Assembly (NCBI GenBank): GCA_965652295.1
Contig: CBFGTS010000002.1
Location: 308,570-372,569 of the forward strand
Source: an uncultured Haloferula sp.
GTDB lineage: Bacteria > Verrucomicrobiota > Verrucomicrobiia > Verrucomicrobiales > Akkermansiaceae
Direction: 5' to 3'
DNA length: 64,000 nt
Position 1 is the first letter of the stretch. Every line of letters begins with the position of its first letter. Positions 1-64,000 of this stretch are shown here, piece after piece. The notes below the pieces were generated by a model. It saw only the letters and a list, made by a program, of their open reading frames with translations, did not search any database and was not told where the DNA came from. Both the position numbers and the translations under genes were made by a program.

Positions 1-2
1 GC

Positions 3-2639
3 CACAGCGATTTCGAGGTCGCCGGCCTGCCGCCGATGCTCGGCTACGAGGACGAGAATCCGGCCCCGCGGACCAAGGCTGCTGCGGCGGCAGCCGCGCC
101 CCTCTTCCACAGTCTGGAAGGAGCCACGGCGGTGATCTACCTCGACTTCGACGGGGAAACCGTTAGCGGCACCCAGTGGAATTCGTCCTTCACCGGCGGA
201 GCTCCGATCGTCGCCGGCGGCGCTCCGTTCAGCTCCAGCCAGATCGAGGAACTCTGGCTGGGCGTCGCCGAGGACTTCTCGCCTTTCGACATCAACGTCA
301 CCACCGACCGCGCCGCCTACGACGCCGCGCCGCTCAATCGGCGCGTCATGGTGATCTTCACGCCCGACAACGAATGGTATGGCAGTGCCGGCGGCGTGGC
401 ATACGTCGATGTTTTCGGCAGCTCCTTGATGGATCCGCCGGCCTGGGTCTTCACCGACCAGCTTTCGAACTCCGTCTCCTTCGCCGCCGAGGCCGCATCG
501 CACGAAGCCGGCCACACCCTTGGGCTCCGGCACGATGGCGATGCCGCCAGCGACTACCATCTGGGAAGCAGCCAATGGGCCCCCATCATGGGAGCCGCCT
601 ACAGCGCCGCCGTTTCCCAGTGGAGCAAGGGCGAATACGCCGGGGCCACCAACACCGAGGACGATCTCGCCATCATCTCCAGCTCGCGCAACGGCTTCGG
701 CTACTATCCCGACGACCACTCGGAAACGTCCGCCGGCGCGACCGCGCTGGAGCTGGTCGGGCTCGATACGCTCGAGGGCTGGGGTTACATCGAGCGCGAC
801 TCGGACACCGACGTCTTCATGTTCCAGACCACGGGCGGGCCGGTGGAGATCAGCGCCGACAATGCCGAGCGCGATCCGAACCTCGACATCCGCCTCGCGC
901 TGCTCGACCAGGCCGGGAATGAAATCGCCGTCAGTGATCCTTCGTCTTCGCTCGACGCCACCTTGGCCACCTCGCTGGCCTCCGGTTCCTACTTTCTGGC
1001 GGTCACCGGCGTCGGAAACAACACGTCGGGATATACAGGATACGGCAGCCTCGGCGAATACGAGCTACGCGTCACCGCCCCGCAAAGCACCAATCTCGCC
1101 GCGGAGATCGTTTCTCCCGCTGCGGCGGAAATCAGCCTGCCCTACGGGACCGGCCTGCGTCTCAAAGGTCTCGCCAGTGGCGGCAGCGCCTCGTGGCTGG
1201 TTGTCCAGACTCCTTCCGGTGCCACCGTGACCCTGTCCGATCCCAATGCGTCGGCCACCGACGCGACCTTCTCCCACGCCGGCCTCTATCAAGTCCGCTT
1301 TTCAAGCACACTGGACAGCCAACAGGAGAGCGATCTGATCACGATCGCCGTGGACGACGGGGCACCCACCTATACGACGCGCGCACCCGCCGTGGTCCTC
1401 GGAGCGGACAGGGATGTGTATGGGAACCGCATTCAGCTCGACCCCCTCGTCACGGATGACTCTCCCTCCGGGGCGCTCACGTTTTCATGGACCGTGCTGT
1501 CGGGTCCCGCCCAGCTCACCTCGCCGAATGCTCCCACGTCCGAGCTGCTTTTCAACGCCGCCTACAGCGAGGTGCGGCTGAGGCTTGAGGTCAGCGACGG
1601 CTCGCAGATCGGCTTCGCCGAGGTCAGCCTCACCGCTCATTTCAAAAACGCCACCTTCGCTGTCGACGGAGCCTACGCCCGGGTGCTGGTCCCCTCCTCC
1701 GCCCCTCCGGCCGGATGGGACACACCGCTTTTCAATGATTCCGCCTGGGCCGCCGGAAACCTCGGAGCGGGCTACGACACCACCCCGGGAGGAAATCCCA
1801 AGAACCCCTCGCGACGCATCCTGCTGCCGGAGATCAACCTCGACCTTGCCAGCGCGATGGATGGTTCCCGCACCACCTGCTACGTCCGCATTCCCTTCCA
1901 TCTCGTGGTCGCTCCTGAAGATGTGCTCTCGCTCCAGCTCCGGATGAAGTACGACGACGGCTTCGTGGCATCCATCAACGGCATCGAAGTCGCCCGCGAC
2001 AATGCCGGCAGCGGCACCCCCGCCTGGAACGCCACCGCGCCGGCGGACCGGCCGGACGAGGAAGCCCTCTCGTCGCGCACCTTCACCCTCGACCTCCCGC
2101 CCGGGACCCTCTCCGCCGGCTCGAACGTTCTTGCGATTCACGCGCTGAACTCGTCCACCGGCAGTGCCGACCGCCGTTTCCTCGTCTCTGCGGAAATGGA
2201 CGGCGTGATCGCCGATCCCGATCCGGGCCTTCCCCCTCTCACTCCCTTCGTGGATCTCGTCTCGGGCATTGCCGACCCGGAGCTTCGGGGCATCGATGAC
2301 GACCCCGACGGTGACGGCCTCACCAACCTTTACGAGCACGCCACCGGCACCTCGCCCACCTCCGCCGATCCCGGCGGCCAGGTCATGCGTGCCTCCGGTC
2401 AAACCGCCTCCGTCGTCCTGCCCGAACCTCCGCCGGACGACGTTCTCTATTTCCTCGAGTATTCCGCCACTCTCGGCGGAACCTGGGACGTGCTCGCCGG
2501 GAAATCCGGCACCGGTGCGTGGACCGGCATCACGCCGATCACCTCCGTGCCCGACGAAGAGGGCCACGCACGGCACAGTTTCCCCACCGGCAGCGGAACC
2601 GCCGGCTTCTACCGCCTGCGGATGGAGCTGGCGCCCTGA
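3..2639 (+). CDS. Secreted zinc metalloprotease (metzincin-like) with PPC/PKD-like and lectin-like accessory domains; 5'-truncated by the window edge
   Basis: HEAGHTLGLRH zinc motif and a Met-turn (PIMG). The frame is open from position 3 through the ATG at 36, so the gene starts upstream of the window. C-terminus has DPDGDGLTNLYEHATGTSP and ends FYRLRMELAP, as in Verrucomicrobial exported proteins. Confidence 0.8.
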   Translation, partial: HSDFEVAGLPPMLGYEDENPAPRTKAAAAAAAPLFHSLEGATAVIYLDFDGETVSGTQWNSSFTGGAPIVAGGAPFSSSQIEELWLGVAEDFSPFDINVTTDRAAYDAAPLNRRVMVIFTPDNEWYGSAGGVAYVDVFGSSLMDPPAWVFTDQLSNSVSFAAEAASHEAGHTLGLRHDGDAASDYHLGSSQWAPIMGAAYSAAVSQWSKGEYAGATNTEDDLAIISSSRNGFGYYPDDHSETSAGATALELVGLDTLEGWGYIERDSDTDVFMFQTTGGPVEISADNAERDPNLDIRLALLDQAGNEIAVSDPSSSLDATLATSLASGSYFLAVTGVGNNTSGYTGYGSLGEYELRVTAPQSTNLAAEIVSPAAAEISLPYGTGLRLKGLASGGSASWLVVQTPSGATVTLSDPNASATDATFSHAGLYQVRFSSTLDSQQESDLITIAVDDGAPTYTTRAPAVVLGADRDVYGNRIQLDPLVTDDSPSGALTFSWTVLSGPAQLTSPNAPTSELLFNAAYSEVRLRLEVSDGSQIGFAEVSLTAHFKNATFAVDGAYARVLVPSSAPPAGWDTPLFNDSAWAAGNLGAGYDTTPGGNPKNPSRRILLPEINLDLASAMDGSRTTCYVRIPFHLVVAPEDVLSLQLRMKYDDGFVASINGIEVARDNAGSGTPAWNATAPADRPDEEALSSRTFTLDLPPGTLSAGSNVLAIHALNSSTGSADRRFLVSAEMDGVIADPDPGLPPLTPFVDLVSGIADPELRGIDDDPDGDGLTNLYEHATGTSPTSADPGGQVMRASGQTASVVLPEPPPDDVLYFLEYSATLGGTWDVLAGKSGTGAWTGITPITSVPDEEGHARHSFPTGSGTAGFYRLRMELAP

Positions 2640-2663
2640 TCTCCACCAGAGAACTCCGGTGGA

Positions 2664-2697
2664 TTGACAGATCGTTCTGTCATGCGGGAAATGACAG
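2664..2697 (+). promoter_or_regulatory. Putative sigma70 -35 (TTGACA) followed by palindromic operator CTGTCAT-N7-ATGACAG
   Basis: TTGACA at 2664-2669; perfect 7-bp inverted repeat at 2677-2697, 24 nt upstream of the ATG at 2722. Confidence 0.5.
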
Positions 2698-2721
2698 CCG
2701 TTCCAACCCCGTAACCGCTCC

Positions 2722-4014
2722 ATGTTCCGCACCGCCCTTCTCGCACTTTCCTTCTCCGCCGTCCTCGCCGCCCGCGAGGCACCCTCCCTCCCGGCCGATC
2801 CTCATTTCGCCCCCTACTCGCTGGACCCGGCACCGGTCGCGGCAGAGCTGGTGTTGAAAAAGGGCGACCGTCTTGCGATCTGCGGCGACTCCATCACCGA
2901 GCAGAAGCGTTACTCGCTCATCATGGAGGCCTACCTCACCGCCTGCGTGCCGGAGCTGGAAGTGACCTGCCGCCAGTATGGCTGGGGTGGCGAAACCGCG
3001 GAGGGTTTCCTCAAACGGATGGAGAACGACGTCCTCCGCTTCGAGCCGGACGTCGCCACCACCTGCTACGGCATGAACGACTTCCGCTACGTGCCCTTCG
3101 AGCAAACCATCGCCGACGCCTACGTGCGCAATCAGACCGAGGTCGTCCGCAAGTTCAAGCAGGCCGGCTGCGAGGTCGTTCTCGGTTCGCCGGGCATCAT
3201 CGATGGCGTCCCCCACTGGCAGAACCACCCCGGCTCCACCCCGCTCAGCCTGAATCAGTCCCTTTCCGAATTCCGCAACCTCGACGTGGCCCTCGCCGCC
3301 CGCGAGGAAACCGGCTTCGCCGATGTTTTCCAGCCCATGCTCATCGCCGATTGGCAGGCGAAAAAGGCGCACGGCCCCGACTTCAAGGTCGCCGGCAAGG
3401 ACGGCGTCCACCCCGGCTGGGCCGGCCACCTCACCATGGCTTACGCCTTTCTCAAGGGTCTCGGTTTCGACGGCGACCTCGGCGGCATCACCCTCCACGG
3501 TGATCGCGCCCAAGGCAGCGGCGGCCACCAGGTGAAAGAGTCGGACGGCGGGACGGTCACCATCGTCAGCACCCGTTTCCCCTTCTCTGCCGGCCCCGGC
3601 GATCTCGCCAATGACGACAGCCTCCGCGCCGGTCTCGCGCTCGTGCCCTTCGACGCCGAGCTCAACCGCTTCACTCTGCGGCTCGAGCAACCGTCCGCCG
3701 CCCGTTATGCCGTGACCTGGGGTAAGGAAACCCGCGAATACGACGCCGCCGAGCTTGAGCAAGGCATCAACCTCGCAGCCGATTTCGTCGAGCACCCGCT
3801 GCTCGAACCCTTCCGCAAGGTGTGGGCCGCCGCCGAGCGGAAGCAGAACTACGAGACCCGCCAGATCAAGGATCTCTTCCACGGCCCCGAGGCCGCGATC
3901 GAGATGGAAACCATCGCCGATCTCACGGAAAAAGTTCACTCGAAACTCGTCGCGCAACTCGCCGAGTCCATGCAACCCGTCGAGCACCAGATCACCGTCA
4001 AGGCCCTCCCTTGA
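2722..4014 (+). CDS. Secreted SGNH/GDSL hydrolase (probable carbohydrate esterase)
   Basis: Signal peptide; GDSIT, GMND and DGVHP SGNH blocks. Confidence 0.85.
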   Translation: MFRTALLALSFSAVLAAREAPSLPADPHFAPYSLDPAPVAAELVLKKGDRLAICGDSITEQKRYSLIMEAYLTACVPELEVTCRQYGWGGETAEGFLKRMENDVLRFEPDVATTCYGMNDFRYVPFEQTIADAYVRNQTEVVRKFKQAGCEVVLGSPGIIDGVPHWQNHPGSTPLSLNQSLSEFRNLDVALAAREETGFADVFQPMLIADWQAKKAHGPDFKVAGKDGVHPGWAGHLTMAYAFLKGLGFDGDLGGITLHGDRAQGSGGHQVKESDGGTVTIVSTRFPFSAGPGDLANDDSLRAGLALVPFDAELNRFTLRLEQPSAARYAVTWGKETREYDAAELEQGINLAADFVEHPLLEPFRKVWAAAERKQNYETRQIKDLFHGPEAAIEMETIADLTEKVHSKLVAQLAESMQPVEHQITVKALP

Positions 4015-4522
4015 CCCGCGACAGCAGCTCCTCCGCCCGTCCCTCGGACTTCGAGATCACGCTGAACGCGCCATTCGTTTCCAGAATCACGGAGCCGGCC
4101 CGGTCGAGACCTCCCAACCCACTCGACCGCACGGCCTGGAGGATTTCGTCGCGACTCACCCGCTCACGTTTCATCGTTTTCTCCACGAAGCTGCCGTCGT
4201 GAAAGAGCAGCGCCGGCTCGGCACGCGCCAGCTTCCGCACTGCGGCGGAGCGGACGGAGAGCCAGGTGATCAGGAACTGCAACGCGAGCAACAGGACCAG
4301 CGCGGTCACCCCCTCGGCGAGCGAGGTTTGTTTCGAGAGCATCGTGGTGGCCATGATCGAGCCCAGCGAGATCGTCACCACCAGATCGAAGGCGTTCATC
4401 TGTCCCAAACTCCGTTTGCCGGAAATCCGGAGGGAAAGGAGCAGGACGAGATAGATCGGCAGTCCGATCGCGATGGTCCGCAGGATCGCGCTCCCACTTG
4501 AGAAAAACGTGTCGTCTGGCAT
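3998..4522 (-). CDS. DUF421/YetF-family membrane protein
   Basis: GKRSLGQMNAFDLVVTISLGS and ILETNGAFSVI motifs; three hydrophobic helices. Confidence 0.85.
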   Translation of the reverse strand: MPDDTFFSSGSAILRTIAIGLPIYLVLLLSLRISGKRSLGQMNAFDLVVTISLGSIMATTMLSKQTSLAEGVTALVLLLALQFLITWLSVRSAAVRKLARAEPALLFHDGSFVEKTMKRERVSRDEILQAVRSSGLGGLDRAGSVILETNGAFSVISKSEGRAEELLSRVKGGP

Positions 4523-4538
4523 GAGGGCTTTTCTTCAT

Positions 4539-4554
4539 GGCAGCGCGGATGCCA
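4539..4554 (-). promoter_or_regulatory. Sigma54-like -24/-12 promoter for the DUF421 gene
   Basis: Minus strand reads TGGCATCCGCGCTGCC (GG-N10-GC); predicted start site lies just upstream of the ATG at 4522. Confidence 0.5.
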
Positions 4555-4807
4555 GCTCGTCGCGGCCCCCGAAAAGGGACCGACGCGGATGCCGTCATCC
4601 CACGGATCGTGCAACCTGCGCTTCCCGCGGCGCGGGCTGCGCCCTGACCGGTCCTCCGGCATCCCGCTTTTCCCTTGGCGCTGCGGGCACGCCTGCTGCG
4701 AAGCCGCGGGCACATCCGATGCCCGAAAACCAGTCTTCCGAAGCCACTTCCTTTTCGCAGCTCGCACGGCAAGATTTGCTTCGGGGCGGGCACTAGCGCG
4801 TGGAACG

Positions 4808-4842
4808 AAAAAGGGTGCCGACGAGCAAGCCGTCGACACCCT
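4808..4842 (-). terminator. Intrinsic terminator of the BMC operon
   Basis: Stem AGGGTG.CGACG / CGTCG.CACCCT followed by a U-tract on the minus strand (AAAAA at 4808-4812), just after the LDH-like stop. Confidence 0.65.
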
Positions 4843-4868
4843 CTGATGCGTAGGAAAACCTCGGCCGG

Positions 4869-5795
4869 TCAGCGCGCCACCTGCGCGAGCATGTCCTGCA
4901 GCGCCTTGGCCGAAGCCTTGAGCGCCTGCTCTTCTTTCGGCCAGAGCTTCAATTGCAGATGCTTTTCCGCGCCGCCGCGGCCAACGATGGTCGGGACGCT
5001 GAGACAGACGTGACGCAGGCCGTAGCAGCCGTTCTGCAGCGAGGAAACGGGGAGCAACTGCTTGCGGTCGAGCACGATGGCATGGACGGTCTCGGCGATG
5101 GTCGCGCCGACGGCCCAGCCAGCACCTCCCTTGCGGCTGATGACTTCCGCTCCGCTCTTCTTGGTGCGCTCGAAGACCTGGCGCTGGAAATTCGCATCGC
5201 AGCCGGGCACCTCGGTCAGCGGCAGGCCACCGACGGTGGCCGACGACCACACGGGCAACATGCTATCGCCGTGTTCCCCGAGGATCAACGCCCGGACCTG
5301 CGTCGGCGCGAGTTGCAATGCCTCGGCGATGAGTGAGCGGAAGCGCGACGTGTCGAGCATGGTGCCCAGCCCGATGACCTGGTTCGACGGCAGATCGAGG
5401 AAGCTGGCGGCAAGGTGCGTGAGGATATCGACCGGGTTCGAGACGACGAAAACGATCGCGTCCTTCTTCATGCCCGCGGACTTGATGTCGGCGATGATCT
5501 GCGAAAACAGCCCGACGTTGCGCTGGATCAGATCGAGGCGGCTCTCGTCGGGCTTGCGCCGCAGCCCCGCGGTGATCACGAAGATATCCGAATCCTTCGC
5601 GCGCTCGTAGTCGCCCGAGTAGATCCGTTGGTCGGCCAGCGCCGCCGCACCGTGCATCAGATCGAGCGCTTCGCCGTCGGCGAGGTCCTTGTTGGCATCG
5701 AGAATCTGGATTTCGGAAACGATGCCGGCGCACTGGAGACAGAACGCGGCGTTCGATCCGACGCGGCCTCCGCCGCCGATGATGGTCACTTTCAT
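4869..5795 (-). CDS. Lactate/malate dehydrogenase family protein (BMC-associated)
   Basis: MKVTIIGGGGRVG Rossmann motif; VVSNPVD, LDTSRF, ILGEHGDS. Start trimmed from the track ORF to the ATG at 5795. Confidence 0.9.
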   Translation of the reverse strand: MKVTIIGGGGRVGSNAAFCLQCAGIVSEIQILDANKDLADGEALDLMHGAAALADQRIYSGDYERAKDSDIFVITAGLRRKPDESRLDLIQRNVGLFSQIIADIKSAGMKKDAIVFVVSNPVDILTHLAASFLDLPSNQVIGLGTMLDTSRFRSLIAEALQLAPTQVRALILGEHGDSMLPVWSSATVGGLPLTEVPGCDANFQRQVFERTKKSGAEVISRKGGAGWAVGATIAETVHAIVLDRKQLLPVSSLQNGCYGLRHVCLSVPTIVGRGGAEKHLQLKLWPKEEQALKASAKALQDMLAQVAR

Positions 5796-5803
5796 GAAAA
5801 AAA

Positions 5804-6874
5804 CTAGCTGTTGAGTTGTTTGAGGATCTCCTGCGTCACGGCCGAAACCATGGCCTCGGCATCGGGATTCGGAGCCGTGGATGAAGCGGGCGCGGCGGTC
5901 GGCACCTGGCAGACGACGCCCGGACGGAATTCCGAGTTGTCGCAGAGTTCGCATTCCTTCCAGCCCGCGCGTTTGTCTTCCATGCCGAGCTGGCCGCGGA
6001 GGTCGATGAGTTCCTTGGCCTGACTGCCGGTGATGGTAAGCAGGTCGCGGCCCTTGAGCTGGGTGGCGAGCAGCACCGTCTGGCAATAGGCGTCGGTGTT
6101 CTCCATTTTCCAATACGCATCCTCGATGTCCTTGCCCCAGCAAATCACGCCGTGGTTGAGCATCAGGACGGACATGTGGTTGACGGCTTCCTCACCGATG
6201 ATGTCGGCATTCGCCGGAGTGCCGGGCGTGCGGTATTCAGCCATGCCGATTTCCCCGAGGAAGACCTCCGCTTCGGGAATCATGCAGGTCGGTGGGCGGA
6301 CGCCGGCCACGGCGAATGCCCCGGCGTGCGGCGGGTGGGCGTGGCAGCAGGCCTTGGCCTTCGGCTGGCGCTTCATGATGCCGAGGTGGGTCAGACACTC
6401 GCTGGTGCGCTTGAATTTCCCGGCGAGCTGGTTGCCGTCCATGTCGATCAACGCCATCTGCTCGGGCTTCATGAAACCCTTCGAAACGAGCGTGGGCGTG
6501 CAGAGCACGAGGTTGTCGCCGACGCGGACGGTGAGGTTGCCGCCGTTGCCATCGGTATAGCCACGTTGCCACATCCGCTGGCCCATCTCGCACATCCGGA
6601 CCTTGATCGCCTCGATCTCCGGGGAACGGAAGAACGCCTGGATCTCCGCCGGTGTCTTCGGGTCCTGTCCGGGCGCCCAGCGGAACTCGTAATCAGGTAC
6701 GACGGGTGCCGTATTTTCCACCGGGCTGGCGGCCGATCGGCCCGCCGGTTTCTTCGCCCCGCGCAACGCGTCCCGGGCCGAGGGGGTGAGGACCGCGCCG
6801 GCGGGGATCGCCTCGGCTCCCTTGCCCTGCCGCAGCAGCGTTTCCACGTCCTTGCCTGTGAATACCTTCTTCAT
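5804..6874 (-). CDS. Class II aldolase (fuculose/rhamnulose-1-phosphate aldolase-like), PVM signature enzyme
   Basis: GNGGNLTVR, CTPTLVSKG, TSECLTH, HAHPPH and NHGV motifs; C-terminal amphipathic helix resembling an encapsulation peptide. Confidence 0.9.
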   Translation of the reverse strand: MKKVFTGKDVETLLRQGKGAEAIPAGAVLTPSARDALRGAKKPAGRSAASPVENTAPVVPDYEFRWAPGQDPKTPAEIQAFFRSPEIEAIKVRMCEMGQRMWQRGYTDGNGGNLTVRVGDNLVLCTPTLVSKGFMKPEQMALIDMDGNQLAGKFKRTSECLTHLGIMKRQPKAKACCHAHPPHAGAFAVAGVRPPTCMIPEAEVFLGEIGMAEYRTPGTPANADIIGEEAVNHMSVLMLNHGVICWGKDIEDAYWKMENTDAYCQTVLLATQLKGRDLLTITGSQAKELIDLRGQLGMEDKRAGWKECELCDNSEFRPGVVCQVPTAAPASSTAPNPDAEAMVSAVTQEILKQLNS

Positions 6875-6885
6875 GAGTGTTCGTT

Positions 6886-7191
6886 TCAGCCCGCGTGCGG
6901 GCGGTGATGGATTTGATCGAAAATCGCCACGGTGATCGCATCGACCGGGGTCGGCCGGTCGAATGGAGCGGTGGCTTCCGCGCCCTCGACGAAGCCGACG
7001 ATGTCGTGAAGTCCCGCTCCGAGCTGGTCGTAGACGATGAGCGAGGGGAGCTTCGAGAGCGGCGGCGGGGTGTCGCAGGCGGTGTTGAGATGCGTGGCAT
7101 CCACCGGGCTGATCACGAGCCAGCGCGCGCCTTTGAACCCGGCGTCCTGGCGGTTCATGGTGGCCTTGCCGATGACTTGTCCGATGCGCAT
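6886..7191 (-). CDS. BMC vertex protein (BMC-P, EutN/CcmL family)
   Basis: MRIGQVIGK start; YDQLGAGLHDIV and PVDAITVAIFD motifs. Confidence 0.88.
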   Translation of the reverse strand: MRIGQVIGKATMNRQDAGFKGARWLVISPVDATHLNTACDTPPPLSKLPSLIVYDQLGAGLHDIVGFVEGAEATAPFDRPTPVDAITVAIFDQIHHRPHAG

Positions 7192-7192
7192 A

Positions 7193-7453
7193 TCAGTCGT
7201 CGAGGACGCCTTGGATGAAATTGCGGATCGGCGAGTGTTCGTCATGGACGATGCCGCGGGCGGCGATGCCATCGGTGCTGACGAAAACGCGCTGATGCAG
7301 TCCTGCGTTGAAATGATCGATCGCCACGAAGGGCGGCTCGGAGGTCGCGGTGCCATCGGCCTCCTCACGCTGACACAGCTTCAGGGAAGAACCCTTGAGG
7401 CTGGGATGGGCGCATGTGGCCACGGCATTTCCCACGATCCGGCAGAGCAGCAT
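7193..7453 (-). CDS. BMC vertex protein (BMC-P, EutN/CcmL family)
   Basis: MLLCRIVGNAVAT...AIDHFNAGLHQRVFV; the last 86 aa of track ORF 7193..8071. Confidence 0.88.
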   Translation of the reverse strand: MLLCRIVGNAVATCAHPSLKGSSLKLCQREEADGTATSEPPFVAIDHFNAGLHQRVFVSTDGIAARGIVHDEHSPIRNFIQGVLDD

Positions 7454-7458
7454 GGCGA

Positions 7459-8955
7459 TCAGATGATGCGGAGGTTTTCCACCATCACGCAGCGCCGGAT
7501 GCGGGTGAAGGTCTTCGGGGTGGTGATGCCCTCGCCGGTGGTGGTGGCGATCGAATAGCTCAGGTAGCCCTCGCCGCCGAGGCCGAGGCCGGTGACGCAT
7601 GCGCCGTTCTTGACGAAGATGGTGGTGTCCATCTCGCGCGCCATATGGGTCATGTGATCGACGTTGGTCGAGTGGATGATCGCCGAGTGGCGGTAGTTGT
7701 GCTCGGCGCGCTTCGCTTCGCGGACGGCGGTCTCGAAGTCCGGCACTGAAACGATCGGCAGCATGGGCATCATCTGCTCCTTCTGCACGTAGGGGTGATC
7801 CGCATCGGTTTCGGCGAAGAGCAGCTCGCACTTGTCGGCGACGCTCGCGCCGGCCTTTTGAGCCAGGACGGTCGCATCGGCACCGATGAGTTCGCGGTTG
7901 AGCACCGCTTGGGCACAGCCGCCACCTTTGCCTTCCTTGATCGTGAAAGCCTCGGCCGTGAGGCGGTCGAGCTGGGCCTTGTTGAGGCGGGCGGCTCCTG
8001 CCTTTTCCAGCTCCTCCATGAAGCGGCTGAACACGGAGCCGACGACGAACACGACCTTCTCGCCGATGCACAGCAGGTTGTTGTCGAAAGCCGCGCCTTC
8101 GATCACCGCGCGGGCGGCCTTGGCGAGATTGGCGGTTTCATCGACGACAACCACCGGGTTGCCGGGGCCGGCACAGATCGAGCGCTTGCCGGACTTCATC
8201 GCCGCTTGCACGACGGCCGGACCACCGGTGATGGCCATGATCGCGATCTGCTCGTTCTTGCAAATCAGGTCGAAGGACTCGAGCGATGGCTCCTCGATCG
8301 TGCAGATGAGGTTTTCGATGCCCAGTTCGCGCTTGATGGCGCGGTTGTATTCGCGGACGGCCAGGGCGGCGCTCTTCGCACCACCGGGGTGCGGGTTGAA
8401 AACGACCGAATTGCCGGCGGCGACCATGTTGATGACGTTGCCGGTCAGCGTGGGCACCGAGTGGGTCACGGGCAGGATCGCGCCGACGACGCCGAAGGGG
8501 GCGTATTCCTCGAGCATGATGCCGGAGTCGCCGCTCATCGCGTCCGGCCGCAGCCACTCGACGCCGGGCACGCGGTCCATGATGTCGAGCTTGGCGATCT
8601 TGTGGTCGAGCCGGCCGATCTTCGTCTCGGCGAGTTCGAAACGGCCCCACTCCTCCTTGTTGGCGGCGCAGACGCCCTTGACGATATCGATCGCGCGGCG
8701 GCGGCCTTCGACTCCGAGCTTGCGGAGTTTCAGGAAGGCATCGTTGGCGGCTTCGGCGGCGAGATCGACACAGCCGAACACGCCCTCTTTTCCCGAGCCG
8801 CTGCCATTGCAGGCGCAGCCGCAGGATTTCCCGTCGGCGGGCTTGGCGGCAACGCGGGCGGGCGATGGAGCAGGTGCGGGCGCGGGAGCCTTGCCGAGAT
8901 CGGCAAGCACCCTTTCCACCACGCCGCGCAGGGCGTCTTGATCGAGAGTTTTCAT
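7459..8955 (-). CDS. CoA-acylating aldehyde dehydrogenase (EutE/PduP family) with N-terminal encapsulation peptide
   Basis: APFGVVG, TGGPAVV, GPGNPVVVVDETA, FDNNLLCIGEK and TGEGIT motifs; N-terminal helix DQDALRGVVERVLADL followed by a Pro/Ala linker. Confidence 0.93.
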   Translation of the reverse strand: MKTLDQDALRGVVERVLADLGKAPAPAPAPSPARVAAKPADGKSCGCACNGSGSGKEGVFGCVDLAAEAANDAFLKLRKLGVEGRRRAIDIVKGVCAANKEEWGRFELAETKIGRLDHKIAKLDIMDRVPGVEWLRPDAMSGDSGIMLEEYAPFGVVGAILPVTHSVPTLTGNVINMVAAGNSVVFNPHPGGAKSAALAVREYNRAIKRELGIENLICTIEEPSLESFDLICKNEQIAIMAITGGPAVVQAAMKSGKRSICAGPGNPVVVVDETANLAKAARAVIEGAAFDNNLLCIGEKVVFVVGSVFSRFMEELEKAGAARLNKAQLDRLTAEAFTIKEGKGGGCAQAVLNRELIGADATVLAQKAGASVADKCELLFAETDADHPYVQKEQMMPMLPIVSVPDFETAVREAKRAEHNYRHSAIIHSTNVDHMTHMAREMDTTIFVKNGACVTGLGLGGEGYLSYSIATTTGEGITTPKTFTRIRRCVMVENLRII

Positions 8956-8990
8956 GCTATCAGGAACGATCTAACCGTAGATGACTTCGC

Positions 8991-9302
8991 TTAGCTGGAT
9001 TTGCCGTGGATGCGTTTGCCGAGGACGTCGACGCTGTCGACGATGGCGACCACGGCCGCATCGACGGGGAGCGTTTTCATGCCCTCGGCCTGCCTTGCGG
9101 AGCTGCCCTGGCAGAACATGACCAGATCGCCCTCGCCGGCACCGACCGTATCGACGGACACGATCGTATTGCTGCCGGGCCTGAAACGCGCGGGGTCGCT
9201 CTCGTCCACCAGCATCGGGCGCAACAGGAGGAGCTTGCGCCCCTTCATGCTGTCGTCCTTCCGGGTGGCCACGACCTGGCCGATGACTTCCGCCAGAAAC
9301 AT
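8991..9302 (-). CDS. BMC vertex protein (BMC-P, EutN/CcmL family)
   Basis: VIGQVVATRKD...VDTVGAGEGD...GSSAR...PVDAAVVAIVD. Confidence 0.93.
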   Translation of the reverse strand: MFLAEVIGQVVATRKDDSMKGRKLLLLRPMLVDESDPARFRPGSNTIVSVDTVGAGEGDLVMFCQGSSARQAEGMKTLPVDAAVVAIVDSVDVLGKRIHGKSS

Positions 9303-9314
9303 TTTCCGAGCGGG

Positions 9315-9614
9315 TTATTTCTTCGCGGCGGGCTTCTTGGGACCCGAAACGATGCCATCGGTGGCGTCGTCGGGACGGGCGATGACGTGCGCGCTGACCA
9401 CGTCGCCCAGCTGGGCGGCGGCGTCGGCGGCGGCATCGATGCCGGCCTTCACCGCTGCGACGTCGCCGACGATGACGGCGTTGCAAAGGGCGGAGCCGAC
9501 GTTTTTCATCGGCCCGGCGAGGCGGACGTTGGCGGACTTGAGAGCCGCGTCGATGCCGGTCACGAGGCAGCAAAGGCCGCGCGTTTCAATGAGTCCGAGT
9601 GCTTCTTTAGCCAT
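9315..9614 (-). CDS. BMC shell hexamer (BMC-H)
   Basis: ALGLIETRG...DAALKSANV...GDVAAVKAG...HVIARP. Confidence 0.93.
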   Translation of the reverse strand: MAKEALGLIETRGLCCLVTGIDAALKSANVRLAGPMKNVGSALCNAVIVGDVAAVKAGIDAAADAAAQLGDVVSAHVIARPDDATDGIVSGPKKPAAKK

Positions 9615-9650
9615 GGTGGTATTCGGTTGGAGGTTCGTTGAGAGTTGGAT

Positions 9651-10823
9651 TCAGGAAAGTTTGCGGAAGACTTCGCGGGCGAGGACAAGTTCCTCGTTGG
9701 CGGGGATGACGAAGACTTTGACGCGGGAATCGGCGGCGCTGATCTCGGCTTCGGTGGCGCGGCAGGCGGCGTTCTTTTCCGGATCGAGTTTGAGCCCGAA
9801 GCCTTCGAGTCCCCGGCAGACCGCCTCGCGGAGAGGTGGGCCGTTTTCGCCGATGCCGGCGGTGAAGGTCAGGGCATCGAGCCCGCCGAGATCGAAGAGA
9901 AAGGAGGATGCCCAGCGACGGATTTCGTGGACGAGGACATCGAGTGCGAGCTGGGCGTCGGCATTGCCGGCATGCGCGGCTTCGTTGACATCGCGGATGT
10001 CATTGCTGACGCCGGAGATTCCGAGCAGGCCGGACTCCTGGGTGAGCTGGCGCTCGATTTCCTCAAGGTCGAGACCGAGGGTTTTCTGGGCATAGGGAAT
10101 CGCGCCGGAGTCGAGGTCGCCCACGCGGTTGTTCTGCGGGAGGCCGCTCTGGGGCGAGAACCCCATGCTGGTGCCGATGGCGACGCCATCGCGGATGCCC
10201 GTGACCGAGCTGCTACCACCGAGGTGGCAGGAGATGACGCGCAGCGGATTCTCCACCGGCCGCGGGCCGTCCTGATAGAGCGAGCGGACGGATTCGGCGA
10301 CGTCCCCGCGGCCGAGCAGCTCGGCGGAGCGCTCGGCGACGAATTTGTGGCTGGCACCGTGGAAGCCGTAGCGGCGGATGCCGGCTTCGTGCCAGGCCTT
10401 GGGCACCGCATAGCGCGAGGCAGCCTCGGGCACCCACTGGTAGAAGGCGGTTTCGAAGAGTGCAATCAGCCGCGCCTTCGGCAGCAGTCGCGAGAACTGA
10501 CGGATACCCGCCGCGTAGGGCGGGTTGTGCGCGGGTGCCACGGCGGCGAAGCCATCAAGTGCGTCGAGCACCCGCTGGTCCGCCTCCACGCAGCCGCTCA
10601 GGTTCCGGCCGAGCACGGTTTTGAAACCGACGGCATCGATGTCCTCGCGGGACCCGATCACACCGCCGGACTCCAGCTCGGACAGCGCGGCCTCGATCGT
10701 TTCGCCATGATCAGTGACCCGCTCGAATCCGCCCTGCGCCAACACGCGACCGTCCCCCGCCTCCATTTCGAAGAGGCGGTATTTGAACGAGGTCGAGCCG
10801 AGGTTGGCGATCAGGACGAGCAT
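9651..10823 (-). CDS. ackA: Acetate/propionate kinase
   Basis: NLGSTSFKY, APAHNP, RRYGFHGASH, CHLGGSSS, FTAGIGEN and IPANEEL motifs. Confidence 0.92.
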   Translation of the reverse strand: MLVLIANLGSTSFKYRLFEMEAGDGRVLAQGGFERVTDHGETIEAALSELESGGVIGSREDIDAVGFKTVLGRNLSGCVEADQRVLDALDGFAAVAPAHNPPYAAGIRQFSRLLPKARLIALFETAFYQWVPEAASRYAVPKAWHEAGIRRYGFHGASHKFVAERSAELLGRGDVAESVRSLYQDGPRPVENPLRVISCHLGGSSSVTGIRDGVAIGTSMGFSPQSGLPQNNRVGDLDSGAIPYAQKTLGLDLEEIERQLTQESGLLGISGVSNDIRDVNEAAHAGNADAQLALDVLVHEIRRWASSFLFDLGGLDALTFTAGIGENGPPLREAVCRGLEGFGLKLDPEKNAACRATEAEISAADSRVKVFVIPANEELVLAREVFRKLS

Positions 10824-10844
10824 GAGCCGGGAAACCGATCGAGG

Positions 10845-11120
10845 TCAGGCGAAGGGAACGAAGCCTTCGAGGTCGTCGTGCGGACGCGGAAGGACCTGCA
10901 CGGAGGTCACCTCGCCGACTTGCGCGGCGGCTTCGGCGGCGGCATCGATGCCGGCCTTCACCGCGGCGACGTCGCCGGCGAAGAAGCCGGTGACCATGCC
11001 GGAGCCGATCTTGGTCCAGCCGACCATGGTGATGTCGGCGGACTTCAGCGCGGCGTCGGCGCCTTCGATGAGGGACACGAGGCCCTTCGTTTCGAGAATT
11101 CCAAGTGCTTGTTTGGCCAT
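10845..11120 (-). CDS. BMC shell hexamer (BMC-H)
   Basis: ALGILETKG...KIGSG...GDVAAVKA...PRPH. Confidence 0.93.
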   Translation of the reverse strand: MAKQALGILETKGLVSLIEGADAALKSADITMVGWTKIGSGMVTGFFAGDVAAVKAGIDAAAEAAAQVGEVTSVQVLPRPHDDLEGFVPFA

Positions 11121-11149
11121 GATGATGGGGTGGTTGGAAAGTTGCGGGA

Positions 11150-11422
11150 TCAGGAGAGACCGAACTGCTTCAGCAGGTCCGTGTGCGGGCGGGCGATGAC
11201 GTGGGCGGAGACCAGTTCGCCGACGCGGCCGGCAGCTTCGGCTCCGGCATCGACGGCGGCCTTCACGCCTCCGACGTCCCCTTGCACGAGGATGGTCAGG
11301 AAGCCGCCACCGATCTGGACTTGCTTCACGACGGTCACGTTGGCGGCTTTGGCCATCGCATCGGCGGCCTCCACGTTGCCCACGTAGCCCTTCGTCTCAA
11401 TCATTCCGAGTGCTTGGCTCAT
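11150..11422 (-). CDS. BMC shell hexamer (BMC-H)
   Basis: [12 protein letters not shown]...QIGGG...[13 protein letters not shown]...HVIARPH; the last 90 aa of the track ORF. Confidence 0.93.
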
Positions 11423-11454
11423 GTTGTTTGGTTCGTTGGTTGGATGGTTCGGGA

Positions 11455-12129
11455 TTACTTGGTGAGTTCGCAGAAAGTGTGCGGGCCGAGCGCGCAGGCG
11501 TTGCCCTCGTCGGTGTCGATGTGGACCTCGAGTTTGAAGCCGGGATCCACGCGGACCAGCAGGTTGTCGAAGGTCACCGGGCAATCGCCGTGGACCTTGA
11601 GCTTCATCATGTCCTTGTGCTCCACGCCGTAGTGCGCGGCATCGTCCGGATGCATGTGGACGTGCGGCATCGCGCGGATCACGCCCTGCGGCATTTCGAA
11701 AAACCCGGCCGGCCCCATCAGCATGCAGCCGGGAGTGCCCTCGATATCGCCGGACATCTTGATCGGAATGTCGAAGCCGAGCGCGATCGCGTCGGTGAAC
11801 GCCAGCTCGACCTGATCGAAGTCGCGGCACGGGCCGAGGATGCGGAGGTTGGAAATGACCCGGCTGCGCGGGCCGACCAGCGTCACCGTTTCCTTCGCCG
11901 CATACTGGCCGTCCTGATAGAGCCACTTCATCGGCGTCAGCTCGTGACCGGGGCCGAAAAGCGCTTCCACCGCGGCCGGGGAAAGGTGGCAGTGGCGGGC
12001 GCTGACATTGACGACCAAAGCGTTCGGCGCGGACGCGCTCGGTGGCAGCGGAAGGCCCATCGCCCGGTAAACCTGCTCCCGAACCTTGTGCTCGACGACG
12101 GCCTTGGGGATGTTGGAATAAGTCGCCAT
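11455..12129 (-). CDS. pduL: Phosphate propanoyltransferase (PduL-type phosphotransacylase)
   Basis: [21 protein letters not shown] and [10 protein letters not shown] motifs. Confidence 0.93.
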
Positions 12130-12145
12130 TTCGTGAAAACAAGGC

Positions 12146-12219
12146 GGGATTTACTTGGCATTCACGGTAATGTCAAATAAATCCCAAGCAAGTTCCGGTA
12201 ATTCCCAAGTTTTCCCAAC
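12146..12219. promoter_or_regulatory. Divergent BMC/deoR control region: palindromic overlapping promoters plus TCCCAA direct repeats
   Basis: 17-bp inverted repeat (15/17) at 12146-12185, containing TTGACA on the minus strand and TTGGCA on the plus strand; TCCCAA at 12182, 12203 and 12213. Confidence 0.6.
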
Positions 12220-12226
12220 CCACGTC

Positions 12227-12988
12227 ATGCTCCCGCCCGATCGCCACCAACACATCCTCGAACGGCTCGCCGCCGAGGGCTCGGTCCGTACCATCGGCTT
12301 GGCGACGGAGCTGGGGGTGACGGACGAAACGATCCGCAAGGACCTTGAGGTTCTCGAGCGGCGCGGCGAGCTGATGCGCGTCCACGGCGGCGCCACTCGG
12401 CCGGAAAAACCCCGCCTCGACCTCTCGCTCACCGAGCGCCAATCGGTCCGGCTGGACGCCAAACGTGCGATCGCCCGCGCCGCCGCCGCCCGCATTCAAC
12501 CGAACGAGACCGTTTTCATCGACGCTTCCTCGACCGCGCTGACCTTGACCGAGTTTCTGCCCGACTTCCCCCTCACAGTCCTGACCAACGCCCACAACGT
12601 CGTCACCGCCCTGGGCGGCCGGTCGAACATCGAGGTCTTCAGCACGGGCGGCCTCTACGAACAACGCTCCAGCTCCTACGTCGGTCTCTCCGCCGAAGCG
12701 GCTCTGCGGCGCTACCACATCCACCGCATGTTCTTTTCCGGCAGCGCCGTGGAACTCGAACGCGGCGTTTCGGAAACCAACCCGCGCCAAGCCGCCTTCA
12801 AGGAGCGCGTCATCCCCTGCGCTTCGGAGATCTGCCTGCTCGCCGATTCCAGCAAGCTCGGCCACAAGGCATCCTTTTTCTTCGCACCCATCGACCAGCT
12901 CACCACCTTCGTCACCGATCCGGACGCCGACGCGTCCTTCCTCCGTACGGTCGAGCAGGCGGGGGTGAATGTCATCGTCGCCGACTAA
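12227..12988 (+). CDS. DeoR/GlpR family transcriptional regulator of the BMC locus
   Basis: VTDETIRKDL HTH, RVHGGA, IDASST and LADSSKLG motifs; ATG at 12227 preferred over the track start. Confidence 0.93.
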   Translation: MLPPDRHQHILERLAAEGSVRTIGLATELGVTDETIRKDLEVLERRGELMRVHGGATRPEKPRLDLSLTERQSVRLDAKRAIARAAAARIQPNETVFIDASSTALTLTEFLPDFPLTVLTNAHNVVTALGGRSNIEVFSTGGLYEQRSSSYVGLSAEAALRRYHIHRMFFSGSAVELERGVSETNPRQAAFKERVIPCASEICLLADSSKLGHKASFFFAPIDQLTTFVTDPDADASFLRTVEQAGVNVIVAD

Positions 12989-12998
12989 TCGAAAACCC

Positions 12999-14471
12999 AT
13001 GCCCACCTTTCTCTCCATCGACCTCGGAGCCGGCTCCGGCCGTGTGATCGCCGGCACGCTCGCCGCGGAGAAGCTGACCCTTGAGGAAATCCATCGCTTC
13101 GACAACCCGGGGACCGATCTCCCCGGAGGCTCGTTCTGGAACATCCTCGGCCTGTTCCGCGAAATCCAAGAAGGCCTGCGCCTCGCCGCCGCGGCCTTCG
13201 GCGACGATATCGTCGCTCTCGGCATCGACACCTGGGGCTGCGATCACGCGCTGCTCGACGCGCAGGGGCGTCTTCTCGGTCTGCCGCATCAATACCGCGA
13301 TCCGCGCCACGAGGGCATGCCCGAGCTGATGCACGGTCTGATGCCCGAGGAGGAAATTTTTCGCCACACCGGCGTCACCACGAATTTCTACAATTCCTCA
13401 GTCCATCTCCTCGCCGAGAAGCAGCACGACTCCCCCGCCCTCGCCCACGCCGCCACACTCCTTTTCACGCCCGATCTCCTCGCTTACTGGCTTTGCGGGA
13501 AAAAAAGCGTGGAGCGCACAATTGCATCGACTTCCCAGCTTCTCAATCCCGCCACCGGCGAGTGGGCGTGGGAGGTCATCGACGCCCTCGGTTTGCCGCG
13601 GCGGATCTTCGGCGACATCGTCTCCCCCGGAACCGTGCTCGCTCCGCTGCGCGATGAAGTCCGGCGCGTGACCGGGCTCGGCCCCGTCCCGGTGATCGCC
13701 TCGGCGTCGCACGATACCGCCTCCGCCGTCGCCGGGATTCCCATGGAGGGTGAAAGCCCCCTATGGCTCTCCTCCGGCACATGGTCGATCATCGGCATTG
13801 AGGCCCGCGAACCGATCCGCAGCACCGAGGCTTTCACCGCCCGCTGCTGCAACGAACTCGGAGTCGATGGCACCGTCCGGTTCCTGAAAAACATCTCCGG
13901 CCTTTGGATCATTCAGGAGTGCAAGCGTCAATGGGCGCTGGATGGCGAGGACCTCAGCTACGCCGAAATGGCGGAGCTGGCCGCCACCGCCACCGCACAC
14001 ACCGCGTTCATCGATCCCGACGACCCGGCTTTTGCCGTGCCGGGTGAGATGCCGGCGAAGATCCGCGATTTCTGTCAGCGCACCGGTCAGCCCGCCCCCG
14101 AAAACAAAGGTGCCATTCTCCGCGTAGCCACCGAGTCGCTGGCGCTGAAATACCGCGTCGTGCTCGACTCCTTCCGCCAGCTCTCCGGGCGCGATTTCCC
14201 CCGCCTACACGTCGGCGGCGGAGGCATCCAGAACGAGTTCCTCGCCCAAGCCACCGCGGACGCCTGCGGACTGGAAGTCGTCGCCGGCCCCGTCGAGGCG
14301 ACTTCCTGCGGCAACCTCATCGTCCAGATGGTCGCCACCGCGCACCTGCCCGATCTCGCCGCCGGTCGGCGGCTGATCCGCTCCTCGTTTGATTTCCGGA
14401 CGTATCAGCCCCGCCAGACCGAGAAGTGGACCGACAAACTCGCCCACTTCGAAAGTCTGCAGGGCGCTTGA
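12999..14471 (+). CDS. rhaB: Rhamnulokinase/fuculokinase (FGGY family)
   Basis: IDLGAGSGR, GIDTWG, ASHDTASA, SSGTWS, LKNISGLW and AGPVEAT motifs. Confidence 0.88.
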   Translation: MPTFLSIDLGAGSGRVIAGTLAAEKLTLEEIHRFDNPGTDLPGGSFWNILGLFREIQEGLRLAAAAFGDDIVALGIDTWGCDHALLDAQGRLLGLPHQYRDPRHEGMPELMHGLMPEEEIFRHTGVTTNFYNSSVHLLAEKQHDSPALAHAATLLFTPDLLAYWLCGKKSVERTIASTSQLLNPATGEWAWEVIDALGLPRRIFGDIVSPGTVLAPLRDEVRRVTGLGPVPVIASASHDTASAVAGIPMEGESPLWLSSGTWSIIGIEAREPIRSTEAFTARCCNELGVDGTVRFLKNISGLWIIQECKRQWALDGEDLSYAEMAELAATATAHTAFIDPDDPAFAVPGEMPAKIRDFCQRTGQPAPENKGAILRVATESLALKYRVVLDSFRQLSGRDFPRLHVGGGGIQNEFLAQATADACGLEVVAGPVEATSCGNLIVQMVATAHLPDLAAGRRLIRSSFDFRTYQPRQTEKWTDKLAHFESLQGA

Positions 14472-14507
14472 GCCTGCGGCTTGACCACCGCCGGCAGCCC
14501 CCGGAGG

Positions 14508-15074
14508 TCAGACCTTCATCACCTCGGCTTCCTTCGCCGCGACGAGTTCCTCGATCTTCTTCACGTGGGCGTCGGTGAGCTTCTGCACCTCCGTCTCGTG
14601 ATCCTTCTGGCCGTCTTCGGTGAGCACGTTGTCGGCTTTCATCTTCTTCGCGGCGTCCATGCCTTCCTTGCGGATGGCGCGGATGCGCACCTTGGCCTCC
14701 TCACCGAGCTGCTTGACCAGCTTCACCATCTCGCGCCGCCGTTCTTCGGAAAGCTCCGGGATCGGCACCCGGATCGAACGCTCGGCGGCGGCGGGGTTCA
14801 GGCCCAGCTTCGATTCGCGGATCGCGCGCTCGATTTCCGGTGTGGTCGCCGGGTCGAAGGGCGAGACGTTGAGCATGCGCGGCTCCGGCGAACTGATCAC
14901 CGCCAGCTGCTTGAGCTTCATCTGGCTGCCGTAGCTGTGAACGTAAACGTCGAGATTTTCGATCAGCGCGGGCGATGCCTTGCCAGTGCGCACCGTCACG
15001 AATTCGTGCGAAAGGTGCTCGATGGTTTTGTCCATCGCGTCTTCCGTTTCGAGCAAAGATTCCTCCGGGTCCAT
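14508..15074 (-). CDS. frr: Ribosome recycling factor
   Basis: VRTGKASP, IPELSEERRREMVK and EEAKVRIRAIR motifs. Confidence 0.96.
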   Translation of the reverse strand: MDPEESLLETEDAMDKTIEHLSHEFVTVRTGKASPALIENLDVYVHSYGSQMKLKQLAVISSPEPRMLNVSPFDPATTPEIERAIRESKLGLNPAAAERSIRVPIPELSEERRREMVKLVKQLGEEAKVRIRAIRKEGMDAAKKMKADNVLTEDGQKDHETEVQKLTDAHVKKIEELVAAKEAEVMKV

Positions 15075-15105
15075 GGCGGGAAGATGGGTAGGGTCTCGGG
15101 AACGG

Positions 15106-15840
15106 TCAACCCGCATCCACGACGGTGCCGACATCGTCGCCCAGCAGCGCCTTGACCACGTTGCCCTCCGGCGCGAGGTCGAAGATGACGATCGGAATGT
15201 GGTTGTCCATGCACAGACTGAAGGCGGTGGAGTCCATCACCTTCAGCTGCTTGCCCAGGCACTCCTTGTAGGTCACGCGGTCGTAGCGCTTGGCTTCCGG
15301 ATTCTTCTTCGGGTCGCAGTCGTAGACGCCATCGACCATGGTCGCCTTCAGCACCACGTCGGCTCCCATTTCGCTGGCGCGCAGCGCCGCGGTCGTATCG
15401 GTGGAAAAGAACGGACTCCCAGTGCCTGCGGCGAAAATCACCACCCGGCCGTCGCTCAAATGCCGGTCGGCCTTCCGGCGGATGAACGTTTCGGCGACGT
15501 TCTTCATCTCGATCGCCGATTGCACCACGCAGGAAACCCCTTTGTCCTCCAGCGCACCTTGCAGCGCGAGGGCGTTCATCACGGTGGCCAGCATGCCCAC
15601 GTAGTCGGCGGTCGCTCGATCCATCCCGCGGGCGCTGGCGGCGGCTCCGCGCCAGAAGTTCCCCCCCCCGACCACGATCCCCAGCTCGACCTTGTCGGTC
15701 GCCATCGCCTCTTTCACCTCACATGCCATGCGATCCAGGATCTCCGGCGAAATGTTGTCGGTGCTGCCCCGCTCGCGGAGGGCCTCACCACTCAGTTTCA
15801 AGATGACACGACGGCGGGATTCGGAAGATCTGGAACTCAT
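15106..15840 (-). CDS. pyrH: UMP kinase
   Basis: [28 protein letters not shown] and [12 protein letters not shown] motifs. Confidence 0.96.
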
Positions 15841-16025
15841 GTGGCGCTGCGGCTGATCCAATCAGCGGGCCCGGGGGGAAGGAAAGGCAAAATCCGGCGG
15901 AACGCCCGCCTTGCCCGGGCCAGTAACCCGAATGTCCGCTTGGTGAGCCGGGGTCTCCGATTCCAGCATCCGGCTGATCGGTTTCGCCCCGCGCCCGCCG
16001 CCCGCGAGCCCGTCCATTCCACGCC

Positions 16026-17294
16026 ATGAAAGCCCTGCTTCTCCCTCTCTGCCTCATTTCAGTCCTCCACGCCGCGACCCGCATCTCCATCACCGATCAC
16101 GGCGCGACGACGGAATCCCTCTGCACCAACAAAATCCAGGCCGCCATCGACGCCTGCCACCAACAAGGCGGCGGCACAGTGGTCGTGCCTCCAGGCGTCT
16201 TCCTCACCGGTTCGATCTTTCTGAAGCAGGACGTGGCCCTCCATTTGGAGAAAGGAGCCGTCCTCAAAGGCTCGAATAACATCGAGGACTACCCGAAACG
16301 CCCGACCCGCATCGAAGGCCACACCGAGCCGTGGCGCATGGCTCTGCTCAACGCCGCCAACCTCACCGCCCTGCGCATCACCGGCGAAGGCACGCTGGAT
16401 GGCGACGGCGAGGTGTTCTGGAAAGCCTTCTGGAAGCGCCGCGAGGAAAACCCGAAATGCACCAACCTCGAGGTCGAGCGCCCGCGGCTGGTGTTCATCG
16501 ACACCTGCCGGGAGGTCCGCATCGAGGGCATCCGGCTGCGCAACTCCGGTTTCTGGAACCTCCACCTCTACCGCTGCCAGGATGTCGTGATCGACGGCCT
16601 CGATATCCAAGCACCCGGAAAGGACGATCCGGTCCGGGCACCGAGCAGCGACGGCATCGACATCGACAGCTGCCAGCGCGTCACTGTCAGAAACACCCGC
16701 TTCGCCGTCGATGACGACTGCATCGCCATCAAAGGCTCCAAGGGTCCGCTCGCCGATCAGGACAAGGACAGCCCGCCGGTGGAAAACATCCACGTCGAGG
16801 ACTGTGAGTTCGTCCGCGGCCACGGCGTCGTCACCCTCGGCAGCGAGGCCACCCGCGTCCGCAACGTCTTCGTCCACCGCTGCAAGGTCGGTCCCGGCAA
16901 CAACCTGGTCCGCCTCAAGCTCCGCCCTGACACGCCGCAGCTCTACGAAAACCTGGTTTACGAGGACATCGAACTCAGCGGCGACAGCGGGGCGATCTTC
17001 GCCGTCAAACCCTGGACCCAGTTCTTCGATCTCAAGGGCCACGAGCCCCCTGCCTCGATCGTCAGCAACCTCGTCCTGCGCAACATCCGCGGCAGCTACG
17101 GCGGTCTTGGAATCTTGGTCGGAAACGAAGGCGACACGATTCGCAATCTCGTGCTTGAGGACATCGGACTTTCCCTCCAGGACCTCGATTTCCGCACCGA
17201 TGGAGTTCGCAGCGCCTCGGCGGAAAATGTCATTCTCAACAACCGCAAGTGGCATTTCCCCGGCACGCCCAAGCCCGGATCATCGTCCAAATGA
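16026..17294 (+). CDS. GH28 polygalacturonase-like glycoside hydrolase
   Basis: Signal peptide; SSDGIDID, DDCIAIKG and GHGVVTLGSE motifs. Confidence 0.9.
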   Translation: MKALLLPLCLISVLHAATRISITDHGATTESLCTNKIQAAIDACHQQGGGTVVVPPGVFLTGSIFLKQDVALHLEKGAVLKGSNNIEDYPKRPTRIEGHTEPWRMALLNAANLTALRITGEGTLDGDGEVFWKAFWKRREENPKCTNLEVERPRLVFIDTCREVRIEGIRLRNSGFWNLHLYRCQDVVIDGLDIQAPGKDDPVRAPSSDGIDIDSCQRVTVRNTRFAVDDDCIAIKGSKGPLADQDKDSPPVENIHVEDCEFVRGHGVVTLGSEATRVRNVFVHRCKVGPGNNLVRLKLRPDTPQLYENLVYEDIELSGDSGAIFAVKPWTQFFDLKGHEPPASIVSNLVLRNIRGSYGGLGILVGNEGDTIRNLVLEDIGLSLQDLDFRTDGVRSASAENVILNNRKWHFPGTPKPGSSSK

Positions 17295-17297
17295 GCC

Positions 17298-18218
17298 ATG
17301 AAATTGCTGTTGCTTCCCCTCCTCGCCACCCTGCTCCAGGCCGCCCGCCCGGATGCGGTCGTCGCGCCCGACGGCTCGGGGGATTTCACCTCGATCCAGG
17401 AAGCCGTCATGGCCGCCCCCTACCGGCCCGGCGCGCCCCCGTGGGTCATCGAAGTGAAACCCGGCACCTACGACGAGCGCGTCTATGTCCAGCGGGAGCG
17501 CGGATACGTGAAGCTCGTCGGCGAGGACCCCGCCACCACGATCCTCACCGGCGACCTGCACGCCAACCTCCCGGGCGCCGACGGAAAACCCATCGGCACT
17601 TTCGCCACCGCCACGCTGCAGATCGATGGCGATGGCTTTGAAATCGAGAACCTCACCATCCGCAACACCGCCGGCAACGTGGGCCAGGCCCTCGCCCTGC
17701 GGGCCGATGGCGACAAGCTCGTCTTCCGCAACTGCCGCTTCCTCGGCTGGCAGGACACCGTGCTCGTCAACCGCGGCCGACATTACTTCGAAGACTGCCG
17801 CATCGAGGGCCATGTGGATTTCATCTTCGGTGCCGCCACGGCATGGTTTGAAAACTGCACCATCCACTGCCTCGCTCCGGGCTTCATCACCGCCGCCTCG
17901 ACCCCGGCGGAGCAGCCCTACGGCCTCATTTTCCACCGCTGTAAAATCACCGCCGAGCCGGGCGTGCAAACCTACCTCGGCCGGCCGTGGCGCGAGCATG
18001 CCATGACCGCCTTCATCCACTGCGAGATGGACCGCTCCATCCGCCCCGAGGGCTGGCGCGAGTGGAACGCCACCGACCACGCCAAGACGGTCCGCTACGG
18101 TGAGTATCGTAGCTCCGGGCCGGGAGCCGCTCCGGAGAAGCGGGTCGCCTGGGCCCACCTCGAAGTCCCCTGGAACCTCTCCACCGAAAAGGTCTTCAAC
18201 AACTGGGACCCGAACTGA
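17298..18218 (+). CDS. Pectin methylesterase (CE8)
   Basis: DGSGDFTSIQEA, QALAL, QDTV, VDFIFG and YLGRPW motifs. Confidence 0.93.
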   Translation: MKLLLLPLLATLLQAARPDAVVAPDGSGDFTSIQEAVMAAPYRPGAPPWVIEVKPGTYDERVYVQRERGYVKLVGEDPATTILTGDLHANLPGADGKPIGTFATATLQIDGDGFEIENLTIRNTAGNVGQALALRADGDKLVFRNCRFLGWQDTVLVNRGRHYFEDCRIEGHVDFIFGAATAWFENCTIHCLAPGFITAASTPAEQPYGLIFHRCKITAEPGVQTYLGRPWREHAMTAFIHCEMDRSIRPEGWREWNATDHAKTVRYGEYRSSGPGAAPEKRVAWAHLEVPWNLSTEKVFNNWDPN

Positions 18219-18231
18219 CTCCCTTTTCCCG

Positions 18232-20760
18232 ATGAAACCCCTGGTCTTCGCCGCCCTCACCACCGCGGCTCTCGCCGCCCCTGATTTCCACGGAGCCACG
18301 CCCCTCGAATGGTCGCGCCGCATGGCGGACTCCGAGATGCAGCGGCTCGGCAGCTCGCTTTTCCACGAAAACCCCGACGCCAAGTGGACCTACACCACCG
18401 GTCTGCTGGGTGAAGCCTGCCTGAAGCTCGCGGATGCCACCGGCGAAGAAACGTATGCCGCGTTCGGAGCCCAGGCCGCCGAGAGCTTCATTGAAACCGA
18501 CGGCACCATCGCGCGCTACCAGCTGGAGGACTACAACATCGACCTCATCACCCCGGGCAAGGTCCTCCTTTACCGCTGGGAAAAAGGCCACCGCCCCGAG
18601 TCCCATCGCACGGCCATCGAAACCCTCCGCCGACAGATGCGCGAGCACCCGCGCACCTCGGAAGGCGGTTTCTGGCACAAGAAGCGGTATCCCCACCAGA
18701 TGTGGCTCGACGGCCTCTACATGGCCTCGCCCTTCCTCGCGCAATACGCCGGCATTTTCGACGAGCCGGAGCTTTACGACGAGGTGGTGAAGCAGATCAC
18801 TCTCATCGATCGACATACCTACGACGCGGACAAGGGCCTCCACTACCACGGCTGGGACGAGGCCCGGGCGCAGGACTGGGCCGACGAGGAAAGCGGGCTT
18901 TCCTCCAACTTCTGGGGGCGCGCCATCGGTTGGTATGCCATGGCCCTCGTCGATGACCTCGCTTTCCTCCCCGCCGACCACCCCGGCGTGCCTCGGGTCC
19001 GGGAAATCCTGACCCGCGTCGCCCGTGGCATCGCCCGCTATCAGGATCCCGAAACCGGCCTCTGGTGGCAAGTCGTGGATCACCCGGGAGCCGAAGGCAA
19101 CTATCTCGAAGCCACCGCCTCATCGATGTATGTTTACTCGCTCGCCAAGGCGATCCACCACGGCTGGCTGCCAAGGGAGGAATACCTGCCCGTCGTGCTC
19201 AAAGGCTACCAAGGCATCCTCGACCACTTCATCGACGAGGACGCCCAGGGCCGCATCTCCCTGACTCAATGCTGCGAAGTCGCCGGGCTCGGTTTCACCA
19301 ATTCCGCCGGCATTCCCCGCGACGGCAGCTACGAATACTACATCTCCGAACCCATCGTTGAAAACGATCCCAAGGGCGTCGGGCCCTTCATCCTCGCCGG
19401 CATCGAACTCACCGCCCTTCTCAACCCTGCCGCGGCTGCGCAGGGCTGGCAGGACGTCGATGCCGTGCTCGCCCGCATCAAGCCACCCGTTTTCCCGGAC
19501 CGGGACTTCCCGATCACCGACTTCGGCGCCACCCGCGATGCGGACTCCACCACCGCGATCCGCGCCGCCATCGAGGCCTGTCATGAGGCCGGCGGCGGCC
19601 GCGTCGTCATCCCCGAAGGCCGCTGGCTCACCGGTGCCATCACCCTCCTTTCCAACCTCGACCTCCACGTCAGCGAGGGTGCGACGCTCGAGTGGATCTT
19701 CGATCCCGGTCTCTACCCGATCGTCTTCACTCGCTGGGAAGGCATGGAGTGCATGAACTTCTCTCCGCTCATCTACGCCTTCGACCAGGAGAACATCGCC
19801 ATCACCGGCAAGGGCACTCTCGATGGCGGAGCCACCGAAACAACCTGGTGGGCGTGGAATCTCAAAGGCGACGGCGACCAACGCCTTCAGATCCCCGCCC
19901 GCGACCGTCTCGGCGAAATGGTCGAGCAGCGCGTCCCCGTCGAGCAGCGCGTTTTCGGGAAAGGCCATTTCCTCCGCCCCAACTTCATCCAACCCTACCG
20001 CTGCCGCAATGTCCTCATCGAAGGCGTCACCCTCCATCGCTCTCCGATGTGGAACCTCCATCCGGTGCTCTGCGAAAACGTCACCGTCCGCGGCGTCAGC
20101 ATCGTCACCCACGGGACCAACAACGACGGCTGCAATCCCGAGTCCTGCCGCGACGTACTGATCGAGCACACGCTTTTCGACACCGGCGACGACTGCATCG
20201 CCATCAAGTCCGGCCGCAACGAAGACGGCCGCCGCATCGGCGTGCCTTCGGAAAACATCATCATCCGTCACTGCACCATGAAGGACGGCCACGGCGGCGT
20301 CGTGCTCGGCTCCGAGTGCTCCGGCCACATCCGCAACGTCTGGGTCGAGCACTGCGTCATGGACAGCCCGAACCTCGACCGCGCCCTGCGTTTCAAAAAC
20401 AACGCCGAGCGTGGCGGCATCCTGGAAAACGTCTTCATGCGGAATGTGAAGATCGGCCGCCTCGCCGAAGCCGCGCTCACCATCGATCTCCTTTACGAAG
20501 AAGGCCCCGACGGCGACCACCAAGCGATCGTCCGCAACGTCGAGATGTCGAACATCACCAGTTCCGCCAGCCCCCGCGTCCTGTTCGTCCGCGGCTACGA
20601 GGGCGCCGTCATCGACGACATTCGCATCCTCGACTCCAAGTTCCACGGCGTCACCCACACCGAGGTCGTCGAATACGCCGGCTCCATCCACATGGAAAAC
20701 GTCGAAATCGTCCCCGCCAAGGGCCTCCGCCCCCGCAACTCCGTCCCGAAGAAAGAATAA
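18232..20760 (+). CDS. GH105 unsaturated uronyl hydrolase fused to a GH28 polygalacturonase
   Basis: N-terminal half: GGFWHK, WLDGLYM, HGWDE, WGRAIGW (GH105). C-terminal half: NNDG, GDDCIAIKSG, GHGGVVLGSE (GH28). ATG at 18232 begins a signal peptide. Confidence 0.88.
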   Translation: MKPLVFAALTTAALAAPDFHGATPLEWSRRMADSEMQRLGSSLFHENPDAKWTYTTGLLGEACLKLADATGEETYAAFGAQAAESFIETDGTIARYQLEDYNIDLITPGKVLLYRWEKGHRPESHRTAIETLRRQMREHPRTSEGGFWHKKRYPHQMWLDGLYMASPFLAQYAGIFDEPELYDEVVKQITLIDRHTYDADKGLHYHGWDEARAQDWADEESGLSSNFWGRAIGWYAMALVDDLAFLPADHPGVPRVREILTRVARGIARYQDPETGLWWQVVDHPGAEGNYLEATASSMYVYSLAKAIHHGWLPREEYLPVVLKGYQGILDHFIDEDAQGRISLTQCCEVAGLGFTNSAGIPRDGSYEYYISEPIVENDPKGVGPFILAGIELTALLNPAAAAQGWQDVDAVLARIKPPVFPDRDFPITDFGATRDADSTTAIRAAIEACHEAGGGRVVIPEGRWLTGAITLLSNLDLHVSEGATLEWIFDPGLYPIVFTRWEGMECMNFSPLIYAFDQENIAITGKGTLDGGATETTWWAWNLKGDGDQRLQIPARDRLGEMVEQRVPVEQRVFGKGHFLRPNFIQPYRCRNVLIEGVTLHRSPMWNLHPVLCENVTVRGVSIVTHGTNNDGCNPESCRDVLIEHTLFDTGDDCIAIKSGRNEDGRRIGVPSENIIIRHCTMKDGHGGVVLGSECSGHIRNVWVEHCVMDSPNLDRALRFKNNAERGGILENVFMRNVKIGRLAEAALTIDLLYEEGPDGDHQAIVRNVEMSNITSSASPRVLFVRGYEGAVIDDIRILDSKFHGVTHTEVVEYAGSIHMENVEIVPAKGLRPRNSVPKKE

Positions 20761-20775
20761 GCAACGAATCACCTA

Positions 20776-20907
20776 TCAGTGGCGTGACCGCGTGCCCCGA
20801 TAAGTCGGAGGTCCCGGTCATGAACGGTTGAGATCGAGATTGTCAGGAGATGGATGCAGGAGTGCTTTGGGCTCCTGCGTTCATGATCGGGACGGTCATG
20901 CCACTGA
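20776..20907. repeat. MITE-like ~132 bp element with terminal inverted repeats (copy 1)
   Basis: Ends TCAGTGGCGTGACCG / CGGTCATGCCACTGA; an inverted second copy lies at 58883-59018. Confidence 0.7.
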
Positions 20908-20931
20908 CAGATCGCGCCACTTCCGCTGCCC

Positions 20932-20955
20932 ACTTTTTACTTTTTACTTTTTACT
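20932..20955 (+). repeat. Heptamer tandem repeat (ACTTTTT)x3
   Basis: Read directly from the sequence; lies 27 nt upstream of the ATG at 20983. Confidence 0.8.
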
Positions 20956-20982
20956 CGGCACTGCCGCGGAGCAGCCAAACCC

Positions 20983-23124
20983 ATGAAAGCCCTTCTTCTC
21001 CTCACCGTCGCCACCCTCCAAGCCGCGCCCATCGACCGCGAGGCCGTCGTCTCCCGCCACAACCCCGTCATCGAGAAGCTCAACCCCGACGCCCCCGTCA
21101 CCGTCGGCAACGGCGGTTTCGCCTTCACCGCCGACGTCACCGGCCTGCAATCCTTCGCCGCCCACCACCACCGCCACGGCGTCCCTACCGAAACCCTCTG
21201 CCGCTGGGCCTGGTATTCCGAGCCGAACCCCCACGGCTACCAACTCTCCGACGCGTTCGAAGACTATACCGAAGCCGACGGCCGCACCGTCGCCTACCCC
21301 ACTGATGCCAACACTGACGCCGGCCAGTGGCTCCGACGAAGCCCACGCAGTCATCCGCTCGGCCAGCTCGCCTTCGTCCATGGCGATGGCTCACCCCTCG
21401 ACATGACGGAAGTCGCCGATGTCCACCAAACCCTCGACCTCTGGCGCGGCGTCATCACCAGCCATTTCACCGTCGATGGCGAGCCGGTCGAAGTCATCAC
21501 CACCTGCCATCCGGACCTCGACCTCGTCGCCGTCAGGATGAAATCCGGACTCTTCACCGACGGCCGCCTCGCCATCAAACTCGGCTTTCCCCGTGGCCAC
21601 GACGCGGCCAACAAACTCACCCCCGCCCTCGATTGGTCGGAGCCGGAAAGCCACACGACCACCACCAAACAAGGCGACCACCGCCTCGACTTCGAGCGCC
21701 GCCGCGACGCGATGACCCACCACAGCGCGCTCGCCTGGACCGGCGATGCCACGATCGAAAACCCCGGGGCCCACCAGTTCCTTCTCAAGCCCTCTTCCGA
21801 AACCCTCGCCGTCACCCTGTCCTTCGCACCCGACGCCCTGCCGGCCGCCCTCCCCGATTTCGAGACCACCCTCACCGCCAGCGGAAAACACTGGAACGCC
21901 TTCTGGGAAAACGGCGCCGCCGTCGATTTCTCCGGCAGCACCGATCCCCGCGCCGCGAAGCTGGAAGAGCGGATCATCCTTTCCCAATACCTCACCGCCG
22001 TCCAGATGGCCGGCAAGGTTCCGCCTCAGGAAAGCGGCCTCACCTGCAACACCTGGTACGGCAAACACCATAGCGAGATGATCTGGTGGCACGCCGCCCA
22101 CTTCGCACTCTGGGGCCACGACGACCTGCTCGCCAAAAACCTGGCGTGGTATGTGAAGCAGCTCCCCACCGCCCGCGAGCTCGCCGCCAGCCGCCAGCTC
22201 AAGGGTGCGCGCTGGGCGAAAATGGTCGGCCCCGACGGCCGCGAGAGCCCCGGCGGCAATCCACTCATCGTCTGGAACCAACCCCACCCGATCTATCTCG
22301 CCGAGCTGCTCTACCGGAACACGCCCACACCCGCGACCCTCGCCCGCTACCGCCAGCTCGTCCTCGACACCGCCGACTGCCTCGCTTCGATGGTTCATTT
22401 CGACGAGAAAACGCAGGCCTACGTCCTCGGCCCGCCGCTCTGGATCGCTCAGGAAATCCACGACCAGCGCACCAGCCAGAACCCCGCCTTCGAACTCGCC
22501 TACTGGCACTGGGCGCTCGCGACCGCCCAGCAATGGCGGGAGCGCCTCGACCTGCCTCGCGAGGAGAAATGGGACCCCATCATCCAGCACCTTTCGCCCC
22601 TCCCGCAGAAAGACGGCAAATACGTCGCGCTCGGCTCCGCGCCCGACACCTGGGACAACCTCGACAGCCGCCACGACCATCCCTCCATGCTCGCCCCGCT
22701 CGGCGTCCTGCCCGGCGGCCCGATGGTTGATCGGGAAACCATGAACCGCACCCTCGACGCCGTGCTTTCCGAGTGGGACTGGGAAACCAAGATCTGGGGC
22801 TGGGACTACCCCATGATCGCCATGACCGCCACCCGCCTCGGTCGACCCGGAGATGCCGTGGAGATCCTGCTGCGCGATGGCCCCAACAACCGATACCTGC
22901 CCACCGGCCACTGCCCCCAGCGCGGCGACGAAGCCCTGCCCGAGAACGCCCCTCCCGGTATCCCCAAGCGCGAAATCGCCACCTATCTTCCCGCCAACGG
23001 CTCGTTCCTTTCCGCCGTCGCCCTCATGATCGCCGGCTGGGACGGCTGCGAAATGGAGACCCCGGGCATCCCCAAGGACGGAACCTGGAGCGTCCGTTTC
23101 GAAGGCGTACGGCAACTCCCGTAG
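20983..23124 (+). CDS. Secreted six-hairpin glycosidase-like protein (GH65/GH95-like, family uncertain)
   Basis: Signal peptide; IDREAVVSRHNP, VGNGGFAFTADVTGLQ, PQESGL, WGWDYP and YLPANG motifs; pectin cluster context. Confidence 0.65.
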   Translation: MKALLLLTVATLQAAPIDREAVVSRHNPVIEKLNPDAPVTVGNGGFAFTADVTGLQSFAAHHHRHGVPTETLCRWAWYSEPNPHGYQLSDAFEDYTEADGRTVAYPTDANTDAGQWLRRSPRSHPLGQLAFVHGDGSPLDMTEVADVHQTLDLWRGVITSHFTVDGEPVEVITTCHPDLDLVAVRMKSGLFTDGRLAIKLGFPRGHDAANKLTPALDWSEPESHTTTTKQGDHRLDFERRRDAMTHHSALAWTGDATIENPGAHQFLLKPSSETLAVTLSFAPDALPAALPDFETTLTASGKHWNAFWENGAAVDFSGSTDPRAAKLEERIILSQYLTAVQMAGKVPPQESGLTCNTWYGKHHSEMIWWHAAHFALWGHDDLLAKNLAWYVKQLPTARELAASRQLKGARWAKMVGPDGRESPGGNPLIVWNQPHPIYLAELLYRNTPTPATLARYRQLVLDTADCLASMVHFDEKTQAYVLGPPLWIAQEIHDQRTSQNPAFELAYWHWALATAQQWRERLDLPREEKWDPIIQHLSPLPQKDGKYVALGSAPDTWDNLDSRHDHPSMLAPLGVLPGGPMVDRETMNRTLDAVLSEWDWETKIWGWDYPMIAMTATRLGRPGDAVEILLRDGPNNRYLPTGHCPQRGDEALPENAPPGIPKREIATYLPANGSFLSAVALMIAGWDGCEMETPGIPKDGTWSVRFEGVRQLP

Positions 23125-23208
23125 TTGCGGCGTCCTTTCTCCCAACGGAACGGCCGCCTTCTTCGAAAACCCCTTGCCTCACTCACGTCCGCTTGTGCTA
23201 ATCACGCC

Positions 23209-24105
23209 GTGGCACTGCTGGCGAAAGGAGAGGACTACTTCGGCAAGGGCGGGTTTCCGCTCACGGCCCGGGTCGTGCGCACCGAGCCGGGCGGCAAGCC
23301 TTCCCATGCTCACGACGTCACCGAACTCGATCACTTTCACGATTTCTGCGAACTGGTCCTGGTGCTCTCCGGTCGCGGTCGGCACATCCTCGAAGGCGAG
23401 TCGTTTCCCGTCGCTGCCGGCAATGTCTTCGTCGTCCAGGGCAGCCAGGTCCACGCCTTCCGCGAGCGCGACGAGCTTGTGCTGGTGAATGTGATGTACG
23501 ACCCCGACCGCCTGCCGCTCCCGGAAAACCTGCTCCGCCGCCTGCCTGGCTACAGCGCCCTGTTCAAGCTCGAACCCAGCTTCCGGAGCGCCCACCGGTT
23601 TTCCAGCCGCCTGCAGCTGGACCGCGAGTCGCTGGGAACCGCGCGCTCGCTCGCGGCCGAGATCGGCCGGGAAGCCACCGAGGAGAAGCCCGGCCACGAA
23701 GCCGCCCGGCTGGGAACGCTCGTCCAACTGATGGCCTTCCTCTCCCGTCACTACGGCCGTAGTGAAGCAGGTGAAAGCCGCGCACTGCTGCGGGTTGGGG
23801 GGCTCATCAGCACGTTGGAGCAGCGCTTCAACGAGCCATGGACGCTCGAGGATCTCGCCATAGCCGCGGGCTTTTCACGCACCAGCTTCCTCCGGATCTT
23901 CCGCCGTGCCACGGGCGAGTCGCCCATCGAATTTCTCATCGGTCTCAGGGTCGAGGCCGCCAAGCGCATGCTGCGGGAAACCACCCTGAGCATGACCGAG
24001 ATCGCCCATGAGTGCGGCTTCGGCGACTCGAACTACTTCTCCCGCCGCTTCCGGCAAGCCACCGGCAGGACGCCCGGCGGGTTCCGTCGAGGCGAGTGGG
24101 AATAA
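23209..24105 (+). CDS. AraC family regulator (RhaR/RhaS-like)
   Basis: Cupin HFHDFCELVLV; C-terminal double HTH with IAHECGFGDSNYFSRRF; GTG start at 23209 inferred. Confidence 0.88.
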   Translation: MALLAKGEDYFGKGGFPLTARVVRTEPGGKPSHAHDVTELDHFHDFCELVLVLSGRGRHILEGESFPVAAGNVFVVQGSQVHAFRERDELVLVNVMYDPDRLPLPENLLRRLPGYSALFKLEPSFRSAHRFSSRLQLDRESLGTARSLAAEIGREATEEKPGHEAARLGTLVQLMAFLSRHYGRSEAGESRALLRVGGLISTLEQRFNEPWTLEDLAIAAGFSRTSFLRIFRRATGESPIEFLIGLRVEAAKRMLRETTLSMTEIAHECGFGDSNYFSRRFRQATGRTPGGFRRGEWE

Positions 24106-24187
24106 TTGCGACCGATCGTCCTAATGGATTTTGATTTTGGCCCGATTGTCATGGCCCGGCCCATCCGCTTCGTGGCAGGGTCTCCGC

Positions 24188-25525
24188 ATGTCCACGAACC
24201 CAACCCTCGGCAGCAAAGCCTATTTTCCGAACATCGACCGGATCGCCTATGAAGGTCCGGAGAGCACCAATCCGCTCGCATTCCGTCACTACGACGCCGA
24301 CCGCATGGTCATGGGCCGGCGGTTGGAGGACTGGATGCGTTTCGCCGTCGCCTATTGGCACAGCCTGTGTGGCAACGGCGGCGATCCCTTCGGTGCGCCG
24401 ACCCGCCCGATGCCGTGGCTGGAGGCCACGGATCCCGTGCAGCGTGCCAAGGACAAGGCGGACGCCGCCTTCGAGTTCATCACCAAGCTCGGCGTACCTT
24501 ACTATTGCTTTCACGACACCGACCTGATCGACGAGGCCGGCACCACCCTGGCCGGGTTCGAGGAGCGGATGGCGGCCATCGTCCCCTACCTCAAGGAAAA
24601 GCAGGAGGCCTCCGGCGTGAAGCTCCTGTGGGGCACCGCGAATCTCTTCAGCAACCCGCGCTTCATGAACGGCGCTTCGACCAATCCCGAATTCGGCATC
24701 CTCGCCCGCGCCGGCGGCCAGCTCAAGGGAGCGATCGATGCCACCATCGCCCTCAACGGCGAAGGTTACGTCTTCTGGGGCGGCCGCGAGGGCTACCTTT
24801 CGCTGCTCAACACCGACATGAAGCGCGAGCGCGAGCACTTCGCCCGCTTCCTCACCATCGCCCGCGATTACGCCCGCGCCCAGGGATTCACCGGAAAGTT
24901 CTTCATCGAGCCGAAGCCCTGTGAACCCACCAAGCACCAGTACGACTACGATGCGGCAACGGTGCTCGGCTTCCTTCGCGAGTTCGACTTGTTGGACGAC
25001 TTCGCGCTGAACATCGAGGTCAACCACGCCACCCTGGCCGGCCACACCTTCCCCCACGAGCTTCAGGTTTCGGCCGATGCCGGACTGCTCGGCAGCGTCG
25101 ACGCCAACCGGGGCGATGCCCAGAACGGCTGGGACACCGACCAGTTCCCGATCGACCCGATCGAACTCGCCGAGGCGATGATGGTCATCTTCCAAGCCGG
25201 CGGTTTCACCCACGGCGGCATCAACTTCGACGCCAAGATCCGCCGCAACTCGACCGATCTCGACGACCTCTTCATCGCCCACATCGCGGGCATGGACGCC
25301 TTCGCCCGCGGTGCGATCGCCGCCGAGCGGATTCTGACGCAGTCGGAGATCCCGGGGCTGAAGAAAGGTCGCTATGCCTCGTTCGACGAAGGTGAGGGCA
25401 AAGCCTACGAACAGGGTCAGCTCACGCTCCAAGACCTGCATCGCATCGCCCACGCCCAGGGCGAAATCGAAGCCGCCAGCGGCAAGCAGGAACTCTACGA
25501 GAGCATCCTGCTGCGTCACATCTGA
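24188..25525 (+). CDS. xylA: Xylose isomerase (class II)
   Basis: RFAVAYWH, FHDTD, VFWGGREGY, IEPKPCEP, NIEVNHATLAGH and GWDTDQFP motifs. Confidence 0.96.
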   Translation: MSTNPTLGSKAYFPNIDRIAYEGPESTNPLAFRHYDADRMVMGRRLEDWMRFAVAYWHSLCGNGGDPFGAPTRPMPWLEATDPVQRAKDKADAAFEFITKLGVPYYCFHDTDLIDEAGTTLAGFEERMAAIVPYLKEKQEASGVKLLWGTANLFSNPRFMNGASTNPEFGILARAGGQLKGAIDATIALNGEGYVFWGGREGYLSLLNTDMKREREHFARFLTIARDYARAQGFTGKFFIEPKPCEPTKHQYDYDAATVLGFLREFDLLDDFALNIEVNHATLAGHTFPHELQVSADAGLLGSVDANRGDAQNGWDTDQFPIDPIELAEAMMVIFQAGGFTHGGINFDAKIRRNSTDLDDLFIAHIAGMDAFARGAIAAERILTQSEIPGLKKGRYASFDEGEGKAYEQGQLTLQDLHRIAHAQGEIEAASGKQELYESILLRHI

Positions 25526-25543
25526 GGTTTCAAAGAAGTTTGC

Positions 25544-25651
25544 GGGGAGCGCCGGCTTCGAGCCGGTAGCATCCGGCACCCCGCCGGGTGCTTCTGAAGA
25601 AGAGGGTTCCGCAGGATGCGAAACCCGGCCGGCAAGATGCCGGCGCTCCCC
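25544..25651. repeat. Inverted pair of REP-like elements (GGGGAGCGCCGGC family)
   Basis: GGGGAGCGCCGGC at 25544 and its reverse complement GCCGGCGCTCCCC ending at 25651; same family as the copies at 61874 and 62680. Confidence 0.75.
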
Positions 25652-25744
25652 CGCCCTCCCCCCCAACCGTGACGTCCCGGATTTTCCTCACCGAAATGGG
25701 TGAGTTGGACGAGGACGGCTTTCCGCGCTTAGCTCGGGGTCGTC

Positions 25745-26710
25745 ATGATCCGTCTCGTCCTCTGCCTGCTTCTCGCCCATCCCGCTGCCGCCGCAGATCT
25801 ACTCCTTTTGTCGTACTTCCGCGGCAATGGTGAGACCGGCGTCTATCTGGCGGCCAGTCCGGACGGTCATCAATTCACTGCGCTGAACGACGACCAACCG
25901 GTCTTCATCCCGCCCCGGTGGCCCGACCAGTCGTTGACCCGGGACCCCTCGATCGTCTTCCACGACGGCACCTTCCACATGGTGTGGACCAGCAACTGGA
26001 AAGGCCGCGTCTTTGGCTACGCCAGCTCGCCCGATCTGAAGCAATGGTCCGAGCCGCTGATGGTGCGGCCGTTTCCCGCATCGCTTCCGGAAGAAGACCA
26101 GCCGGTCAACGTCTGGGCTCCGGAGATCCACCGCGATCCCGTCCATGACGATTTCTTCATCCTCTTCTCCTCCACCACGCCCCGCGAACTGAAGGACGGT
26201 GACTCGATCGTCGCCCACAACCTCGACCACCGCAGCTACATCACCCGCACCAAGGACGGGAAAAATTTCTCCGACGCCCGGCTGTTCTTCGACCCCGGGT
26301 TCAGCGTGATCGATCCCGTGATGCAGCTCCACGGCGACCGCTGGGCGATGGTTTTCAAACACGAGCTGCAACCCGGGAACGGCGGCAAGAACCTGCGACT
26401 GACGTTTGTCCCCAAGGATTTCGAGAGCCCGTTTCCTCCGAAGATCGAGCCCCCCTTCACTCCCATCCTCGGACCCGGCTCGGAGATCCGCCCCAATGAA
26501 CAGGTCGAAGGACCCAGCCTGCTGCGTCACAATGGACGCTGGTGGCTGTACTGCGACGCCTTCCGCAATCATCACTACACCCTGATCACTTCGCCCGACT
26601 TGCAGACCTGGTCGGATGAAACCGACCAGCTGGAGATGCCCGAAGACCTCCGTCACGGCACCGTTTTCCTCGCGCCTGAAGCCCGTGTCGCCTGGGCCGA
26701 TGAACCCTGA
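25745..26710 (+). CDS. GH43-like five-bladed beta-propeller glycosidase
   Basis: Signal peptide; RDPSI, WAPE, SVID, EGPS and RHGTV motifs. Confidence 0.8.
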   Translation: MIRLVLCLLLAHPAAAADLLLLSYFRGNGETGVYLAASPDGHQFTALNDDQPVFIPPRWPDQSLTRDPSIVFHDGTFHMVWTSNWKGRVFGYASSPDLKQWSEPLMVRPFPASLPEEDQPVNVWAPEIHRDPVHDDFFILFSSTTPRELKDGDSIVAHNLDHRSYITRTKDGKNFSDARLFFDPGFSVIDPVMQLHGDRWAMVFKHELQPGNGGKNLRLTFVPKDFESPFPPKIEPPFTPILGPGSEIRPNEQVEGPSLLRHNGRWWLYCDAFRNHHYTLITSPDLQTWSDETDQLEMPEDLRHGTVFLAPEARVAWADEP

Positions 26711-26736
26711 CCGCCAACCAACCTTCTTCCATCCCT

Positions 26737-27621
26737 ATGAAACCCTCCATCCTCGTTCCTCTCATCGCCGCCGTACTGGTGCCCATCGCGTCCGCCCAAG
26801 GCATCGCCAAGCCCAAGCTGGAGCCGGACGACATTCCGCGGGAAACCCAGACCGGCAAAGGGCCGGGCCGCTATGTGCCGCCGGTTCCGGCCAGGAAGAA
26901 ACTCCCGACCCTGTGGCTGATCGGAGACTCGACCGTGCGCAACGGCTCATCGGGCGACAACGGTCCCGAGGGGCAATGGGGCTGGGGCGCACCGATCGCC
27001 GCCTACTTCGACCTGAAGGAGGTCAATCTGGTCAACCGTGCACTCGGCGGGACGAGCAGCCGGAGCTTTTACAAGGACCTGTGGCAGGACATGAAACCGC
27101 TGATCAAGAAAGGCGATTTCGTGATGATCCAGTTCGGCGCGAATGACCATGGCGGCGCCAAAGGCAAAGGCGGCCTGAGGGGCACCGGGGAGGAAACCGA
27201 AATGAACGGTGACGAGACCGTGCACACCTTCGGATGGTATCTCCGGAGATATATCGAGGAAACCCGCAAACAGGGTGCGACACCCATCCTATGCTCGCTG
27301 ACCCCGCGCAAGGGCTGGACCGAAGACGGCGAATTCAAGCGTGGTGGAGGTCATGCCGAATGGGCAGAGCAGGTCGCTGAGCAGACCGACACGCTCTTCG
27401 TGCCGCTGAATGAGATCATCGGCGCACGCTATGAGAAGCTTCGCGAGCGGAAGGTGGACAAGCTCTACGTTCCCTCGCCGAAGGAAAACCTGCATACCGG
27501 TTGGGACGGTGCGGTGGTCAATGCCGAGTGCGTGATCGCCGGGCTGAAAGCCCTGCCGCAGAACCCCCTGGAGGAGTTCTACAGCAAACGCGCCAGCGCG
27601 ATCAAAGCCTGGAAGCCGTGA
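26737..27621 (+). CDS. Rhamnogalacturonan acetylesterase-like SGNH protein (CE12)
   Basis: IGDSTV, GWG, NRALGGTSSRSF and IQFGAND motifs. Confidence 0.85.
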   Translation: MKPSILVPLIAAVLVPIASAQGIAKPKLEPDDIPRETQTGKGPGRYVPPVPARKKLPTLWLIGDSTVRNGSSGDNGPEGQWGWGAPIAAYFDLKEVNLVNRALGGTSSRSFYKDLWQDMKPLIKKGDFVMIQFGANDHGGAKGKGGLRGTGEETEMNGDETVHTFGWYLRRYIEETRKQGATPILCSLTPRKGWTEDGEFKRGGGHAEWAEQVAEQTDTLFVPLNEIIGARYEKLRERKVDKLYVPSPKENLHTGWDGAVVNAECVIAGLKALPQNPLEEFYSKRASAIKAWKP

Positions 27622-27652
27622 TCCGCACCGGGGTCGGTCCCACACGGGCCTT

Positions 27653-29530
27653 TCACCCTCCGATGTCCGCGAGGAAGGCGTCGTAGGAGGTGTAGCGATC
27701 AAGCTTCGACTCCGCCGCCTTGCAGGTTTCCGGCGCGACGATCCCGGTGGTTTCACACAGGAAAATGATATAGCGGGCGACGTTTGCCGCGAAGTTCAGC
27801 CGGCCTTCCGGACTGATCGAATAGAACCGCTCGCGCTGCCGGTAGCCTGCCGGCGAGTGATCGCCCAAGGCCGATTTCTCCGCCCTTCCTTCCGCGGCGA
27901 GGACATAGAGGAAGTTGTATTCGAACCAGAACATCGATTCCGGGTCCGGTGCCAAGCCGCCCAGCGCTTCGCGCACACGGCCTTCGGAACCGAACAGATC
28001 CTCCGGCTTTTCCACGCCCGCGGTCTTGAAGGACTCGCTGATGAAGGTCCGCGCCATCGAACGTTCGGTCTCGCTTTCCGCAAACGCTCCGGCCACCGCG
28101 AGCTCCAGCGTGAAGGCATACCAGTCCCGCCACAGAGCCTGATCGCCGGCATCCTTCGAGGCGAAGAGTGCCCTGCCCATCTCGTAGGTGTAGCGGCCGC
28201 TGGTCTTGATTTCCAGACGTCCGCCGGTCACCTCGCCCATCACCCGGTAATTTTCCGCGGACTTCCCGGACCCTGAGTGGAAACCGATGCTGACGCCGAA
28301 GGCCCGGCACACGTCCCACTGGCGGGCGATCATCGTACGCAGCCCGCCATTGTCCGGATACGGCATGTTCTTTTGGAAACCGAAGGCGGGTGCGATGAAA
28401 TTCACCGGCATGTCCATGGCCTCACACAACGCCAGCATGATGCCCGTCGTCCCGGCGGTTGTGAGTCCCGGCAGCTCATCGATCGAGAGCTCCCGCAGAT
28501 AGCCGCAGCCGACTTCGGTGGTGAAGTGCTTTTCACGGATCGCACGGTATTTCCCATCGCGGATCTTCATCTTCTTCATCGAGGGCCACACCCGGCACAG
28601 CAGCTCGTTGAACTCCGCCTCGTTCAGCGAAAGCCCGGCCTCCGCGACCCGGGTCTTCACCTTTGCCACCAGAGCGGAGTCGATCTCCTCAGAAACGTAG
28701 GAGGCCCGGGCCTCGGCCCCTTCAGGCAACTGGGTGACCGTAAGTTCCGGTGAGAGATCGAAAGTGATGTAGGACGCCAGCAGGCAGCCTTGCACCAGCT
28801 GGTCCTCCCGCTCGTCATACCACCCACCGATCGGCTGGTGATCGGCATTGAAGCTCCAGGCGATCTTCCGGTGATGGAATCCGTTCTTCAGTTTCGCCAG
28901 CACGCAGCCGTGGCTCATGCCTTCGACACTCTGACCCTGATGCCCCTCCGGCACGTCGGTGCCGATGAAGGGAAACGGCACCTTGGCGAGCTTGTCGGCG
29001 AGCATCGCCTCCACATCGAACACCAGCTCGCGCGGGATGCTGTTCTGGTTCGCCGTCACCCCGACGCCGAGCTGCGCCATGGTCCAATCGACACCGGGCC
29101 AGTGAAGGGTCGTGAAACGCGCGCCGACGCCGATCGTCGATTCCCCCAAACGTTGATTCGCGGTGGGAAACACGGTCGCCTCCGCATCGTGTTCCTGAAT
29201 CGCGTTCTTCATTTCCAACAGGTGCTGGAAACTCGCCGGGAACGCAATGCGGCCGTCCGCCAGGGTGGTCGAATCGCCCGAAAGCGCATCAATTCCCTTT
29301 CCTCCCGCAGTCGGCGTCAGCACCCAGGCGTGATCGCCCTTGGCGTTCTCCACGATCTGCCACTCGCCATCGGCGGTCGGCACCGTGCTGCGCGGATACC
29401 CGGTGATGCCCGTGCCTTTGGCGAGGTCCGCGGCCAGCCCCTGCCAATCCAGGCAGAAGTCGGGGCTGACACAGGGGTTACTGGCAATGCGGAGGTCGTT
29501 GGCGAGGAGGAAATCGTTGATGGCGCTCAT
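27653..29530 (-). CDS. uxaE: Tagaturonate/fructuronate epimerase family protein (UxaE-like); start may instead be the TTG at 29569
   Basis: NQNSIPRE, NADH, ELSIDE, FHSGSGK and IKTSG resemble UxaE motifs; galacturonate-release context. Confidence 0.7.
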   Translation of the reverse strand: MSAINDFLLANDLRIASNPCVSPDFCLDWQGLAADLAKGTGITGYPRSTVPTADGEWQIVENAKGDHAWVLTPTAGGKGIDALSGDSTTLADGRIAFPASFQHLLEMKNAIQEHDAEATVFPTANQRLGESTIGVGARFTTLHWPGVDWTMAQLGVGVTANQNSIPRELVFDVEAMLADKLAKVPFPFIGTDVPEGHQGQSVEGMSHGCVLAKLKNGFHHRKIAWSFNADHQPIGGWYDEREDQLVQGCLLASYITFDLSPELTVTQLPEGAEARASYVSEEIDSALVAKVKTRVAEAGLSLNEAEFNELLCRVWPSMKKMKIRDGKYRAIREKHFTTEVGCGYLRELSIDELPGLTTAGTTGIMLALCEAMDMPVNFIAPAFGFQKNMPYPDNGGLRTMIARQWDVCRAFGVSIGFHSGSGKSAENYRVMGEVTGGRLEIKTSGRYTYEMGRALFASKDAGDQALWRDWYAFTLELAVAGAFAESETERSMARTFISESFKTAGVEKPEDLFGSEGRVREALGGLAPDPESMFWFEYNFLYVLAAEGRAEKSALGDHSPAGYRQRERFYSISPEGRLNFAANVARYIIFLCETTGIVAPETCKAAESKLDRYTSYDAFLADIGG

Positions 29531-29606
29531 GGCTTGCGGCAACTCTGACCACTCGAAGCTGTCCGACAAGTCCCCTGAAGCGACTAGTTTGTCCTAATCG
29601 GGAAAA

Positions 29607-32000
29607 TCAGTCTTCCGGGCGCATCAGCCTTACTTCAAAGATCCCGCCTGCGACCCATTTCGTGGCCTCGAAGCGGACCTTCAGCCCGCCGTCCTTGGCC
29701 TTCGCAAGCACCGCAGAGGGAATCGGATAGCGTCGCGTGATGAACTCGCCGGGTCTTTCCGCATCCAGCGAGACCTGTGCGATCCGCTCCTCGTTGGCGA
29801 AAATGTCAAAAGCGCGGTCGCGGTCGCCGCCCCAGTAGGTGATCGCCAGCTCGGCCTCGCCCGCGCCCTGCGTCTTGAGCGTGTATTGAAATGACTTACC
29901 ATCGCGCCAACGCCGTCCTCGGTGCTCGCCGGTGCTGCTCTCCGTCGCCTTGAATCCGTGCTCAACCTCCGGCTGCTGCTCGCCCACGGCCACCCAGTCG
30001 AGCGTCCTCTCCTCGAGTGCCTTACGCGCCTTCTCCTCTGCGGCCAGTTCCTGCTGGCGCTTCTCCAGTTCATCCTCGGGAACAAGGCTCCAATACATCT
30101 GATAGCGCTGGTCGTGCAGGCTGAAGAACGGCACCAGCGGCTGACCACCCTCCACCGGTGGACTGACCACATCGACGATCCGGAAGTGCAGCGGCTCCCC
30201 ATCTGGATCCGCCTTCACGTACTGCGGCAGCTGGTCGGCGGTGGTCACCAGCGAGGGCACCTGATCGAGCGGGACCAACGGCCCGCCCGCGATATGATCT
30301 CCCCTTCCGGTGCCGGCACGAAGACCTACGAGGTCCTTCGTACCGCAGGGTGCCGCCATCACGATCGGACCGTGCAGGATCGCGTGCCAGTCCGACCCGT
30401 CCGGAAGCGGCTCGGCGCGGGTTTTCATCGGCAGCGTCAGCTCGATGGTATCGCCGGATTTCCACTCGCGCCGCACGCTGAGATATGTGCCGGGCTCCGA
30501 TTCCCCATCGACCGCCTCGCCATTCACCTTCACCGCGAAGCCCCCGCCCGCCCAACGGGGATGCCGCAGGTGGATCGTGAATTTCTTCGGTTCGGGCAGA
30601 TCCACCGTCAATCGACTGGATTCCTCGTAGGGAAAACCGGTCTCCTGCCGGAGCGTCAGCCCCTGGGCCGAGGTCTTCAGCTCCGAGGCGATGAAGAGAT
30701 TCACGAACACGCCATCCTGAGCCCGGGCGTAGACGAACTGCCCGTATTTTCCGGGATTTTCCATGCCGCTCCCGACGCAGCACCAGAATGCCTTCTCGGG
30801 CTCCGAATAGACGCGGTAGTGAGCCGGACGAAGAGGGGTGAAATAGACATAGCCCGGGTCATGCGGATGGATGACCGAGAGGATGTGATTGAACAGCGCA
30901 CGCTCGTAGTAATCGGCGTACTCCGGCTTCGGTTCGTCCTCGAAGAGCTGCTCGGTGAGGCGCAGCATGTTGTAGGTATTGCAGCTTTCCGGGCCTTCGC
31001 GGTGTTCCAGCACCCTGCGGAAATCATGCACGTCATTGAAGTGCTCCGAAACGCTGTTTCCGCCGAAGGCGACCGAGCGGTCGCGCGTGACCGTCTGCCA
31101 GAAGAACTCGGCACCGCCGTGCGCCGCCTCATCGCCGGAGAGCGCGGCGATCCGCTGGAGGCCGATCACCTTGGGGATCTGCGTGTTGGCATGCTTCCCT
31201 GTGAGTTCATCACGCTCCGCCACGAGAGGATCGAGGATCGCGTGATGGTTGAAGCGCTTCGCCAGAGCGAGAAACTTGTCGTTTCCCGTGATGGCATGAA
31301 TGTCAGCCAGCACCTCGTTCATCCCGCCGTGCTCGGACCGGAGCATGTCCTGGAGTTGCGCGTCGGACAGGCCAGAAACGAGATCCTCCACCCATTCGCC
31401 GTAATCCACCAGCAGGGTCTTCGCCTTTTCCCGCCCCGCCATCAGGTAGGCATCGCGCAGTCCGGCAAAGGTCTTGTGAAGGTTGTACCAGGGTACCCAC
31501 TTGTCATTGAGACCGAATCCGTGGGCGTTGATTTTTCCCGCCGCGATGTCCTTCCACAGCTGCTTGCTGCCCGGCACCCCGCCCAGATAGCCATCGCCGT
31601 TCTTCTTCTGGACGCGCTCGAGTTCGTCGAGCATGTGGTCGAGCCGTTTGGCCAGCTTTCCGTCCGGCGTGTCCGCACCAGAGGCCACCATCATGGCAAG
31701 CGCCGAGAGGTAATGGCCGGCCGTGTGACCATCCAGGCCCATGCTCTCCCAGTTGTCGTAGGGCGGTTTCTCCGTCTTCAGTCCGGCCTCGCGCAGGAAC
31801 GGAGCCAGCAAGCGGTCGGGATCGTGGGCAAGAAGGTAGCTCCGGTTCGCCTCCACCGCTGCGGTGAAAGGTCCATGACCCGTGAGCCGCACCGCCGAGA
31901 GCGGGAACAGCTTCGCTTCGGCTGGCTCGGGCGGAGCCGCAGCGAGAACCTGCGTGAGGGACAGTGCGGCTAGAACGGGCAGAAAACACGATTGCTTCAT
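29607..32000 (-). CDS. GH127/GH146 beta-L-arabinofuranosidase-like protein
   Basis: GHTAGHYLSA, PWYNLHK, EHGGMNE, HANTQIPK, ESCNTYNML and WCCVGSGMEN motifs; signal peptide from the ATG at 32000. Confidence 0.9.
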   Translation of the reverse strand: MKQSCFLPVLAALSLTQVLAAAPPEPAEAKLFPLSAVRLTGHGPFTAAVEANRSYLLAHDPDRLLAPFLREAGLKTEKPPYDNWESMGLDGHTAGHYLSALAMMVASGADTPDGKLAKRLDHMLDELERVQKKNGDGYLGGVPGSKQLWKDIAAGKINAHGFGLNDKWVPWYNLHKTFAGLRDAYLMAGREKAKTLLVDYGEWVEDLVSGLSDAQLQDMLRSEHGGMNEVLADIHAITGNDKFLALAKRFNHHAILDPLVAERDELTGKHANTQIPKVIGLQRIAALSGDEAAHGGAEFFWQTVTRDRSVAFGGNSVSEHFNDVHDFRRVLEHREGPESCNTYNMLRLTEQLFEDEPKPEYADYYERALFNHILSVIHPHDPGYVYFTPLRPAHYRVYSEPEKAFWCCVGSGMENPGKYGQFVYARAQDGVFVNLFIASELKTSAQGLTLRQETGFPYEESSRLTVDLPEPKKFTIHLRHPRWAGGGFAVKVNGEAVDGESEPGTYLSVRREWKSGDTIELTLPMKTRAEPLPDGSDWHAILHGPIVMAAPCGTKDLVGLRAGTGRGDHIAGGPLVPLDQVPSLVTTADQLPQYVKADPDGEPLHFRIVDVVSPPVEGGQPLVPFFSLHDQRYQMYWSLVPEDELEKRQQELAAEEKARKALEERTLDWVAVGEQQPEVEHGFKATESSTGEHRGRRWRDGKSFQYTLKTQGAGEAELAITYWGGDRDRAFDIFANEERIAQVSLDAERPGEFITRRYPIPSAVLAKAKDGGLKVRFEATKWVAGGIFEVRLMRPED

Positions 32001-32112
32001 GATCAGGAAACGGTTCATTCGACCTCGGCTTGTCACGCCTTGCAACCGAAACCCGATCCGCGTTTGTCACCTTGCCGCTGCGGCCGATTCACCACCCGAT
32101 TCCTTCACCACC

Positions 32113-34845
32113 ATGATCCCACGAGGCAAAGCACTTCTTCTCTCGGCTGCCTTGAGTTTCCCCGGTGCTTCCGCACCAGCGCAGGACGTCAACCTCGCCC
32201 TCGTCGCAAGCCCGTCAGCCTCTGCGGTTTCCGGCGACACTTCGGTGGGATCCCTCAATGACGGCAATTCCCCCGCCAACTCGCTTGAGCGGGGAACCGG
32301 CTCCTACGGCAATTGGCCCCATACCGGAACCCAGTGGGTGCAATACGATTGGACCCAGCCGGTCAGCACCGGGCGGATCGAGGTCTACTGGTGGGACGAC
32401 CACCAGGGCGTCCGCCTGCCCGCGGCCTGCCGGGTCAAGTTCTGGGATGGCGATTCGTTCGTCGAAGTCGAAAACATCGGACACGCTTTGGTGAAGGCCG
32501 ATCAATTCAACACGCTCACCTTCAAGCCCGTCACCACCTCGAAGCTGCGCCTCGAAATGGATGGCAACGGGACCTTTTCCACCGGGATTCTGGAGTGGCG
32601 GGTCATCGACAACGGCGACTCTCCGGCATTCCCCCCGACGATCGAGGCCGGCATCGATCGTGTCGTCATGCTCGATGGAAAAACCTACCTTCTCGGCATG
32701 GCCAAGGCGCTCAAGAATGCCGGCGCGATGAAGCTGACCTGGGCCAGGCAGAGCGGCCCCGGCGAAGTGACCTTCGCCGATCCCCACGCCGCCGAGACCA
32801 CCGCGACCTTCACGCAGCTCGGCGACTACACGCTCTCGCTCACGGGCGAAATCCAGGGCATGGAATCCAGCGATTCCCTCACCGTTTCCGTCCTCTCCCC
32901 GCCCGCGGAACAACGCCTCGATGTGGTTTACACCACCCCTTATCAGATCGACAACCCGCTCTGGAACGGCCGGGCGAAGGCCCTCATCGCGAGCTGGATC
33001 CCCCACTGCATCGACGTCATCGAGGATCGTTCGCTGAACACCGGCGGCATCGACAACTTCGAGGAAGCCGCCAAGGCCCTGCGGGGTGAGCCTCATCAAG
33101 GCCACAAGGGCTACGTTTTCGCCAACGCCTGGGTCCTGCAGACCATCGAATCGATGTGCATCGCGTTGATGGTCGACGCCCGGGGAGACCGGGAAATGCT
33201 CGCCGCGCAGGAGCGCTTCCGCAAGACGTTGGAAAACTGGATTCCAACCATCATCGCCGCGCAGGAGCCCGATGGCTACCTCCAGACCGCCTACACCCTG
33301 GCCGACCGCAGCCAGTGGCCGGAACGCTGGAACCCCGCCAACCGCGAGAACCACGAAGGCTACATCGCCGGCTACTTCATCGAGTCCGCGATCAATCACT
33401 ACATGCTCACCCAAGGCAGCGACACCCGGCTCTACGACGCCGCGAAGGAGCTCGCCGATTGCTGGGTGGCGAACATCGGCCCGGAACCCGGAAAGAAGGC
33501 CTGGTACGACGAGCATCAGCAGATGGAACAGGCGCTGGTGCGCTTCGGCCGCTTCGTCAACGACATGGAAGGCGGCGGCAAGGGCGACGCCTACATCCGG
33601 CTCGCCCGGTTCCTGCTCGATCAACGCGGCGGCGGTCACGAATACGACCAGAGCCACCTGCCCGTGCAGCAGCAATACGAAGCCGTCGGCCACGCCGTAC
33701 GGGCGTCCTACACCTATTCCGGCATGGCCGACATCGCCGCGGAGACGGGCGATTCCGACTACGAAAGCGCGGTCATGTCCCTGTGGGACAACATCGTGAA
33801 TCGGAAGTACTACGTCACCGGTGGCATCGGCAGCGGCGAGACCTCCGAGGGCTTCGGGCCGGACTATTCGCTGCGCCATCACGCCTACTGTGAGTCCTGC
33901 TCCAGTGCCGGGATGATCTTTTTCCAATACAAACTCAACCTCGCCTACCACGACGCGAGATTCGTCAACCTCTACGAGGAAACGATGTACAACGCGCTGC
34001 TCGGCTCGATCGACCTCCCGGGCGAGAACTTCTACTACCAGAACCCGCTCATCACCCACAGCGCCCGTTACCCCTGGCACGGCTGTCCCTGCTGCGTCGG
34101 CAACATCCCCCGCACGCTGCTGATGGTGCCGACCTGGACCTACGTGAAGGGCGAGGAGGGCCTCTACGTGAACCTCTTCATCGGCAGCACCATCCAGGTC
34201 GGCGAAGTCGCCGGGACCGAGGTCGAAATGGTGCAGGAAACCGACTATCCGTGGGATGGAAAGATCGCGGTGACCGTCAATCCCGCCGAGAACACGAAAT
34301 TCGCCCTCAGGATCCGCGTTCCGCGGCGCGATGTCAGCGAGCTTTATTCGGCCGATCCTGAAGCCGATGGCATCCAATCGATGACTCTGAATGGCCAGCC
34401 GATCGAGCCGAAGATCGAGAAAGGCTACGCCGTGATCCTCCGCGAGTGGAAAAAGGGCGACCTCGTGGAGTTCGAGGTGCCCATGAAGCCGCAGATCGTG
34501 AAGGGCAGCGACAAGATCGCCGCCACCAAGGGCCAGGTCGCCCTCCGCTACGGCCCGCTCGTTTACTGCGTTGAACGCGCGGATCAGAACATCGCGCGCG
34601 CCATCGATACCAGCGCCCCGCTGACCATGGAGTGGAAGCCTGACCTTCTCGGCGGGGTGAAGGTGATGCGCGGCCAATGGACGGATGGCAGGGATCTACT
34701 GGCGATCCCTTACTACGCCCGCGCCAACCGCGACGGCACCAAGGGAGATGGAAGCTTCGGGGGGCCCGGAGCCACCGGCGGCGGCGACGGTGCCAGGCGG
34801 CAGGAAGGGCCCAGTTCGACGGTGTGGATCAAGGCCAAGCCCTGA
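32113..34845 (+). CDS. GH127 beta-L-arabinofuranosidase-like protein with N-terminal discoidin- and PKD-like domains
   Basis: AVGHAVRA, YYVTGGIGS, YCESCSS and CPCCVGN (zinc-binding Cys) motifs; signal peptide from the ATG at 32113. Confidence 0.88.
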   Translation: MIPRGKALLLSAALSFPGASAPAQDVNLALVASPSASAVSGDTSVGSLNDGNSPANSLERGTGSYGNWPHTGTQWVQYDWTQPVSTGRIEVYWWDDHQGVRLPAACRVKFWDGDSFVEVENIGHALVKADQFNTLTFKPVTTSKLRLEMDGNGTFSTGILEWRVIDNGDSPAFPPTIEAGIDRVVMLDGKTYLLGMAKALKNAGAMKLTWARQSGPGEVTFADPHAAETTATFTQLGDYTLSLTGEIQGMESSDSLTVSVLSPPAEQRLDVVYTTPYQIDNPLWNGRAKALIASWIPHCIDVIEDRSLNTGGIDNFEEAAKALRGEPHQGHKGYVFANAWVLQTIESMCIALMVDARGDREMLAAQERFRKTLENWIPTIIAAQEPDGYLQTAYTLADRSQWPERWNPANRENHEGYIAGYFIESAINHYMLTQGSDTRLYDAAKELADCWVANIGPEPGKKAWYDEHQQMEQALVRFGRFVNDMEGGGKGDAYIRLARFLLDQRGGGHEYDQSHLPVQQQYEAVGHAVRASYTYSGMADIAAETGDSDYESAVMSLWDNIVNRKYYVTGGIGSGETSEGFGPDYSLRHHAYCESCSSAGMIFFQYKLNLAYHDARFVNLYEETMYNALLGSIDLPGENFYYQNPLITHSARYPWHGCPCCVGNIPRTLLMVPTWTYVKGEEGLYVNLFIGSTIQVGEVAGTEVEMVQETDYPWDGKIAVTVNPAENTKFALRIRVPRRDVSELYSADPEADGIQSMTLNGQPIEPKIEKGYAVILREWKKGDLVEFEVPMKPQIVKGSDKIAATKGQVALRYGPLVYCVERADQNIARAIDTSAPLTMEWKPDLLGGVKVMRGQWTDGRDLLAIPYYARANRDGTKGDGSFGGPGATGGGDGARRQEGPSSTVWIKAKP

Positions 34846-34858
34846 ATTCCGATCTCCC

Positions 34859-37210
34859 ATGACGATGCGTTCTCCAATCCTCTTCCTACCCATCGCAATG
34901 ACGCTTTCCGTCTCTGCCCGGGAGCCCGCGGTTCCGATCGCCGCCGAGCCCCTGCCGCTCACAGCGGTCCGTCTGACCGGCGGACCTCTCAAGGAAGCCC
35001 AGGATGCGGATGCTAGATACCTGCTCCAGCTCGAGCCCGACCGCATGATGGCCGGCTATCGCATCCGCGCCGGCTTGGAGGCAAAGGCGGAAGGCTACGG
35101 CGGGTGGGACTCCGTCGAAGGCCGCCAGATCACCGGACACATCGCAGGCCACTACCTCTCCGCCGTGAGTCTGATGCATGCCGCCACCGGAGATAAAGAG
35201 TTCAAGCACCGCGCCGACGATCTGGTGGCGGAGATGAAGGAGGTGCAGGAAGCGCGCGGCACCGGCTATATCGGTGCGATCACTGATGCCACCGGCCGCG
35301 ATGGCGGTGAAATTTACGAACAGGAAATCGCCAAGGGTGATATCCGCTCGGGCGGTTTCGACCTCAATGGCATGTGGGCACCGTGGTATGTGCTGCACAA
35401 GACCTTCGCCGGTCTGCGCGATGCCTACCGCCATACCGGCAACCCCACCGCCCTCGCGCTGGAGGTCGGCTTCGCCCGCTGGGCCGAAAGCATCCTCGCG
35501 CCACTGAACGAAGCGCAGGTGCAGAAAATGCTGGAGACCGAGTTCGGCGGCATGAACGAGGTGCTGGCCGACCTTTATGAGGACACCGGCGACGACCGCT
35601 GGCTCACGCTGGCGCGGCGCTTCGAACACCACGCGATCACCGGGCCGCTCAAACACCACGTCGATATCCTCCCCGGAAAACACGGCAACGCCCAGGTGCC
35701 CAAGCTGATCGGTTCGGCGGATCTCTACGCCTATGCGGGAGCCGCCGAAGACCTGATGGCCGCCGGCTTCTTCTGGGATCGAGTGGTCCATCACCACAGC
35801 TTCGCTACCGGCGGTCATGGGAAAGACGAGTATTTCGGCCCGCCCGACGAGTTCAACGATCGGGTGGACGGCCGCACCGCCGAATCATGTAACGTTTACA
35901 ACATGCTCAAGCTCACGCGTCGCATGTTCGGCTTCCATCCCAGCGCCCGCTACGCCGCCTTTCAGGAACGTGCGCTGTTCAATCATGTGCTTGCGTCGAT
36001 CGATCCCCATAGCGGCCGGACCTGCTACATGGTTCCCGTCGGACGCGGCGTGGAAAAGGAATACGCCGACATGTTCGAGAGCTTCACCTGCTGCGTCGGC
36101 AGCGGCATGGAAAGCCACGCGCTGCACGGACTTGGCGTGTATTTCACCTCGAAGGACAAGCTGTGGGTCAACGTCTACGCGCCCACCCGGGCGACTTGGG
36201 CGGAGGCCGGGGTGACGCTGGAAACCGCCACCGATCTGCCGGAGGGAGAATCCGCCCGCATCACCCTCGGCATGGCCCGCCCGGCCACCTTCACCCTCGC
36301 CCTGCGGAAGCCGGAATGGGCGGGCGAGGGATTCGCGCTCCGTCTCAACGGCGAGGTGCCAGCGGTCACGGAAACGGCAGGCTACCTTGAGCTGAAGCGG
36401 GAGTGGAAAAACGGAGACAAGATCGAGCTGACCCTACCGAAGACCCTCCGTCTCGAACCTCTTCCCGACAATCCGGACCGGGCTGCGATCCTGTGGGGAC
36501 CGCTGGTCCTCGCCGGCGATCTGGGGCCGGAGCGCATGGAGCGAAAGCCCGGCGAGGAGCTGCAAGCCGTGCCCGTCCTTGTCGCCTCGGGACGTCCCGT
36601 TTCCGAGTGGCTCAAACCCGTGGACGGGAAACCCGGCACCTTCCGCACCGCTGGCGTCGGCCGCGAGCGCGATGTCGAGCTGCTTCCGTTCTACCGCCTC
36701 CACCATCGCACTTACGCAGTCTATTGGGACTTCTACACACCCGATGACTGGGCCGCGAAATCCGCCGAGGTCTCGGAGACACGCAAACGCCAGGCCGAGC
36801 TTGAAAAGGCGACCATCGCCTTCGTTCAACCCGGCGAAATGCAGCCCGAGCGGGATTTCCACCAGCAGGGAGAGGAAAGTTCACCGGTCCGCACCATGGG
36901 CCGGCCCGGCAGGCGCGCTTCGAAGTGGTTCTCCTTCGAGCTTCCTGTCGATGCCGGAGCCGCCATGAAACTTCTCGTCACCTACAACAGGGACGAATGG
37001 CGCGAGCGCGTGTTCTCGATCAAAATCGATGGCAGAAAGCTCGCCGACGAAACCGTCAAAGCCCGCGGACCGCAGGAATTCTACACCGTCGAATATCCCG
37101 TCCCCGCGGAGTGGTTCTCCGGAACGAAGAAGGCAACGATCAAGTTCCAGGCCGCCCCAGACAGCGAGACCGCCGCCGTTTACGGCATCCGGCTGATTCG
37201 TTCCGAGTAG
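34859..37210 (+). CDS. GH127/GH146 beta-L-arabinofuranosidase-like protein (paralog of 29607-32000)
   Basis: GHIAGHYLSA, PWYVLHK, EFGGMNE, ESCNVYNML and TCCVGSGMES motifs. Confidence 0.9.
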   Translation: MTMRSPILFLPIAMTLSVSAREPAVPIAAEPLPLTAVRLTGGPLKEAQDADARYLLQLEPDRMMAGYRIRAGLEAKAEGYGGWDSVEGRQITGHIAGHYLSAVSLMHAATGDKEFKHRADDLVAEMKEVQEARGTGYIGAITDATGRDGGEIYEQEIAKGDIRSGGFDLNGMWAPWYVLHKTFAGLRDAYRHTGNPTALALEVGFARWAESILAPLNEAQVQKMLETEFGGMNEVLADLYEDTGDDRWLTLARRFEHHAITGPLKHHVDILPGKHGNAQVPKLIGSADLYAYAGAAEDLMAAGFFWDRVVHHHSFATGGHGKDEYFGPPDEFNDRVDGRTAESCNVYNMLKLTRRMFGFHPSARYAAFQERALFNHVLASIDPHSGRTCYMVPVGRGVEKEYADMFESFTCCVGSGMESHALHGLGVYFTSKDKLWVNVYAPTRATWAEAGVTLETATDLPEGESARITLGMARPATFTLALRKPEWAGEGFALRLNGEVPAVTETAGYLELKREWKNGDKIELTLPKTLRLEPLPDNPDRAAILWGPLVLAGDLGPERMERKPGEELQAVPVLVASGRPVSEWLKPVDGKPGTFRTAGVGRERDVELLPFYRLHHRTYAVYWDFYTPDDWAAKSAEVSETRKRQAELEKATIAFVQPGEMQPERDFHQQGEESSPVRTMGRPGRRASKWFSFELPVDAGAAMKLLVTYNRDEWRERVFSIKIDGRKLADETVKARGPQEFYTVEYPVPAEWFSGTKKATIKFQAAPDSETAAVYGIRLIRSE

Positions 37211-37595
37211 CCGCTTCGCGCTTCGGAGTTCACCCAATCGTTGAATGGGGAGTGGCGGTTCAAACATCTCACCTCGCTTCAGAACGAGGATGCGGCGGGC
37301 TTCCAGCAAGTCGATCTCGACGGATCGGGCTGGGACAGCATCCGCGTGCCCGGCAACTGGGAAATGCAGGGATTCTCCGATCCGCGCTACGCGCAGTGGG
37401 ATAGCTTCCAGCGGGACATCAGGGCGAAGCACGGACTCTACCGCCGCAAGTTTGAAGTGCCTGCTTCATGGCGCGAGGGACGCCGGGTGATCCTTCGTTT
37501 CGAGGGCGTGCAGAATGGCTTCGAAGCCTGGGTGAACGGCCGGCAGATCGGCAAGTCGATCGCCAGCGCCTACAATCCCCACTCGTTCGACAGGC
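37211..37595 (+). pseudogene. Truncated GH2 beta-galactosidase N-terminal sugar-binding domain fragment
   Basis: SLNGEWRF...IRVPGNWEMQG...YRRKFEVP...LRFEGV...WVNGRQIG; similarity stops at the 3' end of the convergent gene; no ATG start, signal peptide or catalytic domain. Confidence 0.75.
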
Positions 37596-37604
37596 TGTCG
37601 CCAC

Positions 37605-39206
37605 TCACGGGGTCACGAGACGGAAGAATAAAACCCCTCCCTCTACCTCCGGATCAACCAGGGTCAACCCATCCCCTCCGGTCGCCGTACCCGCTCCGAT
37701 GTTCCACGCCGTCCAGGCACCGGTCAGGTCGCTCGCCTTCTGAAGCGTCACCCCGGAAGGTTGCAGAAACCAGTCGAGCCAGAGTTTCCCGCGTTGATTC
37801 TCCAAGGCGAAGATCGGCCTCGGCACGGGGAGGCCGCGATCGATGTCCGCCGCATGCTGCGCCAACACGCTGCGGCGAAGATACTGGCTCAGCTCGGCCG
37901 TCGGCACCGGAGCGGTCGGAGTCGGGAACATCGTGGCGACTCCTCGCGCGACCAGAGCAGCCATTACCGTGGCACCCTTGCGGTTCCAGTGGGTGACGTC
38001 GCCAGGTTGAAGCAGGGTGATGCACTCGTCGTTCCCGATGGCCTGCATGAACGCTCCGCTGCTCGTGAAAAGATCGATGAAAGGAACATCCTCGTTGCCG
38101 GAGGCCACCGCAACTTCCGCCATCGCTGCAGCGTAGGGAGCGAGATCGTTTTGGCCCGGCGAAGGGTTGTAGGAAACCAAGGTGCCGTTCACGAAGTTGC
38201 GTCGGTACATGGGCGAGACCAACACCGGATTCGCTCCCTTCGCCTTGGCCTCGTCGATGAAAGCCTGGAGATAGCCTTTGTATTCGGCTGGCGGTGTCGC
38301 TTCCACGTTGGTCGGCTCGTGCGAGTCATTGTGACCGAACTGCATGAGCAGGTAGTCGCCTTCCGCGAGGCTCGCTTTGACCACGGGCCAGAAGTTGGAT
38401 CCGTTGTAGAACGTCTTGGTGCTTTCTCCCGGGTCGGCATGATTGTGGATCTCGACGCTGTTTTCGAAGTAGTGAAAGAACACCTGGCCCCACCCGGTTT
38501 GCGTCGTGGAGGAGGGATTGTAATTCGAAACCGTGGAGTCCCCGATGATGAAGACCCGGGCGGTGACCTCGGGCACGAATGAGTCATCCACCGCAGCAGT
38601 CAGCTGCCCGTCACTGAACGTTTCGATCGAGGCGCCGAACGCGAAGGCATCGATCCGGAGCCCGTCTTCCCGTCCACCGATTTGGAGGGTATAGGTTCCC
38701 GCGCTGGGAACCGTGAAGGTGACCCCGGTTTCGTTCTGGGTCCATTCGGAAAGGTTGATCCAGGCGTAGCTCCCGGAGCCGATCGCTTTGCCACTGTCCG
38801 CATCGTAGATCCGATTGACGTGGATCCAGTCCGCATTGGAGGTCGGGCTCTTCGTTCCGAAACCATTGCCGTAGAACAGGCTGTCATCCGCCCCATCGAC
38901 TTCCACCAGCACCCGCGCGTAAAGATCGTAGGTACCAGCTTCGGGGAAGTTGACGGTATAGGTGGCCGTCCGCGCCGCCGAACCCGGACTGTCACCTCCG
39001 CCGGTCGTTTCCGCAGTGATATAGGCTCCGCCCACGGACGTCGATGCGTCGCCCTGGGGCGGGTTGAAATCGTCACCAAGCGAGGCGGTCACGGTGGTGG
39101 TGACGGAAGAGCCGTCCTCCGCGTTAAAGCCGATGAGGGCGGCGTGAGCCGACAAGGCAAACGCCGGAAGCGCGCAGATAATCGGGAATGGATGGGGCGT
39201 TTTCAT
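37605..39206 (-). CDS. Secreted CE12-like SGNH esterase with N-terminal carbohydrate-binding-like domain
   Basis: Signal peptide; IGDSTV, GWGQ, QFGHND and DVTH motifs; ends LFFRLVTP. Confidence 0.82.
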   Translation of the reverse strand: MKTPHPFPIICALPAFALSAHAALIGFNAEDGSSVTTTVTASLGDDFNPPQGDASTSVGGAYITAETTGGGDSPGSAARTATYTVNFPEAGTYDLYARVLVEVDGADDSLFYGNGFGTKSPTSNADWIHVNRIYDADSGKAIGSGSYAWINLSEWTQNETGVTFTVPSAGTYTLQIGGREDGLRIDAFAFGASIETFSDGQLTAAVDDSFVPEVTARVFIIGDSTVSNYNPSSTTQTGWGQVFFHYFENSVEIHNHADPGESTKTFYNGSNFWPVVKASLAEGDYLLMQFGHNDSHEPTNVEATPPAEYKGYLQAFIDEAKAKGANPVLVSPMYRRNFVNGTLVSYNPSPGQNDLAPYAAAMAEVAVASGNEDVPFIDLFTSSGAFMQAIGNDECITLLQPGDVTHWNRKGATVMAALVARGVATMFPTPTAPVPTAELSQYLRRSVLAQHAADIDRGLPVPRPIFALENQRGKLWLDWFLQPSGVTLQKASDLTGAWTAWNIGAGTATGGDGLTLVDPEVEGGVLFFRLVTP

Positions 39207-39312
39207 CTTTCAGTGAGCCACGGCGTCGAGCCCGATGCGGGTTCCGATGGAGGGAATCGTCATGCTTGCACCCTTCTCGTCCAAACCCGCACGGGTGCTG
39301 GAATCCGGTGTT

Positions 39313-40866
39313 TCAGGGGGAGTGGTTCTCCGTATACAAGCGGTCGATGGCTTCGCCGGTGATCGGGTATTCGAAGATGTAGAGTTCATCCATCTCGCCG
39401 CGGAATCTGTATTGATCCGTGACGGCGGGCTCACCGGAATTGGAAATGGCGGTGCCGATCGCAAGCGGCGTCTGGCTGAGGGTATTCACCCGATAGCGGC
39501 CGTCGCGGTCGGGAGAATCGGTGTCGTCGCTGAAAGTGAGGGCACAGGGCTTGCCATCGACATACAAGCTCACGGGGATGTCTTCCGTGCCGAGAGGGCC
39601 ACCGCGATAAGTGCAGGCGAGGTGATGCCATTGGTTGTCCGCGACTTTCGCATCGACTGCATAATAGCGGGTGCCCCCGAAGCTCACGACCGGCACGAGC
39701 CCCTCCATCCGCGAGAGCCCCAGCTTGAACTTCAGGTTGAAGCGCTCGGAAGACGGCAGGCGGGTGCCCCAGCTGAGAATGTCCGCGTCGGATTCTTGAT
39801 CGGTGGGAACCTTGATCCAGATAGCGACCGACCGGGGCGCATCACCAAGGATCCCCGGCCAATCGGTCAGGAGATCGTTGTGGCTTCCATCGAAACCCAG
39901 GCCCTGGCCGAAGCGCCCGGGCACCATCGCGGGCATGGCGGCGCTTTCGCTCGGCGCGAGACGGGAGCATGCCCGCCCGGCCGCAGGATGTCCGCCATCG
40001 GACGGAAAGGTTCCCTCCTCCGTGCCATCGAACGACCAGTGCAGGCAGGTGAGTCCCGCTGGCAGCGATTGCAGGAACTCCTCCGGACGGAGTTTGACCG
40101 GGTGGAGCCGGCCGATGAAGTCGCCTTGGAAGGCTTGGTTTCTGACGAGCGGTTTCTCCTGAACGCGCGGGCCCAAAGTCCGGGCAAGCACCTTGCCCTT
40201 GAAGCAATGGACCTCATCGGGAGCGTCGTCCGAAGCGATGACTCCGAACTCGGTGCCCAGGTCGGTGATCTCAAGTTCGTGGGTCACGACATGGAATCCG
40301 CGTCCCTTTTCCTCCACCTGAAACCAGGCACTGCCGCGTGCGAGGAACACCCGCTTGTCACCACGGACAGCGAGCGTAGCCGGCCCGCGAACGATCCCGG
40401 TGACTCCGCAGGCGAGGGTGAGTTCGGCGTTACCGCGCTCCAAGTCCAGCGTGGAGCCCACGCCGAGCGCTCCCGGTGCGGGCTTTTCAGCCGTCCGGCC
40501 CGTGTTGTGGGTGACGGTGAAAACACTGCCCTCGGAGGTCCGGAATGCGGCTGTTGGCGGCACGGCAGGACTGAGAATAAGGCGGAGCGAGACCACGAGG
40601 ATGATCACGGCCGCCGTCGCGAGCAGCGCGGTGTGCCTGAGAATCCGCTGTTGCTGCGCGGAGCGAATCAGAGAACCGAGCCCCTGCCGGCGATCACTCC
40701 CGGCGCGCCGGAAGGATAGCGCCTGATGGAGGCTCGCATATCCGTAGAAGCGTTTTCGAAGCTCCGGGTTTCCGATCAGTTCCTCCTGCAAGCGCTCGAA
40801 ATCCCCCTCCTCGATTTCGTCATCAAAAAGCCGCTGGATCAAAATCTCCTGCTCGCGCCTATTCAT
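39313..40866 (-). CDS. FecR-like anti-sigma factor with C-terminal LamG/ConA-like domain
   Basis: One TM segment; ITDLGTEFGV (FecR); WHHLACT and FRGEMDEL (LamG); overlaps the stop of the sigma gene. Confidence 0.85.
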   Translation of the reverse strand: MNRREQEILIQRLFDDEIEEGDFERLQEELIGNPELRKRFYGYASLHQALSFRRAGSDRRQGLGSLIRSAQQQRILRHTALLATAAVIILVVSLRLILSPAVPPTAAFRTSEGSVFTVTHNTGRTAEKPAPGALGVGSTLDLERGNAELTLACGVTGIVRGPATLAVRGDKRVFLARGSAWFQVEEKGRGFHVVTHELEITDLGTEFGVIASDDAPDEVHCFKGKVLARTLGPRVQEKPLVRNQAFQGDFIGRLHPVKLRPEEFLQSLPAGLTCLHWSFDGTEEGTFPSDGGHPAAGRACSRLAPSESAAMPAMVPGRFGQGLGFDGSHNDLLTDWPGILGDAPRSVAIWIKVPTDQESDADILSWGTRLPSSERFNLKFKLGLSRMEGLVPVVSFGGTRYYAVDAKVADNQWHHLACTYRGGPLGTEDIPVSLYVDGKPCALTFSDDTDSPDRDGRYRVNTLSQTPLAIGTAISNSGEPAVTDQYRFRGEMDELYIFEYPITGEAIDRLYTENHSP

Positions 40867-41441
40867 GCACTTCGTTCCTCCTGGAGAAGCCCCTTCTCAA
40901 TGCAGGCCCGCAGCGCCGCGCGCACCCGGAAAAGCGTGACCGAGAGCGAGGCGGCGCTTCGTCCGACCCGGCGGCCGTATTCCTCCAGCCCGCCCTCCTC
41001 CTGGTAGCGGAAGCGGACCAGTTCCCGATCAACGGGCCGGAGCTTCTCAAGGCAGGTTTCCAGCCACTTGAGTCTGCTGTTCCCATCGCGAAATGCTGCC
41101 GGAGCCTCCGCCGAAATGATGTCCAGCAACTCGTCCCGGAACACCAGCCGGTTCGACGAACGCTTGTCCTTCTTGAGGTGCTTGAGGATGACGAATTTCG
41201 CCACCGTGAACGACCACGCAATGAAGTCGGTCCCCAGCTCGAATTTCTGCCGGTTCGTCCAGAGCGCCACATTCGTCTCCTGCAGCATGTCCGCCACATC
41301 CGGATGCCCCGGTGCCTTGGAAAGAATGAACGCCCACAGGTCCGCTTGATGGCGGGTCAGGAGGTTGACGAACTCGGACAAGCTGCTCGCCTCGCCCGCA
41401 CCGCCCTCTCCCCCGCAACCTGTTCGTTCGGCTGATTTCAT
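40863..41441 (-). CDS. ECF RNA polymerase sigma factor (PVC-type)
   Basis: DMLQETNVALW, FIAW, CLEKL and LFRVRAALRACI motifs. Confidence 0.9.
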   Translation of the reverse strand: MKSAERTGCGGEGGAGEASSLSEFVNLLTRHQADLWAFILSKAPGHPDVADMLQETNVALWTNRQKFELGTDFIAWSFTVAKFVILKHLKKDKRSSNRLVFRDELLDIISAEAPAAFRDGNSRLKWLETCLEKLRPVDRELVRFRYQEEGGLEEYGRRVGRSAASLSVTLFRVRAALRACIEKGLLQEERSA

Positions 41442-41554
41442 TCGCTCCCGTAACGACGATAGCCGCAGGCCCTCCGATCTTAACGGAAAAACGCCAGCAT
41501 GCCGGGCACGGCATCACTTCCGGGCGGTTCTCGTCGCGGTGGGGCTGGAACGAC

Positions 41555-42292
41555 TCACGCCCCGCGCATCAGCGAGATCTCGGCGAGGCTGATCATCGCC
41601 TTGAAGAGATCCTCCCGCGGCGCGGTTTTCAGCGTTTCCACGGAAATGGCGCGATCGAGCGTGAAGCGACCGGAGCGGATGCGGCGCAACGCGCTGAGGT
41701 GCGCACCGCAGCCGAGCTTCGCCCCGATGTCATGGGCGTAGGTACGGACGTAGAAGCCCTTCGAGCAATCGACGGAGAAATCCACCTCCGGCAGCGCGAT
41801 ACGGCGGATGTCGTATTTGGTGACGTAAACCGGCCGCGGCTGGCGCTCCACTTCCTGGCCCTTGCGCGCCAGCTTGTAGAGCGGCACGCCGTCCTTCTTG
41901 ATCGCGGAAACCATCGGCGGGATCTGCTCGAAATCGCCGGTGAATTCACCAAACGCCGCATCAAGCTGCTCGCGCGTGAACTCCGGCACGTCCTTCTCCT
42001 CCAACACCTCGCCCTGGCGGTCCTGAGTGGAGGTGGTCGCGCCAAGCGTCAGCGTGCCCTCGTACTCCTTGTCCTCGCTCATCAGCAGGTCCTGGATCTT
42101 GGTCGCGCGCTCCACCACCAGCATCAGCAGGCCGGTGGCCATGGGATCGAGCGTGCCGCAGTGGCCGATCTTCTTGGTGCCCAGCGAGCGGCGGGCGATC
42201 GCCACCACGTCGTGCGAGGTCATGTCCGGGGCTTTGTCCACCACCAGCACGCCGGAGGGAACATTCGAAACTGCAGGATTGGGTCGGCTCAT
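41555..42292 (-). CDS. truB: tRNA pseudouridine(55) synthase
   Basis: TSHDVV, GHCGTLDPMATG, QIPPMVSA and CSKGFYVRT motifs. Confidence 0.95.
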   Translation of the reverse strand: MSRPNPAVSNVPSGVLVVDKAPDMTSHDVVAIARRSLGTKKIGHCGTLDPMATGLLMLVVERATKIQDLLMSEDKEYEGTLTLGATTSTQDRQGEVLEEKDVPEFTREQLDAAFGEFTGDFEQIPPMVSAIKKDGVPLYKLARKGQEVERQPRPVYVTKYDIRRIALPEVDFSVDCSKGFYVRTYAHDIGAKLGCGAHLSALRRIRSGRFTLDRAISVETLKTAPREDLFKAMISLAEISLMRGA

Positions 42293-42305
42293 TCGTGGGA
42301 AAAAA

Positions 42306-43295
42306 TCAGTTTTCGATCGCGGCAAGCTCGGCGTCCACCGCTGCGAGCACCTTGGCTTTGGCCTCGTCCATCGGCCCGGGCATGCGGATCCCGGCCGCCA
42401 GCGAGTGCCCTCCTCCACCGAACTGCATGCAGACTTTGCAGGCATCGACGCGGGCATCCTTGGAGCGCATGGAAACGCGGATCTTGCCGCCGGGCAGCTC
42501 TTCGAAAAAGAGGGCGACGATGACGCCCTGGATCGCGCGGATGATGTCGATGAGGCCCTCGCTGTTCTCCGGCTTCACACCGAGGCGGTGGACGGTTTCC
42601 TGATCGAGCTGCCAGTGCGCCACCCGGCCGCAGGCGCGGGTTTCCAGCGTATTCAGCAGCGCGCGCATCAGCTCGACGCGGCGCATCGGATGGTTGTCGT
42701 AGATCAGGGAGTTGATTTTCCCGACCTGGGTGCCGCGGCGGACGAGATCGGCGGCCATTTCATAGGTGGCGACGGTGGTCCCGCTGTATTGCCAGGAGCC
42801 GGTGTCGGTGGAAACGGCCACGTAGATCGCATCGCGGGTCTCGGCCGGCATCGGCAGGCCGAGCGCAAGAATCAGGTCGTAAAGGATCTGGCCGGTCGCA
42901 GGGCTTGAGGAGTCGATGAGGTTCAGATCGCCGTAGCCGGGATTCGACTTGTGGTGGTCGATGTTGATCCAGCGCTGGCAGCCGGACACCGCGGCAAGCG
43001 CGTGGTCGCCGAGGCGCGGCTGCGTGGCGGTGTCGAGGGCGATGACCACATCGACCTCGATCGGCTCGGCCGGAGGAGTCTCGATCAGTTCGGCACCCGC
43101 CATTAAAGCGAGGTTGTCGGGCAGCCCGTCCTCATTGATCAGCCGGACGGATTTCCCCGCGGCCTTAAGTGCGAAACCGAGCGCGATCTGCGAGCCGATC
43201 GCATCGCCGTCCGGACGGACGTGGCTGAGCAGGGCGAAGGATTCGAACTCGTTCAACCAGGCACCGATTTCTTGAATGACGGGATGTTCGCTCAT
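42306..43295 (-). CDS. nrnA: DHH/DHHA1 family oligoribonuclease/pAp phosphatase
   Basis: HVRPDGDAIGS, NIDHH, DTGS and GGGHSLAAG motifs; ATG at 43295. Confidence 0.88.
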   Translation of the reverse strand: MSEHPVIQEIGAWLNEFESFALLSHVRPDGDAIGSQIALGFALKAAGKSVRLINEDGLPDNLALMAGAELIETPPAEPIEVDVVIALDTATQPRLGDHALAAVSGCQRWINIDHHKSNPGYGDLNLIDSSSPATGQILYDLILALGLPMPAETRDAIYVAVSTDTGSWQYSGTTVATYEMAADLVRRGTQVGKINSLIYDNHPMRRVELMRALLNTLETRACGRVAHWQLDQETVHRLGVKPENSEGLIDIIRAIQGVIVALFFEELPGGKIRVSMRSKDARVDACKVCMQFGGGGHSLAAGIRMPGPMDEAKAKVLAAVDAELAAIEN

Positions 43296-43514
43296 GATCG
43301 CGGGGCCCCCGGGCTGCGGGGGCCGCGGATTCTCCCGATCCCCCCTCGTCGGGCAAGGACAAACCGACGAAGGATGGGTGGCCGAAGTGCCCCTCCGCCA
43401 GGGGCCGTGGAGAAAGGCCCGGGCTTTTGCGCGGCTTCTCCAGATCAAATTGGCTTCTCCCATCGCTGTTTGAAGACCAGACTGCCAGCCGTCCACCCTG
43501 ATGTGATTCAACCC

Positions 43515-45014
43515 ATGCGCACCCTGCTCCTTTTTTCCGCCTTCCTCACCCTCGCCCTGTCCGCCGCCGCTCCTCCCGATAAAGGAACGACCCCCGAAGA
43601 GGACATCGCATCGGCCGAATCCCGGAAACAGGAGCCGGTCACCCGGGAGGCCTCGGTCATGATCGCGGGCACCGAGGTGGACTACACGGTCACCACGGCG
43701 AAACTCACCCTGAAGAAGGACGACGGCACCCCGCGCGCCGATATTTTCCATGTCTCCTACCTGCGGAAGGGAGTCACCGACTTCAAGAAGCGCCCCGTGC
43801 TGTTCGCGTTCAATGGCGGGCCGGGCTCCTCCTCGGTGTGGCTTCATCTCGGCATCCTCGGTCCCTACCGGGTCGAGGTTCCGGGGGATGGCACCACCGC
43901 CCCGAAACCTCCGGCCCGGGTGGTGCCGAATGAATTCAGCCTGCTTGACGTCACCGACCTGGTCTTCGTCGACCCGGTTTCCACCGGATACAGCCGGACG
44001 GAGAAGGACGTGAAGGACAAGGAGTTCCATGGCGTGCAGCAGGACATCGAAGCCGTCGGCGACTTCATCCGCCGCTGGATCACGGAGAACGACCGCTGGG
44101 ATTCGCCGAAGTACCTGTTGGGCGAATCCTACGGCGGAGTCCGCGTGGCGGGGCTCTCGGAGCATCTGCAATCCCGCTACGGCATGACCCTCAACGGCAC
44201 GATCCTGCTCTCCTCGCTGTTGGACTTCCGCACGCTCGTCGCCGGCCAGGACGACCCCTTGAGCTATCAGGTCTTTCTCCCCGGCTATACAGCCACCGCC
44301 CACTACCACGGGAAAATCCAGGGCGACCGTGATGAACTTGTCGCCCGCGCCGAGCAGTTCGCTTTCGGCGATTACGCGCTTGCGTTCTACCAAGGCAACA
44401 AGCTCGCGCCCGAAAGGCTGAAGGAACTTGCCGCAACCATGTCCGCCCTGACCGGCATCGACGCCGGATTGCTGGAATCCCTCCAGCTCCGTCTCGACCC
44501 CTCGCGCTTCCGCGCCGAGCTGCTGGCCGAAGAGGACCAGGTGGTCGGCCGTTTCGATTCCCGCGTCGCGTGGCCGACTTCACTACGGGAAATGCCGTAC
44601 CCCGAGTACGACCCGTCCTACTCGCTCGCCCTCGGTGCTTATTCCACGGCCATGCTCGGCTACCTCAGCGAGCAGCTCGGGTGGAAGGAGGACTCGCCCT
44701 ACGAAATTCTCACCGGGAAGGTGCAGCCATGGGACATGGGCCGCGGCAACAGCTACGTGAACATGTCCGACGAACTGGCCACCGCGATGCGCGACAACCC
44801 GCACCTCCGCGTGCTGGTGATGGAGGCCTACTGCGACCTCGCCACACCTTTCGCCGGCATCGAATATTCACTCCGCCAGTTGACCCCTGCGCCCGCCAGC
44901 ATGCTCTCGCGCATCCAGCGCGTCCACTACGAGGCCGGTCACATGTTCTACCTCAATCCGCCCGATCTTCAAAAAGCACGCAAGGATCTGGCCGAATTCC
45001 TTTCCGCACCATGA
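43515..45014 (+). CDS. Secreted peptidase S10 (serine carboxypeptidase)
   Basis: FNGGPGSSS, DPVSTGYS, GESYG and YEAGHMFY motifs. Confidence 0.92.
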   Translation: MRTLLLFSAFLTLALSAAAPPDKGTTPEEDIASAESRKQEPVTREASVMIAGTEVDYTVTTAKLTLKKDDGTPRADIFHVSYLRKGVTDFKKRPVLFAFNGGPGSSSVWLHLGILGPYRVEVPGDGTTAPKPPARVVPNEFSLLDVTDLVFVDPVSTGYSRTEKDVKDKEFHGVQQDIEAVGDFIRRWITENDRWDSPKYLLGESYGGVRVAGLSEHLQSRYGMTLNGTILLSSLLDFRTLVAGQDDPLSYQVFLPGYTATAHYHGKIQGDRDELVARAEQFAFGDYALAFYQGNKLAPERLKELAATMSALTGIDAGLLESLQLRLDPSRFRAELLAEEDQVVGRFDSRVAWPTSLREMPYPEYDPSYSLALGAYSTAMLGYLSEQLGWKEDSPYEILTGKVQPWDMGRGNSYVNMSDELATAMRDNPHLRVLVMEAYCDLATPFAGIEYSLRQLTPAPASMLSRIQRVHYEAGHMFYLNPPDLQKARKDLAEFLSAP

Positions 45015-45421
45015 CCCAGGAATCCCCACCACCGATGAATCCTCCGGCACAGGCACCCGTTCCCAATGAGGATGAACGCAACATGGCGATGCTCTGCCAC
45101 CTGCTCGGCATCGTCGCCTCGTATACCATCGGGCTGGGCTTCGTCGGTCCGCTCATCATCTGGGTGTTGAAGAAAGACAGCTCGGTCTTCGTCGATTTTC
45201 ATGGCAAGGAAGCCATCAACTTCCAGCTCAGCATGCTGATCTATCTCGTCGCCCTCGGCAGCGTGACTTTCATCACCATGTTCTTCTTCGTCGGCATTCT
45301 TTTGATTCCGGTGATCATCGTCGTGGCGGTCCTCGCGCTGATCGCGGAAATCATCGCCTGCGTCGCCGCCTCGCGCGGCGAGTGGCACCGCTACCCCGCC
45401 TGCATCCGCTTTCTGCAGTGA
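45011..45421 (+). CDS. DUF4870 membrane protein
   Basis: MAMLCHL...GPLIIW...FVDFHGKEAINFQLS...YPACIRF; ATGA overlap with the upstream stop. Confidence 0.85.
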   Translation: MTQESPPPMNPPAQAPVPNEDERNMAMLCHLLGIVASYTIGLGFVGPLIIWVLKKDSSVFVDFHGKEAINFQLSMLIYLVALGSVTFITMFFFVGILLIPVIIVVAVLALIAEIIACVAASRGEWHRYPACIRFLQ

Positions 45422-45429
45422 CTGGCGGC

Positions 45430-45509
45430 ATGAGACGGTCTCATGCCTGACCCGCACTCAATTTCCTGAATCATTTGTGGAGATCGCCCTTTCTGGCAAG
45501 GCGCGCGCT
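45430..45509 (+). promoter_or_regulatory. LysR box plus sigma54-like promoter (porin-moaA)
   Basis: ATGA-GACGGTC-TCAT at 45430-45444; TGGCAAGGCGCGCGCT at 45494-45509. Confidence 0.7.
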
Positions 45510-45531
45510 TCCACGGCTGACGCAACTTGCC

Positions 45532-46803
45532 ATGAAATACTCCCTGATTACCGCCCTTGCCATTGTGTCCGCCGCCCGCGCCGGATCACCCGAACCTGCC
45601 ATGGTTTCCGAACCCGTGCAGCCGTGGATCAAGCCGACCCTCGATATCCGTGCCCGCTACGAGTACGGAGACGTCGACATCCCCGGCACCGACACCGCAT
45701 CCGCCTTCACCATCCGCGAGCGCGTCGGCCTCGTGACCCGTGACTGGCATGGCTTCAGCGCGCTCGTCGAAGGCGAGTTCCTTCAGGCCATCGGCGATGA
45801 CTACGACTCCGCCCCGACGCCTTTCGGTGTCCAAACGACCAATCCCAACCCGGCGAACCCGACGACCCAGATCTTCGATCCGGAAACCAACGAGCTCAAT
45901 CAAGCCTACCTGCAATACAAGGGCTTCGACACCACCGTGAAGGCCGGCCGTCAGCGCATCGTCCTCAACAACGCCGCCTTCATCGGCAACGTCGGCTGGC
46001 GCCAGAACGAGCAGACCTACGATGCCTTTAGTATCAGCAATGCATCGATCGATGACCTGACCTTGTTCTACGCCTACGCCAACCGCGCGAACCGGATCTT
46101 CGGCTCCGACGCCACCGGCGCGCTGCGCAGCTTCGCGGGAGACATCCATCTGTTCAATGCCGCCTACACCGGCTTCGGCGACGTTTCGCTTACGGGCTAC
46201 GCCTACTTGATGGACTTCGATGAGACCGCCGCCAACGCCGGCTATATCTCGAACAACACCTACGGCGCGATCGCCACCGCACCCGCCGGCCCGATCAAGC
46301 TCTACGGAGAGGTCGCCTTCCAGACGGATACCGACAGCTCGCCCGTCATGAAGCCGGACGAAGCGTGGTACGCCCACGTCAACGCCGCTTACAAGGCTGG
46401 CACGCACACCTTCACCCTCGGCTACGAATATCTCGACGCCGACTTCGTGACGCCGCTGGCCACCGTCCATGCCTTCAATGGTTTCGCCGACGCCTTCATC
46501 GGCCCGCGCATCGGCCTGGTGCGGAACCCCGGCCTGGCCGACATCTACCTGACCCACGCCACGCCGCTTCCGTTCTGGGGTATCAACTTCAACCAGACGT
46601 TGCATCTCTTCGGCGATAACAACTCCGACTTCGATTACGGCTGGGAATACGACGCGGTGCTGGCGAAGAAGTTCAACGAGAACTTCCTCGCGATCGCCAA
46701 GTTCGCCTACTACGACGCCCAAGGCCCGACCGCCGGCCCCATCGCCAATCTCGCGCCGTTTGACACCACCCGTTTCAGCATCGAGCTTAACTACACCTTC
46801 TGA
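45532..46803 (+). CDS. Alginate-export-family (AlgE-like) outer membrane beta-barrel
   Basis: Signal peptide; RARYE, ELNQAY, GRQRI, FIGNVGWRQNEQTYDA and HAFNGFAD motifs; terminal Phe. Confidence 0.82.
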   Translation: MKYSLITALAIVSAARAGSPEPAMVSEPVQPWIKPTLDIRARYEYGDVDIPGTDTASAFTIRERVGLVTRDWHGFSALVEGEFLQAIGDDYDSAPTPFGVQTTNPNPANPTTQIFDPETNELNQAYLQYKGFDTTVKAGRQRIVLNNAAFIGNVGWRQNEQTYDAFSISNASIDDLTLFYAYANRANRIFGSDATGALRSFAGDIHLFNAAYTGFGDVSLTGYAYLMDFDETAANAGYISNNTYGAIATAPAGPIKLYGEVAFQTDTDSSPVMKPDEAWYAHVNAAYKAGTHTFTLGYEYLDADFVTPLATVHAFNGFADAFIGPRIGLVRNPGLADIYLTHATPLPFWGINFNQTLHLFGDNNSDFDYGWEYDAVLAKKFNENFLAIAKFAYYDAQGPTAGPIANLAPFDTTRFSIELNYTF

Positions 46804-46826
46804 TTTTCCTCGCTTGGTTGCGCATC

Positions 46827-46862
46827 GGGCCCGGAGGAGCTTCCTTCGGGCCCATTTCATTT
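46827..46862 (+). terminator. GC-rich hairpin (terminator or mRNA stabiliser) between the porin gene and moaA
   Basis: GGGCCCGGAGGA-GCT-TCCTTCGGGCCC followed by ATTTCATTT. Confidence 0.55.
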
Positions 46863-46879
46863 CCACCCACTTCCCGATC

Positions 46880-47878
46880 TTGATCCTGACCGACACACTC
46901 CACCGGCCGTTGCACGATCTCCGGATTTCCGTGACGGACCGCTGCAATTTCCGCTGCCGCTACTGCATGCCATCGGAGGAGTTCGGTCCGGGGCACGTGT
47001 TTCTCCCCCGGGAGGAAATCCTGAGTTTTGAGGAGATCGTCCGCCTCTCCCGCATCGCGGCCGACCTCGGCGTCCGCAAGCTCCGCCTCACCGGCGGCGA
47101 ACCGCTGCTCCGGCGTGGCATTGCCGACCTCGTCGCCATGCTTGCCGCCATTGAGGGGATCGAGGAAATCGCCCTTACCACCAATGGCGTGCTGCTCGCC
47201 CACCACGCCGAAGCCCTCGCCCTCGCCGGCCTCTCGCGGGTCACCGTCAGCCTCGACGCGCTCGATCCCGTCGTTTTCGGCCGCATGAACGGCGTCGGCG
47301 CACGCGTCGACCGGGTCATCGCCGGCATCCACGCCGCCCGGACCTTCGGCCTTGGCGTCAAGGTCAACAGCGTCATCCAGCGCGGAGTCAATGAATCCGA
47401 GATCCTCCCCCTCGCCCGCTGGGCCAGGGAGCAGCAACTCACCCTGCGTTACATCGAGTTCATGGACGTGGGGGAAACCAACCACTGGAACGCTGGGCAG
47501 GTCGTCGAGGCCGCGGAGATCATTGCCACGATCGATCGCGAGTTCGCGCTCGACGTCCTTCCTCCCACCCATGCCGGGGAAACCGCAAAGCGCTGGGGTT
47601 TCGCCGACCGCCAGGGCGAGATCGGAGTCATCGCCTCCGTCAGCCAACCCTTTTGCCGCGATTGCTCGCGGCTCCGCCTTTCCGCCGACGGCCAGCTTTT
47701 CACCTGTCTCTTCGCCAGCCACGGCCACGACCTCCGCCCGCTGTTGCGCGGCGCGGCCGGAGACGATCTCATCCGGGCCACGCTCACCAGCCTCTGGCAG
47801 GCACGCGACGACCGCTATTCCGAGCTCCGCGGCCAGGTTCACGAACCCAAGGCTGAGATGAGTTATCTCGGGGGCTGA
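46880..47878 (+). CDS. moaA: GTP 3',8-cyclase (molybdenum cofactor biosynthesis)
   Basis: LRISVTDRCNFRCRYCMP radical-SAM motif; FCRDCSRLRLSADG; C-terminal MSYLGG; TTG start inferred. Confidence 0.93.
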   Translation: MILTDTLHRPLHDLRISVTDRCNFRCRYCMPSEEFGPGHVFLPREEILSFEEIVRLSRIAADLGVRKLRLTGGEPLLRRGIADLVAMLAAIEGIEEIALTTNGVLLAHHAEALALAGLSRVTVSLDALDPVVFGRMNGVGARVDRVIAGIHAARTFGLGVKVNSVIQRGVNESEILPLARWAREQQLTLRYIEFMDVGETNHWNAGQVVEAAEIIATIDREFALDVLPPTHAGETAKRWGFADRQGEIGVIASVSQPFCRDCSRLRLSADGQLFTCLFASHGHDLRPLLRGAAGDDLIRATLTSLWQARDDRYSELRGQVHEPKAEMSYLGG

Positions 47879-47908
47879 AAAGAGTGGCTTTTCAAACCCG
47901 ACCCCCTC

Positions 47909-48820
47909 CTACGGATCGCCCAAAGCCTCGCCCACCATCGCCGCGATCCCGGCAAAAGTTTCCTCGATCAGGCTCATCGGCCGGTCCTTGTTCCAGAACA
48001 CCGCCCACTCGCGCTCCATCGGCACGTCGCCGACGGTGATCGCCCTCAGGCTCCCCTCCTCAATCTCGCGGCGGGCCACCCACGGAGCGACGATGCCGAC
48101 CCCGATGCCGATCTTGGACATTTCCTTGATCGCCTCCACATCGCCCAAGGCCAGCGGAGCCCTCAGCCGGACCCCCATGCCCGCGAAATGCCTCTCGACC
48201 AAACCGTAAGTCTTGGTCGCCTTCGCATAGATGATGAACTGCGTCTCCTCGATTTCCTCCACCGGGCGCTCGTCCGTGTCGCTCCACGGATGCATCGGCG
48301 GCACCACGAAGATCATCTTGTCGTGGAAGATCGTCCGCGATTCGACATCGACGTCGTCTCCCCGCATGCCGATGACCACGTCGAGATCATGGTCCAGCAG
48401 CTTCTCCTGGAGGGCGGCGGTGTCGCCCGCCTCGATCATCGGCTCGCAACGCGGGAAGCAGTCCCTGAACTCGCGCAGCACCGTGGGCAGCAGGAACTGG
48501 CACAGCGAGTGCGGCGCTCCGATCCGGATCCGGTTCTGACCCCAGCGCTTCATCCCATCCAGCTCGCGGCCGGCCTGCTCGAGTTCGCCGAGCACCCGCC
48601 GGCAACGATTGAGAAACACCTCGCCCTCCCCTGTCAGAGCCGTCCGTTTTCCAAGCCGCGTGAGCAGCTTGCAGCCGAGGCTGTCCTCCAGCGCCTTCAT
48701 TGAGTGGCTGATGGCGGATTGTGTTAGAAAAAGCTTCTTCGCTGCGAGCGTGAAGCTCCCTTCGTCGGCGACAGCGACAAATGATCGAAGTTGGCGCAGG
48801 TCCGGTAACAGCTCACTCAT
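47909..48820 (-). CDS. LysR-type transcriptional regulator of the nitrate cluster
   Basis: SFTLAAKKLFLTQSAISHSMKALE winged HTH; 303 aa. Confidence 0.95.
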   Translation of the reverse strand: MSELLPDLRQLRSFVAVADEGSFTLAAKKLFLTQSAISHSMKALEDSLGCKLLTRLGKRTALTGEGEVFLNRCRRVLGELEQAGRELDGMKRWGQNRIRIGAPHSLCQFLLPTVLREFRDCFPRCEPMIEAGDTAALQEKLLDHDLDVVIGMRGDDVDVESRTIFHDKMIFVVPPMHPWSDTDERPVEEIEETQFIIYAKATKTYGLVERHFAGMGVRLRAPLALGDVEAIKEMSKIGIGVGIVAPWVARREIEEGSLRAITVGDVPMEREWAVFWNKDRPMSLIEETFAGIAAMVGEALGDP

Positions 48821-48898
48821 GAAGGGCTCTCATGAAAATTTCTTCCCGAAAAGAGCATGAGGCATGCCAATGCCGAAGAAGTTGGCATTGATCAAGCT
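48819..48898 (+). promoter_or_regulatory. LysR box (overlapping the lysR start codon) plus sigma54-like promoter for the NasS-like gene
   Basis: ATGA-AGGGCTC-TCAT at 48819-48833; TGGCATTGATCAAGCT at 48883-48898. Confidence 0.72.
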
Positions 48899-48910
48899 TT
48901 GCGAAGCGAC

Positions 48911-49945
48911 ATGCCGCCCGTTGACTCCCGCTCGCCGATCCGCCTCGGTTTCGTCCCCCTGAATGACTGCGCCCCCGTCGCCGTCGCCAAGGAACTCGGA
49001 ATTTTCGAGCAATACGGTCTCAAGGTGCGGCTCTCGCGCCAGCCCGGCTGGGCCACCGTCCGCGACATGCTTCTCTATGGTGAGCTCGACGCCGCCCAGT
49101 CGATCGCCGGCCTCGCCTTCCACCTCGCCCTCGGGCTCAGCCGGCTGCGCCGCGAGGTCGCCGTCCCGTTGATCCTCAGCGCCCACGGAAATGCCATCAC
49201 CCTTTCGAACGACATCCCCCACGACATCGTCGGCCACGGTGAAGGCCTCGCCGGATTCATCGCCCACCGTTGGAAGAGGAACCGGCCGCTCACCCTCGCT
49301 GCCGCCCACCGTTTTTCCTCCCACCACATCCTCATGCAGGCCTGGCTGCACCGCCATGGTCTCAAGGGCGGACGCGAGCTTGAGCTCGTATTTCTCCCCC
49401 CGCCCCTGATGCCCGGCCACCTCGCGGCGGGGCACATCGATGGCTTTTGTGTCGGCGAGCCTTGGAACTCGGAGGCCATTCTCAACGGGCACGGCTGGAG
49501 CCCGGTGACCTCCGCCGATCTCGCCACGGGCCACCCCGAAAAGATCCTCCTCATCGATGGCAACTTCGTCGGTGAGCGGCGCGACGACACCGTCGCCCTC
49601 GGGGCCGCCCTGCTCCACTCCTGCCGCATGTGCCAGGATCCCGATTTCCTCGATGAGATGGTGAGAATTCTCGCCATGCCCGCCTACACCGGCTGCTCGG
49701 AGAAAACCCTGCGCAACAGCCTCGGGCCGAGATTCAACTCCGGGCGCGGGATGCTCGATGGTTCCAACCTCCATCTCTTCTTCGGTGGCGACCTCAACTG
49801 CCCCAGTGCCGACAAGGCCTCATGGTTCCTCTCCGGCATGCGCAACACCGGTCTGCTGCCCGACAACATCACCGCCTCGTCGCTGACCCGCCTCTATCGC
49901 CAGGACCTTTTCCGCTCCTCCGAAAAGGCGATGATGCCCGCATGA
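48911..49945 (+). CDS. CmpA/NrtA-fold protein without signal peptide (NasS-like cytoplasmic nitrate/nitrite sensor)
   Basis: RLGFVPLNDCAP, GNAITLS, PPPLMP, GFCVGEPWN and HPEK motifs; no N-terminal hydrophobic segment; ATG at 48911 lies just downstream of the promoter. Confidence 0.8.
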   Translation: MPPVDSRSPIRLGFVPLNDCAPVAVAKELGIFEQYGLKVRLSRQPGWATVRDMLLYGELDAAQSIAGLAFHLALGLSRLRREVAVPLILSAHGNAITLSNDIPHDIVGHGEGLAGFIAHRWKRNRPLTLAAAHRFSSHHILMQAWLHRHGLKGGRELELVFLPPPLMPGHLAAGHIDGFCVGEPWNSEAILNGHGWSPVTSADLATGHPEKILLIDGNFVGERRDDTVALGAALLHSCRMCQDPDFLDEMVRILAMPAYTGCSEKTLRNSLGPRFNSGRGMLDGSNLHLFFGGDLNCPSADKASWFLSGMRNTGLLPDNITASSLTRLYRQDLFRSSEKAMMPA

Positions 49946-50020
49946 ACGGAACTCATCGGACGCATCGAGTTTCCTCTCTCATCATTCATGGTTGGAGCCC
50001 GCCTTGGCATGCCCCCCGCT
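49942..50020 (+). promoter_or_regulatory. LysR box plus sigma54-like promoter (narK-kinase)
   Basis: ATGA-ACGGAAC-TCAT at 49942-49956; TGGCATGCCCCCCGCT at 50005-50020. Confidence 0.72.
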
Positions 50021-50046
50021 GATGGAAACGAACTCCGAGCGTTTCC

Positions 50047-51528
50047 ATGAGCACTCCATCCCAAGGCAAACTCAATCTCTTCGACTTCAAGGCACCGTCC
50101 ATCCGGACACTCCACGTCACGTGGTTCGCCTTCTTCCTGACCTTCGTCCTGTGGTTCAGCCACGCGCCGATGAAGGACGCGATCACCACCGCCTTTGGCA
50201 TGACCAATGCGCAGTGGAAAGCACTCCTCATTCTCAATGTCGCGCTCACCATCCCATCGCGGATTGTGATCGGCATCCTCGTGGATAAGTTCGGGCCGCG
50301 GTTGACCTACTCGCTTCTCCTCATGAGCGCGGGGGTGCTGTGCTCGTTCTTCGCTCTGGCACGGAGTTTCGAAATGCTGGCGCTCGCCCGGTTCCTCATG
50401 GGCTTCGTCGGCGCGGGTTTCGTGATCGGAATCCGGCTGGTGGGCGAGTGGTTTCCGGCACGCCAGGTCGGTCTGGCCGAGGGCGTCTACGGCGGATGGG
50501 GGAATTTCGGATCGGCCGCCGCGGCCATGATCCTTCCCTCGCTCGCGTTGGCCTTCGGCGGAGAAGACGGCTGGAGATATGCGCTGCTTTCCATCTCCGC
50601 CATCGCTTTCCTTTACGGCATCCTCTTCTACCGCGTCGCCCGCAACACACCCAAGGGTTCGACCTATTTCAAGCCAAAGAAGTCCGGCGGACTTGAGGTC
50701 TCCACGCGCCGCGATTTCGGGTTCCTGCTCGCCATGAACGTGCCGATGTTCCTCGCGCTCGGCGTGCTGGCGTGGAAACTCTCGCCCTCCGGCGTGAACC
50801 TCCTCCCGCAGCCGTTGGTTTACCTTCTCTATCTCGTTCTCGTCGTCCTCTTCGCCATCCAGACATGGCAGATCTGGCGGGTGAATGCGGACATGCTCAA
50901 GACCGGCGGAGTGCCCCAGCACCAGCGCTACTCGTTCCGGCAGGTCGCGATCCTCGACGTGAACTATTTCATCACCTTCGGCTCGGAGCTGGCGGTCGTC
51001 TCCATGCTTCCCGCCTTCTTCGCCGACACCTTCGGCCTCAGCCCCGTCACCGCCGGCCTGCTCGCCTCCGGCTTCGCCTTCATGAACCTCGCCGCCCGGC
51101 CGGGTGGCGGATGGATCTCCGACAAGTTCGGCCGCCGCAAGTCGATGCTGATCCTCCTCGCCGGCCTCGCCGTCGGCTATCTCCTCCTTTCGCGCATCGA
51201 TTCCGGCTGGCCGGTCGCCCTCGCCGTGGTGGCCACCATGTGCTGCTCGTTCTTCGTTCAGGCGGGTGAGGGTGCCGTGTTCGCCATGGTGCCGCTCATC
51301 CAGCGCCGCATGACCGGCCAGATCGCCGGCATGGCCGGAGCTTATGGAAACGTCGGCGGCGTCACCTTTCTCACCATCTACTCGTTCGTCGATGCCTCCA
51401 CCTTCTTCGTGATCATCGCCGCCTCATCCATCATCGGCTTCTTCGCCTCCTTCTTCCTCGCCGAACCCCAAGGCCACATCACCGAGGTCGCGGAAGACGG
51501 CTCGGTGCAGCTTATCGAAGTGGCGTGA
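50047..51528 (+). CDS. narK: NarK/NasA-family MFS nitrate/nitrite transporter
   Basis: [24 protein letters not shown] nitrate signature, [12 protein letters not shown] and GAYGNVG motifs. Confidence 0.92.
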
Positions 51529-51538
51529 CCCGCCTCCG

Positions 51539-53314
51539 GTGAACAACCGCTCCACGTACCCCTCGCCATCCCCGGCCCACCCGGCTAGGGATGGCTTCGT
51601 GCATCTCAAGGGAAACATCGGTTTGGACAGCGGGCGGTTCACCCACCCCGGCCCGAAACCGGAGAACCAGGACTTCCTCGGCATGCGCGTGCCGGAAGAC
51701 TCGCTGCTCGCCACCAAGGGCATCGCCGCCTGCATCGCCGATGGAGTTTCCGCCGCCTCCGCCGCCCGCGAGGCCGCCGAGACCTGCGTCCGCACCTTTC
51801 TCACCGACTACTTCGAAACGCCGGAATCCTGGCAGGTCAAAACCGCCGGGCAGCGCGTCCTGACCTCCATCAACCGCTGGCTCTTTTCGCAGGGACAGCG
51901 GCATTCGTCCGCGGAGAAGGGCTGCGTCACCACCTTCACCGCCGTCGTCCTCAAGTCCCACACCGCCCACATCTTCCACATCGGGGATTCCCGGCTCTAT
52001 CGCCTGCGCGAGGGCGAGGTGGAGCAAGTGACCCGCGACCACTCCGCCCGCGTCTCCGCCGACACCTGCTACCTGACCCGCGCGATGGGAATCACGCTGA
52101 ACCCGCGGATCGACTACCACACCCTTCCGCTCGCCGCCGGGGACCTACTGGTCCTCACCACCGATGGCATCCACGATTTCATCCCCCGCCCGGAGTTTCA
52201 CGAGATCCTCCGCCAGGACGACTCCCCCCAGGAAATCGCCGACCGCCTCGGTGCCGCAGCCGCCGGCAGCAACGACAACCGCTCAGCTCTGGTTCTCCGC
52301 ATCGATTCGCTTCCGGACGAGGATCAGGACGATGTCTTCCGGCAGCTTGCGCCGCTGCCGTTCCCCCCTCCACTGCTTCCGGGACAATCGATTGATGGCC
52401 TCCGCGTTGAAAAACTCGTCGCCGAATCGCCGCGCTCGCAGCTCTACCTCGTACACGACACGTTGGACGGCGACCGCCCGTTCGTCATCAAGACGCCCTC
52501 CGCGAACTTCGATGGCGATGCTTCCTACCTCGAGCGCTTCGCCTTTGAAGAATGGATCGGCCTGCGCACCGACAGCCCCCACCTCGTCAGAGCCGTCCGC
52601 CGTTCCCAGCCACGCCGGTTCCTCTATTACCTTCTCGAACCCGTCGATGGACCCAGCCTCGCCCAGTGGGTCCGCGATCATCCCCGGCCGCCCGTCCACC
52701 AGGTGATCCACCTCGTGAAAGGCATCGTCGCCGGAGTCCGCGCGCTCCACCGGCAGGACACCTTGCACCAGGATCTCAAGCCCGAGAACATCCTCATCGA
52801 TTCGGACGGCACGGTGAAGATCATCGACTACGGCAGTTGCCGTATCGGCGGCATCGGGGAGATCGCCTCCCCGTTCCAGCGGGAAACCGCGCTCGGCACC
52901 GTCGATTTCTCCGCACCGGAATACCGCCTCGGCTCCAGCCCGACCTCGCGCTCCGACCTCTTCTCGATCGCCGCCATCACCTACCACCTCCTCACCGGCG
53001 GCGAGCACCCCTTCGGACCACAGTGGGAAAAGGCCCGCACGCTCCGCGAGTTTCACCAGCTCCGCTATATCAGCACCATCGTCCACAACCCGATGGTCCC
53101 CCTGTGGATGGACGCCACCCTCCGCAAGGCCCTTTCCATCCTCCCCGAGCATCGGCATGAATCGATGTCGGAGTTCGTCACCTACCTCCAGCAGCCTGAT
53201 CCGTCGCTCGTCACGCCCGGACCGGTACCTCTCGCCCAGCGAAATCCCCTGCTTTTCTGGAAGCTCGTCGCCTTGTTCTTCTTCCTCGCCTGGGTAGCGA
53301 GCCTGCTCTTCTGA
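51539..53314 (+). CDS. Bifunctional PP2C phosphatase / Ser-Thr protein kinase with C-terminal TM segment (start uncertain; GTG at 51599 possible)
   Basis: NQD, IADGVS, HIGDSRLY, LTRAMG and TDG (PP2C); VIK, HQDLKPENILI, IIDYG and APEY (kinase). Confidence 0.9.
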   Translation: MNNRSTYPSPSPAHPARDGFVHLKGNIGLDSGRFTHPGPKPENQDFLGMRVPEDSLLATKGIAACIADGVSAASAAREAAETCVRTFLTDYFETPESWQVKTAGQRVLTSINRWLFSQGQRHSSAEKGCVTTFTAVVLKSHTAHIFHIGDSRLYRLREGEVEQVTRDHSARVSADTCYLTRAMGITLNPRIDYHTLPLAAGDLLVLTTDGIHDFIPRPEFHEILRQDDSPQEIADRLGAAAAGSNDNRSALVLRIDSLPDEDQDDVFRQLAPLPFPPPLLPGQSIDGLRVEKLVAESPRSQLYLVHDTLDGDRPFVIKTPSANFDGDASYLERFAFEEWIGLRTDSPHLVRAVRRSQPRRFLYYLLEPVDGPSLAQWVRDHPRPPVHQVIHLVKGIVAGVRALHRQDTLHQDLKPENILIDSDGTVKIIDYGSCRIGGIGEIASPFQRETALGTVDFSAPEYRLGSSPTSRSDLFSIAAITYHLLTGGEHPFGPQWEKARTLREFHQLRYISTIVHNPMVPLWMDATLRKALSILPEHRHESMSEFVTYLQQPDPSLVTPGPVPLAQRNPLLFWKLVALFFFLAWVASLLF

Positions 53315-53322
53315 GACCCACA

Positions 53323-53524
53323 ATGACCCATGGTCATCCGAATGGAGCAAGTCCATGGATCGCGCTCATATCAGAGCCGTTCCGGGACCGCGGCGCCACC
53401 TTCGACCAACCCCCATCCCCTTCATGTTGAGGAAGTTAGATCGCATGCGGCCGCTTCACCTTGAACATGAAAAGGAAGCAGTGGCGATCATACCATGAAC
53501 CGGAGCCCGGGCATGCCAGGCGCT
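53323..53524 (+). promoter_or_regulatory. Several LysR boxes plus sigma54-like promoter (nrtABCD)
   Basis: Perfect ATGA-N7-TCAT at 53323-53337; variants at 53355-53369 and 53445-53459; GGGCATGCCAGGCGCT at 53509-53524. Confidence 0.68.
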
Positions 53525-53555
53525 TATTGGGAGTTGATCCGCCAACTCCAACATC

Positions 53556-54911
53556 ATGCAAATTCGTCACACCATCCTCCTCACCGCCCTCACCCTCGGC
53601 TCGCTCTCCGCGGAGCAGCTCGCCGTCGAAAAGGACGAGCTGAAGCTCGGCTTCATCAAGCTGACCGACTGCGCCCCGATCGTCATCGCCAAGGAAAAAG
53701 GCTTTTTTGAAGACGAGGGCCTCCAGGTCGAAGTCATCGCCCAGTCCAACTGGAAAGTCCTCCTCGACAACGTCATCACCGGCAACCTCGACGGTGCCCA
53801 CATGCTTTCCGGTCAACCGATCGCCGCCACCATCGGCATCGGCACCGAAGCTCACGTGGTGACCCCGTTCACCATGGACCTCAACGGCAACGGCATCACC
53901 GTCTCCAACGCCGTCTGGGAGCAGATGCAGGAAAACGACCCCGACCTCGACACCGACGAACCGGAGCACCCGATCTCCGCCGATGCGCTCAAGCCGATCG
54001 CCGACGAACTCCTCGCCGAGGGCAAGAAGCTCCAGATGGGCATGGTCTTCCCGGTCTCCACCCACAACTACGAACTCCGCTACTGGCTCGCCGCCTCCGA
54101 GATCCATCCCGGATATTACTCCAAGACCGACCTCGCCGGCCGCACCGACGCCGAAGTCGAACTCTCCGTCACGCCCCCGCCGCAGATGCCCGCCACCCTC
54201 GAGGCCGGCACCATCTCCGGCTACTGCGTCGGCGAGCCGTGGAACCAGCAGGCCGTCGCCAAAGGCATCGGCGTCCCCGTCACCACGAACTACGACATCT
54301 GGAAAAACAATCCGGAGAAGGTTTTCGGCGTCACCAAGAAGTTCGCTGATGAAAATCCGAAGACCCTCATCGCCCTCACCAAAGCCCTGATCCGGGCGGG
54401 GAAATGGCTCGATGCCACGGAGGGCGACAAGCTCGTCAACCGCGAGGAAGCCTGCCGCATCCTCTCGCAGCCGAACTATGTGGGTGCCGACTTCGAGGTC
54501 ATCAAGAACTCCATGACCGGCACTTTCATCTTCCAGAAGACGGACGTCCGCGACATGCCCGACTTCAATGTCTTCTTCAAACACGACTGCACCTACCCTT
54601 GGTATTCCGACGGCGTGTGGTTCCTCACCCAGATGCGCCGCTGGGGCCAGATCACCGAGCCCAAGCCCGCCTCCTGGTATCAGGAAATCGCGAAAAAGGT
54701 CTACCTCCCCGACGTCTACATGAAGGCCGCCGAGTCGCTGCTTGCCGAAGGCAACCTTGAGGAAAGCGAAATGCCGAAGACCGAGGATGGCTACAAGCCC
54801 ATCACCACCGACTTCATCGATGGCAACGCGTTCGATGGCCATAAGCCCATCGAATACCTCAACTCCTTCAAAATCGGCATCAAGGACGACCCGTCCCTCG
54901 CCACCAAATAA
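53556..54911 (+). CDS. nrtA: Nitrate ABC transporter substrate-binding protein (NrtA/CmpA family)
   Basis: Signal peptide; [32 protein letters not shown] and [11 protein letters not shown] motifs. Confidence 0.9.
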
Positions 54912-54925
54912 GTCAACATCACCGT

Positions 54926-54953
54926 GGAGAGCGGGCACCCCTGTCCGCTCTCC
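54926..54953. repeat. REP-like palindrome/hairpin after nrtA
   Basis: GGAGAGCGGGCA-CCCC-TGTCCGCTCTCC. Confidence 0.65.
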
Positions 54954-55013
54954 TGCATTTCCCTTTCTCCTTTTCACCTTCCACCCGCTCCCCGCCCTCG
55001 GCGCCATTCTGTT

Positions 55014-56615
55014 ATGAAATACAAGCTCCTCAAGGTCATCGATACCGCCGGCCTGAGCTTTCTCTCGCCGGTCGTCCGACTCGTCACCGGCGAGGAACCC
55101 CGGAAGCAGGTCAAGGACATCGCCCGCTTCATCGTGGTGCCGGTGCTCGCCTTCCTCGCCTTCCTCTGGCTGTGGGCGATGGTTGCGCCCAAGCACAAGA
55201 CCAAGGCCGGTGAGGTTCCGACACCCTCCGTCGTCTGGGACGCGGGAAAGGGCGTCTGGCTCTTCCATCAACGCGAGACCGCCAAAGAAGACGGCTTCCT
55301 CCTCACCGGTACCGCCCGTGAGACGGAAATGAAGAACGCCACCGAGCGTCTGGCCGAGGTGGAGAAACTCGAAGTCCTGGCCAAAGAACAGCTCGCCGCC
55401 GCGCGCGAGTCCTCGAAGGAGCGTTTCGACGCAGCCGTCGCCCCGACCAAGAACGCCTACGACGCCAAGCGCGACGAATACCGCGACTTCCGCAAGAACA
55501 GCGCCACGGCCCTCAAGGCCGAGGCCGCCACCCTGGCCACCGCACCCGCCGAAGTCCGCATGGCCTTCCTGGCGAAGCTCCGTGAGAACGAGAGAACCGA
55601 GGCCGCGCTCAAAGCCGAGGTCGATGCCCTCAAAACGAAATACACCGCAGCTCAGGAACTCACCTTTCCCCAGGTGAAATCCGCTCTCCGCGCGTCCACC
55701 CTGCTCGGTGAGGAAAAGCAGTTCCTCACGAAATACATCGACATGCTCGGTGACAACTCCCGCGAGGTGAAGTTCCACGCCGCCAAGGACAAGCTCGCCC
55801 AAACCCGGAAACAGTTCCTCACCGCCACCGATGGCGATCTTTACAAGCTCGGCACCGGCATCATCAAGAACGAGGACTTCCTCCAGACCACCGCAAGCTC
55901 CCAATACGCCAAGCCCTGGACCCTGCCCAAGCAGATCATCCGCTCGCTGTTCTGCGTCTTCGCCGGCTTCCTCATCGCCTCCGCCATCGCCATTCCCATC
56001 GGCATCCTGTGCGGACTCTCCCCCACCTTCATGGCGGCCGTCACCCCCTTCATCGCCCTCTTCAAGCCCGTCTCACCCCTCGTCTGGCTACCCATCGTCA
56101 TGATCATCGTCGGGGGCTTCATGCCCGATCCCGAAAACCACTGGCTGGTCACCGCCCTCGGCAAGGTCCCGGTCATCAAGGACTACAGCATCGACCCGAT
56201 GTTCATCTCCTCCGCCATCACCGTCGCCCTCTGCTCACTGTGGGCCACCTTGGTCAATACCGCGCTCGGCGTCGGTTCGATCGACAAGGACCACCTGAAC
56301 GTCGCCCGCGTCCTGCGCCTCGGATTCACTTCGCGGCTGGTGAAGATCATCATCCCCACCGCCCTGCCGCTCATCTTCGCCGGCCTCCGCATCTCGCTCG
56401 GCGTCGGCTGGATGGTCCTCGTCGCCGCCGAGATCCTTTCCACCTCCGAAGGCATCGGGAAATTCGTCAACGACATGTATACCAACGGATCGTCGCAGTC
56501 CTTCGCCCAGATGTTCGTGGTGGTCTTCATCGTCGGCTTCATCGGCATGCTGCTGGACCGGATCATGGTCTTCCTCCAGCGCCTTGTCTCCTTCGACACC
56601 GCCCCCGCCCTCTGA
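55014..56615 (+). CDS. nrtB: Nitrate ABC transporter permease with a long helical extramembrane insertion
   Basis: [19 protein letters not shown] and [17 protein letters not shown] motifs; ATG at 55014. Confidence 0.88.
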
Positions 56616-56626
56616 ACGAAGCGGCG

Positions 56627-57559
56627 ATGATGGAACCGGCATCATCTACCATGAACACCGTATCTTTCCCCAAAAGCATGCCTTTTCTCGAACTTGACCA
56701 AGTGTCCATCGGTTTCGGCCCGGAGAACACGCGGGTCGATGTCCTCAAGGACGTCAACCTCTCCGTCGCCGAGAACGAATTCGTCGCCGTCATCGGCTTT
56801 TCCGGTGCCGGAAAATCGACGCTCGTCTCACTCCTCGCCGGCCTGGAACGCCCCACCGCCGGCGAAGTCCGGATGGCTGGCGAAAGGATCACCCACCCCG
56901 GACCCCGGCGCGGTGTGATGTTCCAGTCCTACTCGCTGCTGCCCTGGCTGACCGTTTACGGAAACATCCAGCTCGCCGTGAAGCAGGTCTTTCCCGGTAA
57001 ATCCAAGGCCGAGGTGAAGGAACACGTCGAGCGCTACATCGAGATGGTCCACCTCACCCCGGCCCGCGACAAGCGGCCGCACGAACTCTCCGGCGGCATG
57101 CGCCAGCGGGTTTCCCTGGCACGCACGCTGTCCATGCAGCCCGAGGTCCTGCTGCTCGACGAACCCCTTTCCGCGCTCGACGCCCTCACCCGCTCCGTCC
57201 TCCAGGACGAGATTCTCCAGATCTGGGAGCAGGAGAAGAAGACCGTCGTCCTCATCACCAACGACGTGGATGAGGCCATCCTCATGGCCGACCGGATCAT
57301 CCCGCTCACCATGGGGCCCGAGGCCACCCTCGCCGACGCCTTTCCCATCACCCTCCAGCGCCCGCGCGATCGCCGCACCTTGACCGACGATCCCGAATAC
57401 CAGCGCCTCAAGGCCGACATCACCTCCTACCTCGTCGGCCTCAACAAGGAGGCCCGAGCTCTCCGCGGCAACAACATCCTCACCATGCCCGAGGTCGCCC
57501 CACGCGACTTCAAGGCCCCGTCCAAAATCCGCGGCCTCCGGTGGAAGAACACCGCGTGA
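56627..57559 (+). CDS. nrtC: Nitrate ABC transporter ATP-binding protein (start may be 56651 or 56678)
   Basis: GFSGAGKST Walker [20 protein letters not shown]. Confidence 0.88.
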
Positions 57560-57574
57560 AGCCCATGCCCATCC

Positions 57575-57982
57575 ATGCGCTCCCTGCCTCCACCACTTCG
57601 CTACTTCGCGGGTCTGCGGACTCCGCGCCTGGTGCTCTGGTGCTACCTGGTCTGGTACCTCGTCACCGTCGCCCACGAGTTCTCCCCCAGCCCGCGGCTG
57701 TGGATGAACTCGCTGGGCATCAGCGGCGTCATCGGGCTGGCGCTGCTGCTGAGTGTCAGCTCCTCCGGCCGGGACTCATGGCAAACGTTCCGGCTCTTCC
57801 TGATGCCATTCTGCGTTTCCAGTTTCTCCGGCCTCATCAAGGACCGGGGCTACTTCCTCATTTTCCCGCCCGATGTGGCCCAGCTTCTTCTGACCACCGG
57901 CACCTGCGCCGGCTTCGTCCTCGTCGTCGCCCTTCTCAAGTGGCTCTCCACCGCGTCGGCCACCGTCACCGCTAAATCCTGA
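57575..57982 (+). CDS. Hypothetical 4-TM membrane protein within the nrt operon
   Basis: Four hydrophobic segments; fills the gap between the two ATPase genes on the same strand with 15- and 5-nt spacers. Confidence 0.75.
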
Positions 57983-57987
57983 TTCCC

Positions 57988-58860
57988 ATGCGTTCCGTCG
58001 AAATCTTCAATCTCGCCAAGTTCTACCCCAACCCCTACGGCGAACCGTTCAAGGCCGTCGTCGATTTCAATCTGAACATCGAGCAGGGCGAATTCGTCGG
58101 CCTCATCGGCCACTCCGGCTGCGGCAAGTCCACCGTTCTTACCATGCTCGCCGGCCTCAATGAGATCTCCGATGGCGGCATCGTGGTCAACGGCCGGGAA
58201 ATCGACGGCGCCGGTCCCGACCGCGCCGTGGTCTTCCAATCGCCCTGCCTCATGCCCTGGCTCACCGCCTATGGCAACGTGATGCTGGGCGTGAAAAACG
58301 TCTACCCGCATGCCACCAAGGCCGAGCGCAAGCAGATCGTCGAATACGCGCTTTCATCCGTCGGCCTCGCCGACTCGATGAAGAAATACCCGCGCGAAAT
58401 GTCCGGCGGCATGCAGCAGCGCGTCGGCATCGCCCGCGCGATCGCCCTGAAACCGAAGCTCCTCCTCCTCGACGAGCCCTTCGGCCGCCTCGACTCCCTC
58501 ACCCGCATGGAACTCCAGGACGTCATGCTCGACATCCTCAACCGCGAGAAGATCACCACCGTTCTCGTCTCCCACGACGTCGATGAGGTCGTCTTCCTCT
58601 GCGATCGCGTCGTGATGATGACCAACGGTCCGTCCGCGACCATCGGCGAGATCCTCCGCATCGATTTCGACCGCCCACGCGACCGCGCCACCATGCTCCA
58701 CGACCCGCTCTACTTCCGCTGCCTCGATCACCTCGTCTCCTTCCTCACCGAGCGCGCCCACCTCCGCACCGAGCCCCGCATCCACGATTCCAACAGCCTC
58801 CTCACCTTTCTCGGCCGCAAGCTCGAATCTGCCGAAGAACTCTCCCAAGCCGTCGCCTGA
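57988..58860 (+). CDS. nrtD: Nitrate ABC transporter ATP-binding protein
   Basis: [38 protein letters not shown]. Confidence 0.88.
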
Positions 58861-58882
58861 CCAAAGAAGGAGGCCCCACCTA

Positions 58883-59018
58883 CCAGTGGCATGACCGTCT
58901 CGGTCATGAACGCGGAAGCCCGCCTCACCCCGCTCTCGCCCGCCCTTCTTCCAGCCCTTCTCTTCTCCTTTCACAACCAGGACCGCCGACAAGTCGGGGC
59001 ACGCGGCCCCACATCATC
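58883..59018. repeat. MITE-like element (copy 2, inverted, degenerate right end)
   Basis: CCAGTGGCATGACCGTCTCGGTCATGAACGCGGAAGCCC matches the reverse complement of 20869-20907; GGACCGCCGACAAGTCGGGGCACGCGG matches the reverse complement of the left arm of copy 1. Confidence 0.68.
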
Positions 59019-59046
59019 ATCCCGCTCATCCACCCGGCACCCATCC

Positions 59047-59126
59047 ATGAATCCTGCTCATCCAGAGCGTGATGCCCTTTCCCCTCCGACCCCCACCCTA
59101 CCTCCCCTCATCGCATGCCAACTGCT
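59047..59126 (+). promoter_or_regulatory. LysR box plus degenerate sigma54-like promoter (nirA)
   Basis: ATGA-ATCCTGC-TCAT at 59047-59061; TCGCATGCCAACTGCT at 59111-59126 (CG in place of GG at -24). Confidence 0.62.
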
Positions 59127-59156
59127 TGAAACCCGACCGAGCAACCCGACTTCATC

Positions 59157-60917
59157 ATGCGACTGATCAGCGAAACCACCGGCTTCTCCGACGAGCAGAC
59201 CGTTTTCCTCAAAGCCTTCATTTCCGGCCTCCAACAAGGTCGTGATCTGCCCCACCTCGGCCAGGACGGGGAAGGCCGCTTCACCCATGAGGAAGAGCAA
59301 AGCGTCTACGGCACGCCCATCGACGATCTCTGCAAGGAAGAGCGGATCAAGTATGAGAAGAACGGCCTCGACTGCTACGACGAGATCCTCGCCAACGCGC
59401 TCGAGAACAAGTTTCCCGACGCCGAGGATGTCTTCCGTTACAAGTTCCACGGCCTCTTCTACGTCGCTCCGGCCCAGGACAGCTTCATGCTCCGCTGCCG
59501 CATCGCCGGCGGCGCGCTGAGCACCTACCAGTTCCGCGGCCTCGCCGAGATCGCGCAGGACTGGGGCCCCGGTCACGCCGACCTGACCACCCGCGCCAAC
59601 GTCCAGATCCGCGAAATCGAGCCGAAGAACTGCCCCTCGGTTCTGATGAAGCTCGCCGACCTCGGTCTCACCTCGCAGGGCTCAGGTGCCGATAACGTCC
59701 GCAACGTCACCGCCACCCCGACCACCGGCTTCGACCCCACCGAGTTGATCGACGTGCTGCCCTACGCCCGCGCGATGCATCACTACATCCTCAAAAACCG
59801 CGACCTCTACGGTCTGCCGCGGAAGTTCAACATTTCCTACGACTCCGGCGGCTGCGTCTCCGTCTGCGCCGACACCAACGACATCGGCTTCTACGCCGTC
59901 CGCGTCGGCGAGAACGACCGCGGCATCGAGCCCGGCGTGTACTTCCGCATGCAGCTCTGCGGTATCACCGGCCATCAGCAGTTCGCCTCCGATTGCGGCG
60001 TGCTCCTCACCCCGGCCGAAACCATTCCGGTCGCCGCCGCTCTCATCCGCATGTTCATCGAGAACGGCGACCGCACCAACCGCAAGAAGGCCCGCCTGAA
60101 GTATCTCGTCGATGACTGGGGTTTCGAAAAAACCCTCGCCGAAACGCAGAAGAAGCTCGCCTTCGATCTCCGCTACTTCCCCGAGGAGCTTTGCGAAAAA
60201 CCCGCCGCCAAGGACAAACAAGGCTACCTCGGCATCCACCCGCAGACCGATGGCAAAAACTACATCGGCATCTGCACCCCCGTCGGCCGCATGAGCGTTT
60301 CACAAATGCTCGCCCTCGCCGACATCGCCGACGAATTCGGCCGCAGCGAGATCCGCCTGACCGTCTGGCAAAACCTCATCATCCCCGGCATTTCCGACGA
60401 TCACCTCCAGGCCGCGCTCACCGCCATCCAGGCCACCGGCCTCGATTACCGGAACAACCCGATCACCGGCGGCATCATCGCCTGCACCGGCAGCCGCGGC
60501 TGCAAATACGCCGCCTCCGATACCAAGGGCGACGCCGTCGCTCTCGGCCAGCACATCGCCTCGAAGATGATCCTCGACCTCCCCATCAACCTCCACCTCA
60601 CCGGCTGCCACCACTCCTGCGCCCAGCACTACATCGGCGATATCGGCATGATGGGCACCCGCGTGAAGATCGAAGATGGCTCCACTGTCGATGGCTACAA
60701 CATCGTCCTCGGCGGCGGCGTCGATGACCAACAGTTCATCGGACGCGAAGTCTGGAAATCCGTGAAAGCCACGGAAATCAACGCCCTCGTCGAGCAACTT
60801 CTCTGCGCCTACCTCGCCCAGCGCACCGAGGGCGAAACCTTCGCTGACTTCACCCGCCGCCTCTCCGTCGAAGAACTCCAGTCCCTCGTGGACCAGTCGA
60901 AGCTCGCCGCCGCTTAA
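59157..60917 (+). CDS. nirA: Ferredoxin-type nitrite reductase (NirA family, siroheme/4Fe-4S)
   Basis: LTTRANVQIR, GADNVRN, LPRKFNI, ACTGSRGCK and LTGCHHSCAQ motifs; nitrate cluster context. Confidence 0.9.
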   Translation: MRLISETTGFSDEQTVFLKAFISGLQQGRDLPHLGQDGEGRFTHEEEQSVYGTPIDDLCKEERIKYEKNGLDCYDEILANALENKFPDAEDVFRYKFHGLFYVAPAQDSFMLRCRIAGGALSTYQFRGLAEIAQDWGPGHADLTTRANVQIREIEPKNCPSVLMKLADLGLTSQGSGADNVRNVTATPTTGFDPTELIDVLPYARAMHHYILKNRDLYGLPRKFNISYDSGGCVSVCADTNDIGFYAVRVGENDRGIEPGVYFRMQLCGITGHQQFASDCGVLLTPAETIPVAAALIRMFIENGDRTNRKKARLKYLVDDWGFEKTLAETQKKLAFDLRYFPEELCEKPAAKDKQGYLGIHPQTDGKNYIGICTPVGRMSVSQMLALADIADEFGRSEIRLTVWQNLIIPGISDDHLQAALTAIQATGLDYRNNPITGGIIACTGSRGCKYAASDTKGDAVALGQHIASKMILDLPINLHLTGCHHSCAQHYIGDIGMMGTRVKIEDGSTVDGYNIVLGGGVDDQQFIGREVWKSVKATEINALVEQLLCAYLAQRTEGETFADFTRRLSVEELQSLVDQSKLAAA

Positions 60918-60980
60918 GAGAGCACCCCGCCGTCGCGCACTCGGTCCTGAAAACTGCACACTGAAAACTCGCAAACTTTC

Positions 60981-62666
60981 TTGGTCACCACCCTCCAACC
61001 TTCACCCCCGGAGAAACCGCCGCTTCCCAAAGCCAGCGAGCTCCGCACCCTGATCGACGACCTCCTCGCCGAGCAAGGCACGCTTCAGACCCCCGTCGCC
61101 CGCTTCGCCGAGATCCACGATCGCCAGCCCGACCTCGCCGAGCACTACCGCAATCTCATCCCGCTCTCCAAGCCCGGCCCGGGTGAGCAATACGCCTTCG
61201 AGGTTTCCCTCGACCGCTGCACCGGCTGCAAGGCCTGCGTTTCCGCCTGCCACAATCTCAACGGCCTCGACGACCATGAAGTCTGGCGCGACACCGGCAC
61301 TCTCGTCGGCGGGAGCGTCGCCCCCGGCTGGCAGCAGACCGTTACCACCGCCTGCCACCACTGCGAGGATCCGGGCTGCCTCAACGGCTGCCCCGTCGGC
61401 GCCTACGAAAAGGACACGGACACCGGCATCGTCCGCCACCTCGACGACCAATGCATCGGCTGCTCCTACTGCATCCTCAAGTGCCCCTTCGACGTCCCGA
61501 AGTATTCCAAGAAGCGTGGCATCGTCCGCAAGTGCGACATGTGCCACCAGCGCCTCGCCGAGGGCGAAGCGCCCGCCTGCGTCCAGGCCTGCCCCACCGA
61601 GGCCATCCGCATCGTCAAGGTCGAGACCGGCAGGGCCGAGCGGCCCGCCCGGCCGACTCGTTTCGCTCCGCCGCCCCCCTTCCTCACCGGTGCGCCGGAC
61701 CCAGCCCTCACCCTTCCCACCACCCGCTACGTCGGCCGCAAGGTCCCCGAGACCGCCCACGCCGCCGACCGCGACCAGCTCGTCCCCCAGCACGCCCACT
61801 GGCCGCTGGTCTTCATGCTCGTCCTCACCCAAGCCGGCATCGGCCTCTTGGGGAGCGCCAGCTTCAGCTTCATGGGGAGCGCCGGCGTCCCGCCGGCTTC
61901 GTCCGGCATCCTGCCGGGCGTCTTCCCCATCATCCTCGGAGCCATCCTGTTCAACCTCGGCATGGTCGCCGCCACCCTTCACCTCGGCCAGCCCCTCAAA
62001 GCCTGGCGTTTCTTCCTCGGTCTGCGCACCAGTTGGCTCTCCCGCGAAATCCTTGCGTTCTCCCTCTTCGCCCCCATCCCCGTCATCCTCGCGGCCCTTC
62101 CCTTTCTCCCCGACTTCCCGTTCAAGGACCAGCTCACACTTCTCGTGACTTACTCGGTGATTCCCGCCGGGATCATCGCCATCTTCACCAGCGTCATGAT
62201 CTACGTCGATACCCATAGATCGCTGTGGCGACTGCCGCTGACCAGCGCACGTTTCTTTGGCACCACCCTTTCTTTTCTACTCGTCGGGCTCGCCGTCACC
62301 ACCCCTGAGCTCCGCCTCTTCGCCACCTTCGCGATCCTTCTCAAGATGATCCCCGAAGCCCGGATCCTCAAACGTCCCACCGATCCCTCGAGCGACTGGC
62401 GAACCATTGCCAAATCGGTTCCCGAACGCGAAGTCTCCGCCTGGTCACCCGACCGGCATAGTGCCCGCCTCCAGCTCGGCCCACTCCGCCGCATCCTCAA
62501 TGCCCGCGTCATCCTGGCGTTCGCCGCAGCCTTTGTCGTCCTCGCACAGCCGTGGATCGCCCTCCCCCTGCTACTCGTGTCCGAAATCCTCGAACGACAA
62601 CTCTTCTTCCAGGCCGTCCAGGCCCCGAAGATGCCCGGCCACTTCGGCTCCGCACCATCGCATTGA
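60981..62666 (+). CDS. DmsB-like four-cluster Fe-S domain fused to a DmsC/NrfD-like membrane anchor
   Basis: CTGCKACVSAC, CHHCEDPGCLNGCP, CIGCSYCILKCP and KCDMC..ACVQACP; then HWPLVFMLVLTQ, HLGQP and SWLSREI. TTG start uncertain. Confidence 0.88.
   Translation: MVTTLQPSPPEKPPLPKASELRTLIDDLLAEQGTLQTPVARFAEIHDRQPDLAEHYRNLIPLSKPGPGEQYAFEVSLDRCTGCKACVSACHNLNGLDDHEVWRDTGTLVGGSVAPGWQQTVTTACHHCEDPGCLNGCPVGAYEKDTDTGIVRHLDDQCIGCSYCILKCPFDVPKYSKKRGIVRKCDMCHQRLAEGEAPACVQACPTEAIRIVKVETGRAERPARPTRFAPPPPFLTGAPDPALTLPTTRYVGRKVPETAHAADRDQLVPQHAHWPLVFMLVLTQAGIGLLGSASFSFMGSAGVPPASSGILPGVFPIILGAILFNLGMVAATLHLGQPLKAWRFFLGLRTSWLSREILAFSLFAPIPVILAALPFLPDFPFKDQLTLLVTYSVIPAGIIAIFTSVMIYVDTHRSLWRLPLTSARFFGTTLSFLLVGLAVTTPELRLFATFAILLKMIPEARILKRPTDPSSDWRTIAKSVPEREVSAWSPDRHSARLQLGPLRRILNARVILAFAAAFVVLAQPWIALPLLLVSEILERQLFFQAVQAPKMPGHFGSAPSH
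61874..61925 (+). repeat. REP-like element inside the coding sequence, in frame
   Basis: 50/52 identical to the intergenic copy at 62680-62731. Confidence 0.85.
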
Positions 62667-62679
62667 GCCCTCCGAAGAC

Positions 62680-62731
62680 GGGGAGCGCCGGCGTCCCGCC
62701 GGCATCGTCCGGCATCCTGCCGGACGTCTTC
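62680..62731 (+). repeat. Intergenic REP-like element (GGGGAGCGCCGGCGTCCCGCCGGC family)
   Basis: Internal palindromes GCCGGCG-TCC-CGCCGGC and TCCGGCA-TCC-TGCCGGA; related copies at 25544 and 61874. Confidence 0.8.
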
Positions 62732-63304
62732 TCATGGTCGGCTCCCTCATCCCCGCCCCCCTCCTCGGCCCTCAGCATGCTCGCTGCCGGCTATCACCGG
62801 CGCGATCTCTTGGAGGTGGGACGCCCCCGTCCCACAACCCCGGCAGCCAGCCTCCACCTTCCAAGATCAGGACCGACCTTAGATCGGACCTCCTCCCGCG
62901 TCCCGCAAAGTGGATGGAATCGGAGGGCTGCAATCACTTTGCAACCTTCGGTTTTCGGGATCCACCCCAAGGCGATCAAGCAAGGGAGGGATCGCGGATG
63001 GATGTCAATCGACGCGAATCCCTGATGAAGGTCATGGAAAGAAGTTCTCCGTCAGATTTGATGGGAGCTGCGTGGATGGGCGGACTTTTCTCTCCGACAC
63101 CGAGATACGGAGATGTAGTCCGTCACGATCCGGAAATACTCGCCACTCCCCTCCGCATGCCGGGTAGTGTGGGGTGAGGGTTCGAATCCGCCACCTGAGG
63201 AATATGCTTTCAAACCAGACCTACGGCATCTTCGATACGACCGCCGTGTTTGGTGGCAATAAGGCCAGCGGCGATCTCGGCAATCATGGCGGCGAAGATT
63301 TTGT

Positions 63305-63392
63305 AGCGAACGTAGAGTGGCGGCACCAGCGAGATCGAGCTCCGATTTAACTAGAAATGTTATCGTCGGTTGCCACGCACGACTAGCTAGCC
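63305..63392 (-). mobile_element. Integron attC-like site (degenerate R'' box)
   Basis: Minus strand: GGCTAGC-TAGTC-GTGCGTGGCAACC...GGTGCCGCCAC-TCTAC-GTTCGCT; 88 bp imperfect palindrome 18 nt after the stop of the cassette ORF. Confidence 0.65.
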
Positions 63393-63410
63393 TTTGGTTT
63401 TGATGATGAC

Positions 63411-63779
63411 TTATCGATCAGTGTCTTGATCCCGGCATGAGCAGACGCCGGAAGCGAAGTCCCAAAGCACGTGTCCGGAGATGGCAGCGCTGCTCTGGTC
63501 CCAACGAACTTCGGCTGCCTGAATCGAGCCAAGTGGAACCCGTCCGTAAGAGCGACCGGAGGTGTCTTGAATTTCAACGAAACATGGCGTGTCACTGTGA
63601 ACTCCCCAGAACATGATCGGCAACGGGATGTAGTGATAGGGGCGGCAGGAGATGATCGAGTAGTATCGCCCACTCGGATCAGGCTCTCTGGAGTGCTCAA
63701 CCGTGCCGAAGAATAAGTATCCGGCGACCACGGCAAGGCCGAGCAACGTCGAAAGTGCAATTATTCTGCGGCGTCTCAT
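63411..63779 (-). CDS. Gene-cassette ORF, hypothetical membrane-anchored or exported protein (122 aa)
   Basis: ATG 5 nt after the GTTAGCC end of the upstream attC; basic then hydrophobic N-terminus; less GC-biased than the rest of the window. Confidence 0.7.
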   Translation of the reverse strand: MRRRRIIALSTLLGLAVVAGYLFFGTVEHSREPDPSGRYYSIISCRPYHYIPLPIMFWGVHSDTPCFVEIQDTSGRSYGRVPLGSIQAAEVRWDQSSAAISGHVLWDFASGVCSCRDQDTDR

Positions 63780-63784
63780 TTTCT

Positions 63785-63873
63785 GGCTAACGTCTAGCTC
63801 ATCCACGGCGGGGATGGAAGCCCGAACTCAAACTGGAGCGTTGCCCGCCATTGGAGGGGGCGCCTTGTTCGCC
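63785..63873 (-). mobile_element. Integron attC site
   Basis: Minus strand: GGCGAAC-AAGGC-GC...TCCAATGGCGGG...CCCGCCGTGGATGAGC-TAGAC-GTTAGCC; 89 bp, with complementary AAC/GTT cores and bulged bases. Confidence 0.75.
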
Positions 63874-64000
63874 TCATTTTTCGGGAAGCGGCTTCACGGG
63901 TGGAGAACCAAATGGATCGCTGCTCTCTTCGGTCAACTCCACGTGCCTAGAAGCTATCTCAAAAGTGCGTTGAGCAGGATCATGGCGCAAGCGAGTTCCA
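63874..64000 (-). CDS. 3' end of a further cassette ORF (runs off the window)
   Basis: Open frame ...HVELTEESSDPFGSPPVKPLPEK* whose TGA directly abuts the attC R'' box. Confidence 0.55.
   Translation of the reverse strand, partial: GTRLRHDPAQRTFEIASRHVELTEESSDPFGSPPVKPLPEK

Follow-up and report, generated by a model that had tools for sequence, protein, structure and literature searches.

The nitrate gene cluster described here raises the question of what determines which of its promoters are transcribed. In the textbook scheme an AAA+ activator bound to an enhancer sets the specificity of sigma-54 promoters, and LysR-type activators pair with sigma-70. In a 64,000-nucleotide stretch of DNA from an uncultured Haloferula sp. 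(the window), an earlier note described boxes of LysR type at a constant distance from sigma-54-like promoters, and proposed that the LysR protein encoded there controls these promoters directly, possibly together with an activator-independent sigma-54. The host genome of 4.37 Mb is labelled G000 among the genomes compared. The patterns found in these genomes suggest that at nitrate and urea genes of a large group of Verrucomicrobia a LysR regulator, rather than a distant enhancer, may pick which sigma-54 promoters fire. No description of LysR sites phased to sigma-54 promoters as the deciding factor was found in the literature. Of the earlier proposal, control of sigma-54 promoters by LysR is retained, with an operator-like box, a sigma-54-like element and a fixed, phased spacing; activator independence is not.

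The cluster is read from the plus strand except where stated, and d is measured from the start of the box to the leading base of the -24 dinucleotide. The first box (45430..45444) is a perfect ATGA-N7-TCAT lying 9 bp past the stop of the preceding gene. It is followed at d=65 (45430 to 45495) by a TGGCA-N8-GCT element without T at -14 (45494..45509), and then by an outer-membrane porin of the Alginate_exp family (45532..46803, PF13372) and moaA, which encodes a molybdenum cofactor radical-SAM enzyme (46880..47878, PF04055 and PF06463). The nitrate LysR regulator (47909..48820, minus strand) matches no NCBIfam family above cut-off, and its start codon overlaps a shared box (48819..48833) that is also the upstream site of a divergent nasS-like gene. 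The -24/-12 promoter of lysR itself (48854..48870, minus strand, -14 T present) stands back to back with the nasS-like element (48883..48898; d=65, 48819 to 48884), whose predicted start site is 2 nt ahead of the ATG. The encoded NasS-like nitrate-binding protein (48911..49945, NMT1_2) may be a cytoplasmic sensor.

The narK box (49942..49956) overlaps the nasS stop codon and precedes its -24/-12 element (50005..50020) at d=64 (49942 to 50006). The transporter gene (50047..51528, MFS_1), named as a NarK-type nitrate/nitrite transporter from its context, is adjoined by a PP2C phosphatase-Ser/Thr kinase fusion (51539..53314) that probably shares its transcript. The nrtA site, as read in the sequence, consists of a variant box and a +22 sub-site beginning ATGA (53445..53481), with a -24/-12 element (53509..53524; d=65, 53445 to 53510) that has G for T at -26; it fronts nrtA-B-C, a small membrane protein and nrtD, the genes of an ABC nitrate transporter (53556..58860). 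The last box, also a sequence reading (59047..59061), precedes an element with CG for GG, a non-G at -25 and T at -14 (59111..59126; d=65, 59047 to 59112), upstream of nirA nitrite reductase (NF007126 above cut-off) and an Fe-S/DmsC-anchor protein (59157..62666). The five units and their distances of 64-65 bp were thus re-read where the earlier note had placed them, and the gaps from GC to ATG, given there as 13-32 nt, measure 23, 13, 27, 32 and 31 nt for porin, nasS-like, narK, nrtA and nirA. TGGCA is exact in three of the five; the other two are variants. The first reading had overlooked the lysR minus-strand promoter, sub-sites at +22 and +31, a sixth unit at a nitrate reductase gene, and an extra perfect box (53323..53337) that precedes the nrtA box by 122 bp and has no promoter in phase.

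Perfect ATGA-N7-TCAT boxes number 21 in the genome, and 5 of them fall inside the 13.7-kb cluster (0.07 expected). The constant spacing reported for the window extends to relatives: among perfect-box/TGGC-N9-GC pairs 17-200 bp apart at 33 LysR-relative loci, 49 of 57 are at 64-66. A matrix trained only on relatives, and not on this genome, recovers the five window units and the sixth, before nitrate reductase. Box and promoter occur with at most 2 total mismatches at 12/13 porin orthologue starts, and a box is found at 64-65 at all seven nirA orthologue starts. The distance between box and mapped lysR start is 13-26 bp in 39 of 41 orthologue loci. As in an LTTR operator, the box is a T-N11-A dyad that is followed, two and three helical turns on, by weaker sub-sites; the scores of these are 3.46 (+22) and 3.37 (+31) out of 8, against a best-offset maximum of 2.77 in 2000 shuffles. 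Its predicted centre is at -83 and not near -65 with sigma-70 -35/-10 elements, the strong LTTR site being usually near -65 according to the available text of PMC11495319. The architecture, counted by hand as a TGGCA-type match, is present in 51 of 301 class genomes, and the LysR is carried by 49 of these 51, versus 98/301 class genomes overall. The position at the lysR start, the tandem LTTR-type sub-sites and this co-occurrence support the view that the box behaves as a LysR operator. The copy across the lysR start codon may be an autorepression site.

Of the TGGCA matches fetched, 17/18 front nitrate-cluster genes or diverge from lysR, as compared with 0/12 of the non-A matches. Paralogues of the regulator show related arrangements, each with its own box variant. 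In all 11 urtA promoters the box of a urea LysR lies at 43 (five cases) or 33 (six cases), spacings that share the helical face of the nitrate spacing, and the box of a cyanate LysR lies at 66. No TGGCA promoter was found at the divergent targets of three unrelated LysRs.

The element downstream of the box has the consensus TGGCA-N8-GCT, with GC(T/A) at the GG-N10-GC spacing. Of 46 non-redundant promoters, 41 have T directly after GC, although this position lay outside the search pattern. No sigma-70 -10 (TAnnnT) occurs at either expected position in any of the 46. Together with the presence of rpoN, the consensus and the missing -10 support the conclusion that the element behaves as a sigma-54 promoter. 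Its strength differs between gene classes: in close relatives the -14 T is present in 0/23 LysR-box promoters, 20/20 amtB promoters and 26/26 of lysR's own promoters, the amtB and lysR sets being orthologues and not independent samples. The nirA promoters instead lack the -25 G and keep the -14 T (7/7 orthologues). The lysR promoter itself is found in 28 of 41 orthologue loci, including all 26 close ones. Weak cores are not universal: the -14 T is present in 8/23 LysR-box promoters beyond close relatives and in most urea promoters. No IHF consensus was seen in the 46 promoters, and no NtrC-type or other shared enhancer in the 250 bp upstream of 48 promoters, where degenerate or more distant ones could escape. 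In the upstream sequence NtrC-like matches are at shuffle level, and most of the enriched dyads lie within the coding sequence of lysR.

The genome carries rpoN (TIGR02395, above cut-off), as do 31/31 genomes checked from the order. In 30/30 RpoN sequences from the order, Region I is kept and so is the counterpart of R336; Trp is missing at the W328 position in 30/30, and the HTH Glu is missing in one family (f1). The earlier note saw no bEBP in view. This holds for the window, as the contig has no Sigma54_activat match, and fails for the genome, where a census finds two GAFTGA bEBPs, one GSFTGA bEBP and one degenerate bEBP on other contigs. At least one strong bEBP occurs in all 151 phylum genomes searched, two of 0.9 Mb included, and in four one-bEBP genomes checked the sole bEBP is one conserved orthologue. 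An orphan NtrC-like bEBP (G000:C6:32446-33819; best NCBIfam match ntrC TIGR01818, 435.9 vs cut-off 558.6) occurs as a single copy in 62 of the order's 63 genomes, counted with G000 and without genus g15. In the order the G(A/S)FTGA loop of this protein is kept in 30/30, and an intact HTH recognition helix remains in only 3/30 (in G000, HTH_8 scores 20.2 vs cut-off 22). Glu occupies the phospho-Asp position in 24/30, G000 keeping Asp, and no adjacent kinase was seen at 12/12 loci. In other orders with the architecture the receiver of the orphan is canonical and its HTH is often intact. Its tie to nitrogen consists of similarity and loose proximity (2/10 within about 11 kb of nitrate genes).

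The preferred reading, held at a probability of roughly 0.55, is a nitrogen AND gate: LysR would bring the sigma-54 holoenzyme to a weak promoter, and melting would be the task of a bEBP that needs no enhancer. When nitrogen is limiting, the strong sigma-54 promoters of glnK, amtB and lysR would be fired by a general bEBP without a dedicated enhancer, the best candidate being the orphan NtrC-like protein. The cores of the nitrate genes each have one weakened element (no -14 T, or a non-G at -25), and the holoenzyme alone would therefore occupy them poorly. A LysR tetramer is predicted to sit on the strong site, about -90 to -76, together with weaker ones (-68 to -54 or -59 to -45). Induced by nitrate or nitrite, perhaps sensed via the NasS-like protein, it would contact RNA polymerase from the same face of the helix, stabilising the closed complex, which the bEBP would then open using ATP; through the box across its start codon LysR would repress its own gene. 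Against this reading stand the cores that keep the -14 T, and the receiver and HTH of the orphan bEBP that are intact in other orders. In addition, where a LysR protein has been found in print to act at sigma-54 promoters, its effect is negative (AtzR, by title), and earlier claims for non-AAA co-activators at such promoters have, in the available parts of the sources, been overturned (BosR) or doubted (AhrC).

LysR might instead tether the bEBP in place of an enhancer, supplying address and signal while the bEBP with its degenerate HTH serves as the ATPase. The pseudo-receiver, the degenerate HTH and the lack of an adjacent kinase in the order agree with such a division, and phased spacing suits any fixed contact. 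However, the strong, box-less amtB promoters (20/20) likewise have no enhancer, so a bEBP would act there untethered; the orphan's HTH is intact in several other orders, and cores this weak suggest that what limits transcription is occupancy by polymerase. Tethering is judged unlikely. Much the same standing is given to the view that LysR acts negatively, as repressor or anti-activator, until an inducer relieves it, with NasS as a possible sensor and a bEBP as sole activator. AtzR would be a precedent at sigma-N promoters, known by titles, and the urea box at d=33 is close to the core. Uninduced LTTRs also bend DNA and block promoters, according to the available text of PMC11495319. The nitrate sites, however, are clear of the -24/-12 core, their systematically weak, enhancer-less cores would be hard to fire unaided, and the layout agrees with that of the activator NtcB.

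The activator-independent sigma-54 of the earlier note, with LysR alone switching promoters on as it does with sigma-70, appears very improbable. It would account for the lack of an enhancer or IHF site and for the RpoN changes at W328 and in the HTH, and sigma-54-like sites also lie ahead of apparent housekeeping genes (named from sequence starts). Yet the RpoN sequences keep Region I and R336, bypass determinants of sigma-54, and bypass mutants still need a pre-opened bubble (available text of PMC7057263); bEBPs are also kept throughout the phylum genomes searched. The reports of such variants in Verrucomicrobia that the earlier note mentioned were not found in the literature. Equally remote is a reading of the element by a sigma-70-type factor, with TTGGCA as a -35 or in a classical LTTR promoter, or of the box as a bEBP enhancer. 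TTGGCA does resemble TTGACA, but TAnnnT is lacking and GCT is conserved at sigma-54 spacing; the box also tracks the LysR gene and has a variant for each paralogue, and three unrelated LysRs have no TGGCA promoter at their divergent targets.

A LysR operator phase-locked to sigma-54 cores occurs in many families of one class and in three paralogous regulons, with strong and weak cores inside the same 70 bp as built-in controls. It makes testable whether a non-AAA factor gates sigma-54 transcription through recruitment, sketches how nitrogen is controlled in soil and aquatic bacteria that are abundant but have hardly been studied, and is a potential two-input switch for engineering. A wider generalisation, put forward tentatively, is that sigma-54 of Verrucomicrobiae works in a eukaryote-like manner: one or two enhancer-less AAA+ proteins would be general melters, and a LysR subfamily would give promoter choice and signal, by holoenzyme contact or by tethering of the ATPase, the extreme form being that LysR alone suffices.

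A canonical sigma-54 unit has its bEBP enhancer 80-250 bp upstream and frequently an IHF site as well. The promoters described here share with glnAp2/NtrC and nifH/NifA the -24/-12 consensus, a canonical RpoN and GAFTGA bEBPs (available text of PMC7057263 and PMC4987338). Unlike those systems, they have a T-N11-A LTTR operator at 33, 43 or 64-66 bp and no enhancer or IHF site that was found. In the enteric NtrC-Nac cascade, Nac passes control to sigma-70 promoters. A lysR-type gene with a sigma-54 promoter under proposed nitrogen-limitation control is common to both (nac is named in the available text of PMC4987338). Here, unlike there, the targets remain sigma-54. AtzR of Pseudomonas sp. ADP (PatzR/PatzT) is said, by the titles of Porrua 2009 and Platero 2016, to be a repressor and anti-activator of sigma-N promoters; reportedly its own gene is under a sigma-N promoter without upstream activation sequences, and its positive target is of sigma-70 type. 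The likeness lies in a LysR at sigma-N promoters, itself sigma-N-driven and concerned with an alternative nitrogen source, and the difference in that here every target has a sigma-54 core, from which the box keeps a fixed and phased distance.

BosR/Rrp2 and AhrC/RocR are similar in that a non-AAA co-activator was proposed at sigma-54 promoters, and we know of no class-wide phased spacing for BosR or AhrC. BosR was shown to work on mRNA stability (available text of PMC11109971), and AhrC has been suggested to work at a SigA promoter distinct from the sigma-54 one (available text of 10.1101/2023.04.21.537655). As in NasS-NasT nitrate sensing, the cluster encodes a NasS-like binding protein; unlike in that system no nasT was recognised in it, and the NasS-like gene is divergent from lysR in 34/41 loci. 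None of 24 small receiver proteins, judged by eye, has an ANTAR-like C-terminal domain.

The earlier note likened the box to the NtcB motif, and the likeness is good in site layout; orthology is possible at most, NtcB being the second PDB match of the nitrate LysR (E 2.7e-20 vs 9.1e-30 for the best). In the available text of 10.1101/2022.10.10.511513, Anabaena NtcB has a 22-bp tandem layout and contacts the RNA polymerase alpha subunit. At PnirA, as here, tandem dyads lie 22 bp apart at nitrate genes, there bound by a LysR tetramer at ATGC-N7-GCAT-N7-ATGC-N7-GCAT. The cyanobacterial promoter differs in that it uses sigma-A and the CRP-family protein NtcA and has its box between -100 and -64; no conserved block resembling an NtcA box is visible in the promoter logos of the verrucomicrobial version, which has a sigma-54 core and ATGA dyads at a predicted -90 to -54. 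PnirA requires a global nitrogen activator with AND-gate logic (same source), and in this it resembles the gate proposed here.

The window corresponds to C2:308570–372569 of the Haloferula genome, and its nitrate cluster encodes a porin, MoaA, a LysR regulator, a NasS-like protein, NarK, a PP2C-kinase fusion, an ABC nitrate transporter, NirA and an Fe-S/DmsC protein. The nearest named relatives of the LysR are from Haloferula species (86–89% identity). The earlier note had placed a palindromic box (ATGA-N7-TCAT) followed by a -24/-12 element upstream of the porin gene, nasS, narK, nrtA and nirA, and all five units are present where claimed (boxes starting at 45430, 48819, 49942, 53445 and 59047). 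The distance from the start of the box to the first base of the -24 dinucleotide is 65, 65, 64, 65 and 65 bp, respectively, and the GC lies 23, 13, 27, 32 and 31 nt before the ATG. Five of the 21 perfect boxes in the genome fall inside this 13.7-kb cluster, where 0.07 would be expected. When the genome was scanned with a weight matrix built from 54 promoters, all from relatives, exactly six sites scored above 20: the five known units and one at C4:286527, with a spacing of 64 bp. This sixth unit precedes the gene for a nitrate reductase catalytic subunit, identified by its own sequence and by homologues that lie in nitrate clusters.

Several other features accompany these units. The lysR and nasS sigma-54 promoters stand back to back (48854–48898), their -24 hexamers 11 bp apart, and the nasS message is predicted to be almost leaderless. 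The fusion of a PP2C phosphatase with a Ser/Thr kinase occupies 51539–53314. A perfect box at 53323–53337, 122 bp upstream of the nrtA box, has no in-phase promoter and may either serve in looping or be a relic. Another at C17:3398, ahead of a second amtB-like gene, likewise has no in-phase promoter, while those at C26:12305 and C27:2890 are spaced at 75 bp, one turn more, upstream of genes for an outer-membrane protein and an esterase-like protein.

As judged from sequence comparison, the architecture is real, kept across the class and common to paralogous regulons. The predicted spacing holds in orthologues: the 33 loci taken from LysR relatives contain 57 pairs of a perfect box with TGGC-N9-GC 17–200 bp apart, of which 49 are at 64–66 bp. 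The exact pattern is present in 70 of the 301 genomes of the class, and a reversed control gave 4 matches. Among 30 matched loci that were fetched, 17 of 18 TGGCA matches lie before nitrate-cluster genes or divergent from lysR. None of the 12 with another fifth base does so, and these are therefore discounted as chance. A hand count gave TGGCA matches in 51 genomes, 49 of them with the LysR; the LysR is carried by 98 of the 301 genomes and a TGGCA match occurs in 2 of the 203 without it, although these counts include kin and are thus dependent samples. When no more than two mismatches in total are allowed, the pattern is matched at orthologue starts of the porin (12/13), narK (2/2), nrtA (3/4) and nirA (6/7), and at 0 of 11 internal genes.

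The core appears from its consensus to be of the sigma-54 type. The base following the GC, which was outside the search pattern, is T in 41 of 46 promoters. A sigma-70 -10 element was found in none of the 46 at either expected position, and sigma-70 readings of the element are rejected on this basis. The genes glnK, amtB and rpoN and one of the CP-ATP-grasp type all have the same -24/-12 consensus in front of them. T-rich -14 regions increase closed-complex occupancy, as in the comparison of Klebsiella nifH with nifH049. The T at -14 is present in all 20 amtB promoters and, in close relatives, in all 26 promoters of lysR itself. Among the targets with a TGGCA core and LysR box it is found in 0 of 23 from close relatives and 8 of 23 from others. 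The nirA promoter keeps the -14 T and has lost the -25 G in 7 of 7 cases, and the nitrate reductase promoter of the Haloferula genome is the same. Each nitrate target in this family thus has one weakened element, since either the -14 T or the -25 G is missing. Most urea promoters keep the -14 element and so are not weakened there. Sigma-54-like sites are also seen in the Haloferula genome before genes resembling tpiA, fba, clpX, ald and mdh (names from sequence starts).

We infer that the box is a LysR-type operator. In 39 of 41 loci the mapped start of lysR has a perfect copy 13–26 bp away. Weaker copies are seen at +22 and +31 in a set of 35 non-redundant promoters, with scores of 3.46 and 3.37 out of 8, above the best offset across 2000 shuffles (2.77 of 8). 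In 34 of the 41 loci lysR and the NasS-like gene are transcribed divergently, and the cluster showed no nasT; on these grounds NasS may relay the nitrate signal to LysR, making the two (48911–49945 and 47909–48820) a possible sensor pair. A second NasS-like gene lies within a cyanate operon (L051:11724–12758).

Two paralogous LysR proteins have similar sites. One adjoins genes for a cyanate transporter and cyanase, with a box at 66 bp; this arrangement was confirmed in the Haloferula genome only, and two relatives gave no clear match. The other adjoins a urea/amide transporter, and its box is at 43 bp in 5 and at 33 bp in 6 of 11 loci. These distances coincide with the positions of the nitrate sub-sites (65−22=43, 65−31=34), and the paralogues would share one helical face. 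The three nitrogen LysRs cluster together (98/96), apart from the other three LysRs of the genome, in a tree with long branches and three outgroup rows only. No TGGCA promoter was found in the divergent regions of those other three. On the far side of one urea LysR, a second urea-type box lies 32 bp from a -24/-12-like site (L092:466–515).

Enhancers were sought around these promoters. The boxes of narK and nasS overlap the stop codon of nasS and the start codon of lysR, respectively, leaving no intergenic space for one. No shared enhancer was found within 250 bp upstream of 48 promoters, and the IHF consensus is absent from all 46 promoters searched. A conserved element 189–305 bp upstream of the amtB promoter (L135:4410–4440; near C4:100425 in the Haloferula genome) was rejected as an enhancer, having no counterpart at nitrate or urea loci. 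In each of 19 loci its distance from a divergent outer-membrane gene is a constant 151–159 bp, and the element is therefore assigned to that gene, possibly as a leader RNA or operator.

The preferred reading, with a probability of roughly 0.55, is that LysR recruits sigma-54 holoenzyme to the weakened nitrate promoter, which would then be melted by an enhancer-independent AAA+ activator (bEBP). Recruitment is suggested by the contrast between the strong amtB and lysR cores and the weakened nitrate targets. The LysR-plus-sigma-54 combination in the earlier note is supported by the sequence. Its suggestion of an activator-independent sigma-54 finds no such support, and this is the least probable of the alternatives. 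All 31 genomes examined from the order carry rpoN, and its product aligns along its full length with solved sigma-54 structures. Region I and the equivalent of R336, which PMC7057263 identifies as determinants of bypass, are kept in 30 of 30. Trp is absent throughout from the W328 position (Phe in 21/30), and in family f1 the HTH Glu is changed (HAT, HPS, HIS or HVS, against HET elsewhere; L011, L082–L087), a loss that might relate to -14 recognition. A strong bEBP was found in all 151 genomes of the phylum searched. In four one-bEBP genomes checked it is the orthologue of an AtoC-like Haloferula protein (C9:106280) whose gene adjoins a PAS kinase, and one AtoC-like bEBP is retained even in a 0.9-Mb genome (L057, G129). 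This retention suggests an essential sigma-54 function. A degenerate bEBP without GAFTGA (L004; C6:213373–214686) lies beside histidine phosphotransfer-like and kinase-like genes.

Use of another sigma factor, against which the missing -10 element argues, or a box that is itself a bEBP enhancer, is also improbable. Somewhat less so, but still unlikely, are that LysR tethers the bEBP to the promoter, or equally that it is a repressor relieved on induction, as is reported for AtzR. For recruitment followed by melting, a candidate enhancer-less activator is a second GAFTGA protein (C6:32446–33819), whose best-scoring family is ntrC, below the cut-off; its link to nitrogen is our inference only. 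Outside genus g15 (probably Akkermansia), 62 of the 63 genomes of the order, that of Haloferula included, have one copy of its gene, against 0 of 18 within that genus. In a separate search the E-value cut fell within the clade of this protein, and non-matches in that search were not counted as absences. At a lower cut, ten architecture-positive genomes all gave best matches of 349–372 bits, nine of which were inspected. The phospho-Asp position is Glu in 24 of 30 sequences and the recognition helix is intact in 3 of 30. A simple account is countered by its relatives in other orders, whose receivers are normal and whose HTH is often intact. In 12 further loci, no kinase was seen beside the gene at any of them. 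The perfect box that lies 74 bp ahead of this NtrC-like gene was rejected as a feedback link, being perfect in the Haloferula genome only of 35 orthologue loci, with a one-mismatch version in two more.

A literature search with subscription journals mostly outside its coverage found neither this architecture described nor activator-independent sigma-54 reported for Verrucomicrobia. PMC12316311 predicts sigma-54 regulons, Verrucomicrobiia included, and LysR appears nowhere in its main text, although its supplements may include some of the promoters described here. Of two earlier claims of non-AAA co-activators at sigma-54 promoters, one was overturned (PMC11109971) and the other is doubted (10.1101/2023.04.21.537655). 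The new part here is the probable LysR identity of the phased site at sigma-54 promoters. The box and its two sub-sites have the same three-site layout as the sliding-dimer model of LysR-type regulators (PMC11495319). The box and +22 sub-site also match the layout of Anabaena NtcB, which, according to 10.1101/2022.10.10.511513, has tandem sites 22 bp apart, contacts the polymerase alpha subunit and requires NtcA.
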